A DNA stretch of 64,000 bases, from NCBI GenBank assembly GCA_973895155.1, contig OZ316898.1, positions 11,555,187 through 11,619,186 on the forward strand, written 5' to 3'. The notes below the pieces were generated by a model. The model worked only from the letters and a program-made list of their open reading frames with translations. It made no database searches and was not told where the DNA came from. This document shows, piece by piece, positions 1 through 64,000 of this stretch. The translations under genes and the position numbers were made by a program. The stretch's first letter is position 1, and every line of letters begins with the position of its first letter. This DNA is from Marsupella aquatica. Taxonomy: Eukaryota > Plantae > Marchantiophyta.

Positions 1-3000
1 GGCTTTGTGTCTCTTTGGTTTTCTTGGGTTTTGCCCCGGTTTTCGCTCCTTTATTGAGTCTTCCACCGTTGGGATCTTATCTCTCCGTCAGGTGCTTTTT
101 GTTCTTTTGGCAACCTCATACATAGGAAAAAAAACAAAACAAACAACAGGACTGTCTTATACCCACACTTGCAAAGTCATTAGAAGAGGAGATTTTGTAC
201 TTTTTTTTTAAGAAGATTGTTTGAAGGAAAAGGATAATTTTCTTTCAGTGTTTTTCCTTAAAAGCGTGTGCCAAACTCTCATGTTTTACTGGACATACCT
301 ATGGTGTGTATGGTCTTGTATTCACTGTCAGAACTTGTAGTGAAGGTGTCATGTGAAGGAACATGGCATCTAGTCTCCTTCAACATGTCCCTCACATGCC
401 TGCTAGTATGCAACTTAGGTAGTCAATTGTTAGACCTTCCCGGCCAATCTTGGTATCTTGCCAGCTTACATTTCAGTAGACATAATTTCTATCACACTTT
501 TTATATATAGAAAAACCAAACTGCATACATTCATTTCCTTTTCTGGTGTACCACACAACATTTCTGTTTTTACAGTTAGTTTTGTTGGTTTTCATCAAAG
601 ATTGTGTACATGTTGATTGCTGGCAGCTCACACCCATATGTCACAACATCAGATCTCAGCCATCACATTGTGGTGACTAAATCTAGAGGAGCTCCTTAAC
701 TGGAAAATCTTTAATGGAAAGGAAAAAATATATTTGGTTTTTGACAAATTTTCTAGGAATCGCATCAGCTGGTCATTTGAAGATGAATTGCCAATATGGT
801 TTTTGTGGATGGACGACTTGAGAGGGTGGTAAACCCAAGTAGCTAAATTTCTAGTTTAATTAGCTTTTCCTTCTGGTTTTTGCTTCTTAATTTCCTGGTT
901 CTGGCCTCTCTGATTTTTTTGGCTTGTCGACCTTTGGATGTACTGGGTGCCGATGCCCTCTGTGGGCCACTCCTTCTGTATGCTGGCATTTTGGATGTAA
1001 TCAATGAGTTTTCTCGAGGCAAAAAATAAACTCAAGGCCACAAATTTTGTCTTCTGGACTACACCTCTGACCCAGGAAAAAAAACATGTTCAGCTACATA
1101 GGCAAATGAATTGATTCAATCTGGTTTGTTATGCCACTTGGGCTTACTCTCTTACGTGGGTTGCCTGGTCCTGATTCAAAATTAAGCTTAACTATGAGAC
1201 TACAAAACATCAGCACATGCAATCATTGATGGTAATTTTGATATTTAGATGCTAAGGTTCATAATCATGGTGGAAGCCTTACTTACAATTCATCTCCCAT
1301 TACCATAGTGCTTGGGCACACCTACGGGCACAGAGTGCAGTTACAAGGTTCAAGTTATCAGGAGAATTTCTAAACCCTGGCCCTCAGTAAGGGAAATGTA
1401 ATGAGATATACCTGTGACCAAGCTCTCTAGCTACCCCTTGTTATATTTTGGAGGAACATTGTATCTTTTTCATTTAAAAAATAATTTTCAGTCTTATATA
1501 AACCCCCCTAGGTTATTATAATCTTTCATATTTTAGGGGATAGAATACCCTTCATTTGTTACTTAACCAACCCAGAACTGAGCCCCAAGTTGCCAGCAAT
1601 CTGGCCTTGCTGAGACGTGGCTGTGTTATTTTGCTAAATAAATGTCTAAGTACATAATTTTTTATCTCCAGTGAAGTAACTAGGACATTAGACATTTTCT
1701 AACCTTGAGATGAACTTTAGGTGTCACTGTGCAAGGTTCCATGCCCAACCCAGCACTCTCCTCACAGCCCACGCACGCTTTGAATTCCATTTGCCAGGTC
1801 AACTAGCCAACTCCCTGCACAGTTCAAGTGCCTGGCCATCTCACTTATGCTTGACAACACCTAGCCAACAATTCACCTTGACAACACTTTCAAACACTCA
1901 ATAGCACTTCCTAATATCGACAACACTTTGCAATGCACTGCCATTGGGTTATTAGTGTAGGATTGTCAATTCTGCATGCCTGGGAACACGAAGCTCTCAC
2001 AGCCACTTCAGCTAGAGGGAGTTGCTTAACATGGTGATCCTGTCACTCTTGTGTCTCGACCTGATAGGCCCCCTTGATGTTTCCAACTCGTCCCAATACG
2101 GTATCTACCAGATGGGTTACATGTGTGTAGAGGCGTGTAAAGCGCATCCAAATGACGAGAAAGGAGGCTCAGTTATGTCCGCAGGTCGTGAGCCCCATCT
2201 GCATCCACGATGCCACTGTTATCCATCTAATTGCCTCAATGCAGCGTCAATTGGCCAGATGCCCTCTTGAGAATGGCTCTCTTTGTGTCAAGAACGTGAC
2301 TCTGTGATTGTATTTGAGTGTCGATCCTTTGTCCTTCGCTGACGAGCATTGTTACAAACTCTGTAAGACAGACACGGTGGATTTCAGGATGGACCCTACC
2401 TTGAAAGCAATCGTGTGCATTCGCCCCTACTTGTGCTCGCATGAAATCAAGTTTTGCCCACAGTAATCCTTTCTTGGAGTCTAGTCAGGATGGCCGAGTC
2501 TCGACCTTGACTCAGCTCGGTGCCCTAGCCTTGAGTTAATAAAACACGAGCAGAACCTGTTAGTATTCAGCGAGAATCGAATCTGTTCTGTTCTATTCTT
2601 TTTCATTTCTGTTCTTGGAATTGCAGTGCAATTTTATTAGAGCTGACGAAGTTTCCTGAGCGTCTACAATCATTTCCCATCTTTCATTTCACTTGCCTGG
2701 ACATTTTTAAAAGTCCAGATTGACTTGTAACGAATTTCAGTAATCAAATATTCTGTATGTTACGTATTACTGTTTTCATTCGTCATCCCTTAGTTTCAGA
2801 TTTTGTGTGCTCACATGCAATTGGAAATCAGCTACTGTAGTTCTCGAGATTGAACAAAGAAATTCTCCAAAGTTTAAGCCAGAGTGGACAGAGTTAAATC
2901 TTACAAAACGTGCGAAGCCTTAGCATGTACTCGTGAAGAGCTTGTTGGTGTCTTTGAATTCGAACAGATTGTTTTCATCTTATGTAGTGGAGGAGCGAGA

Positions 3001-3331
3001 GTTAAAGTACTCTGAATCCCCCATGAGTAGTTAAATTTCTACTTTAGCGTCTTTGCTTTTTGGACGTGCTTCTCTCCTGGTACCGGCCTCAACCAGTCCT
3101 CTCGGCACCATGACCTTCGGTTCACCCCGGTGCCGACCCCTTTTGCGGGCCACCCTTGGTGTATGCTGGCTTTTTGAATGAAATTAAATTAGTTTTTCAG
3201 AATAACAAGGGAAGTTGAAGTCATCTGCAGATCTGCTGTTAGTATTTTACTCCGGATCATATGGCCAAAGCTTCATATTAAGATGTATGCACATGCAGTC
3301 GAATGTGTATCTTGGCAATTTGTCGTCCATC

Positions 3332-3479
3332 TGTGGACATGCAGGAGGGACAGTACAATATCTTGACAAATTGTAGGTTAGATATTCGTCCGCCCCTCCT
3401 TAATGTGGACATGCAGGAGGGACAGTACAATATCTTGACAAATTGTAGGTTAGATATTCGTCAGCCACTCCTTAATGTG
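3332..3479. repeat. Tandem duplication of a 72-bp unit (2 copies)
   Basis: tgtggacatgcaggagggacagtacaatatcttgacaaattgtaggttagatattcgtc... occurs twice head-to-tail; it shows as a 24-aa repeat in the 3303-3596 ORF. Confidence 0.9.
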
Positions 3480-5976
3480 GTAGGGAAACTTGAGAGAAGG
3501 GTAAAAACACATCAACACGATCAGGCGCCGGCTTCTCTCTGTAGACTAGGGGCTGCATTACAAAGAGCTCATGACCGTGTCCACATATTTAGCTAGTAGT
3601 AATCCAGTGAGCTCAGTTTCCAAACTGGCTACTGTAGAGTGTGGGTGTACAGGAAAATCTCTACCCTTTGTAGACTAGGGGCTGGATTATGAAGGCATGC
3701 TGCAGGACCGTGTCCAGACAATTAGTAGTGATTCAGCTACTTTTCGAAATTGAGTGGTGGATACGTAGGGCAATTCTCTAAGATAATAAAGGAGAGTTAG
3801 AGAAATTATTCCATTCTGCATCAAAATAAATAAAATGCGAATTCATTAAAAAAATAAAACATCAGATACATGCGCATCAGTTGTGTTACACATCGGTTGT
3901 GTTATCTTGGTAATTGATGTGTCGCTGATCGATTCAGTGACATTCGTCGCTTTTAGACTAGACAGTCGCTGAATTACGAGCTCATGACAGTGTCCTCAAG
4001 AGATTGCATGATAGGACATGAGGAGTATAGAGCGAGAACGTTCCAAGTAAACCTCGCCCTTGTTAGTTACACAATCAAAGGTCTCCACGCAATAGTGCTG
4101 TATGTACATAGCATTATTACATGAAATCCAAGTCAAGGCCCAACACAATATTTCATGCGAACAAGAAAGCCCAGGACAGATCATCATACTGTTTGATAAG
4201 CGAACTTGAAAAGGAGAAAGCACAGGGCAGATGAACTCTCTCGTCCACAGCGCCGTCAAGACGGAAATGAGACTTGAACGCAGCTGCAGGAAAGAAAACA
4301 ATTGTCCTTCAACACAATGAAAGCAATTTTTAATCACAACAAACTTTGTTTTTAATCACAACAAATTTTTAATCACAAAGCTTGACTCGCGGTAAGAAGT
4401 CAAGTGAAGATTGGTGGAATCCATCGTTACCCTTCATGTCTTATTCCCGAACAATTTTTTTCAAGCGGCAACCCTTCTCGGAATCGGAAAGAGCACAGTG
4501 TTGATTCGAAGGGGAGGACACGTGGGCATGCAGAAAGAGGAAGGCCTGGTCTGAGGCTGGGCTGGGCTCGGCTGTCTGTTGTTCTTCGCGTGGAATCACT
4601 GCAATAGTCTACGGCCTCCCGTTTGATTGCTCGGAATCTGTTAATAAAAGTCCCGGTCTGTTGTTAGGATTCCGTTGCGGTCCGTGACTGACGTGGATCC
4701 CTTCACCTCCCTCCGCTGCAGTGCTACCGGGCGAGTCCGGGTCTTCCTCCCTTTCCAGCGGCGCAAGCGCGCTCTCAGTAGTAGTAGTCTGTTGCCGTCT
4801 GAATCTCCTGAGGTACTTTTTCCCTCCCTCGATCTGCCTGCTCATTAATTCAATAGGCCCAGCCTAAAGCACAACTTCTACAGTAGCTCTGGCTCGCACA
4901 TTCGGGGGAGTAAGTCTTCCTATCTTTCTTAATTTGCCGTTCAATTCTCGGAAGGCCCCTTCTCATAACCAGCTACAACAGTACAACTCCCTTTCACGCC
5001 GTCATTCGCGACCGATTCATTACCATTCTCCGTAGTACTTGGAATTGCCGGAGGCCGAGTGTCTGGAAACGTAACACCTACTAAGATTATTTTCGACTTC
5101 TATCATCGTTGCCTCGTGCAAAATTCAATTCCTTTGGAGACCGAACAGACTGTTGCAGGAAATAATTGCCGGTCAAGTAGTGGATCGTCGACGGCCGGAT
5201 CGGGGCCGGTCCGCCATTGTTGTCTGAAATTAAGGACAATTTAAATTGTATTCGGAGAAAAAACTTAGGCGTCCGACGCTTCGATCGACTGGACTGCTCT
5301 TGGTTTGTAGATTACAACGGACATATATCGATCAGATTAGTAAGGGGATCTGATTCAATTCTCTTGATCTGTAGAATTTGTTCTTTGAGGGAAATTACGA
5401 ACTGCTCTAGGGAGTCTTGCGTTACAACTTTATTCGGAGATTTCCACCGTCGTGCAGCTGTGACGGGGAAAGACCAGACATCCGAAGCCGAGTCTAGTAG
5501 AGCTGTACACACTGTTTCATCTTCTTGCGTGTGGGTGAAGACACGGGAACTTGACACGCTTGCCCTTTACATTATTCAGGCCCTCATCGGCAGGTGTTGT
5601 AGGCTGTGCACTCACTCAGGTTTCTGTTCGTTGAAATCGACGATCGGTACGTTACCACGTAGGCCGAAGGAGATCATTAGATTATACTTCTTGGTGTTGG
5701 GGTGCGTTTTCAGCCAACGAATTCAATCAAGAATCGAGAAAGACTTGTAACTCAAGAAAACGGTTGCGCACTGTACCTGCGGTACCACCCAACTTACTGG
5801 CGATCGCTTGCCATCAGCAGGACGATCAGGACAATTCTTGCGCGAGAACGATCATCGATCGAGACCGAAAACTGAAGCCGAGAAGATCGACAATCGATCT
5901 TCGCAGCAAGACCTGTGCAATTGTGTATAGATCATCGACCTTACTAGAAACGGAAGAGATTTAGAAGGAAAGTACG

Positions 5977-7796
5977 ATGGCTGCCTCGTGCGGTTTGATT
6001 GTGACCAGCGGCTACTCGCCTGCAGTCGGGTCGAGAGAAATTCTCGGCAGATCTCAACATGAGTCGTGCGCGTCGTCGTCTGCATGCGTCGCCTCGTCGT
6101 GCAATCTCCGATCGGCGGCGGCTTCAATGGCACAGAATGCACGCCTTTCAGTGAGCAGGCAGGAGAGCGACTTGTCCTCCAGCTTCTGGAATAAAGATAG
6201 CTGTGCTGGACTTCGCTTGACCCAGACAACTACGCAGCTTGCGGCTCCCCAATCCACGAAGAAAAAGGCACTTCCGGCAGTGGTAAGCTCACGACACATG
6301 TCCCGGAGCTAGTCTGATTTTCCTATCTGAAAACTAAGATCTGTTACTCAAAAAGATTTTAGAGCAGAGTGAGCTAGACATTAGAGGGCAGAGTTCCATC
6401 AGCACATTAGAATGCGGTGGTATGGGAGAATCTTATGCACTGCTTAGGCTAGGATTCCTGAATATGTATAGAAGTTCTTAGTGCGGATTTGACTGTTCAG
6501 GAAGCGAGGTTGTTCGGACCTGCAATTTTTGAAGCATCCAAGCTTCGTGTGCTGTTTCTTGGGAAAGAAGATGAGAAGGGGCAACTTCAACAACCTCGCA
6601 TTTACACTCTGACCCACAGTGACACCACGGCCAAAATCACTCTGGCTGTCGCCCAAGAGATCAACAAGGCACAGGTAGGTTCCTGGATTTATTCAAGTGA
6701 TTGATAATGTTTGTTTCTCCTTTGCATTTTTGATCTAGTAGGAGTCTTTAAATTCTTCAGAATTATGGCTCTCTTTCCGAAGGACCTCAGATGGAGAAGT
6801 CATGTACAGTTTTCCCTTTTTGTTCAAGTCGACTATCTTTCAATGTTCTTACTGGAGCTCTAAACGATTTCCGCAGCTGAAGGGATGGTACAGCAAGCTG
6901 CAGCGCGATGAAGTGCTTGCCGAGTGGAGAAAGACCCAGGGGGAGATGGCCCTTCACGTGCACTGCCATATTAGTGGAGGGAATTTCCTGCACAACCTTA
7001 TTGCCAAGCTTAGATTCTATATATTTCGGAAGGAACTGCCCGTGGTAAGTTTGCTCAATTCGACCAACCAGACGTTTTGTGTTCTTGTCAAGGGTTACAT
7101 CTAATTTTTAACCCAGAAGCTGAGACTTTAAAATAACGGAACATATAAGGTTGTGTAGTCGTTTATTCGTGCATCTCTTCGTCTTTAGGATCGGAATTTG
7201 GTGTATCATTGATCTCCTTAATTGAAATTTGACTGGATGTTCAGGTATTGGAAGCTTTCATTCACGGTGATAGAGAGCTATTTGCAAAGCACCCGGAGTT
7301 GCAGAATGCGCCAGTCTGGGTGTACTTCCATTCTAATATGGAAGAATACAATCGTTTGGAGTGCTGGGGACCTCTGAGTGAGGCTACTAAGGTGAGAGAC
7401 GTGCTGTCGACTGCAGCTCGTTACTGGTTCTTGTATATTTATTTTGTGTAATTGTGTAATCTTGAAAGTTCCAGATAGCATTATCGAATGAATTATACAA
7501 AGCACCTGATTGCATCTAGGAAGGCAGGTCGAGTTAGCCGGTGCATGCACTGACACTGTATTGCACTTCTCTCGGTTTTGCAGGGAGCTTATAAATCCGA
7601 GATTCAAAAAGAGGCCATCCACCAAGCCATGGACGAAATTTCGCGAACGCGAAAAAGGCCTGGTTCCGTCTGCTCTCCAGGACCCTGCGAATGCTGTTCT
7701 AGCCACGAAGCCGTCATTGCGATCCCAGAGTCGTTCAGAAGGCTACTATCCGAGGATCAGGTTCAACAGCAGCAGCAGCAGGAAGCCTCGACCTAA
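5977..7796 (+). CDS. SGR: STAY-GREEN protein (chlorophyll a Mg-dechelatase), plastid-targeted, 5 exons, about 335 aa
   Basis: Exons 5977-6282, 6501-6674, 6877-7044, 7245-7391, 7584-7796; all GT-AG and phase 0. Staygreen motifs ARLFGPAIFEASKLRVLFLG, PRIYTLTHSD, LQRDEVLAEW, LHVHCHISGG, FRKELPVVL, VWVYFHSN and ECWGPL. Ser/Ala-rich transit-like N-terminus and C-terminal Cys motif PGSVCSPGPCECC. Confidence 0.95.
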
Positions 7797-10700
7797 GCTT
7801 TGCAAGAAAACATTCGTCGACTATTATAGAGTACAATTATACACTTTCGCAGAAAGCATGCAAGGGTAAGGACGGTACTGTGGTGTTGCCTAGATCGAAC
7901 ATGCATTCGAAGACATAGGAGGGGTCCATTTCGATCAGTTGGATGAAATGCAGGCTCCCTGATCGAAAGTTGCACAACGCGTGCACATTCTCGAAGCCTC
8001 AAAGTTCTGCGACAATGATGCGAAGAAGTTTATGGACAGTGTGTTACACGAGCTGGGTCCTCAAGCCTGTCGACTCCGGACACCGCCATTTCTTCATCCT
8101 CGAAGTCAATTCGGACTGTAATTAGAACAGGTACAGACTGTACATAATTTTGCCGAAGGATTTGGTCACATGGAAACTATAGATTTACATAACTTCTAGG
8201 GGGCAGAGTTCGAAGATTAATCAAGATCCAGCAAGTGACCTAAAATGTAGAAATCGAACTTTGTTCGCCCACAGGAATTCTCGCAGGAATTCGAAGGTCA
8301 TCTCCCAAAATTTCAACAACTTGGAAAGACATTCGATGGATTGGATAGTAGACGAACACGCACTAGCTATCTAGTGTAACGCACAGCTACAATTAGTGAC
8401 GTAATATAAATCCACTATAGAGTCCTGAAAGTACAGAGTTTTCTCTTAGTCTAGCAGTGAAACAGATTCACCGACGGTCCCTTGTGTCAGTTGATCGATC
8501 GGATCCGGATATGGGCACTCGTTGTAAATACTGTTCATTCAGATGCTCCAATTTATCTGGAAAAGACTCGAACTACTAGCAGAAGTGGTTAGAATTCCGA
8601 ATTTAGTGGTTTACTTGGTGTGATCCAGGAAGTGATTCCCCCGTTTTAATCTTCAGAACAATATACTTGCAGCGTAATTGGGTTGGCTTGATTTCCAGCC
8701 CAAAATTTGGCGACGTAACTAATATCTCCTGTACATTTACATTAATTGATCGATCAAGTCCGACTCTGACTCGTTTTTACAGTGATGCCCTTGCAATCTG
8801 TTGGTGACTCATTTCAACCTTCTTGACTGATGACTCCGTTTTTTATGCCCAATGTTCTGTTTTTGTCACCTCATTCATTGATTTTACATCAATGATTGTG
8901 GCTTAAGTAGATGTGGGAGTGACGCCCTTGAAATTTGTTTGGTGACCCTCGTCATTCGTTCTTCATGGAGTTGTCTTCCCTACAATTGAAAATAAGTCTT
9001 CGTGAACCTGGAAATAACCTGGAAATAAGTTGGATGATCAATGCCGCATGTTAGGTCGCCTGGCTTGCTCAAATTCTGTGTTTCTAATCGCATGCTTCGT
9101 GGATGAATCACAACTCTTAGAAAACTTATTCTCTTCGGCAAATCATTTTCAACAATCTGCACCGAACAGCTCACCATGGGAACAGTACACATCACGTCTG
9201 TAAATTGCGTGATGCAGAAATGCATGCATATGGTCTTTCTACGAATAACCGATTCCTCACCTACGAAAGACATGTTTCGTGGGCTGTGGTGGGCGGGGCG
9301 GGGTCCGCCATGGGTTCTACTCGCGTTCATGCGATGGAGTAACGCCACGTCCAGGAAACTACGGGCACGAATTGAAAGGTACGAGGATATAACAGCGAGC
9401 TACTCAGAGTCTCCGTCACCCGGAATCCGGAATGCTGGCACTGTACTGGGAAAGATTCACTACTGTGGTGTCTTGTGACTTGTTGTGATGCTCAAGGCAA
9501 GCGCAGGCCTGGAGCCACGTGCTTTGGGCAGGAATACCAATTGATGATGTAGTAAAGGTCATAGTTGGATTGAGCATGTAGGACACGGCTCTGCGCGCCC
9601 TACCAGCACCCCGTTTTGTCGTCCTGAGCTCGATCGCTCTCTGGCTTGCTGTACCGGGAGTAATGGGATCTGGCCTCACTTCTGCACGTCACCTCGAAAA
9701 CTACTGCAAGAAATGAAGGTTGTTACTTGTTACTCAGAAAGGTGTGTAGAGCATTACCGTACTCAGTGGATCCGAAGTACAAAGTGTAGCTGTGATGATG
9801 TTGAAGGCAGTGATTCTCAAGTTGGCACAGGTTCTCGCGAAAATGTTACTGTAGGCTCTGTTCTTTTTCTCAGGTAGGAGGTGGGTGCAAACTAGAGTAG
9901 GAAGAACCCGCTGAGAATAGGTCATGTGGGAACACTGCCCGCCCACCACCCTCCCCCGTTGCAGGATTTGAATGAAGATTTTGCAGCCTTTGGCGTTGAT
10001 CCAGAGTTGTAGCTCGGCACGGGAAAAGGGTGAAATGTTTCAATATTGAAGATTCGACTCCTCGCCTACTTTAGGTCCTCACATTACGGCACCTTGTAGG
10101 CAATGATAATGTTTGGTGGATTTGCGTTCTACTCAGTGGAGTTCTGAATTAGAGTGAGCCCAACACTCCACCTTCGGTCCTGATCATGACGTGGCCACCC
10201 ATTTTGGAGCTACCGATTCCCAACCCTGGCATTGTGTGTAATTATCTGGCCAGAACTAATCAACGAAATAACTGTCAGTCCTAGTCTCAAATGCTTGAAC
10301 AGAGCTTGTAATCAATTCTTCCAGAGCTTGTAATCAGTTCTGATGGATTTTAACAATTGAGAACTCTGTTTCATGAAGGTACGAGTGTCGGATGACAGCA
10401 TTGTAGAGAAATTGTTATCGACAAAGTCAGTCGGTTGGGCTGTGTCAATTGTGAGGTCAATACAACTATACGATTCTTCGAATCTATCGAAAGCTGTGCT
10501 GCGGGCACAGCCCTGATAGCCTCCGAAGTGGGATGAAACGGGTGAGTGATGATTGTAAATTCCAAAGACTGTAAGTCAAGACCAGCCGTCCCCTATAAAA
10601 AACTCTGCTGGCATGGTCCAACAAGTCCCCACTAAATTCATTGATGTTTATTCGTTCACTCGGTTACTTCGCGTGGTGGGGTAATTTTCTGATACCCTGA

Positions 10701-13700
10701 CGTCGTAATAGACTAGGAGTGATTCGGAAGTGGTCGGTCGCCAATGCTCCCCGAAAGCATGGCAAGGAGAGGATATTCACGTTTGGTTTTGTTCCCACAT
10801 ATTGGAGGGTGGGGAGCGAGAGCATTCCGAGTCACCCGTCCAGACCCTTGAAGAAGGCAACAAAATCGTGTGTGGCGAGCGGGTCCATCGATCTCTAACG
10901 AATTAATTTTGCCCGCCTTGTCTTTCTGTACACGTGGGCGATACTTTTGGAATGAATGTTCTCAAATTTCGCCAGTAAAATGACAGAGGCCGGAGCTGAT
11001 CACCCTCTAGCTTGAAAACATATCCATAATTATGTGGTCATCCACCTTTCAACTGAAAAGGAAGCCATCTACACTTCACAGTGTTCGGCGCACTGACATG
11101 TAATTGAAACGCATTCAACTCCATCATTCTAGCTCAGATTTCAGGCGGACGAGATGCTCGACCAGAATGCGACAAATCTTGCCTTTAGAAAACTTGAAAG
11201 CATCATAATTATAACCGGCTGACCAGCTCAATGAAGTTCTTCCACATTCATTTGATTCTTTCAGTTGAGGCTGTTTGGGAAGGGCTACAACACTAGGGGG
11301 CCCACAAGGTTGATCGATCACCTGCCCGCCTACACAATGGTGATGAAATAGACATATGATTCTATGGAGTCCGATCACGCAACCTAGCCAAGCGGCTCGG
11401 GCAGGCAATTATGATTTGCTTCTCAATCTTTGTGCGTTGGAGTGACTGGACCTGACACAACTGAAGTTTACGTTACAATGCACTAATTCGGACCACTAGT
11501 CCTGCTCATTGATTCGGTTGTCTTCACGTCAGCTCTAATTTCTTGGCACCAGGGTTTCCTATGTAGGTACGGTTTTGGAGAATATCCCGATCAGGCAACG
11601 TCTGATGTCCATCTGATTTCGTGAGAATCACTTCGGAGAATAACGCCCTTGCATCGGTTTGATTAATAGTTTGTTTATCACAAGAAAGTCCCGCAATGTT
11701 TCTTTCCAATTTTATTGTTTTCTTTCTTGCTCGAGTGTGTAAAAATGACAAAACAGTCCCTGCTAAAGGATAATCGTTTGAGAAGGCCTTGAAGAGTTCA
11801 CACAGGAGGTCATGCCCAGCAGCCACCACAAGTTGATCTGAAGCTCTGTCAAGGACGTGATCCCACTTTCATCATAAGACTCATAATTATAGTTTAACTG
11901 CTAGCTCCTTCAATCGCGCCTCACCCAAGGTAGAGTCGAAAGTAGAAAATGTGGCCCTTGAGAATTTTGACCTTACTTGTTGCCGGATACTTTACACAAG
12001 AAATCTTAGTGCTCTTACATTGTTTCAACTGATGGGCATATCATCACACATTCCCACTGGACTAAACCGCTGCCAACTTGTAATCGTCCAAAAGCCGGTT
12101 AGTGGCTTGACACCCTTAAAGCATTCCTAACTAGGTCCAGCTCGATTCTGCAGAAAAGGGATTCAAGGGGGTCAGATTCGACTGTCCTACAAATCAACAA
12201 AATAAAAACGTACTTCCAATAAAAATGATGTTCAAGGAAGTAAAGACTTCGACAGATATGCCTTCATGGTGGAATGTGAATATAATACGGGAAGTTGGTG
12301 GTACAATGCAGATACAACGAAAAGATAATCAGGCTCTACAGTCTTTCAAATATTGCTATTAGTTGGGGAGATGAATGAGCCGGTAGAAGTCTTAGATCGC
12401 TGGAGGGCTTCATTTTACCGTTAATGGCAGAACACCTTTAGCATGTAAGAGGTTTACTCATAACTGCGGAGTGAGCCCTGGAACCACCACACAACTGTTG
12501 CAAAACTATGTGCAATACTGTAATTCTGTTTGCAGTCTATCAAGTGGTAGTATTGTAATTTTTAGGGGAATGGTCCGCTAGAACTGCATCTCACAAAAGG
12601 TTAATGTCACCAGGATTTGTTTTTGAAAATCTAGTTCCCGACTTGAATGTCTCCCAGTTTGTAGACCTCGAAAACTGAAGACGAAATACCATTAATGATC
12701 CCCAGATTTGTAAGAACCGAGATGACTGATATGTATCGAGACGGTGCAGCTTTCACACACATAAACACGGTTCTTCGTCCAGCACATCAATACAGTCGAG
12801 AGTGTCAGGCAAACCAAAACCTTCTTCGGTGCGTGATTTCTAGATTCCTAACTATGTCGGCTAAGAGTTTTCCAAAATTCTGGAGATTGACGGCCGACTA
12901 TACCAATAGGTTGTATCATACCTGCAAATTCAGTTCTTCATCACGACAGGATACTGACACTTGGTGACCCCATCTGCATTTTAAAAGATGTATTCACGGC
13001 TTAGGTGGATGAGGTATCCCTGGACTAAAATTTCTGAGATAGCTGAAACGAACAAAAAACGTGGGTCTGAGGACAAAACTTCAAACTTGCTTGGCTGACA
13101 GGTGAGAGTGTTCTTGCACTTTGCTTGAACTATAGAAACAAATTGGACATTCGTATTTCTAATCGATTAGCATCTGATACGCAATTCATACATACCCACA
13201 AGAATCTCTCTGTTTCTGAAATTGCCATGTGACTTTCACCTTCATTCATAAGCTAATGCAGTCTTTCAGGAATGTTGTGGACCATTTCATAAACATTGAT
13301 CAAGTTCTGGATCCAGACGTGGACTTGAGCCCTTTGAATTGACAGGTGCAACAGCGACTGTTGTACCAACACGAACACCAGCCGGACAGCAGTGTAGACA
13401 TATTTTTTGCTAAGGGCAAATTATATTTCTTCCAATTTTGCGTTTTTTATAAATTGAAACTGTCCAACCTCGAAACCCTCCATAGTAGTTTATGTCTGTC
13501 TCACATCACAGGAAATGAACTTTGATGGGCATGAGCTCGCTGCACTTAACCTATGGTCCAATGTTAAGAGATACCCAACGTCCTCGAGTGAAGGGTAGTA
13601 GAAATTGTGGAAAGCCGTCACTCCACGTTTGAAAACCCATTCATCACTGTGATCGGATAGGATGCACCCCCATTTCGGTACTCACTGAAATCTTTAAAGA

Positions 13701-16127
13701 AAACATGTGCTAAATGTCAACCATTGATTTCTGCACATCTCAGATCATTAGCAATTTAGCCGAGGACCTGCATTTCAAGTCCAGTACTGCGGAGACTGGC
13801 ATTTGTCAGGTCACGTGAGCATTTAGAATCAATCAAAGAAGGGAACAGTAGCCAAAGAACCGATCTTCAATACCTTTGTCTTTCCAGCAACAGAGTAATA
13901 CGGGAATCTCAGTTACTGAATAAGAAAAGAAACACTCCCCAAGACAAACGAGGTGTATTATTATGACTTTTTATGCGGGAGGCAGGCGAAGGAAGTGGCA
14001 ACAGCTATACATAGCAGCAAAGGCTATGCTTACCCGCAACAAAATCATGCGTGTTACAACCCCAAGAGAATCTTCAGTTAGGGAACGAACAACGGCTCAG
14101 TTCTGATCGAACCATCCAATCCAAAATTATGATCCTCGACAGAGCAACATTGAAGGACAACTCGCTAAGACAATCTTACCACCATCTGTAGTATCGTCCT
14201 TCTATATAAACGTACCAATCACGTGTGCACATTCTAACAAGAATTAAAGAGAAGTTACTCATGCCTTGGTAGAATAAGAACTGAATGACGGATCTGCGTC
14301 AGACACTATAAGGCTGCATCTGCAGACTCTATGTCCAACTCAAATATCAGTCAAGAAGTCAGGCTTGAAGCTCTCGATCAAACCTTGTCGGCCCTCCTGG
14401 TACGCTTCCGTAGGTTTTGCACAGGTTGGCTTCCCTTCTGATCACATTGCCGTTCTTATCATGCACTGAGTCCATTGCCATTCTCCTGGAGTATTCCTCA
14501 GCCTTACTCAGAAATCCAAGAACAGAACCTACGACCAAATGCATGTCAGGGATAAGCCATAAACAAGATCAAATCCCAGGGGAAGTGTACAGGGTCACAA
14601 ACGAAGCATGACAAATCTTTAGGGGTAAAGCAAGTAACTCCTCATGAGATTTCAAACCAGGATTTTCATCCCACACAGACACTCAGCTCTTGTATATAAT
14701 TGTTGCACGTTCACTCTTGGACAGTTTAGTTACCTACGGTGAAGACTGGACAGTGGAAATGGTGAGCTTTGTCATGAACTTTACATTGCCCTGCAACACA
14801 AAAACAGCCCAAAGCCAGAAGAAAGGCTAACGCTATCAACCCGTCAACACATGACGCCCATATCATGCACTATGACTTTTCCATCTGTACAGACCAACAG
14901 CTCTTTTTTCTAAGATCGTCGGTCCTCCAACTCTGTGTTCAGAAACAAAACAAAAAAGATTGTCGGGTGGGGTGGGGTGGTGGGGGGGCGGCTGGGCGAG
15001 AGGCAGATGGCTCTCGTTATTTGCATTGAGTGATGCACTCTGCAGACGATTTAGTTCGTGGATAGTGACTTTTGCCCTTGCAATTCAGCACCTACAATCT
15101 GAAGCCTCACGCATTCACTGAATCTTTCGAGTCACAACACTGTCGAGGACCAAGCTGCTTTGCCTGTCCACAGCGACATGTCAAGGAGTGCATAGGAATC
15201 AATGAAGACGGGAAATCAAGGATTCACCTTCTCTATCAGTATGTCTGGCTACGGTAGTCCTCTGACTGGGTTGCCGGTAGGAAGAATTGGCCAGGTAAAA
15301 GGGGGGCAAACATCCTCATCCTCGCTGGAATTTCCTCGTCTTCCTCCAAAGTTCAGATTGGATGCCCCAATCCCAGGGGTTCAGGATTTGAGACGCATTG
15401 TTTTTGGAATTTGGGGAGGAATGGAGAGAACGGATTAGAAGCCCAGATTGTCATAGTGGCATCCCAAGGGATCAACTGCAGTTAGCACCACTTTGAACAT
15501 TAAATGTATGAGAGTGAACCCTGTTTTGCTCCTCCTTGGATTGCTACCAGGGAACAACTTAAACCACACCTGCCACTATAAAAGCCTCATTCCATGTCTC
15601 ATTACTCACCATAAAAGGTGGAAACCTAGCATCTTTTGTGGAGTACTTGCCAAAAAAAGGTTTAGTAGTCAGCACTTTTTGTGGAGCTCAAAACCATTTC
15701 TGAACTTGTACTCTTTAGAATGAGAGCTATGGGTTACCCGTAGCCCTTTATAGGGGCAGGTGTGATTTAATGGAAAAGAGTGTTATAGATTCACATGAGC
15801 AAAGAGTAGTAGAATTTGACAGACATTCATTCTTAGGTCTAGAGGTACAACTGCAACCATAGTTAGGCTAACTTTAATCGCAAACTTGGTCAGGTAAATT
15901 ATGTTGCACCCTATATATAGAAGCAAGTTTTTGCATATGAGAAGCAACTCAAGCTCACTGTTACCAGACCACTTGAGAGATGGACAAAGCTTCTGTTGTG
16001 GAAACTTGATTGGCCTACAGACCTAGAAGAGTTTGTGTGTTCTGATAGCAGTAGCCTTATCTGAGATGAACCACTTATCTCTATGTCAACTATTTGTTCA
16101 TTGAATATTCATGTGCATGCCATTGTG

Positions 16128-16406
16128 TCTTGAACGGAAATGGGGAGGAAATACTCCCCCCATCCCAATGTGACAGTTTTTCTGTAGGGAACCCCGTCGG
16201 ACCCGCACCAGGAAGGAGAGAGGATTAAATAAGGGCCACAAAGTGGACGACCAGGGGCCGAGCAGATAATCAGAACTCCAATCCACTACCCACAAAACCC
16301 ATCCCACCCACACACATATACCCTCCACACCCTAGTGTGTGGGAGGGGGATTGAACCTAGGACCTCTCAGTTCAAGGCAAATCCCCTAGCCAATTGACCT
16401 AAGCCA
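16128..16406 (-). mobile_element. tRNA-derived SINE with 17-bp target-site duplication
   Basis: Perfect direct repeat atgtgcatgccattgtg at 16111-16127 and 16407-16423. Minus-strand head TGGCTTAGGTCAATTGG (A-box-like) ... GGTTCAATCCC (B-box). A related copy lies at 47921-48113 on +. Confidence 0.85.
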
Positions 16407-17584
16407 ATGTGCATGCCATTGTGAGTCATGTCTTCGCTTAACCAAATTTGAACCTCCCTTTCAAAATGGATATCAGTTACCTTGGGCATGATATTTTTGG
16501 TCAAATTATATCTATGACAAGAAAGGTACCAATAGGGGCTCATCTAGGCTGCTGAAATTTTTCCTTTACTCTGCTTCCTACCAGGAAAGAAGTGTTCCAT
16601 GTCCCATTAGATGACAGATTTGTGCAATTCCAATGCCAAACATATATATTTCTTTTCAGATAATAAAGCAAATTTCAAATTTATCCTAGTGTCATGGGTT
16701 AAAAAACATAGTATACACTGATAAGTCAGTGTTTACGTCAAGATTCTAAAAATATGGTTATGTTAACACCCTATGAAGAGGGTGTTTCTGTCTACTAATT
16801 TCTGAGAGCCCCAGCTCTAGGTGATCCCATGTCATATCAACCCTTGTGACCAGGTTTTCTGTAGCTTTCACATAACTAAAATGTTGCCACTAAGAGCTGA
16901 AATCTATCTACTATACCATATATAGTGAAGCTATGTGCTTTAGTTTTGCTGATAACCCTGTTACTAGCCTGCTCAAGGGTCTCACTATATAGAGGCCCCC
17001 CATCAATTGAAATATCTACCCCCTTAAATGTAAGAAAAAATATGTTTTTTGAAACCACTATAAAGTTGGAACATTCTTGGAATATTTTGAAAATTTGATT
17101 AACAAGACCCTCATGTTCTTACAAGACTCAAATTGGATTTAAACAACATAATGTTCTTCCACAAGAATTTCTAAGTTTTTTCTTAGAACCAATAAAACTA
17201 CCATATTATTTATCACAGGTGATGTGTTAATCCTATGGAAGTGAAACCCCGGAGCTAGCCTGCTTGCCCCTTCTTTGAGGGCAAATAGAGGTGATGACAT
17301 TCAAGCCTGCTACCCATTCACCAATTCAGGTTCAATTAGTTTCTAGTGACTCCTCACACGCCGAGCCAGTTTCATATATTCACCCCACTCGGAATCATTG
17401 TTTTCCACCCACACCCCAATCTGAGTTATGCCTGGAGAGTCAAGATATAGGAGACTTTACTCTAGACAGGGTCCTAAATAGTACATTCACATCAATATTG
17501 TATAGTTAGATCCTGGGGAGTAGGCACGGCATGGGTGTCTCGAGTACATGGACCCTCCTACTGGTATTGGGCTAGTTCTAATAA

Positions 17585-17996
17585 TAGGGGGCCTCAAATA
17601 TGTATCCATTTCTCTCTTCGCCGGACAGAGCCAGTGCCCATAATGTGCCCTACTGGTACGTGAGTTTGACCAGTGCCCAGACTTTCTGAGTTCATTTGTA
17701 TTGGTTCCTGGAACAACCAGGACCTGGTGGGGGGAAGTGGCCAGCCGGAAACCATAAATCCCGTGACACAAGTGTGGACGCTAGCCTTCTGGGAGCGGCA
17801 CATGTGTTTTGGCGTCATCCATCCAAACCTTGATCCCGAATTGGGGGAAGTGGCCAGCCGAAAACCATGAAATCCCACAACACAAGTGTGGAGGCTAGCC
17901 TCTGGGCGCGGCACAATTTTTTTGGCGTCATCCATCCAAACCTAATCCCGAACTGCGGTGAGACTGGCCCCTAATAATCATAGTTGAGACCCCCTA
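17585..17996. mobile_element. MITE-like element with about 13-18 bp TIRs and an internal ~114-bp tandem duplication
   Basis: Left tagggggcctcaa and right ttgagacccccta are inverted. Internal repeat gggggaagtggccagccg...catccatccaaacct occurs twice (about 17730-17950). A similar left end, tagggggactcaaa, occurs near 60890. Confidence 0.6.
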
Positions 17997-19654
17997 CTAA
18001 GTCCCACCTAATGTTCTGCCCAAACCCATAGTCCTTACCGCCTCACGGTACAACGAACCTACCCAGTATGGTAATCGGTATGGGCAGCATTGCATCAGCA
18101 CTGAAGGATGACGGGGACTTATCTGACAGCGTGGACAGTCACAGAATCTGCGCAGCCAGTCAGCGGAAGCCATATCGGATTTGACCGGTGATGCCGGTGC
18201 CCGGTCGCCGCGAGCACGGGCGATAAGCCGTCACCTTCGGTTCTCTGCGACGCACATCGTTTCCTCTGTTTCTTCTCTCAAACACTCTGTTTCGTCGTCC
18301 GATTCTTCCTTTCCTCTACTGGTTTCATTGATTGATTGATGATCGGGAATTTCGCGAGCACTTCCAATGGCAGGAATTCGGTGGTAGCGGAATTGCCCCG
18401 CCGGGCATGGCAATAATGTGTTCGGTGGTGCGACGCGCTCGAAGCTCTCAGCAGCAGCAGAAGCAGGAACTCGATTTGGTGGATATCTCAATTTCGGTCG
18501 CTTGTTTCGTTTCCATTGTTCGGCGCCGCGCCCGCGCCCCATTTTAGCGGTGTGCATTTTCCGTGAGTCTGAACGAAGAGAACGTATCGAGTGCAGAGGA
18601 GGTTCTTTGTGGTGCTCTCATTCTGGTAAGGCCTCAGAAAATCCTCATCAAGTGGATGATGTTTGTCGGTGTGTGACGGTGGCGGCTTTTCACTTCTGCT
18701 TCGGAGTCTGGGACCGATTTTGAAATGCTTGGAAGGTGCCGTTGAGAATCACAGGTGTGGGAGGATTGAGAGAGTTAGTCAGGGAATGAATGAATGACGA
18801 CCACGGCTGGCTGGCGAGTCGAGTGGAGTCGTGTTTTTTCTATAGAGGAGTGACCCTCGGATTCTCTATCTTCATACCTGCATCATCAGTGTGTGTGCGC
18901 TATGATGAAAAAACTCCAATGAGTCGATTATTTGGTTGAGTGCGGGGAACTTAGTGAGTTTGGGAGCAGCAGCGAGCGGGAACAGGAGCTTTGCGACGAG
19001 AAAGATGGAGTTTATTCTCCATTTATGATGTGGTTCCTGAGTCGTTTTATTTGGGACCTTTAGTAGTCGAGCAGGACTAGCTGGGGTCTTATCCTGAGAC
19101 AGTCACAAAAATCCAGGGCGCAGGGTTTGAATTGAGCTCTTTTATTTTGTTCTCGCCAGTATAAGCATTTTAGGATTTGCTTAATGATCTGAATTTCCCC
19201 CTTAGTCCACAGTTCAAACTATTTACTGATATTTAAATTAAGAATGAGAAGGATGTAGTCGATTCCAGCTTTCATCACGAAGCCCCCTACCTTTCGCAAT
19301 GGTGAATCAATACTCAGCTCGCGTGTTCCCTTAAGCTGTGCGGTGGACCAATCTTTGGTTCTCTGCTGCTGACATGAATCCAAGGAAGTCCGATATCCAT
19401 GGCCCTTTAATGCTGCTCCTCTTCTGTTGAGCAGGCTTGTCTGACTCCGGGACTCTGGTTAATTTGTCTAACTTCTTTGAAGTTTCTGAATTCCGAAGGG
19501 AATTGCATCAGCCTGATGGTTAATGTTCTTGTATTAATTTGGTTCATGGACAGATTGGATGAATGGCAACCTCAGGACACACTTGTTGTTACACGGTGCT
19601 CAGATGTGTTATCTGCTGGTTTGTGCTGATAATTACAGGAAAGCGTTGGACCAA

Positions 19655-22654
19655 ATGGCGACCTCTAGAATCATCTCCAACATGCAGTCTCCTTGTGGTC
19701 TGGTAGACTCGCAAATTTACGGTGGTTGTTTCCAACATTATGAATCTAGAATTCTCTCACATAGAAGAAGACCCCGGCAATTAGGTGACTCGTCCCGAAA
19801 CACACATGGGGTAACAGCACTTTGTTTCAGCTGTGACAAGCCGACTTTATGGTCTATCAATCTGGGACATGACCATTACTGTCGAGGAACAGGTAGGAAA
19901 ACGCAATTGGGTCACAGGAAAATTAAGATCCTTCGGAGCTTAAAGTCTAGTCCTCCTTCCGTCAGGGTGCGGTCTCACAATGCATTGAACAGCGAAACAA
20001 CATCCACAACAACAGCCGCAGAGACCGGACAGGAACAACAGCAAAGCGGGAAGTCTGAGAAGATCGCTGAGAATGTTGAGCAGGAGTCGGGTACAAGTAG
20101 CGGTCTTAGTGCTCTGGATGCATATTTTAGCAAGCTTAAAGGACCTACAACAGAAGGTCCAGCATCCCCGGCAAATGCAGCCACATCAACTTCAGTGTCG
20201 GCTTTGCTTCTTCCTGTCGCAAAGCAGCAGTACAGCGCAGGTGCCAGCAGCTCAGGGTATAATTCTTCTTCAGGTTCCACCGAAGCTGCAGGGGAGGAGC
20301 TGGAAGGTCTGAAATCGTTGGACGCCTATTTCGACAAACTTAATCCTAAGACGACGCCAGGTATGTGTACCTCGCATTTACCAGATATTTAATTGGCTGC
20401 TGATCATCGGTTATAGTCATTGTGCATTATTGTGGTAATGTGTCGCAAACCTCAGGTTTACTTCAAAAGGGATTCACCGAATAGAAGCCAGACATTTCGA
20501 ATGCCACCAACTGTTGTATGAGCTTTAAATTCCGTCAGCATTTCGGAGTTTGTCGAAAGTCACTTTTGGAGTACGAATATTACAGCTCTTGGCTTCATCT
20601 CATCAATTGAGACGGGAACTGTCTATAATATAGAGTGAACTCTTGTTGATACAGAGCCGGAGCGAGTTCAGGAAGAGGTGAAGCTAATTGAGAAAAAGCC
20701 TACAGAATTGACAGACGAAGAAATGTTTATGAAGTCCCTGATAGAAGCCAAGGAAGATTACGAGAGATATCGATCGTCCAGGAAAGATCAAGGAAGCAGT
20801 TCAGAAACACCTGGTGACCTGAAGCTCCAGGTTACTTCGAACAGTGAGATGGACTTTCCGGATTGGGAGCTGCCGGAAGAACATTCCGGAAACTCGAATC
20901 TCATGTAAGTATTCTCACACTTTCCCAGAGCATTCTTTTTGCGAACGATCTGGGACCTTGAAAGATTCTACCTTAAAAGTATGATGATCCCTAGTAGGTG
21001 CTTTGTTCAAGTGGACGTATTGCCTTCCCACATACTTACAATTTTTCAATTTGAATGACCTCACCAGTCGCTGGCAGAATGCTTTCTATTGTTGCAAAAC
21101 TCTCGTGAAGGATTCCATTTCTGGCATTGGTTTGCCTTAAAAGATCTTTAATGATGGAAACAAATTATGGTTTTACAAGAGAGAGACCTGGGAACTCATC
21201 TCAGCCAACCCGAAAGACTTTTTTGATTATTTGTGGCGAAACTCATGTGTCATACCATCTTGGACTCCTCAGAAACGTTCTTGTCGCCATGAACATCGCC
21301 GTGTACTTATTCGGGCTGGCTAGTCCTCACGAGGCCATGGGAATAACAGATTCGACGTTACCGGTTGTGTATGGAGCTAAAGTGAACGAGCTCATGGTGG
21401 CTGGTCAATGGTGGCGGTTCATCACCCCTATGTTTCTGGTAAGACATTATTCAGCTCTGCCCGTCTGTCCCATGTAGAATTGTGGAGGAATTTGATTTGT
21501 TCCCAATCGGATGACAATAGTCCACATACTTTCACGAACCCCTGCCCTCTTACCCCCTCGGATTCTAAATCGCAGCATCTATTTGCTTGTCCTTGCAGCA
21601 CGCCAGCCTATTGCACATTGGTCTCGGTTCTTGGGCTTTACTCTCCTTTGGGCCAGCTGTTGAGAGCGCGTATGGAACTCTAGGATTCGCTATGATCTAC
21701 TTTCTTGGAGGGCTGTTTGGGGACTTGACAAGTTTCTTTCATACCACGGAATGGACTGTCGGCGGAACGGTAAGGCTCCTAGTTTTCTGTTCATGAGACT
21801 CTCTTTGATGACAAAGGCTGCTTGCGTTATTTTCATGCCGGAAGGGAAATTAGTCTTGTCGACTGTCTCTCTTCGTTGTGAAACTGGCATTTCTAATCTG
21901 AAGCTAGATGAGCTATCTTTAGGTCGACGCTCCCCTTGGTTTAAGTTGTCCTAATTGGCTGAAAGTGGGTCTGGCAATTTTCTTTCGTCCTTCGCCAGCT
22001 GTAGCAAATGGAATGACACACTTGCTCGCTGCAGGGTCCAATTTATGCACTGGTGGGCACGTGGATAGTCTATTTGCTGAAAAATCGAGAAATAATTGGA
22101 AAGGATATTGCTGATGACATGATCCGGAAGGTGGTAATTTTGAGTGCCGTCAATGTCGCCCTCTGCAATTCGCTCCCCATTGATGATTGGTAAGAGAGTA
22201 CTCTTGAGAGGTCTCAAGTGGGTTTTACTTGAGGATCTAATTGACAAAAGGACATGGGAACTATGTGCATGAAAGTATTCTGGGTTACTGCTCTTGAGAT
22301 GTTGTAGTCTCAATTCAGCTAGACTAGTTCATTCTTGCTTTGGGTATCATCACTCTCGTCTAACAAAATTTGACATGGGCATGCAGGACACATCTTGGGG
22401 CATTACTCATCGGCACACTTTTTGGAATTCTTGCTAGTCCAACGATGCAGTTGAATGTGACCGTGAAAGACGCGTCTCCAGATAAGGAGGACGAAGAAGC
22501 AGAGGCCTACTTGTGGTTCAGTGACGGAGCAAGTCCAGCAAGGCTGACTCTAGTTTTTGGCTTGTGCGTCGGAATCTTCTTCATCCTCTACCAGCTCAGC
22601 ATTAGTGGTTCAAATGATTTTAGTCTTCTACAAGACATGGATGAGTTCTCCTGA
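19655..22654 (+). CDS. RBL9: Rhomboid-like protein, RBL9-type (probably plastid; catalytic Ser replaced), 6 exons
   Basis: Exons 19655-20360, 20655-20904, 21273-21438, 21599-21769, 22035-22189, 22387-22654 with compatible phases. Motifs YGAKVN, GQWWRFITPMFLHASLLH, TVGGTGP (in place of GxSG) and IDDWTHLGA. Long transit-like N-terminus. 5'UTR intron acceptor at 19638. Confidence 0.88.
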
Positions 22655-24209
22655 TACCAACGGCAGCGGATGAATGATTGAATGTTCGTGCCCATTGAGG
22701 TATCCAGGAGGGTACAGGATCATTGGAGCAAGGGGTAATGATTTTGTAACATAGAAAGGTGTTCGAAATAGAGTGCGGGAGTGATTACTCTCATTCACAA
22801 GGCTGCTCATTATTGATGTTCGACATCGTGGGTGAAGTAGTCCTCGGTTTAGGGTCTGCCCTGTCATGTGGTAAAACCGGTTTCCTCAAGCCATTATATT
22901 ATGCTGCTCCTCACCTAGTATGGTAGTAATAACCAGGGAGCTTAAGTAAACGACTGGCGTGAATCTGAAATAATTAGTAAGCTTGATGTGTTCTGCTTTG
23001 TGAGGGCCAACATGGGTGTGTAGCGTATTAAGGGTCACCGGGCAAAAGCGTTTAGGTGACTAAAAGTGCTTGCTGAAATTTTGACTGTGCTACAACCTCA
23101 TTGTAAATACGACCTTGAAATTGCAAGGGCTCGTCGTATTTTGACTGTGCTCGTCCCATTGAAATGAAATTGCCAAATGAGATCAGAAGAGGACGGTGGA
23201 CAGTAGCACTTCATCTCAAAATGAATTGCTCGCGTCTTGGCTCAGTTTTCAACAAAGCAAGGGTTGTACCACTGATGACTATCATAAGGAATGTCCATTG
23301 TGCTCTCATTTCTCAAGCCGCTGTAACCTTTGCTGTTCTGTATTTTGTGACCGTGGAGCAGTGATCTCGCGTTCACGTTGATTGCGACTAATGATTACAT
23401 TTCCTGTTGTCCAATTGAGAGTCTTAACTTCTAGCTATCGAATGAAGCTTTGCATTCTGAAGTTTTGATGGACTACTGTTTAGGTTCCAAGTCTAGTAAT
23501 CCTCTTGCGTAGGTTTTTATTTGTATTTCTATGGATGGATGGTTATGAGCCATAAATCCCACAGCATCCTGGCCAGAGATTGCAAGACTTCATCCCCTGA
23601 AGGGTTATCCAATTTGGCGCAACTTTCGGGTCCAAGCTACAATGAGCATTATGCTTCTTAATCCATGGCCGCTTAGGTGCCATGGGTTACCCTACACGTA
23701 ACCCCCTAACAGCCCCTGGGTTACCAAGGGTAAACCCTCTCTGTGTGTTCTCAGAAACTGTGTTTGGGAGGAGACACAACGCCGATCAGTAAGAGAGGGA
23801 TATTGAAATGTTGGAGCCAGGCTGGTCAGGATATGGCCCACACAGCCTTCACTAAAAATACCATGACTCACAAGATGGTTTACGTTACTGGGCACAGGGG
23901 CCATTGGGAGAAGGTAAGCAGCTGCCAAGGTGTACCAAGTTGGGTGGTGGGTGAGGCCCTGGTGTCATATGTTGGCCACCCAAACATGCCACACCTTGGC
24001 AGCTACTTACCTTCTCTCAATGGCCCGGAAGTGCTGTTGAACATAAGTGACATGGTCAGGCAGAGGGGTGCTGTTGGGAGTCAACTTGACAACTGAATTT
24101 CAAGGAATGTGCCAGCTGCCCAGAAGGTGATGAATTGGGTGAATTGGGTCTGGAAAGGGTGCACAATGGCACCTTTAAAATTCATCTTATGATTACGAAC
24201 AAATCCTAA

Positions 24210-24644
24210 GAGCATCTCTTACGCAGCGTGGTTGGCTAACGGGAACGGGGTTTTTCATCCCCGTTAAGCAATGTAAAAAAGACACCCCCTACAGGAGAAC
24301 GGCAACGGGACCGTATTTTTCGTTCACGGGGATTTCTCTTGCAGGAACGGGATTGTGGAGGCCAAATCCCGCTTTGCTCCATCCACGGGGTTCTTGACTG
24401 GATATAGCAGATATGGATCGTAAGGTGGAGGAAAGTCTTTCTTCCGTGCGGGAAGGAGGTAGTCTAACATTCTGCAGTCTAACATGTGTTTTCAAGAAAC
24501 CCCGTATTTAAAAAATCCCGTATCCATTGGGGTTGGACTTTCGCACCACTCAACCCATACACCCAGTATACTAAAATTAGAGTGTCAAAATACGGGGTAT
24601 TTAATGTATACAGTGAGTGAACCCCGTTACCGTAGGAGATGCTC
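24210..24644. mobile_element. PIF/Harbinger (Tourist-like) MITE inserted in the Helitron 5' end
   Basis: TIR GAGCATCTCTTACG / CGTAGGAGATGCTC (13 of 14 match); TAA target duplication at 24207-24209 and 24645-24647. Confidence 0.9.
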
Positions 24645-26016
24645 TAAGCTATAATACAAGGTTGCGTCCTTTTATAGGGTGGTCATCATTCAAATATAGA
24701 GTGTCCAAAAAAAGATTCCAGCAAAAGAGGAAGGAGTAAATAAAAGATAATAAAGTTTAGTGTGAATGAAAGGGGAAGGAACACTCTGTAAAAAGGAAAC
24801 AAATGAGGCGATGAAAAAGGGAAATGATTAGTAAATAAGCCGATGCAAGCACAAGGATCAATGTAGATCCCTCTACTTTCCATCAATGCATAAGTGAGAA
24901 CAAGATGTTGTTTTCAATGCAAGTCAGAAATGTACTACTTATCTTCCATAGTTTTGTGATAATTATCAAAAACTATAATACACTATGGCACCAATTTACA
25001 CCATGGTCATCTTTCAAAATTGCCGGGCCATTTTGGGTGAAAAATTCAAAACCGGAAAAAATTGAACCAATAAGACCAAAAAAACTCAAGTGGAAACTCA
25101 AACCGTCACTTGGATTGCAGTGCCGCAAAGTCAGCACCAAGCCGCTGCAAGTCGCGAACCCCCCCCCCCCCTCGCCGGCGGCTAGCGCTGCCCAGCTCAG
25201 GCCGCCCACACTGACTGGCTGGCTGGCTTGGGGCAGGGCTGGCTGGCTAGCACCGCCCTCTGCCTCCCAGGCCCCCTTTTGCCTCCCCACCTCACGGCCC
25301 CTCCTCCCGACTCCCTCCTGCCCCTCCTGCCTCCCAACCCCGCTCTCCCCGGCCTCTCGCCCTCTTGCCTCTCTAACCCCTGCTCTCCCCTTTTGCCCCG
25401 ACTCTCCCTCCTTGCGCTCCCCCACTCAACCCTAAAACCCTGCCTCGATGACCCACCCGATCCCCGCCCTCGCCCTTGCCTGGACTTGGTCTTGCCCTTG
25501 CCTGGACTCAGTCTCGCCCTTGGACTCTGTCTTGCGTTTCGGACTCGGACTCATGCGTAGACCGCCTGCTAGACCGAGGACCAGGTTCCTACTGGGTTTT
25601 TTTTGTCCTCGCGCATGGAGGCCGGTCTGACAAAACGCAACAATCCTCTGCTCTAACTCATCTCCAAAATTATTGGAGTTTTGTTAGTTAAGAACATATT
25701 TTACTTGACAACACCTTTTACTAACAATGTCTCATTACTTACCCACATATTTCAATTGGCGTAACCACATCTTTGACATAATGTCATCTTTTTAATACTT
25801 AACAGCATCTTTTATGCCACAGTATTTTACCTATTAACAACATCTTTTACGCCATGACATCTTTTACACAATGACATATTTTTACTTAACGGCATCTCTG
25901 ACGCCACTACATATGTTTACTTAACGACATCTTTTATGGAAAATTATACACACAGGTATTGAGCTATTAACTTCTATAATACAAGGTTGCGCCTATTTTG
26001 CCGTGGTCGTCATTCA

Positions 26017-26303
26017 CTCGGGGGGTTAACTAAGTGTATATTTTGGGGTACCACGTGCGATCCTAGCCTAATATAAATAGACCTATTTTATAAAGAAAAT
26101 ATTCCAAGAATATTCTCTATTTTCAATATTAATAACCTATTTTGCTTTATAAAAGGTATATATTAGAGAATATTCTATAAACATGAGTTTATAATACCTT
26201 CTTTTGCCTCCTACGCTTTTAAAAAATTTAGTTAAGTTCTATCCAAAATACCTATTTTGGATCGCACGTGGTTCCTAAGATTTTTTATAGTCAACCCCCC
26301 AAG
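26017..26303. mobile_element. MITE with 8-bp TSD (hAT-like by TSD length) nested in the second Helitron unit
   Basis: TSD GTCATTCA at 26009-26016 and 26304-26311. TIR CTCGGGGGGTTAACTA / TAGTCAACCCCCCAAG, with sub-terminal inverted CCACGTGCGATCC / GGATCGCACGTGG. The empty site is visible in the first Helitron unit (about 24681-24695). Confidence 0.85.
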
Positions 26304-27189
26304 GTCATTCAAATTTACGGGGCACAAAAAATAAGAAATCTGGTAGAAGGAAGGAATATAAAGAAATAAATTTTAGTTTAGTATGAATGAAAAAGAGTCA
26401 CCCCAATGTCCAAGTAGGAGGAATCAAGTGGGACGTCACTAACACAATGCACAAGGATAAGGAGAAAATATGGTACATACTCAATAAGGTGTAGATATTC
26501 AATAGAGTTAGATAGTGCATAGTTTAGTGTAATATTGGTAGGAGTTAAATTTCAGATATTATTTTAGTCAATAAGGGACTGCATACACTAATCAAATAAA
26601 ACAATAATTCTCCCAATATTTAGGATGATTTTTTACATTCATTTTTTGTGTCATTTTGAGTGCCAAAAAAACAATTATAAGTTCTAAAGACATAGTAAAG
26701 ATCATGGCACTGGCGTTGATGGCAAGGTGTCGGGCGAGGGGCACACTTTTACTTGACAACATCTTTTTACTTCACAATATCTTTCACATAACGAACCATT
26801 TGGCACCACATCATCTTTTTATTCATGACATCTTTCACATAACATCTTTGGCAAAATGACTTCTTTTTTGTTAGTTACGCCAATTTTTTACTTGACGACA
26901 TGTTTGGCAAAATGACTTCTTTTTTCTTAACGACGTCTTTTACTTGGCAACGGGCTTGACAACGTCTTTCACATAACTACATCTTTGAACTGGCAAAACA
27001 ACTTTATTGTTCTTTAACAACATGGTTTACTCCGCGGCATCTTGGGCGACACGACATCTTTTGTGCAACGCACCGGTATTGAGCTATTTTATACTTAACA
27101 ACATTGTTATATTTAACAAAACCTTTGGCGTAACGCGTTACGGCAGCATTGGCAACACGACCTCTATTTCTTCCACAACCTCTTGGCCG

Positions 27190-27560
27190 AGATGACATCT
27201 TCTTCTCAACAACCTCTTGGCCTACACGACATCTTTTGTTCTCATCGACTTCTTGGGCGACACGACATCTTTTGTTCTCACCAACATCTTGGCCAAGATG
27301 ACATCTTTTGTTTTCAACGACATCTTGGATGACACAACATCTTTTGTTCTCAACGACATCTTGGGCGACACGACATCTTTTGTTCTCAACGACATCTTGG
27401 GCGACACAACATCTTTTGTTCTCAACGACATCTTGGGCGACACGACATCTTTCTTCTCAACGACCTCTTGGTCAAAACGTCATCTTTCTTCTCAACAACC
27501 TCTTGGCCGACACGACATCTTTTGTTCTCAACAACATCTTGGCCGTCACGACATCTTTTG
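27190..27560. repeat. 36-bp minisatellite (ttgggcgacacgacatcttttgttctcaacgacatc)n inside the Helitron 3' region
   Basis: About 10 variably diverged copies; produces 12-aa periodic ORFs in several frames. Confidence 0.9.
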
Positions 27561-27917
27561 TGCAACGCACGGGTATTGAGCTAGTATCTCCATAATCCTC
27601 CATAATTCAACTGCTTCTTGTAAACAAAGCTCCAAGAAAATCAACAGGAGGATTGCATATTTATTTTAGTGTTTAAACTTAGATTCTATTGTCCCCGTTT
27701 CACCTTTAACCTCGAGTCTAACATGGGTCAATCTGGACCTAAAAACATTAGATAGTTACAAAAGAAAATACCATCTGAGTGCAAGACAGGTTTCTTTTGT
27801 GGTCCATCCGGGTTACTTGGGTCCATCGGGCTTCTTTTCTAACGTTGAGGCTCGTCACCAAACAAAAAAATAGTTTTCATAGTATTGAAGGCGACCCCCG
27901 GAACTCTGGTCTCCGCT

Positions 27918-27941
27918 AAACCCTAAACCCGCAAAACCCTA
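27918..27941 (+). promoter_or_regulatory. Telo-box elements (AAACCCTAA, AAACCCTA) upstream of EBP2
   Basis: AAACCCTAA at 27918-27926 and a second AAACCCTA nearby. Telo-boxes are typical of plant ribosome-biogenesis gene promoters. Confidence 0.65.
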
Positions 27942-28153
27942 GTACAGAATCGCTTTGCAGACTCGTTTCTAAGCTTTCTTTCGTGCAGAGAGCTTTCTAA
28001 ACCCTTTCGCACTGCTTTGCCTCTCTTCGCGAGCTGTGACTGAAATCAAGCTTTCCTCTCCGTATTCAATTCGATTCTTTGCTCAACGACAGCCCTCCCA
28101 TCAATCGCCCGTTCGCTGATTGCTTAGAATCGCACCGAGACGCGAAGAAAAAT

Positions 28154-29416
28154 ATGGCCGATCCGGAAGAATCTGATTACTCAGAGAGCGGGGAGTCCGA
28201 CGAGGACAATTCGTCTTCCGATGAGGAGGAGCAGCACGAGAGGCCCGTAAAGGAGCCTCGCAAGGACGCCGCCTACAACGCTGTCGGGCTCCACGAGAAG
28301 CTCGAGGAGATCGGGTGGCCGGAGGACGTCGACTGGCTGCACTCCCTCGCCCTCACGTACCCTGATAATGGTGCCGCCATCGACGTCGATGATGATTTGC
28401 AGCGAGAGATGTCGTTCTACACTCAGGTCAGTCTCCCCTCACCCTCCCCTGTCCTCGTGCTGCTTACCGACAGATTTTTATGTGTCCTGAAGGTCTTAGA
28501 GTGGATTTGGATGATCAGAACAAATAATGCAAACGAATGCGCCAAATGTTACTCTCTAGAATTTGTCCAGAGACGATGCTTTGAATACTTTCATATATCA
28601 ACGCTGTGACGTTCGCAGCATCATCTATTCTCCCTGCACTTCCAAAATACACATTTGATACGCTCAACGTTAGCAGTGATTGTCGGTTTCCCTGGGAATG
28701 ATGAATGGTGGCATTTCTGAACGGAATGGATTGCAATGCAGGCACTGGAAGGGGCAAGGGAAGCTTATCAGAAGTTCCAGGCTCTTGGGATTCCTTTCCA
28801 GAGGCCCACAGATTACTACGCTGAGATGGTGAAAACCGACACTCACATGCTGAAAATTAAGGACAAGCTCCTGCAGGAGAAGTCGAAATTGGAGGACATG
28901 GACGAACGCAAGAAAGCTCGCGAGTCCAAGAAGTTTGCCAAGGAGGTGCAAGCAGAGAAGCTGAAAGAGCGGTCCAAGCGAAAGAAGGATGACATCGAGT
29001 CGGTGAAGAAGTGGCGAAAGGTCCGGCAAAAAAGCGGGTTCACAGAAGGAGGGGATGACGCACCTCCCATCGAATTTGACACGGGGAGGGGAGGCAAGCA
29101 GCAAAATGGGAATAAGTTCTCAGGGGGGCGGGGCCGGGATCGGGACCGTCAACCGTCAAAGAATAGGCAATTTAGGAATGAGAAGTATGGTAATGGAGGT
29201 AGGAAGAGTAACAAAAGGAATGACGCAGACTCTTCTGCTGATGACAGCACGTTTCAAGCGAGTTTCAAAGGTAGAGATAGAGGTTCTAGTAGAGGGCGGG
29301 GAGGAGGATCGTTCCGGGGGCGGTTTGGCAGCAGGGGTCGAGGTGGCCCAAGTAGGGGTCGAGGTGGCCTAAGCAGCAGGAGCTCTAGCCGTGGCAGGGG
29401 CCGTGGCAGGGGCTGA
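28154..29416 (+). CDS. EBP2: rRNA-processing protein EBP2, 2 exons, RGG-rich C-terminus
   Basis: Exons 28154-28426 and 28742-29416 (GT-AG, phase 0). Motifs IDVDDDLQREMSFYTQAL, PFQRPTDYYAEMVKTDTHMLKIK, KKFAKEVQ and KYGNGG. Acidic N-terminus. Confidence 0.95.
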
Positions 29417-30122
29417 ATTTGAAGAGCAAGGCTTAGGCTTTTGTAAATCAATGATTTCACTATGTTCGCGCCAACAAAATCGGTAGATTCATTTTTCATC
29501 GAATCTTCCCAAAAAATTTCGTTCTCTTCTTGTTTCAAGGATTCGTCCTTCACTTCCCTGCAGTGTTTCACCTTCGCTTATAATTATTCACCCGCGTACT
29601 TTGTGTCTTATATTTCCACCAAGTGTTTCCACCAAGTGCATGACTGTTAGAGGTTCCTACTCAAATTGGTCAGTGGACGACTTCCCTTCCTGCAGGATGT
29701 CTCATCCATACCCCTAAGACGTTTTGAAGCTGGCCATGAAGAGACATTTGAAGGCAACGCGTGTGTATTCTATTGATCCTTTCCTCTCCTTGGCTGAAAG
29801 TGGATATGCTGAACCACATGTGTTCTTGTGTCTTATTCTTGCTGCCTGCATTGCAAAGACTAGCGCACCACAGTCCAACGTTTTGGGTGTCTTTTGTTTG
29901 TACTACTAGGAGTAATGACCTGCAAGATTCGTGTATGTCATTCAATGAGCTGCATCGTTTTATTAGCTCGAGGCCATATGGAAGCACTTGCAGAGGAAGG
30001 TACTGTATTCGTGTCTGTCATTGAATAAGCTGCATCTTCTCATTAACTCCAGCCCATATGGAAGCAATTGTAGAGAAAGATACTGTATCAGATACTGACC
30101 TTCCTGATCGCAATGTTTTCAT

Positions 30123-30707
30123 TCACGACTTACCTACCATTGATGACTTATACGGCATCATCACGTAACTAGAGATATTCTCTTTTGATTTCTTTATGCA
30201 TTCAACACCTGCCCGATGTCTGAACTCTGTAGTCTTTCTCTCGACTACCAAGTGCTTCTTATCTCGAGCGTCAAATCGTCTGCAATTGAGCTTGGGAAAA
30301 ACAAAACTAGAAATTAATTCACCAATCTCGTTATCTGATCCTCCTGTGTATTCTCTCCCTGGGTGCCAAGCGTTTGTTGTTCTCGACAGGTAAACCTTCT
30401 GCAATTGAGATTGCTGAAAACTGAAGTAGAAAACTCATCATAGATAACACTGCCTGATTCAGCTAGACGCTGCTACTTCAATCGAGTGCCTCCCCAGCAT
30501 AAATAGGACGGTACCTTCAATCTGAGTCTATCGGATGGCCATGGAAGCCCTGGAACAGCAGCTCGAATGTAGGAGGGAGGAGCGAAGCACAAAGCTAATT
30601 AGATTCCCACACTCACCTAGAATGTGGAAAAGAAACCACTTTGCAAACTCCAGATCTCCCTTGTATTTCGCATACAGCTCCCTTGCATCTCCATGTGACA
30701 TCGGCAT
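30123..30707 (-). CDS. Putative spliced J-domain-like protein (HPG instead of HPD); may be partial or a pseudogene
   Basis: Joining 30707-30617, 30549-30515 and 30398-30123 (GT-AG introns of 67 and 116 nt, phases compatible) gives ...FHILGLPWPSDRLRLKKVYLSRTTNAWHPGRE..., resembling DnaJ helices I-II and the loop. Confidence 0.4.
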
Positions 30708-30749
30708 CACCAGATCCACAGATCCAGTACCATTCTCTCTTTGAACGTT

Positions 30750-31152
30750 TACTTGACATTCAAACCTTTTCTCCATTTTCCCATCTTGGACCGCATTAAC
30801 ATTCAAGCCCGTTTTGCAGTGACCTACTTGCATAAAACTCCATTGCAGTGACTCACCCTCACCCCAAAATTACACTTGACATTCAAATCTATTTTTCTCT
30901 TCTCCACCTTGGACCTCATTAACATGCAAGCCCATTTTGCAATGACCTATTTGCACAAAACTCCATTGCACTGACTCTCCCTCACCCCCAATTTCACTTG
31001 ACATTCGAATCTATTCTTTCTTCCCCACCTTGGACCTCATTCACATTCAAGCCCGTTTTGCAGTGACCTACTTGCATAAAAGTCCGTTGCACTAACTCAC
31101 CCTCACCCCCAATTTCACTTGACATTCAAATCTATTCTTCTCTTCCCCACCT
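30750..31152. repeat. Tandem array of a ~122-bp unit (about 3.3 copies)
   Basis: ttgacattc recurs at 30753, 30876, 30998 and 31119, with conserved cagtgacctacttgcataaaa...ccctcacccc. Confidence 0.9.
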
Positions 31153-32973
31153 TACGCCCCTAGAGTTGTGGTATAGAGGCTTTACTGTAGACCTAGGTCT
31201 TCTGCGTGAGCTTTACTAGTAAGATGGAGGAGAATCTTACTAAACAGATTATTCAGATCTTGACCAGGCATTAGAGTTGTACTCAAATGTACATGATGAA
31301 ACTCTGAAAAGTAGTTGAGATAAGTAGTAGTTGAGATAAGCCCCAAAAAGTGTCACGCGAATTGCTCCCCTTAAGCTCTTAACTCAACCAAACTCTGGTT
31401 GGGTTGACTAAGTACTCCACTCTGAGACACTCCAGAGACTGCTGAAACTAAACAAAGCATCAAACACAATGAAATTACCCACTAGCTCACTCCACACTGC
31501 TGAACACAGATGAAACAAAAAGACTTCCTAACTAGCTCAACTAAAACTAAACTGCAATCCCGATTGACAATTTTGCAATTGAAATGGAAATGTTGATATG
31601 TTTGTGATGATCTCCACTATTTGGCCAGATGATTGTAGTGTGCACACAGTTTTGGAGACTACTAATATTGGTGACTTCTTGGCTACATAAGGTGCTATCA
31701 TTTATGCTGCCAAGGAGGAGTTGGTTGATGCGGTTTGTGGAGGAGCCGTGACTATAGCATTTATTAGTTTTGATGGAGGCTGTCCCTAAAGTCAAAAGCA
31801 TATGTTATATGCAAATTGTGCACGTTAAAAGTGACTATGATTTGTCTAGATGTATGGCTGTGTGGTAATTCACTTGAGACTCATAGGTCTAGTGTTCAAA
31901 TGTTGTAATTAAGTGTTCCTTTTCTTTGGGGTTTCACAGATTTCCCTTTGAAATTGAAAAAAAGGTGACTAGTTTTTGTGAAAAAGGTGACTAGTTTTTG
32001 TGAAATTGCTATTATGAATCTTAATTACGGACCCCACTAGAGGTTCCTTCCAAAATTCCTGGCACCACAGCGTGCCACGTCAGCAACAACCGCAACAAAC
32101 AAGAATGGTCATGTTTGCGCAACGAATAAACTCCTCTCCATCTTGTTTACGTCGCTTTTCGTGTAATTTTATGGACGCCATGCCGTCAAAACATAATGTA
32201 AAAGTAATTAAAAGTAATTCATCCAAATCTATTGATACAAAGGGCAAGATTAAAAACATTCACCCATATTCTCTTTACTTAAATTTATAAATGTTTTTTT
32301 GTAAAAGTAAATAGTGATCAACTTAAACAGTAACCGTATTCCTGTGTAACTGCCGAAATAAAACCGTCAGAACAAAAGAAGCACATCAACATTTCGAAAG
32401 GGAGGAAGGCTTTTGATGAAAGTAATGAAAAAAGAGGAAAGCTCGAAAGGAGTTTTGCCTCTTGAAGTGCAAAGTAAAGAGGAATGCTGAAGAAACAAAA
32501 TCAAAAACGATCAGAAGCCGAATGAAGAAAGCAAAAATGAGAACTGATCGAGGACAGAAAAGAGGCGCAACACATCTTAATCAGAAACAAATAGATCGAG
32601 CAAAAAGAAGGAGAAGCAAAGAGAATCGATAAGGACATCGATAAGAGCATCGATAAGGACATCGATAAGGACATTGACTAGCAACGAATGCAGGTCAAAA
32701 CTCTAATCTATACACGACAGGAGAGGACAGTAGCCATGCACGACAGGGGAGGTAATTGCTTACGCAGGGCATGGCCTGGTGACGCATTTTAGCAGTAGAT
32801 TCACCTTTGTGCGATGTTTGATTCGAGAACATGTCAATTTATTGTACGCCTGCTGCTTTCAGTATTTCTTTTGTTTACCGCACTCCATTTGCTCCGAAGT
32901 CCGAGATGAAAGCATGTCAATTAAATCTTCCCCTTCTGCCTTCCTTTCAACAATAATTAAGTAATGTTTCCAT

Positions 32974-34151
32974 TTACTCCTGAGTCTGAAGATGAAAACA
33001 TCTCGTCAAGTATGACGGACGCGCGTGGAGATCGACCAAAAGCTTACATATGTTTCTCAACGCTTTTCCAACTCCTTCATCTTGGTCTGCAATATACCAA
33101 ATTTTGCACTTTCTGCTGTACGAGAACTTTCTGATTCCCTCGATCAGTTCTTGCGTGCGCTCTTGTAGCTTCTTTTCTAAATCGGCCACACGGACCCGGA
33201 GTTCATCTTGTTCCTGCGTAAACCTTCCTTCAATTCTTTCGTCTGGAACATGATTCTCTGAATGTCAATTCACCCAGAGCCTTGTGATGAGATGAATTTG
33301 AGTGAGAACAAACAAGCCAAGTCAGACAGTACTCAAAATTAGGACTCGAGAAATTACGGAACCTTCTCGACCTTAATTAGCTCTTCCGAAAGCTGCAGGA
33401 GAGAAACAAAATCGGGAAAATGCAATCGCCAATGTCAACTATATATTAAATATTGACCTTTGATTGATTGTGTTCACAAAACGTGTGAGTGCAGTTCCAA
33501 TTAATTACTTTTACACAGCATGTTACTAACCGCGGTTTGTAGTGGAGGTCCCTAGTCTCACCAGTTCTTGCTGATTGAGTTTGATGTTTCCATAGACTAA
33601 ACCCAATGTCTGATTGTGAGCATAGAAATTTACTGTCGGCATTGAAGAGGAGTAAAGGTCGGTTTACAATTCTGCACATTGAAAAACCTCGTTTCATCTC
33701 CCCTGCCGTGTGCTGAATTGCGCAAAGCAGTAGGGAAGTTTAGTTTTGTGTTCCAAATTCCAATCAGGACTTCACTGTTTAATTTCCTTGTTTAATAAAA
33801 TGATCGGCTTTGCCTTTGTTTTGTAACTTTTTCAATCTGCTTTCGACTCAAGTTTGTGGATATTAGATTAATTTTGAGCAGCAGGCAACACTTCGATTGG
33901 AAGCCAATCCATGTCAACCAAAATTGGTGTTGAATTGAAACTGGTTGGAATCATGTCACAAAGCATTAATAAATAAGATATCAATGTCGCGTGAGAATTT
34001 AGAGTCACTTATAATCTGCATCATTCTGCTCTAGAGACTCCTTACAGATACACATTCGGCCCTTACCTTTGTTGGTGGCTCTTAACTTTACTGCGCCCTG
34101 AGATTTCCCACCATGTTTTTCCAGATAGATTTTTTTGTTCGAGTGGGCCAT
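32974..34151 (-). CDS. Putative 4-exon coiled-coil orphan protein (about 129 aa), possibly decaying
   Basis: Joining 34151-34067, 33596-33562, 33392-33363 and 33213-32974 (all GT-AG, phases compatible) gives MAHSNKKIYLEK...LNQQELLSEELIKVEKEQDELRVRVADLEKKLQERTQEL..., with a heptad pattern. No family recognised. Confidence 0.4.
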
Positions 34152-35074
34152 ACACGATCGGGGCAGAGAAGAGCTGTAAGGCAGCGACCTGAGCAGAAGA
34201 AAAAGGCAAAAGCAGATCGATCGAACAAGGTCAACTTTCTTATGAGCACCTCCTTGTCAAACACACTGAGTAATTAATTGTCATTCTCGGGCGAGAACTG
34301 TAAATATGTGGAGTCAAGTTAGGAACGATCTTGTCCTCAGCATGGAGTCAGTGCTCAATAATAGACTCTTTGCCCTTGGGGACTGTAATATGATGTGCTT
34401 TCAGGAATTGAAGTCAGCAACATACACTTTCACAATCATTTATAGCAAAACTTGCTGACGACGTCCACTTGGCAATTGCAATGCTGTCCCTAAACTGGCA
34501 CCTCAAAATTCATGTTCAGTGTCAAGTAGTTTGGCCAAGACTTACACCAAAGCGCCTATGATTAGGGCATTCACCATTTTTTTCCTTCACAAGCAAGGAA
34601 ACTAACTTATACTATACATCAAATAGCTACAGTTGAAATGCCTCCATGTATTGAGATTCTATAGCCTTGAACTTAGCGACCTCCCACAAGCCGATCTTGA
34701 AAGGAGAGCAAATGAACAATCGTCTCAATTAAGCTGGCCCAAAAAAGTCATTGTAATGCATCACAGTCGAGTTCCTGCGAGCCGAAGGTTTTTGGTAATC
34801 GAGACTGATCTTGAAAGGAGAGCAGATGATCACAACTCAACTTCAAAATAGTAAACACATTCAGTCCTAGTACAAGAACTCAATGGCTAAACACCCGGCG
34901 AACTAAAAAGGAGTAACACACGACAGCAGTTCTTTAACTTGGGCTGCTGCCATATCACAGCATAGGACAAATCCTTATTTCAAGGAGGCCAGAATCATTA
35001 CAGACAGTAGCAATCTGCATGTAGAGAAACCCTACCCATACTTAGAGCCTATAATTAGACTGAAATTTATAGTC

Positions 35075-36940
35075 AGATGTATTTTATAGGCTAGGCTATC
35101 TTACTAATAATTTTCAAAGCTACGTAAGGCCTATGGTCTAGAGTTAGCAACTCCCAATAAAGACAAAACTGATAATGAGTCTTTAATAATCACACAACTT
35201 AAAAAATGAAGATAAACAAAAAAAACAGTATGGGGGAGGGTGAACAAAGAACTATATGGGCAAAGATGAACCCAAATTAAAGCATACTTAGAATTGTTTG
35301 CGTGCAAGCTCTTTCTTTCTACATATCTCTACTTTCAAGGAACCTTGGGTAAGAGGCCTAGTTAGTGTAACTTACTACAGGTGGACACTTTATCTAATGG
35401 AAAGTTTGTTTGATACTCACACAAGTCTTCTTGCAGAAAGGGCATGCTGTGTAAGCCGACTTACTTAATGTTCGGGAAGTTGGATGTGAGTTTTCAAGTT
35501 ACCTAGAGAAGTGAAGCTCCGGATAAGTTAAACAGCACTTCTACATACAGGTTTGCTGTCTCCTGCATCAAGTTCTTCCTGCTTTTTGTGTGGTCCCTAA
35601 CATGATTATTGAACGCTAAACTCCTTGCTATTTTCTAATATAATTTGGTTTTTTAATTTGGCATTTACTTTGTTGCGGTCCTTTTAAGACGGTTTAGTTT
35701 GCTTCGAATCCGGACCAATTCCAAATCATAGCCATGTCTGAATTGTGTTTTGTCATTACAATTTTGAATTGCAACAAAGATCCTCACTTCGTAAACAACA
35801 TGAAATTAGATTGACACCTGAAATAAACTTAAATGAGTCACAATTTTATGTGAGATGTATTTTATAGGCTAAGCTATCTTACTAATAATTTGCAAAGCTA
35901 CTTAAGGCCTATGGTCTAGAGTTGGCAACTCCCAATAAAGACAAAACTGATAATGAGTCTTTAATAATCACACAACTTAAAAAATGAAGATAAACAAAAA
36001 AAACAGTATGGGGCAGGGTGGACAAAGAACTAGATGGGCAAAGATGAACCCAAATTAAAGCATACTTAGAATTGTTTCCGTGCAAGCTTTTCTTTCTTCA
36101 TATCTCTAGTTTCAACGAGTCTTGGATAAGAGGCCTAGTTAATGTAACTTATAGAGGTGGACACTTTATCTAATGGAAAGTTTGTTTGGTACTCACACAA
36201 TTTTTGCAGAAAGGTCATGGTGTGTCGGCCGACTTACTAAATGGTGTTCAGGAAGTTGGACGTGAGTTTTCAAGTTACCTAGAGAAGAGAAGCTCCGAAT
36301 AAGTTAAACAGCGCTTCTACATACAGGTTTGATGTCTCCTGACTTTCAAAAAAACAGTATGGGGGAGGGTGAACAAAGAAGTTCTAGATGGGCAAAGATG
36401 AACCCAAATTAAAGCATACTTAGAATTGTTTCCGTGCAAGCTTTTTCTTTCTTCATATCTCTAGTTTCAACGAGTCTTGGGTAAGAGGCCTAGTTAGTGT
36501 AACTTATAGAGGTGGACACTTTATATAATGGAAAGTTTGTTTGGTACTCACACAAGTCTTCTTGCAGAAAGGGCATGGTGTGTCGGCCGACTTACTTAAT
36601 GGTGTTCGGGAAGTTGGACGTGAGTTTTCAAGTTACCTAGAGAAGAGAAGCTCCGAATAAGTTAAACAACGCTTCTACATACAGGTTTGCTGTCTCCTGA
36701 CTTCAAGTTCTTCCTGCTTTTTGTGTGGTCCCTAACATGATTCTTGAACCCTAAAATCCTTGCTATTTTCTAATATAACTTTTCGCTATTTAATTTGGCA
36801 TTTACTCTGTTGCGGTCCTTTAAGACGGTTTAGTGTGCTTCAAATCCGGACCAACTCCAAATCATAGCCATGTTTGAATTGCTTTTTGTCATTACAATTT
36901 TGAATTGCAACAAAGATCCTCACTTTGTAAAGAACATGAA
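35075..36940. repeat. Tandem array of a ~780-bp unit (1 full and 2 partial copies)
   Basis: agatgtattttataggcta at 35075 and 35853. A third copy restarts at about 36348 (aaaaaacagtatggggg) and is cut off abruptly at 36940 by a T-run and (TA)n tract. Confidence 0.92.
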
Positions 36941-37237
36941 GAATTTTTTTTTAATATATACATATATATATATATATATACAAATATATCTTTATATTGA
37001 CTGAGTATTAAACCTATATAATTCATTAGATCACTAGCGTCCTCCACCAGCATAGTGTCCAAACGCAAGACTTGATCCCGGTTGGGATCATTGTCTTGGA
37101 CAAATTTCTTGATTCGGCTAACATGGTAGCTTTTGCCCACGCCCATTTACTTGTGGGTTTACGTGGGTGTCTCCAACACCACCTAAACCGTATTATCTTT
37201 GTGGGCCTATCGTGTGAATGATGCGATAGGGTTTCGC

Positions 37238-38185
37238 ATACCTAGGAGAACTATACCTTGATTGGTAATTATTATGTTAGTATTGCTCTAACCGAACCCT
37301 AGAGCGGCACGCTTAGAGATGTGTAACGTAAATGAGCTTTAGGGGTGATACCCAAAACTGGGAGAACTATGCCTTGACTTGGTACAAGTCTTGGAAGAAG
37401 TTTCAAGAGGACTCCTTGCCGTTAACTTGGGAAAACCTAGTTGAGGGTCTTCGTGCTCATGTCACCACTAAGTACCTAGAGCGGCACGCTTAATAGAAAT
37501 GTGTAACGTAAATGAGCTTTAGGGGTGATACCCAAAACTGGGAGGACTATGCCTTGACTTGACCGTACAAGTCTTGGAAGAAGTCGCAAGAGGACTCCTC
37601 CTTGCCGTTAACTTGGGAAAACCTAGTTGAGGGTCTTTGTGCTCATGTCACCACTAAGTACCTAGAGCGGCACGCTTAGAGATGTGCAACGTAAATGAGC
37701 TTTAGGGGTGATATCCAAATGCTAATCACTTATTATCAAAACCAGTTGGTGTGTATCCCGACGGGGCAAGAGACACTACATACACAACTGCACAACTTTA
37801 TAGTGATTCACGTGTGGCGCCATGGGTCATCAAAGTAAGGATTGTTCCACCAAAGGTGGCAAGCCGAGCGGAGATGGAGGGCAGAAGGGCATTAAGTAAT
37901 GCTCTAACCAAAATACCTAGGAGAACTATGCCTTGACTTGGTACAAGTCTTGGTAAATGAGCTTTAGGGGTGATATCCAAAATCTCATCACTTATTATCA
38001 AACCAGTTGGTGTGTATCCCGACGGGGCAAGAGACCCTACATACACAACTGCACACCTTTATAGTGATTCACGTGTGGCGCCATGGGTCATCATTGAAGT
38101 AAGGATTGTGCCACCAAAGGTGGCAAGCCAAGCGGAGATGGAGGACAAAAGGGCAATAATGTAAGTATTGCTCTGACCGAACCCT
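37238..38185 (+). pseudogene. Scrambled, tandemly amplified Ty3/gypsy-like Gag fragments
   Basis: 37332-37493 translates MSFRGDTQNWENYALTWYKSWKKFQEDSLPLTWENLVEGLRAHVTTKYLERHA, the A-x-x-W...TWExLxxxLR pattern of retrotransposon Gag. Later modules read LITYYQNQL...QLHTFI and APWVIIEVRIVPPK. A ~180-bp unit and a ~262-bp unit each occur twice, with small indels. Confidence 0.6.
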
Positions 38186-38262
38186 TAGTAGTTGATGAGG
38201 TCCCTGTAGGGGATATGCCTATCAAAGAGAAGGTGTTGTTGTGAGAGAAATTACGTAAGGTT

Positions 38263-38560
38263 ATGACTATAAATCCTAACAAGCCAATTTTTGTGAATGT
38301 CACAAGTTCTAACGATAATCTGGGTGTTGCGTTGGTGGATACAGGCGCGGGCGCCTGCTTCATGAGTGGCATCACCTTCGAGTAGTGTTTATGGCATGAC
38401 CTTTGAGTAGTGTTTATGGCATGACTTTCGGGTAGTGTTTGGCGCTTTGCTAACTTGGGTTGGAGCCAAGCAACCAACTCTTCTTGGTAACTACAAGATC
38501 GTGATAAGCAAGACTCGTTTCTGAAATTTCATTGAGCGAATTTTGGATGGACCCTAGCTA
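38263..38560 (+). pseudogene. Retropepsin-type aspartic protease relic
   Basis: MTINPNKPIFVNVTSSNDNLGVALVDTGAGACFMS, with DTGA at 38338-38349. It is followed by stops, a 25-bp tandem duplication and a DSFLKFH*ANF segment resembling the protease C-terminal motif. Confidence 0.7.
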
Positions 38561-38605
38561 AGAAAACTGACGAGTCCATAATCCTTTGCATAGGTCTCCC
38601 CAAAA

Positions 38606-41600
38606 ATGTCACGGCGTACAATGTCCGAGAAGAGACATGTCGCATGAAGGCGTGCAATAAACACCTGTGCCGAGTCACTAAGTCCGTTATGTCAAGGATG
38701 GGCCTCAGCCCCATTGTATCTCCAAGAATGGAGAGAAGTCTGCCAAAAGACAATCCAAGGCATGAAGGTGTGCGGGATGTGCGGACTAGTTCGATACGGA
38801 AACACTCCGAGGATCGACAAGACATTCACCACCGTACCAAAGGTGAACATGACGCCGTACGGCATATGCAACGCATTTGTCAACCAGTACATTGAGAACC
38901 AAGATGGAACAATCAACGTGTGCATGACTTGCGTGCGAAACCCTGCCCGTATCCAGATAAACTCCTTCATATCTCTGCAATATGCGATCGACATCCTAGC
39001 CGCGAAGCCGTTGTACATGCAATTGCTCTCGCTAATCGACTGTCGACTAGGCATCATACAAAAGTACAATGGCTTCCACTCTGGCTTCTACAAAAAGGAA
39101 AGCCTCCTTGACAACCCGCTCATATCCTGGAATCTCGACACGCTAGAGTGCAATAATCGAGAGGAGATCATGCGACAGATATACAAAGTCATGGAACTCA
39201 ATTTGACGACCAACCAACTTTTCAAAAGATACGTTTCATTGGTCGAACTACCAGACCCGTCACTGGGACTGTGCATCCTAAGTTCCGACGGAGTAGAGAA
39301 CATCATCAAAGACAAGAGGGCAAAGGGAATAACCACGAGATCCATGAACTTTGACCCATTCGACCCCGACCTGCACATCCTCCAAGATGTGCATTACCGG
39401 ATCCTGACTTCACACAAGCGCAAGTACCAGGTCTTTCGTTCCGGCACCGTGTACGACCGCAAGAGAATGTGCTCCGAAGAGAGCGTCAACACCAATGCGG
39501 AAGGACTGTCAAACGATCCACAATTGACATTGGAAAATGCAATGTTCCCGTTCTTGTTCGTCCACTCGAGGGGTTTCCATCGAGGACAACTCAGCTTGAT
39601 CGACTACATGAAACGAAGGACACAACAGTTGTTCAGCATATTCACTTTGTACAAGCCGTACATGCTTATCATGTACCAATTGCGACAGGCCAGCCAAGTA
39701 GCAAGCATGAGCAGGACGATAGTAATCGACAAGGAATACATGCAGATCAAGGAGAGGTGCCCCCACTTTAGCGAGAAGGAAATATACAAAATGCTGATAA
39801 AAAAGACAATCACGCAGGCCGTTCCTGGGAGCCCGGCATGGCACGGAAGACACCTCGACGACCTCAAGTGCATGGTGAGAAAATGGGGACTGCCCCACTT
39901 CTTCCTCACGCTCACTTGTGACGAGATCAGCGACATCCGTTGGCCTGAGATCGCCGACCTCGAGAACATTGTGAAGAGGATGAATCCGACCTTCTCATGG
40001 AAAGATTGTCCTGTCGAATGCGCCGTGCTCTTCCACGAACGAATCCAACGTTTTTTCAAGGATTACATTTTGTCGAAACGCGCCATAATTGGAAATGTGA
40101 TCCACTACGTCATCAGGTATGAGTTGCAGGGCCGCGGATCACTCCATGCCCACACGGTGCTATGGGTCAAGGATTGCGACGTCGATCGAGTCACAAACGA
40201 AATTGCCGCATTCATCCCTGGCAGATTCGACTTGACATCCGGCAGATTCGAAGAGCCGAATGGACTTGAAGAAAAGACCCTGTATCGCAACGTCATGACG
40301 AAACAACTTCACTACTGCAAGGAGGGCTTGTGCTTGCAAAGGCATTCCCAAACCGGCCTCAAGTACTGCAAGTTGGGTTTCCCCCAAGAAACTCACCTCG
40401 ACAAAGATGTAGCCATCAACCTCGCCACGGGGAAATGGAGGTACCACAGGCCAAGTGACCACCACCGAAATGTCGTGCCATACCACCCGCTCGTGTTGCT
40501 GTTGTGGGGCGCGCACATGAACCTGCAGCGCGTCACAAACGCGGCTTGGTCATTCTATTTGCTCAAGTACGCGATCAAATGCGAGCCCCTGGGATCACTC
40601 CAGCTCAATGCGAACGATGCGCGCATTCTAGGACTCGAGGACCTGTCTGAAGTCCAACTCAAGCTCGTCAGCGGAGCCGTCCTGTCTCGGAGCGTGTGCG
40701 CCACGTAGGCGGCCTTGACGTGCCTCAAAATCAGCATCATCCATCGCTCGGAGACTGTGGCGTTCATGGACTCGTCGCCTCCGGAACTGAGGTCCGCCAT
40801 CTACCGTAAGTCCTCGGGGATATGTTTACATCCCACCAGACTCTACGCACAGAGGCCCGAGGACATGTTTGCACTGTCCTTCTACGACTACTTCATCAAC
40901 CACGAGGTCCTCACCAATAAGAAAAGCACCACCAAAGACTACGTCAGCAGGGATTTGCAAGGCAATTTCGTGTATCGGACGGATCGGCTCGTGCGATTTT
41001 CGGAGTATCATCCAGTATACAAGATGAATGGCTTCTTCTACAACTACCTCCTGAAGGTCGTGAGATTCCATGCAGAAGGCGAGATTCTCCTCAGGCCCAT
41101 AAGCGAGACGTGGAGCTACTTGCACGAGTGCATACACCGCAAGTTGATAACCAGCGTCGACGACGTGCACAAGTTGGTGCTTGAATATTGCGCATCGCAC
41201 CTCTACTCCACCCACCACACATCCCACCTGCTCCAGGAGCTGAACGAAAAGCTTCCCCACCAAATTTTCAACGACGCGGCCACATTCCAAGCGGCCCCCA
41301 CCGTCACCGTAGAGAAACCGATCGGTGCGGTGCTCAATGACAAAACTCTCCCTACCGTCAACTTGACTCTGGACCAAATCAGAGTGTTTGAGGCACTCAA
41401 GGATGTCAAGAGCGGTCTGTTCATGATCGATGGAAATCCGGGATCCGACAAGACTTTCTTCATCTCTTTCATGAACAAATACTGGACATATAAAGGGAGG
41501 AAGGTGAAGATGTGTGCCACCACGGGCGCGGCTGCCATAAACCTTAACGCCGACGCGGTGACAATGCATTCCTTGTTCAGCATTCCAATACACGGAGAGC

Positions 41601-42730
41601 TCAGGCCTCTGCACATCACCAGTTCCCAATACCACACCTTGAGGAACAATGACGTGTTCGTCATAGACGAGGCGAGCATGCTGACACCCAAACTGTTGCG
41701 TTGCGTCTCCACAAGACTACACGAGACACTCCAAGACGAAGACCGCTCGTCCGACCCATTCCAAAATAAGATGGTCATCCTGGTCGGAGACATGTGCCAA
41801 TTGCCTCCGATTTGCACCCACCACTCCAACGACATATGCAGGTCATGCCACCTCTCGTCGTAGCCATATTTTGAGACCATGCGGAAATTTCACCTCAGCA
41901 CTGTGCTCAGACAGAGCACAGACCGGGAGTTCATGGAGTTCCTTAACAACATCCGCACAGGCCTCCCTACCCAAGAATCGATCGATGAGTGCCTGGGACG
42001 ATGTTACGTGTCCAAAAAAGAAGCCCATGATTTCTTCGACGCCTCGACGACCGTGATATGCACACATAGGGAAACAGTCGACAACTACAACGAACGGGCA
42101 TTACGGAGATTTTTTCCACGCCAAGAGATCGTGCCCGTCCCAATACTCACCAATGCCCCTTCAGACGAATCCACCTGGCCTTGGATACAAGATCCCTCCT
42201 TCCACACACTGACGAACGTTGCAATCGGATGCAAGGTGATTCTCACACACAACATCGACCTCTCTAAGCAAGCCGCGAACGGCAACGGAGGAATCGTGGA
42301 GAAAATCACTACAGAAGCCGAAGGCAAAATGTCGATTTTTGTGAGAATGTCTTCCAACCACTGCCTCGTAAAGATCAACCGCACGGTTCACGAGAACAAG
42401 TTCATCTCGGGACAGCAAACCCATCGGAAATCCACTTTCCCTCTCATGCTCGGATACGCCATAACAGGTCACAAGAGCCAAGGTTGCACACTAGCGGGCA
42501 AGGTCGTGCTAGAAATAAACAGTGCATTCACACCGGGACTGGTGTACGTTATGTTGAGTAGGGTCACAAATAGAGCATCCATGCGCATTGTTGGAGATCT
42601 TACGCCGCCGGACTTCAAAGTGTTCCACTTACCAATTCGTCGTGTTCAACAAGCAGATGTCGACCACCAAAGGCAACAAGGCAGTGAAGGCATCACAACA
42701 ACAACGAGAAACGATGGCAGGCGCAAATAG
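38606..42730 (+). pseudogene. RepHel transposase (HUH Rep plus Pif1 SF1B helicase), about 1374 codons, intronless, 3 in-frame stops
   Basis: ORFs at 38714, 40715 and 41879 share one frame, which extends to ATG 38606. Stops: TGA 38645, TAG 40706, TAG 41861. Rep motifs FFLTLTCDE, YELQGRGSLHAH, YLLKYAIK. Helicase motifs GNPGSDKT (Walker A G>D), VIDEASM, GDMCQLPP, LRQ, GYAITGHKSQGCT, YVMLSRV. N-terminal CxxC...CxxC. Confidence 0.93.
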
Positions 42731-43526
42731 CAATCCGACGAGCGCTACTCCTACAACAGTTCAGGTAAACGGTGTCCACTTCATACTTCACATTGTTGAT
42801 GCAAGCGATATATAATGAAATGATGATACAAAAGTTGCAAGATTCATTAACATTGACGGGCACTATTGTTCTAACACATTGTTCACGTCTTTCCTGTGCA
42901 GCCCATGACAGCCGTGGAGATGGCAAGGATGATCATGAGAGAGCTGCCGTCGGATGACTTCCGGACTGACGAGGAGGTAACGGCTAAACAAATTGCTTTC
43001 GGCAACGGTCTCGGAATCGAGACAACTGAGATGGTGAACGGGATCAAGAGGAGAGATCTGTCGAAGATGATCGAGGAGAGGAAAGTGTTCAAGGCCGACT
43101 TCTACGATCATTACGGAGATAAACCGGCGACCGGTAAGCACAAAGAGAAAACCCCCAATAAAAAATGAATTCAACCATCTCATGCACACATTAAGCACTA
43201 ACTCCGTGTTGAAAACAAATGCAGGTGTCATGAAGGAGATTCTTAGGTACATGGCAGTTCCGTTCGAGGAAGACCAGCTCACTTACAAGGACGGGATGCG
43301 TGAGTACATCCAGGTCACAAAGGGAGCTCGTCTAGAGCAACTGACTAGACTGAGGCATGATTTCAAGATGCCACTTGATATGTTGGTAGGGCTGACACAT
43401 CAGCAATCCCAGTCCCTGATCGACAGGCTGAGAAGGAGCAACGACCAGGGGCTGCTATCTGACGTCCCTGCCCAAACAACAACGGAACAACCCACCACAT
43501 CCAAGCGGAAATTCAACGCGATGTGA
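42657..43526 (+). CDS. Intact 3-exon orphan accessory gene (213 aa) overlapping the RepHel 3' end
   Basis: Exons 42657-42764 (CAG|GTAAAC), 42902-43133 (TGCAG| ... G|GTAAGC) and 43225-43526 (TGCAG|). Phases 0 and 1 match; 642 nt with no internal stop; AT-rich introns; C-terminal SKRKF (NLS-like); AATAAA at about 43608. Confidence 0.75.
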
Positions 43527-44513
43527 CAGTTGTTTCCGTGATGTAGTACAAGTTTCATTTTTCAGAACAATGTGGTGTATCATGCAAAAACAAATTATGA
43601 CGAGTTCCAATAAAAATAGTCATTGCCGGAAACATATTTATCTATATCAAAAATAACTATCTACTTTTTAACACATTTTTTATCTGTATCAATAACTATC
43701 CAATTTTCAATCTCAAAAGAATAAAAACAGGTAGGGGTCCACGAACTAATTTGCTATACCTTTACTTCTACGCATATTACTCTGATATAGCTGCCCTAAA
43801 CTCTACACAGATACCGAGTCTACAATCTTAAATTCGTTTTCAATATATTTCTATATTTTTAAATTTTTGGGGGAATTTATATCAATCCAGTACCATAGCT
43901 TAGCTTGCCAACTAGGTATATACACTATACCTTTACCTGGCAGTATAAGAAAACCCTATACCCGCCCAACTTTGATTTGGATCTTGAGTCAAATGAGGGA
44001 CGATTCACCCTCTATTCTTTTAAAACACAAATCGAAAGAAAAAATCACAAAGGGCATATTGAGTTACGGTGGTTTGACAGTGTAAGCACTGTCAAGTTCT
44101 GTTTGTCATCAGTCCCTCCTAAGGTACGTCGTGGGTCTTCCTCCGACCACACACAATTCCTCGATCGCACTGCATTCCTTCATTTCATCTCGTTTGGCGT
44201 GGGAAGGGAAGCTCGTCTCGACGTGGCGCTCAATCGACAACGCGGGGAACCTTGCCATCGAATTTAGCATAGTTGTACTCTCTCGTCTTTCGTCTGGTGG
44301 ATTTGATGGTCGTCCTCTTGGCTTCTTAGGCGGTGCAATTCTCGAACTCCATCTCCAGGTGTGTTTTCATTGCATGCTCTTGGTACCGTGTTGTTGGTGT
44401 GTTGACGGTTAGTTCGTGGTGAAGATTCGGAAGTCGTGTTGGTTGTGGTTTCATGATTTGTGGCTTGGGGTTGCTTTGACACAACTATCGGAAAAGAAAT
44501 TGCGCTTCCATCG

Positions 44514-45052
44514 GAGGGGAGACTGACCTGAGTGTCGAATGACATCTCTCGCTGCAAATCATCATCGACGTCGACCGCTATCAAGGTAGTGATGGCGAGG
44601 GATCGACGTTGTCCGGCCACCCGATCTCCTCAAGCTAATCGTGAAGCCCGACGGTGTTGTAGGGGGCGTCCTTGCGAGGCTCCTTGACGGGCCTCTCGTA
44701 CTGCTCCTCCTCATCCGAAGACGAATTGTCCTCGTCGGACTCCCCGCTCTCTGAGTAATCACATAATCTTCCAGATCGGTCATATTTTTCTTCGCGTCTC
44801 GGTGCAATTCTAAACAATCAGCTAACGAGCGATTGACGGGAGGGTTGTCGTAGAGCAATCAATCGAATTGAACACGGAGGGGAAAGCTCGCTCTTTAGTG
44901 GGGCGAAGAGCTCGCGAACAGTGGTAAAGCAGTGCGAAAGGGTCTCGATACGAAAGAAAGCTTGGAAACGAGTCTGCATTGCGATTCTGTTCTACGGTTT
45001 TGCGGGTTTAGGGTTTAAAGGGAGACCTCAGTTTAGAGGTGTCGCCTTCAAT
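44514..45052 (-). pseudogene. Inverted, frameshifted duplicate of the EBP2 promoter, exon 1 and intron start
   Basis: Reverse complement matches 27884-28440 (telo-box, DYSESGESDEDNSSSDEEEQ, VDVDDDLQREMSF, CAG|GTCAGTCTCCCCTC). Indels break the frame. Confidence 0.93.
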
Positions 45053-45581
45053 GAGTCTCTAAACTTGTCAATACGGAAAACAGAACACCCATTCCTTTTG
45101 GCTTCCTTAGGGGTTTCAGCCAAACAAATTTTTATGGCTCAGGACATGTATTCAGTAGGGCACTTGTGAGCACCACCTTTGATTGGTATGAGAAACAAGG
45201 TCATTGCCAAACTTAACGAGTTCATGATGAGGTAGTTTCATTAGACTTTCTGGCGGAGATGTAGTCCAAGTGATCCCATTTTGTCTGAACAAAGGAAACC
45301 ATGAATCCCTTTCGTGTCGCAAATGATCATACCGGGACCGATCACCAGCTTAGCATGAAACGAGTTGTCGTGGTGGTTTGGAATGACACACGAAAGGACC
45401 TCTAGCAATCCTTTTGTCGTTGGGTTGTCAGAGAGAAGTATACTTCCTCGGACCGCTACCACTCGTGGCTCCAGATAATTTATTTTTGGTCTTCACATTT
45501 CGATATAGCGCTTCGTTTCTCTTCTGAGATGAATTTGTCCTCTCTTTGTGTTCGCTTCTGTGTAGGCCTCCGTCAGGAACA

Positions 45582-45836
45582 ATGAGGGGAGACGTTTCCA
45601 ACACATCTTCAGGTGCTCTCTCGTCTTCATCAGCAAATATGGGAAATCTAATAGAAGATAATAACCACGCTCAACAAGGTAGCTCTACGACTCCGAAGAA
45701 GAAAATATGTTGTGCGTGTCCTGATACCAAGAGGTTGAGGGACGAGTGTATAGTTTCACACGGCGAGGATGCATGCGGCAAGTGGATCAATGCCCACAAA
45801 ATGTGCCTACGTGCCGAAGGTTTCAAGGTACAATGA
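45582..45836 (+). CDS. COX17: Cytochrome c oxidase copper chaperone COX17
   Basis: [44 protein letters not shown]: CCxC copper site plus twin Cx9C. 5'UTR intron acceptor at 45565. The start could alternatively be ATG 45639. Confidence 0.95.
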
Positions 45837-47355
45837 AGAGTGTGCTTCCAGCTTTCTGAATACTATTTTGTCGTAATTATATCTTTGAGAAGATTCAAGG
45901 CCCTTTGCTAGAATATAGGCTTACGGTAAAAAGAATTCTAGGTACCTAGAGGACTGTGAAGTATGTGCTTCCATCTAGGTCATAGAAGCATTCCAAATTT
46001 CTTTGCTCGCATTCATCATAGATAAACTTCTCTTATGCATTGTGATGTCGATTGATCCTTGACAGGTCTAACCGGAGCAAATGGATTAGCGTAGAGCTAT
46101 TGAAGTGGCAATTTTGCGATTCTTCTACTGACTCGGAATGGCAGCTCAGAGCAGCTCAAAGTCGCTGTATATGAGTGCCCGCTGTCTCAGTCTCTGGACT
46201 CCAAATCAATTTCGTTGTGGTGGGTGCCGCTATTTCTCTCTGAGACTGGCTAATCATTGAGGTCATCTTACAGGCATAAAGAACAAATTCAGTACGAGAC
46301 AAGCAAATAATCTTCTGGTTTCATTTCTAGTGTGCCCACGATCATCTGAAACCAATTGTATGGGCTTCAAGCTCCTGCTACCTTCTTGAACCGATGTCGT
46401 TCAGAAATAAAGTGTTCTAGTCGTTGAATATGAATGTCTATGAGGAAATAGCCACGATGAATAACTCTCCGTAATTTCATCTCAAGTAGGATGTTGGAGC
46501 TGGCAGTTTAAAATTCCTCTACCTGATCCTGAGGAAATTACTCATAATTTTTCATGGTTGAGCTTATTGTTTGGAGAAAGACGAGTGAGTCAAGGTCAAG
46601 CAAAATGGCTACATATGGTGAAACGCAATTAGCAAATAGCTAGTAATTGTCCATAGGCACAGTAATCGTCAATGTTTTGTTCCACCTCACGAAAACAAAG
46701 TGGCTATTGTCAATACATATCTGCACATTGATATTGATAGGCTACTTCATCATTCGGTTCGTGAGCAACGGTTGGTTTCTCACTTGCGCTATCGTAATAT
46801 TGGGTAGTTTGGGGTTTGGGGGACATGTTAGTAAAAACTTTTTCATAATAAAACAAAAGCAGTTGCATCTCCTGTTGTCAATCCAGCTCTGCTTGTTGCA
46901 AAGGGTTCCGCAAATGCTGAGGGCAGCTTTCCTTCAGGGCTGCCACATGCGAGTTGGACCTTATGATGGGACTTTCATCCAGGCCTTTAAACTCAATGGG
47001 ATGCCAAAATGCTCTTAGTATGAAATCAACTTTTTCCTACATTAAATCTATGTGATCCAAGTTAAAATGTATGTTTCATGCCAAAATGCTCTAAGTATGA
47101 AATTAACTTTTTTGTACATTAAATCTATGTCCCTCAAGTTAAAATGCATGTTTCATCCCATGCACACTCAAGATCCTATCTGATCAGAAGTTCGGGAAAG
47201 AGATTTCATCCCCACTAATAGCTCACTGGGGAGGAGATGTGACTCATTTCGAAATGCTGCTATAGTGTGTAAAAGCTTTACAATCTCTCCCTAGTTATGG
47301 AAAGAAGTTAATATTACCCTGATTAAATGAAGGATTGTGGCCACAGTAGACTGGC

Positions 47356-47390
47356 AAGAGAAGAGAAGAGAAGAGAAGAGAAGAGAAGAG
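47356..47390. repeat. (AAGAG)n microsatellite
   Basis: About 7 perfect pentamer copies. Confidence 0.9.
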
Positions 47391-47700
47391 ACCAGTGTTT
47401 TTCTGTAGTGTCCAGTTCTTGCAAATTCAAACCCAAGATTTGAGCTGGCTATCTATACAAAGCGGAAGAAATGAGATTTACTGGGATTGCCAAAGTTCTT
47501 ATTCCTTTGAGGCCCAGGTCACTGCATACAATGGCACTCCTAAATATCCAGATTTGACTGTGCATGCTTCTCCACGAAAGAGAAGTATCATAAAGGGCGT
47601 TAAGAATATAGCATCATCCTGTTTAGAGGGCATTGTGTGCCATAGTGCTTTGAAAAAAAGTGCTTTTGCTAGAGTGTCAAGGGTCTATTGTTGTCCATAA

Positions 47701-47895
47701 TGCTTTGGTAAGAGTCCATTAAGGCACTTAAAGGCTTAAGAGATTTTTGTTTTACTGATTGTAGTACAAGTAGAGGAGAATCTTCATACTAAGGTGATGC
47801 TTTGGTAAGAGTCCATTAAGGCACTTAAAGGCTTAAGAGATTTTTGTTTTACTGATTGTAGTACAAGTAGAGGAGAATCTTCATACTAAGGTGAT
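47701..47895. repeat. Perfect ~97-bp tandem duplication
   Basis: tgctttggtaagagtccattaagg...catactaaggtga occurs twice, adjacent to the SINE head. Confidence 0.92.
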
Positions 47896-47920
47896 CCAAT
47901 ACTTCTCCAGAAAAGGCATC

Positions 47921-48113
47921 TGCCCTAGGTCAGTTGGCCAGAGGAGTAGCCTACAATTGAGAGGTCCCAGGTTCAATGCCCCCTACCCATCAAGGGTTGT
48001 GAATGGTATCTGTGTGTGTGGGTGGGGTGTAGCAGTGGAAATACTCTTTCTCCATAGCCCCTGGTTGGGCCTACTTTTGGGGCCCTGGTTTAACCCTCTC
48101 TCCCTCCACGGTT
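47921..48113 (+). mobile_element. tRNA-derived SINE (same family as 16128-16406), interrupted by a MITE
   Basis: TAGGTCAGTTGG...TGAGAGGTCCCAGGTTCAATGCC (B-box); shares GT-rich and gcccctggtt...taaccctctctcc segments with the 16-kb copy. Confidence 0.75.
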
Positions 48114-48114
48114 A

Positions 48115-48807
48115 GAGCATCTCCACCAGGACCCACAAACAGCCCCTAAACCTCCATTCAGAATGGATAGCGGTTTTTTTTTTTGCAGGCCCCCATAACA
48201 TCTCCCACCGCCACTGGGCAACCTTTACTCAGTTTGCAATCTTCCCTCAAATTGCTGACCCAGACTGCCAGATTTGGTTGCAGTGGCAGTTGGGGTCCGA
48301 AACTTCCACTTTGAGAGCCAGACAGATTGACGACAAATAATGTTGCACGCGTAAGCCATCGTAGGGGGATTGTCAATACTTCCTGCTGGCAATCTGAACA
48401 AAACCTGCCCCCAGAACTTGTGCTCCTCTTCCTCTATCATCTTGAACAGGTTGGCCCTCCAACTTTTTGTGGCAGCCATAGCAATGAACAAGAGGGCAAC
48501 AAATGCAAGAGGGACCAAAAATCAATCACATCAAGAATCTGTGTATGTTTAGGGTTTAGGGTTTTAGGCTTATCTCAAGCGACTCTTGGCAGTGTAGGAG
48601 AGCAGAGCCATGGATTGCAAACCCAATGATTCCTGGTTTTTTGCTCTATACGATCATTGGTTACGGAATGGGTGCCCATTTTGGGGGGTGCGGGTGAGGA
48701 TTGGCTTTAATGAACACAGCCCTTAAACCCTTCAGGCCCAAAAGTGGCCTGACAAATTGCCGATAGCAGTTGTCATCCACCTAACTAACCAGTGCCTGGA
48801 GATCCTC
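48115..48807. mobile_element. PIF/Harbinger-type non-autonomous element
   Basis: TIR GAGCATCTCCA / TGGAGATCCTC; TTA TSD at 48112-48114 and 48808-48810. Same TIR family as 24210-24644. Confidence 0.85.
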
Positions 48808-49856
48808 TTAAAGATCCCTGATAGATTTCCCTTGTGTTTACTGTACAAGGGACACATGCTCAGGAGTAGATAGTCTACCCTTTATTGGATGCCCGGTTTG
48901 GACTTGCCCGACAAATGAGGGGTCTGGACCCAGTCATCCATCATCCATCACACCCGGTCGCCCGGTCACCCGGGGTTGGGATCGCGGCCGGGTGGCAGGG
49001 TCGGGTCGGGTCGGGTCGGGCCGGGCGGGGCAAGGTGATCAGGCCAATCAGGTGGGTGGTGGGGGTCGGGCCAAGCGGCGGGAAGGGGTTTGGGAGTCCG
49101 GGAGAACCGGGGACTGGCCGGGAGGAAAGAGCCAGGACGGGAAGGGACCGGGAAGGGAAGGGACCGGGACGGGAAGGGGAGTCTGGGAAGGGGAGTCTGG
49201 GGGAGCCCGGGACCGGGCCAGGAAGGGGAGCCCGAGACTGGGGCCAGAGGGGTTCCGCAGAGTTTCGGACCGGCTGGGGAATAGAGAGGGATATGAGTCA
49301 TTTGGCTCTTTTGGAGCCATAATCTGACCAGTTTATGTGTAAGGCAACACGTAAAAGTGCCTGTAAGTGGGATTGGATGGGTCTGCTTTGGATTCCAAGG
49401 AAGCAAAATTTTAAAAACACTCCTCGAGAAATGCACAAGAAAGTACATGAAAATGACAAGGTAAAAAATCACGAAGGGCATTAACAGGTGATGTGCTGAC
49501 TTCTATCTAGGTGGAGAAAGGGCGAAAGAGAGGGTTGAGTCGCCAGCGCGTGTTTGGCAAGAGTGAATTATCTTCGTGCAGTGGAAGCTCAGCAATGCAG
49601 GTGGAGACTGATTTTGTGGTCGTATGTGAGATGTTTTCAGTCTGGAGATGCAGCTGATGTAGAGGAGAAGACGGGAAGTCTTGCACGGCGGCTGGAGTTT
49701 TCTTCGAAAGCGTTTTTCAGAAGAGTTGGAAACCCTATGCCTCTGGTGAACGAATTGGAGAGGGCGCCCATGCCGTGATGATTCGATGAAGTTCTGGTCG
49801 AGCGTGCAGCCGATGTTGGAATGATGTGAGGTGGAGTGAGTGGAGATAAGCGGAAG

Positions 49857-51358
49857 ATGAGCAGCCAGAGAATGGAAGAATTGGTACCCACTCTGGCCAG
49901 AAGGAGGGAAGAGGGTGCAGGAGGAGGGAAGCGGAAGACACTGCCTTTGCCGGAAGGGGACATCAGGACTTCTGCTGACAAAAAGATGGAAACAACGCCT
50001 GCAGCTCCCAAGGCGAGACGGAAAAGGGGGGAGCTTGCAGAAGATGGAGGAGATGGACGGAGACGGCGGAAGCCCAAGGCCATTGTGGAAGTAAACTCCA
50101 CATTCACTGAGCTGCGCCGTCTTCTGCAAGAGATGCGCCCAAGTACCCTTCAGGTACTTGATTATTGAATAGAACTACCGACGCTCATTTGTTTGGTCAT
50201 GTAAAGGGGTGCACCTCTGCTAGATTTTTTACCTGTAGTGACTGTCTTCAAATTATGAACCCGGCTCTTCACATGATGGCCAAGCTGCCGGGAAATTCCT
50301 GCATGTTCTTACTTGAGAGAACCATGCTGATGTATTGTTTGTAGGTACTGAAAACTCCATATTACCGCAATTGCAAAGCAGCGAGGAACATGAGGAAAGG
50401 TATCATCTCACTAACTCCCAACCAACCCTTTCTCGCATAATAATTTGTCAACCGTTCTTTGGAGGTGCTTTTCGAGTCAAATGGTTCGTTGTCATTACTT
50501 CGGTGCCAACCGCTCCAGAAGGCAATTGATCATAAGATCTCGTTGAAGTTGTTCGCTTTGATGGGTAGTAGAATCTATGGGACTGTTTTAGATAATTTAT
50601 ATTTTCTTCATATATGTGTTGTTCTGCCCTAAACGTTTAGACAGTCCAGTTTGGATGTGATGCTCCTGCTACTTTTGGGATTTCGGGAATCAGTCCTTCG
50701 CCTACTTTTCAATGCTGATCAATGTTTGGAAGTCCCTGCTCCATCTACAAAGCCATTTGCAAAGATTGTATCACATTGGAGACCCGATGCTTTGGTCCTT
50801 CGTATCTTCCGCATCAGTGCAGAATTCTCAAGGGTTAAAATTTGGACTTCTGCAATGTGATTTCTTTGGTTACAAGCAAATCCGAAAATCTGATGGAGAT
50901 GATATTATGCTTGGGCAGGGGTTCGACAAATAAGAGACTTCTGCAAACAAGTGCGGTTGGAAACTGTGATGCTCGCCAAAAAGAAGCAAGGGGAGGAAAT
51001 GTCAAGAAAGCGGAGAAAACCTGAGGTCGCTACACCACCACCGGAAGGAGGAGGGGACGAAGTGCTCAAGAAGAAACGAAAGGTGACCCCTCCGCCTGAA
51101 GCTGGGGACGAAGGATCGAGGAAAAAGAAAAAACCGGAGGTCATGGCATTGTCTCTGGACGATGGGGAGGAAGTATCGAGGAACAGGAAGAAACCAGAGG
51201 TGGCGACCCCACCACTTGAAGACATACCAGATGATGGAGCTAGGCTTGACGTAGAGGTTGAAACACCACCAGATGTTGCTTTAGATGATGAGAGCATGAG
51301 GGAACTGGAAGTTGCAACTCCTCCACTTGATGCCAGTTTAGATGATGAGAATGAATGA
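49857..51358 (+). CDS. Uncharacterised basic nuclear protein, 3 exons, with EVATPP repeats
   Basis: Exons 49857-50153, 50345-50399 and 50919-51358 (GT-AG, phases 0 and 1). Core LRRLLQEMRPSTLQVLKTPYYRNCKAA resembles a conserved uncharacterised plant family; multiple KRK/RKRRK clusters. Confidence 0.75.
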
Positions 51359-52594
51359 GTCGTTGAATGCGTTGGTCTTCCTCTGTACTGTGGGAATTGA
51401 GTGGACGCTGCAACACTACCACTTGACAGCAATGTTGCAACATGGCAGCCCTGCTTGTTCTGGTCTTGTGCCAGGGGGATGGCTAATGTTTCTCCTTAGT
51501 CACTATGTGACACCATTGGACTCACTACTCCTGTAAATTTAAAGACATCTCCAACTTTCCTTTTGAAAGGCTGGATATTTTGCCTCTCTAGACACCTTTA
51601 CCTGCGCCCTTTTGCACATGATATTTCCACATTAATTGTTTTGCCAAGTCTTTCTCGTTATAGTAGAGTTTTAGATCTGAGATCGTACACTTGCAGGTAT
51701 CGTATGGTCTTTCTCTTGCTCCTGCCATCACAGCAAACGATAGCTAGCATCTAATTACGTATCTAACTGGGTTGCATAGCTGTCAGCTCAATTCATCCAC
51801 TGTCAAGAGCTTTCGGTTTGGACATTTAAATGATGTTTAAACTGTTGGGAGATTTCCGCGTACTCTACTGTCGCGACTTTTTATCTGTAAGTTTAATTGG
51901 AGCATGTTTGCTAGAGATGTTATCTGTCACTATGCTGGTCTTGTTTCTGTATTCCTTTGGCTGATAATGCTAGGATCTGTGAGAAGAATGCTTATAACTC
52001 TTGATTAGCAATTTCCTTCCGAGTATCAGTTGATGGTGTGTTGTGAGCAACGTCCATAAGTGTCGGTCAGCATATTCCTTCACAGGTTCCATGCTGAATT
52101 GCTTTGCTTGCTGGCCCCCAGGATTTGGTTTGTAAGAAAAAGAAAAAGAAAAAGAAAACGCCTATGATCTTAAGACCTATCGCAATTTGACCCAGGACGT
52201 TCGGAACACATCCACATTAAACGTTGATGTAACTGGTAACGCAATGTTGTCCACGCCCCAAACATTCACTATAGCAAGTTCCATCATGCCCAGTTTCATT
52301 ACAATAGTGTCCACACTTCAAACATTCACTAAAGGTAGTTCTATCATTTCAGGTTCATTTGAAACAATCTAATTGACACGTGATCTAGTTTACGTTCGTC
52401 CGAATCAGCCTCGAACAGTTGTGACAAATCGAAGGTAGACAAAGTCTGGCTTGGAAGTAAAGCAACACAATGAACCCATTTGACCACTGAGGAAGCCCTT
52501 CGAACTGTCCTGGCACACATCTATATCAGCTGCGGAAAGATAGCAATTGACGGTGGAATTGAAGTATGTACATGTGCAACTTATAGCATATAGC

Positions 52595-55500
52595 TCAAGA
52601 AGAAGTGATAGGGTGATCAGGTGTTCTAGCTGCGTTCAGCACAGGCTCATCTGACCGTGCAGAGCCACAGGTGGACTCTATGCCTGACTCAGATTTCCTA
52701 CGTGCCCTACTCCTATTTGCGGAGGATTTGTTGCCCTTAACGGCATCATCTCTAGCAGCCACTTCGTCTGCCTCTTCTATGTATGTGACTAATGACCTTA
52801 GAAAGCTTTTTCGACGAGTTGATCGTGATAGGGATTGATCTGATTCTTCGTCATCATCTCTATAGTTCTTGTGGTGCTGCCAGATTAGGCGTGAATAATA
52901 TACCAGAACACACAAAATTGAGGCTGTACCTGTTATTACAAATAGGCCCCAGAATGTGTCAAGTCCTAGCTCGTTAGAGCTCACAGTTAAACCTGATGAC
53001 CCGCAATTCTGACTGTTCAACCAGTAATCATGTATTTGTTGCAGACGGCCATTTTCAGACATTTGCAATATTGCTGTAGAAATATCCACAGCCAACTGAG
53101 ATCCTTGTGGAAATGCCTGTTACACCGCAAGATTCTTGGAAACTTAGTTGTATCCTATTTACACCTTGGGAAACCGCTGCAGCTAAAGAAAAGCTATACT
53201 TCAAAAGAGGAGGAAGATCCACCCGAAAATCTAGGAACTACAATAAAGACTCACAGATGCAAGTTACGCACATGGACCGTAGTTACACAGCATGATTGAA
53301 ATACTTACAAATCCCCATCCGCTTCTTGTGAACTCCTGGCCCGCGATTGTGAATTGACACTCAGTATTCAAGAAAACATCAATATAAGGTAATTCATCTA
53401 CAATAGCACCAACAAGCCCTTTTGATAGTGCACTAACATAAGCAGTCTGATCGCTCAGAGGTACCAATCTACTCGTAGCTACATTCATTTGCTGTAGATA
53501 AGTCTCCACAAAAGAGCCTGCCTGGTATCCAATATTCACATTGCTGCTCACCAGTCCTGCTATCCCCTGCATAGACATGACACAGAAAACTATGGGTTTC
53601 GAATTTGAGGAACCAGTGTATGAATCATCATTGCAAGCACTATATATAGAAGCCTGCTCCCTACGGAACAGGAAATATAGAAAACTACCTGTATTGTAGG
53701 TATCAGCTGCTGAACAGTTAGAATGGATGTCAAGCTAGCTGTGTAGCTTGAGTTGACAATCAGAACTACGAAGAGCCAGATGATCAAAACAGCTCTACCC
53801 AACGTGCTTTTTGTTTTCTCCCCTACAGACCATCAAAAACACAAATTAAAAATGCACAAGCTTCGTTAATAAGAAGGGCGTACATCAACGCTCCCCTCAC
53901 TTGAGCGTTCACCACATGATTGGCAGGTATATAACATCTCAGCAGAAGAATGATCGCAAGAGAGACAAAATAACCTAAAACATAGCTCCACATACGTTAG
54001 TCTACCATTCATCTGGTGACTTAGCCCCAGGACCCAACGTGTAGTCCTTGCAACTCATTGCTAAGAAGTCGGCATTTAAGAAGGAGCTGAACTTGAATTC
54101 TCAACTTACTTTGAGAGAAAAAGAGAGTTGAGAAACTGAACCTGCATCAACGTACCACAATAATAAATGTCATGGTAAGTAAGCCAGTGATATGTCTGCA
54201 GAGAGTACGGCTCCTACCTCCAAAGCTAGAAGAGTTTGTAGAGCAATCTCAATACGAGACTTGAGAACGGAACTAGTCTTAGTTGCGCAGTATAAAACAA
54301 GGCTACAAGTCATGGAACCCAAAACCTGGAACATCAGGAATGCAACGAATTCCCAGAGAGGTTTGAAATGAATTAACTCCATTAGGGGCTAAATATGACA
54401 AGGTCAGGTAGGGGTAGAAGCAATGCAGTAAGGAGTTCTATCCCCTCTTCCCTAACAGTATCAAGCACGTTTTCCCCAAGGAGAGAAGGCTTTATGGACA
54501 GACTTTATGGACCAGATTTTACAGAATATGCTGCTAAACCACACGGCCGGGTGGAACGAATTCAATAAAATCCACCATGTAGGAGAGGTGAAAACCCGTT
54601 TGTAGGATTGTGAATGACAATGCAGTTGTGTAGTATCTATATATGAATAGGCTCAAAGGGCACAATGCAGACTACATGAAAGGGCATTTTTGTTAGAATA
54701 CCGTAACCGATTCAACTGAACTAAGGATGAAAGTACTTACCATAGTACGGTGACGACCTGCTTTTTAGGATTGCCCCGGAAGTCTCTGTTCTTTTTGTGT
54801 TCCAAAATCCAGATAGCGAGACCAGTGAACAAGAAAAAGAGGCCGGTCGTACACCACATCAGAGGAGTGAAGGGGCGCATAAATGACCAGGCATGGGTGG
54901 ATCCTCCGACTTGAGTAGGAACAAGAACAACCAACCCAGATGTTGTGTAGGGCTGTGTGAAATCCACAATTCTAGAACGGTCCATCGTAATGGTCACATC
55001 ACCTACCACGGCGTCAAACTCCTGCACTCGTGAACTTCCCAATTACTTCCAGTATTTCAGAGCTCTTCACGCTCCCAAACAATCAGTAGCACCCGCTTTG
55101 ATCTAGTTTTCAAATTCAAAAATTCAACTTTTCTTGCCCTTCCGCTCAGTTAGATATCTGCTTTGAAGCTTTATATAGAATTGGTGGAATGCCACCACTA
55201 AGAATTTCCAACCTTGGATGGTTCCAACAATCTGCAAGCGAAGCGACAGGTTGCTGAGGAAATTCAGAAGGGATATGATCTTACCTTTGCAGCGACCTTC
55301 TCTACAAGGTCATTGTAGTTAGGTGTAGAGGATCCATTTCCATACGGTACGTAAGTATAGTTGAGGGGGTAAGGAAGGTAGGAAATAGCTGTCTCAAAAA
55401 CAGCAATGCAGAATCCATCGAAGGTGGTCACATTGAATTTATCAGTCTGAATATTGACGAATTCTGCAAATCCCGTTTTGCGGGGCACACCAATCCGCAG

Positions 55501-58500
55501 TTTCTGACCATTCTTAACCACCGCCCATCCTCTTGGTACCTGAATACATGACAGCAGTGTCCACCCATTCCATCATGAATAACATCCTAAAATTGCGTTA
55601 GTCGTGCATAGCCGGGATGGGTCACAGTCGTTCTTCCCGGCTCATATCCAGCTTGTAAATAAAGTGGCTGTCTAGACATACAGGCTTTGCATTACAAAAA
55701 AGTGGTCTCATCCTTTCAATTACTCTCTTGATGTCCGTTTGGTCCGAGTTCCCAGCCTCAGTAACTCGCATTAGTTTAAAACATCGGATATTTCGCAACA
55801 TTATGACGGCTACACTGCAAAAGAAAGGCAGTTGATTCTGGACAGGTGACATCCAGCCTCTTATGTGATATGTCGCCCTTTGGTCTACTTAACAGAGTCA
55901 ATCCCTTTGGTCTACTTAACAGATTCAATATGGCTCCTCCACATGGAGACAATGCTCGAAAATCAAATCAAATATCTCATTTGTGTAGTACCTGAGCCGA
56001 GCCACCAGGCCAGATAACATCCTGAAGCGCTGTTGATGCTTGGGAAGCAACTTCTGTGAACGAAGAAGTTCCATTAGATGCATTCACGTTGGAAGTAGCA
56101 ACTCGAGAGAATCCCCAATTGGTGTTCCAATAACCAAGGACACGAGCGCTCTTGCCAATCAAGTTCAAAATCTCATACGAAGCTCCGACCAAATCTCCAT
56201 GGTTATCCACCTGAACTGGCCCGCTTAGGCCCACAAACTTGGTGTCTTTTATGTTCGCCAAGAATCTTTTCCCTTCCTTGAGAATATTTAGACTGGATAG
56301 TTCAGAGCTACCCTTTTTACTTGCGGCCGTTGCATTCCGAGGAATGAATGTGAAATTATGTCCTGAGCTCAAAAAGGTTTGGATACCTCGAGCAATCATC
56401 CACACTGTATCATAGGCATAGAAGCCATAAATACTGGTGGGAATTGCAGCTCCACCGGTAGTATTGCTGGCTAGCAGTGAACGCAACCTCTGTTGAAAAG
56501 AATTGAGCTCAGGGCTAGGAGGAATATAAGAGCGCACAGCGACAACTCCCTGAGTTGCAGCCCAGATGGAGTCAGTGGTGGGAAGACCCTCCAACATACT
56601 TGACATGGCCTCGGTCACCAACCAAACATACCCGGTGGTAACCATACCTAGGTCCTGTGCAGTCTTGAAAAACAAGCGGGCAAGGATGGGTTGTAGGTGC
56701 ACTACAAATACTCTGGCCTCCAGCAACGCCAATTCGTTCAAGGCATTCACCATATCTGAGCTGTTGGCGTTTGGTGGGATTATTGTTCTGTGAAGGAACT
56801 TGATATCAAGATTATACAAAGATTCAGCAAGAGCATCTAGGCTGTCAACGCCCACATAATCGTTGGTGGACACTGCACCCACTTCTCTCCAACCATACAA
56901 TTCAACGAGGGAAGCTATGGACTCCATCTCCATTGCACCGTTGTGGACTGTGCGTAGGAAGTAAGGATTGTTGGCCCTCGTTAGGGAGGGGTCTGTGGCT
57001 GAGAATGAGACGATAGGCACCTGCGTTGCAGCCCCCAGAGCTACCACAAACTGTGCCACCGTTGAGGTTTGAGGTCCTACTACTGCAACCACCTCATCCT
57101 TCAACAACTCAACCGCTGCAGCATTCGTTTGTTGTACCACAGTCGTCAGTATGCAGATTTAAGTAAAATGAATTGGAGTTCAAGCAGACAGAAAAAGCCC
57201 AAAAAGCATCTCCCGCACACTGGGCTGCGTGATATCCCATAATGAAGTGTATGCGGAGTGGAAAATGGGTTAATTCCGACATTTTCTCACACAGTAAGTC
57301 GTACTGGACACATTGGGATGCAATTCAGCTTCTCTGGTCAGTTCCATTATCGAAAACCCACATATTTTTCTGATTTAGTGTGTAGTTCTGCTCCTGTATT
57401 TGCTGCCACTTTTTCTTCTAGGCGCTCACTCTTGGATATCGTTGCAAACGCAGACCCCTCCAAATTCGTTCCTTACATCTCTCTTACACTTCCACAGCAG
57501 ATCAAATAAGTCAATATTCTCACCCGCCCCCACCGCTCATGCCCCTTTTTCAGTCAACAATTTTCTCATAGCCATGCATTAAGTAACGGGTCCGAAGTCT
57601 ATCTCCTGAGGGTTCTTCATTCCAACAAGAAATCGGTCCATAAAAACCAGAGACAAATAACACAACAGATGTCGCATAAAGCTTAGAGAGGAATGAATTG
57701 AGCCAGGGATAGCGAGGATTAAATAGGATTAGATGACATTGTGGGATCTTTACAAGACGGGCAGCTGGCCACTTTCCTTTTTACCAACGCTAGAGAGTGG
57801 TCACTTGAGAGTCTCCCTGGCCAGAAAAACCAAGGCCTGGGAGCAGTAGATAGCAATCACTGAATGCTGGATAGGACTGGTGGTTACTTCTGGTGTAAAA
57901 GAGTTGTCACCTAACAAAAAGTGTGCCCCAACCTCCTCTCACTAGGATTTCTAGTCTGGAGACTAGGACCGGTAATCCTTTTCTGGGAATGTGCCCCACC
58001 TTCTTCTACAGTGAAGAGTACTGGTCTGCTGTGATTCAATCCAAGACTCAGAAAAGCAAATGGACTAGCTGCCCAGTCTTGTAAAGGACCAGTTTGTGAG
58101 TTGTCTGGTCTTTATGCTTTGCGTTTTGATCCACAAATAGAACAGTAAAGAGAAAAAGACAACTCTGAAACATCTCAAACATCCCAGTTTAGCAAGAAGC
58201 GGAAGCTGTGAGCGGGAGTCAAAAATAGGATGTGGATAAAGGAAAACTGGGGTGGAGTGTGTTCAGTTTGGGAAGAAGCAAACACTACCAGAAGCAGCGC
58301 CTTGGAATGCGTCGCAGGCGGAATCCATTGCCTCCAGAGACAGCTGGTAGTCTGGAAGGATGGAAGTGTTAATATTCACATCCTGCACAGCCAGCTGAAT
58401 CGCGGCCAAGGCCACCTGACCAATGGTGGAGTTGATGCCCAACAGCGACCCAATTTTCAGAACCGGCAAGCTTCCTCCGTTGACTCCTCCTCCAACTCCT

Positions 58501-58583
58501 CCTGACCATGTGATGCTCGTGAGCTGAGATTGCAGCAGCAGGACTGAACACCACCACACCCAGGGAAACTTTGGACGGTGCAT
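52595..58583 (-). CDS. GLR: Glutamate receptor-like ion channel, 8 coding exons
   Basis: Exons 58583-58289, 57115-55992, 55539-55285, 55021-54741, 54141-54110, 53822-53689, 53566-53309 and 53116-52595, phases consistent. Signal peptide, amino-terminal domain ([26 protein letters not shown]), [51 protein letters not shown]. Confidence 0.96.
57744..58090. mobile_element. MITE-like insertion in GLR coding intron 1
   Basis: ~29-bp imperfect TIR GGATCTTTACAAGACGGGCAGCTGGCCA / TGGACTAGCTGCCCAGTCTTGTAAAGGACC. Flanks acattgtg / agtttgtg may be a decayed 8-bp TSD. Confidence 0.65.
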
Positions 58584-61500
58584 CTGTGTTGCCTCGTCTG
58601 TCAGTCTCCCTCTCTTTCGGGCTATGTCTATCGCTCTCTTCAACCCTTGAAATCGACGTCAACCCGTCCCTCGCTATCACTCACTCAATACTGCCTGTTC
58701 CTTGTTCGCGAGCAAATCCAGAATTTTCGTCAGTCTGGCTATTGTGGCCGTCGCGCTCTCAGAACCAAGTGTGGCCTTGCCACTTATGAGAGCAATCCGA
58801 TCCCGAGCCTGGCATGCGGGACGAACGCGAAGTACATCCCCACGAGGAACCAACAAGAAGAGGAATAGTCTTCGTAAGTGTCGACGAAAGAGAAGGGCAG
58901 ACGAAGCAGGTGGGTGATAGGAGAGGTGAGCAGTGCGAGCGCATGGAATAGTCTGTCTCCTCCTTCCTGCATCTCAGCTGGAACTAAATAGAGATTTCTT
59001 ACTTACAACCGACCGTCATCAAGAGCAACGAAAGTCACTCTTTTCTTCTGGATATGCAGAGCTCATCCAGACTCAGCTCGTGAATCCTTCCTCCCAACCT
59101 CTGTCCACCTTCTCGATTCTGAAATTTCCGCTATATTTGTCGATAAGGATGCACAATCAGCAGCTTCGGTATCTCCAAATTGGATTATGAATCAATGTCC
59201 CCCTCAAAATGTGCTCAAACCGTATCATTTGACGTCCTTAAGATGAATAGCATGAGCCAGCTCCTGCAACGAATTGTCTGGCAAATGTAAACAAACACTA
59301 GGCGGTATATAAACAAATGTGGTCCGAAGAGCAGGAGAGGACGATAAGTTCTTGCTCCAACTTTCAGGACAATAAAATGCATAAAATGCTCTACGAATAA
59401 CGCAGCACACAGACAGCGAATTTAATCGAAGACAGTTGGACCAGATTGTGGAATGTTCAAAAACCTGATGATGTTAAAGCCTTCAACCCGCTCACCGTGC
59501 GCTGTCGGTAGCCCAATTTCACCAGCTATAACAAATGAAGGAGACTGGCGTCACCAAAGCTCTCCCGAATAAAACACAGCAGAAACTCAATCTACTGGAC
59601 AATCAATCCCAAGTGACTCGTTCGTCACGGAGACGATCACAAAGCGAGCAGCGGCATCAGACGTGGACGCATTAGAGCAGAGTCATACCGCCAGCAGCAT
59701 GCTGACTACTGCTATCGTGAGAGAGGACACAGCTTTTATGCGCTTCCGAATTGTGTTTGTCAAAAGGCAGGGACCGGGGAAGGAGAACAATCGTGGATGC
59801 AATTTAGAACAGAACCATAATGGTTCATGGTCGGAACTCAGGAAGGCTTCTATATGCTCAACCTTATCACTACTAGAATGATGTCCTTCCGATGAAGAGC
59901 ATGAGCCATCGTGTCTGCAACGAGGTCATCATCATTCTCCTCTCATTGACAAAAATTCTGCCTCGATAATCCTCCTAATAAATTTAATTTACTGCACCTC
60001 TACAGTCCAGTATAAGAATTGAATCGGTCTTCTCTTCTTCTATATCGACTGTAGCTGCCCCGTCTTTTCTGCGAACGTACGCCGCAACAGCCATCGCCAG
60101 CGTCATTCTGACTGCTGGTCTCACGAGGCAGGACACGCAGCTTTTTATGCGCTTCCGAATTATGTTTGTCAGGAGGTAGGGACCGGGGGGGAACAATTGT
60201 TGTGTAGGAAATTTCAGAACAGAAAAGTAATGGCAGTAAGAAAGTCAGGAAGGCTTTTGCCGCGGATCCTGATTCCTGATTCGTGCCATCCCAAGAGCCA
60301 GCAGCAGCAGCAGCAGCACCGCAAGCAGACCACACACACACACAGGCTACCGTAGGCACCACCATCATAGCCTCCTCGAGCTCTGCAACTTGCTTACTTC
60401 TGTCCTGCATGTACCAAAGTCTGCTTCATTCACCACGCCAGATTTCTAGGTGCAAGGTTGTTTTGTCAATTGTCATTCGCAGTGAAAAAATTGTCTGTCG
60501 AATTCGCCTCCCTCAGACCGTGCCATAGATCACGCAAAGTCGTTTCTGGGATGGATCGAGGCTGGAGCAGTGGAGCGGCCTTGGAAGAAGAAGATTGGTT
60601 CCTTTTACTTCCCAGAAATTTCTACGGTTCAAAACAAAAGTACAAGTCGGCCAAAAAGTTCATATCTGACCAAATTCACATCTCACTATACCTTAGCTTT
60701 TCAGGGCCTAACTATAGCTATGGGAACCTACTATTCAGGGCCTAAGTGTAGCTATGGGAACCTACTTCTCAGGGTCTGAATCCTGGACTTTGGGGCCTAA
60801 CTGCAGCTGGGGTGAGAACGGGGATTGGGGTCTATGAAATTGGTGCAGCTTGTGAGGAGTTAGTAGAAACAAAATTGACCATGAAATATTAGGGGGACTC
60901 AAATTAAGGGTCGGGTCATTCAGCCCCTAATGACTCATATGCCAGTAAGGCAGAGCCCTGGCTGACGTTACAGGCCTTAAAAAAATTGGATTTCAATTTT
61001 TTCACTGGGAGACAAGTGGTGCGGGTGAGAGAGAGAAGCTCATGGCTTCACTGGGCAATGTTTAGACCCAAACGGTCACCGCCAGAGACTCTAAAAGCTG
61101 GCAACCAGAGTGTGTGGACCTGCCCTGGGGGCTCCTGCACCATGTTAAACCAACACTGACCATATAAAAAGGAGGAGTGTCCAAAAAATTTCCCTTTTTC
61201 CCATTCCTCTCCTCTACCCTGAGGTTTTGTTCCTCAATTTCAGGAAAAAAATACTAAAAATGGTGAAATGTGTGGAACCATGTTTTTGTCATGGCTAGTG
61301 GCTCTTTAAGGCCGAGTCTGCCCAAACTTAACTTGGACCTCCCGAAAACAAGCCACGGCCCAGATTTTAGACCCCGTATTGAATGCCTTCACCTCTATTT
61401 ATGTTCGAAAAACAGGCATCACACAAATGTAATTAATACTCTCTGATTGAAACCTGTATTCTGTGGCACAAGTTTGGATTGAATAGGCCCTTGTGACGGC

Positions 61501-62579
61501 CCACAGTCAGGCTGGTTATTGTGGGGGACTTCTGACGCAGTATGTAGCATGATGTGCAGTAGTGCTTCACAGGGGCTCACACAGTAGGACACTCCTGTAG
61601 TAGGACTTTAGCGGAAATTTTAGAGGAGGTGCAGGGAACTCAGTGGAAGGGGAACACAGTAAAAAGGGGTCGTCGGGGAGGGATGTGCAATCCGGGAAGA
61701 GGTCTATGTGAAAGCAAGACAGAAATTGGTAGGAATTGAGAGAAATAGAACAGGTCAGAGAAACGCCCTTTGCGTTTCTATGGCGCCTTGAGTAATTGGT
61801 CATAATTGAGAGAAATAGAGGCACTTGTATCAAATCTACTTTTCTTCCATTGCCCGTGATAGTTGGCGACTGACATAATTTACTCACACGAGACCTCACA
61901 CAAAAAATCCAAACAGGTACCTGAGATAGATAATTCCCCAAGGTTTCAATCCCCCTAAGAAAATCTACTGAGCAAGCCATTGCATATCACTCTTTTTGTG
62001 AAGAGGAGTTGCAGCCAAACTCTTGATGAAAACAATAGATTCTGATTTGCATGTAACTCTGCCCATTCTGCTTGGGTCGGGTTTGAGCGTTCAGGCTTCC
62101 CTCACAGCAAGAGAAACTGAGTCGTATCCAACTAAATAACCTTCTCAAAAGCTCTCAATACCGCCACATTTACTGCCAAACTTGCCGATGGGACAATTGG
62201 TACTCGACAGGTCCCCATCTCTCTCAGATGGGCATGTTCAACTACTCTGTCCTTCTTCATCGCAGGTGAACTTTCTTCCGTGCCTTGCAATCACGTGAAT
62301 CCCCGCGCAATGTTTCATCTCCCAGCTTGGACAGTTCCTTCTCCCAGCTTGGACAGTTCGTGCGTCTGATGCAGATGCTACTCAGTCTTTGAATTGAAAA
62401 CAAGCCCTTCCTTGTTGCTGCTGAGAGCCTGGGTTGCTGTTGTTTCAAGGGTCTTTGCTAAATTGCCTGAGCTATTTTGGTCACAACTATGCTATACAAC
62501 GTGGTCAGGTGGTGTTCTTGTATGTCAATCACCCATGCTGTGACAAGCACCCTACAAGAACAAACAACAGTGGGCAGTC

Positions 62580-62875
62580 AAAGGGGCCCTATTAAGTCCC
62601 AAGTGCATCTGGTGGACTATTAAGTACACAAGATGCTAGAGGGGTCTTTTTAAATCCAAACTTGTAAGTGGCACCAGGGGCCCTATTAAATCCCAAGTGC
62701 ATCTGGTGGACTATTAAGTACACAAGATGCTAGAGGGGTCTTTTTAAATCCAAACTTGTAAGTGGCACTTGGAGCTATATTCTGGAGCCTGTGGACTATT
62801 AAGTATACAAGATGCCAGAGGGGTCTTTTTAAATCCAAACTTGTAAGTGGCACTTGGAGCTATATTCTGGAACCT
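62580..62875. repeat. Tandem array of ~85-95 bp units (3 copies)
   Basis: ggactattaagtacacaagatgctagaggggtctttttaaatccaaacttgtaagtggcac is repeated three times. Confidence 0.88.
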
Positions 62876-64000
62876 ATATGATGAAACTGCTATATGGTGA
62901 ATCCACCTTTCAAATTTTGTCGTATTCTGATTTTGTGTACTTTCTTGGTCATAATGTGTTTTTCTTTGCATGTGTATGTATGGTTTTGTGTGTTATGTCA
63001 CTCTTGGCATATATTTTACATGTACTTACTTTTTTATAATAAAATAAATTTAATGAATTACATATATCACTACAAGACAAAAAAAGAGGCATGTTCCAGG
63101 ATGAACATGCTATATCTAGAATGAAGCCAATAGAATGCGGCTTTTGGGTGCTGGCAGGTTTAGGGCTGTGACAACCAGTGACAAAGGCAACCATGGACCT
63201 GAGTGAAGGTCGACATTCAGGCTACTCCTTTTAAAACATGGATGGACAGCAAAACACTCTTTTGTGCTTTACCGTTATATTAAATCAATGAGTGAGATTA
63301 TATTAAATCAATGAGTGAGAAAACACATTTCATCTTTGGAAATAGTAGGTGTGTCAATTATTAATTAATTTTGAAAACATTAGGCTCCTAGGAAAGATCT
63401 TTCCAATGAGCTCCTAAGTATCCCAAGAAAAACCTATTCCATAAGGCATAGATGGAGATATTGAATGACTAAGTTAAGTGCTTAACATTGGGAAGTGTGG
63501 ACAATGAATGAACGACAATCTGTAAAAAGTTTGTTGTGATTTGATCCTTACAATGAGTGATCCATAATCTTTAGTAATTCATAGCTCTCTTAATTTTTTA
63601 TTTTTCACAAGTGATATAGATTCACTGGACAGATCTTTTCCAGGAGTTCAAGTGAAAGCTAATCACATCAAGGGAGATCGTGAAGGTCCAAATTTGCTAT
63701 TAAAAGAGTGCCAATCAATGAATGAATGAAGGGTGTCAATGAGTGAAAATGTAAAGGTGTCAGAGTCCATGGGGGTTGATTGGTTAAACATCCTCTGTCC
63801 CTCAAAACAAAAAGCTGTGGATCCAAGTTACCAAAATTAGTCAATACTGCTCTTAAAAAATTGAAACGTGCACTATTTTGTTCTCCTCTGTCTGAGGCTC
63901 TGAGCCTCTGACCCTTGCACAGTGCACTATTTTGTCCGCCCCCTACCTGGTGGACACCAACCCTCTAAGGACTCCGTCCATCTAGGCTTCAACTCAATAG

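Follow-up and report, generated by a model that had tools for sequence, protein, structure and literature searches.

In Helitrons, an HUH-Tyr domain nicks one end of the element, a Pif1 helicase peels off the strand, and the circle reinserts. As interspersed multi-copy units, Helitron-like elements have defined ends and do not duplicate their target. Canonical elements (HLE1) harbor a 5' TC, a 3' hairpin with CTRR and a leucine in Rep motif 2. HLE2 elements (Helitron2/Helentron) have short terminal inverted repeats, a 3' stem-loop and a TT target, and in Helentrons an AP endonuclease is fused to RepHel, the Rep-helicase transposase. A serine that directly precedes the HxH in Rep motif 2 is diagnostic for Helentron/Helitron2, according to PMC4067079. 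PMC11417382 reports HLE2 in land plants, Sphagnum included, and gives DUF6570 as an HLE2 marker; section 22 of that paper does not name gag or retropepsin among the stably captured domains, the full list of 20 domains being in its Table S11. Other studies describe bat Helitrons that carry retrotransposon pieces (PMC4224331), stepwise capture by maize Helitrons (PMC3288121) and background on Helitron variants (PMC8788227). A Helitron that carries retrotransposon debris is thus showing known behavior. No Gag-encoding Helitron was described in the titles and abstract openings that were searched, subscription journals and Repbase lying outside this search.

For the window, by which we mean the whole 64-kb stretch of DNA that was analyzed, a sequence-only reading had proposed a Gag-protease module close in front of a Helitron transposase (RepHel). 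The locus is instead a Helitron, broken in this copy, with shuffled and truncated Ty3/gypsy pieces in front of it; in the reading that we consider probable, the Helitron captured these as passenger DNA and carried them along in several rounds of copying. The features of the region are as follows (donor residues are those of P0017, a relative of the retrotransposon described below).

34500-36940, no strand assigned: AT-rich non-coding region, multi-copy, with internal tandem duplications (self-BLAST repeats)
37037-37241, minus strand: probable inverted Ty3/gypsy integrase C-terminal tail fragment, with the motif YHVSRIKKF in the minus-strand translation
37242-37805, plus strand: fragments of the Gag capsid region, covering donor residues ~257-342 in three incomplete tandem copies of ~180 bp
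37807-37896, plus strand: first copy of the CCHC zinc knuckle, not in frame with the capsid piece to which it is joined
37917-38066, plus strand: second set of capsid fragments (donor residues ~257-266, then ~307-342), with a frameshift
38068-38369, plus strand: zinc knuckle copy 2, linker and retropepsin N-terminal stub, with 2 stops
38367-38620, plus strand: three 25-bp tandem repeats and spacer, the RepHel upstream region
38621-42730, plus strand: Helitron RepHel pseudogene, 1369 codons in one frame, start ATG at 38621
42714-43526, plus strand: orfX, a predicted three-exon gene of 194 aa, frame intact
43527-43752, plus strand: AT-rich 3' tail, with the putative right end near 43750 (CTAA, then TTT)

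Depth was taken from the contigs of public sequencing runs. Seven runs contain part of the 64-kb stretch, four of them more than half; X6 and X7 hold a small share and were excluded, and X1 to X5 were kept, the contig depth of 3 in X5 being possibly stray. Contig depth is a rough guide and gives no copy number.

The long frame of RepHel matches Pfam Helitron_like_N (E 2.6e-25) and PIF1 (E 1.3e-18), and its family profile finds Helraiser (7lcc) as the best PDB match (E 2e-52). It harbors two N-terminal CxxC pairs (38771 and 38921), Rep motif 1 at 39899, the HUH motif 2 at 40106-40153 (Y-V-I-R-Y-E-L-Q-G-R-G-S-L-H-A-H), the Tyr motif at 40556 and the Walker A of the Pif1 helicase at 41432. An HUH Rep and a Pif1-type helicase are hence joined in a single ORF, as in Helitron-like elements, in a frame with three internal stops (38645, 40706 and 41861). 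The domains claimed earlier for a full HUH-Rep/Pif1 ORF were confirmed, but the ORF is not intact: besides the stops, its Walker A reads GSDKT, with an aspartate where 9 of 9 aligned relatives show a glycine before the lysine, so that this copy is dead. At 38645 and 40706, sense codons take the place of the stops in most of the contig depth of X1-X4, a reading that covers these two positions, 41861 not being among the contig rows shown. RepHel is a Helitron transposase that is broken in this copy.

A search for RepHel relatives of 1135-3240 aa went through 2113 candidates and recovered 9 proteins, 1258-1444 aa in length. RGS was found in motif 2 of 10/10 aligned RepHel proteins. This serine and the single Rep-Pif1 ORF are shared with HLE2 (Helitron2/Helentron), and the serine sets the element apart from HLE1, as does the lack of a strong hairpin. 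Unlike HLE2, however, DUF6570 was detected in none of the 10 family members (top 25 matched families at E<=0.05, plus the window protein's own list), and terminal inverted repeats were not found. The element also differs from HLE2/Helentron in that it carries no AP endonuclease, RPA or OTU, but a spliced orfX; no Pfam match to a fused AP endonuclease was obtained, the ORF stopping after the helicase. The element thus works like a Helitron, and its membership in HLE2 is likely: motif 2 has the serine, although DUF6570 was undetected and neither the 5' end nor terminal inverted repeats were found. By its sequence, RepHel belongs to a distinct lineage with an S-type motif 2, two N-terminal CxxC pairs and no DUF6570, a lineage that is also present in eukaryote-like metagenome contigs.

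Behind RepHel, orfX has two GT-AG introns (42765-42901 and 43134-43224) with consistent splice phases, and its GC content is 0.52-0.53 in the exons and 0.37 in the introns. It had no Pfam or fold match, and the 7 candidates examined (83-265 aa) included no homolog. The single-sequence model of exon 3 is all-helical and uninformative, because pLDDT was low (59) and no PDB match reached E<=0.001. The depth of orfX is multi-copy, and this Helitron family probably carries it as an accessory gene. Depth drops to single copy 0.2-0.5 kb past orfX. Window-identical contigs at single-copy depth start at 43723 (X2 and X3), pointing to a branch point at ~43752; the position of the right end is nevertheless uncertain because the bin 43675-44041 is still multi-copy. 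TTT stands at this putative end, and CTAA followed by T occurs at 43746-43750 with no strong hairpin near 43750. A hairpin at 44074-44094 was rejected as the element end, since it lies in single-copy DNA. Terminal inverted repeats were sought between 43600-44100 and 25000-38700, where five 10-bp inverted matches were found, compatible with chance. The 5' end of the Helitron was not located within the stretch examined by depth.

We then asked what the pieces in front of RepHel derive from. Searched against 1.84 billion representatives, the piece with zinc knuckle and protease (38068-38369) gave 5 matches. The best was P0012 (phmmer E 9e-14, 49% identity), which carries a zf-CCHC and the start of a gag aspartyl protease; the remaining matches, P0013-P0016 (E 3e-6 to 6e-5), are long proteins with many stretches. 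From P0012, 6 longer proteins (P0017-P0022) were retrieved among 5695 candidates, 3 of which are named Calypogeia fissa, a liverwort, by NCBI. RVT_1 was present in 5 of these 6 proteins and a Helitron domain in none, and the pieces share 44-76% amino-acid identity with them. P0017 shows the Ty3/gypsy domain order zf-CCHC, RVP_2, RVT_1, RNase H, integrase. These relatives make a bryophyte host probable. Past 38369, the contigs of 4 of the 5 runs (X1, X2, X4 and X5) read on in frame as protease, and the donor is therefore far more abundant and whole there. On these sequence comparisons, the donor is identified as an ordinary Ty3/gypsy Gag-Pol and a very abundant repeat, probably of chromovirus type, a label given by eye. 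The segment thus largely corresponds to a standard gag-PR-RT-RH-IN family, an outcome that the sequence-only reading had itself named as speaking against its proposal.

The peptides that had suggested Gag and protease, ALTWY...PLTWENLVEGLR, QLHTFI and ALVDTGAGACFMS (38329-38367), were all recovered by three-frame translation, and the homology of the segment to Ty3/gypsy Gag, zinc knuckle and retropepsin is beyond chance: the main pieces match natural Gag-Pol with tblastn E values of 3e-28 to 2e-16, and a donor profile of 7 relatives scores the segment at a domain E of 2e-39. In contrast, PWVIIEVRIVPPK (PWVIIEV...), also taken for a Gag peptide, arises when the zinc-knuckle DNA is read out of frame; in its proper frame, this DNA gives FTCGAMGH. 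The Pfam hits expected for these peptides were obtained in part: zf-CCHC (37810-37896) scored above its cut-off (23.3 versus 20.8 bits) and Ty3_capsid (37332-37490) was weak (E 0.044), but the protease stub alone had no match and was identified solely via its relatives.

The capsid fragments at 37242-37805 open with short shuffled bits, contain stops and share 57-66% identity with P0017 (tblastn). Donor residues 1-256 (~256 residues) are missing from the segment, and a frameshifting deletion of ~114 residues (donor 343-456) precedes both zinc-knuckle copies; donor-type loose contig ends were found at 37803 and 38067. The piece at 38068-38369 is 44% identical to residues 457-555 of P0017. Its retropepsin part has the DTG (38338), within the protease motif claimed earlier, but it breaks off at 38369: the RVP_2 match of P0017 spans residues 526-632 and the protease of the segment ends at 555, leaving ~30 residues of a ~107-residue domain. 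Altogether, the segment holds 185 distinct donor residues (mapped on P0017), duplicated, out of order and in two frames. The longest stop-free stretch on the plus strand of 37037-38620 is 74 codons, and no open frame with a whole capsid and a whole retropepsin is present in the segment. The supposed Gag-protease module is accordingly a set of scraps, predicted to yield no capsid and no protease. RepHel does lie close behind it, at about the 50-250 bp previously claimed, its frame starting 252 bp after the protease break; the DNA in between (38418-38615) has the depth of RepHel and not that of the donor.

At the other border of the segment, 37037-37241 is a probable integrase C-terminal tail, cut just ahead of a chromodomain-like start, as its minus-strand translation suggests. 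We take YHVSRIKKF for an integrase-tail motif, read by eye. Loose contig ends at 37036/37037 in X2 and X5 show an acidic EVEAI start, hand-read as chromodomain-like. Nowhere in the region is depth greater than in this fragment (79,305 in X1 and 244,897 in X4); the fragment had no Pfam or PDB match, and P0017 ends short of the integrase-tail region and so gives no comparison there. The earlier statement that RT, RNase H, LTR and integrase are all absent hence holds for the first three, none of which was detected in the segment (repeat analysis, self-BLAST, tblastn), but probably not for the integrase, whose probable tail lies just outside the start of the region then described.

To the left of this fragment, a six-frame search of 29500-37100 gave no Pfam match with E<0.05. 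At 34544-34591, the depth of a single contig was 1513/156/295/1306 in X1-X4, close to that of near-identical RepHel contigs, and 34500-36940 probably belongs to the 5' arm of this Helitron, which starts further left. Right of 44042, flank depth was 44-64 (X1), 23-37 (X2), 79-124 (X3) and 52-135 (X4). RepHel bins reached 863-4597 (X1), 173-600 (X2), 829-2059 (X3) and 4247-9130 (X4), and retro-derived bins 9.9-22k (X1), 0.9-1.7k (X2), 4-12k (X3) and 51-86k (X4). A contig identical to 37239-37327 spans the shuffled junction at 37279 with a depth of 466 in X1. A variant join, 37272 to 37893, bypasses the 620-bp duplicated block and has a depth of 563 (X1) and 190 (X3). The junctions in X1 sum to ~1030, versus 1000 for near-identical contigs of RepHel, 871 for orfX and 906-1513 for the upstream DNA; in X2, upstream contigs had depths of 156-200 and RepHel contigs of 164-176, with a flank of 23. 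Relative to single-copy DNA, depth is thus raised several-fold to ~30-fold at the scrambled junction as well as in the upstream DNA and in near-identical RepHel. These depths point to a single young unit that reaches from left of 34500 to ~43750 and is present in several to a few tens of copies, of two forms that both have a broken gag. The scrambled arrangement is probably amplified rather than unique. The second option of the sequence-only reading, in which a piece of an LTR retrotransposon was captured or nested, fits these data, but a one-off event is unlikely because the junction shows multi-copy depth. Among the contigs listed, none bridges the protease-to-Helitron junction at 38369/38370, and the linkage in other copies therefore rests on matched depths.

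This arrangement resembles the capture of gene and transposon fragments by Helitrons (transduplication) in that short, truncated, non-coding fragments sit in a multi-copy element. It departs from the usual transduplication in that gag, zinc knuckle, protease stub and probable integrase tail lie directly before an autonomous-type RepHel. Compared to liverwort Ty3/gypsy elements (Metaviridae), the pieces are similar, but LTR, RT and RNase H are missing from the segment, and just 185 scrambled residues remain. TR-GAG and other non-autonomous gag-only LTR elements encode gag and protease without RT; the segment shares this, but lacks the LTRs and the intact gag ORF that these elements possess. We hypothesize that, during rolling-circle copying or break repair, synthesis would have jumped at microhomologies of 2-5 bp to the most abundant template of the genome, and that such a template switch would bring in the inverted integrase tail and the deleted gag and protease scraps. 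An intact family member could then have supplied the HUH nickase and the Pif1 helicase that amplified the unit of ~9+ kb. A later internal duplication of ~620 bp would account for the two forms of copies, and this copy may have acquired its private stops afterwards.

Instead of being captured, a Ty3/gypsy element could have inserted upstream of the Helitron, or have been interrupted by it, and decayed by deletion and local rearrangement, the block being multiplied by segmental or tandem duplication and not by rolling-circle copying. We regard this as unlikely, though worth weighing: the donor is very abundant, self-BLAST revealed several local duplications in the neighborhood, and no Helitron 5' terminus, terminal inverted repeat or empty site was found. 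Against it, neither an LTR pair nor a target-site duplication was detected (repeat analysis, self-BLAST). A collinear gag-PR-RT-RH-IN, the order shown by its relative P0017, is absent from the segment. The order of the pieces is scrambled, with the probable integrase tail inverted and 5' of gag, and the return to single-copy depth 0.2-0.5 kb past orfX is as for a Helitron end. Capture as passenger DNA by a Helitron remains our preferred reading.

Gag, zinc knuckle and protease do follow each other on the same strand in the final 450 bp ahead of RepHel, the junction is multi-copy, and protease-region contigs that look like a subfamily were observed (38226-38314, depth 524 in X1; 38238-38349, depth 185 in X3). 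One could thus imagine a Helitron2-like family of bryophytes whose intact copies express Gag and protease before RepHel and package rolling-circle DNA into particles, the element here being a decayed copy; we judge such a DNA transposon with a retroelement capsid very improbable. The first ~256 residues of Gag are missing in both arrangements seen, the ~114-residue deletion shifts the frame ahead of both zinc knuckles, and the protease stops ~30 residues into its ~107-residue domain. The particle-forming Gag-protease-RepHel family proposed earlier is thus not supported: gag and protease are intact neither in this copy nor in the single alternative arrangement that the runs show. Likewise, 0/6 full-length donor relatives carry Helitron domains and 0/9 long RepHel proteins carry gag or protease domains. 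A metagenome scan gave 37 related RepHel loci from 76 candidate stretches, and the donor profile (7 relatives) matched 0/37 of them (best domain E 0.39); 16 of the 37 have an estimated upstream region of at least 1.5 kb, and these 16 fall into no more than 9 independent groups. In the 37 loci, motif scan and tblastn returned matches to the RepHel N-terminus only. Among their flanking ORFs, 135 of 158 were scanned by Pfam, 23 from near-duplicate loci being dropped, and none matched a family of gag, protease, RT or integrase. In viral contigs, the RepHel profile had no match in 22 candidate stretches, and no Gag relative was found in 13. This largely agrees with what the sequence-only reading expected if gag-PR was no part of the family, namely RepHel copies lacking it. 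Since the 37 loci are distant relatives (27-46% best-segment identity), they exclude an ancestral gag-protease cargo in the lineage, but not its recent acquisition by the family in this species. We know of no capsid-encoding Helitron; intact Gag-protease-RepHel copies, should any exist, would be the first and would offer a testable route for horizontal transfer.

Least probable of all is an artefact of collapsed or mis-joined repeats, to which a region of high-copy repeats would lend itself, but the shuffled junction at 37279 recurs letter for letter in contigs of X1 and X5. One of the public runs may be the source sample.

The locus is a tidy case of a Helitron with retrotransposon debris, of little weight in itself, and it cautions that gag-PR beside RepHel can imitate a new virus-like element. 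The flanking genes are presumably EBP2-, COX17- and glutamate-receptor-like.

Alignment A1, comprising the RepHel of the window and nine long relatives, revealed a lineage with two N-terminal CxxC pairs and the sequence RGS in motif 2. DUF6570, described as the HLE2 marker, was not detected in this lineage, which is present in contigs spanning 25 to 65% GC. RepHels combining two CxxC pairs and RGS, without DUF6570, may represent an unclassified subgroup of Helitron-like elements (HLEs). At one metagenome locus, a PHD-finger ORF (L010:848-2539) lies directly upstream of a related RepHel or is fused to it. At another (L035:33-6009), a RepHel fragment directly adjoins fumarase, NHL-repeat and glucuronyl-esterase ORFs of bacterial appearance. 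The latter contig is probably chimeric; otherwise, a prokaryote would harbor this piece of RepHel.

In the window, RepHel is followed by an additional predicted gene:

42714-43526, + strand: orfX, intact, three exons, start overlapping the final RepHel codons

Pfam, homologue and fold searches found no known relatives of orfX, which is possibly a new Helitron accessory gene.

Among the contigs of the public sequencing run X1, one joins position 38558 to 42369, omitting 3.8 kb of RepHel, at a depth (a rough guide only) of 91, the short side of the join being 22 letters. This contig is a possible internally deleted, non-autonomous derivative.

At the right-hand edge, region 43753-44041, which includes a weak hairpin (43906-43942), remains multi-copy in the depth table, yet contigs identical to the window are single-copy. 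This region is either a diverged tail of the element or a second small repeat.

Self-BLAST of the window showed an inverted duplicate pair (27884-28440 and 44514-45052, 83% identity) on either side of the element, corresponding to the promoter and first exon of what we take to be an EBP2-like gene. The second copy looks truncated. Left of the element, where the sequence is unassigned, lies a further open frame, with no Pfam match:

32974-33264, - strand: 96 codons, coiled-coil-like sequence

Several places in the window (27017-27583, 30748-31153, 47001-47160, 47700-47895 and 62582-62875) hold minisatellites or short duplications in tandem, among them a 97-bp doublet whose two copies match exactly.
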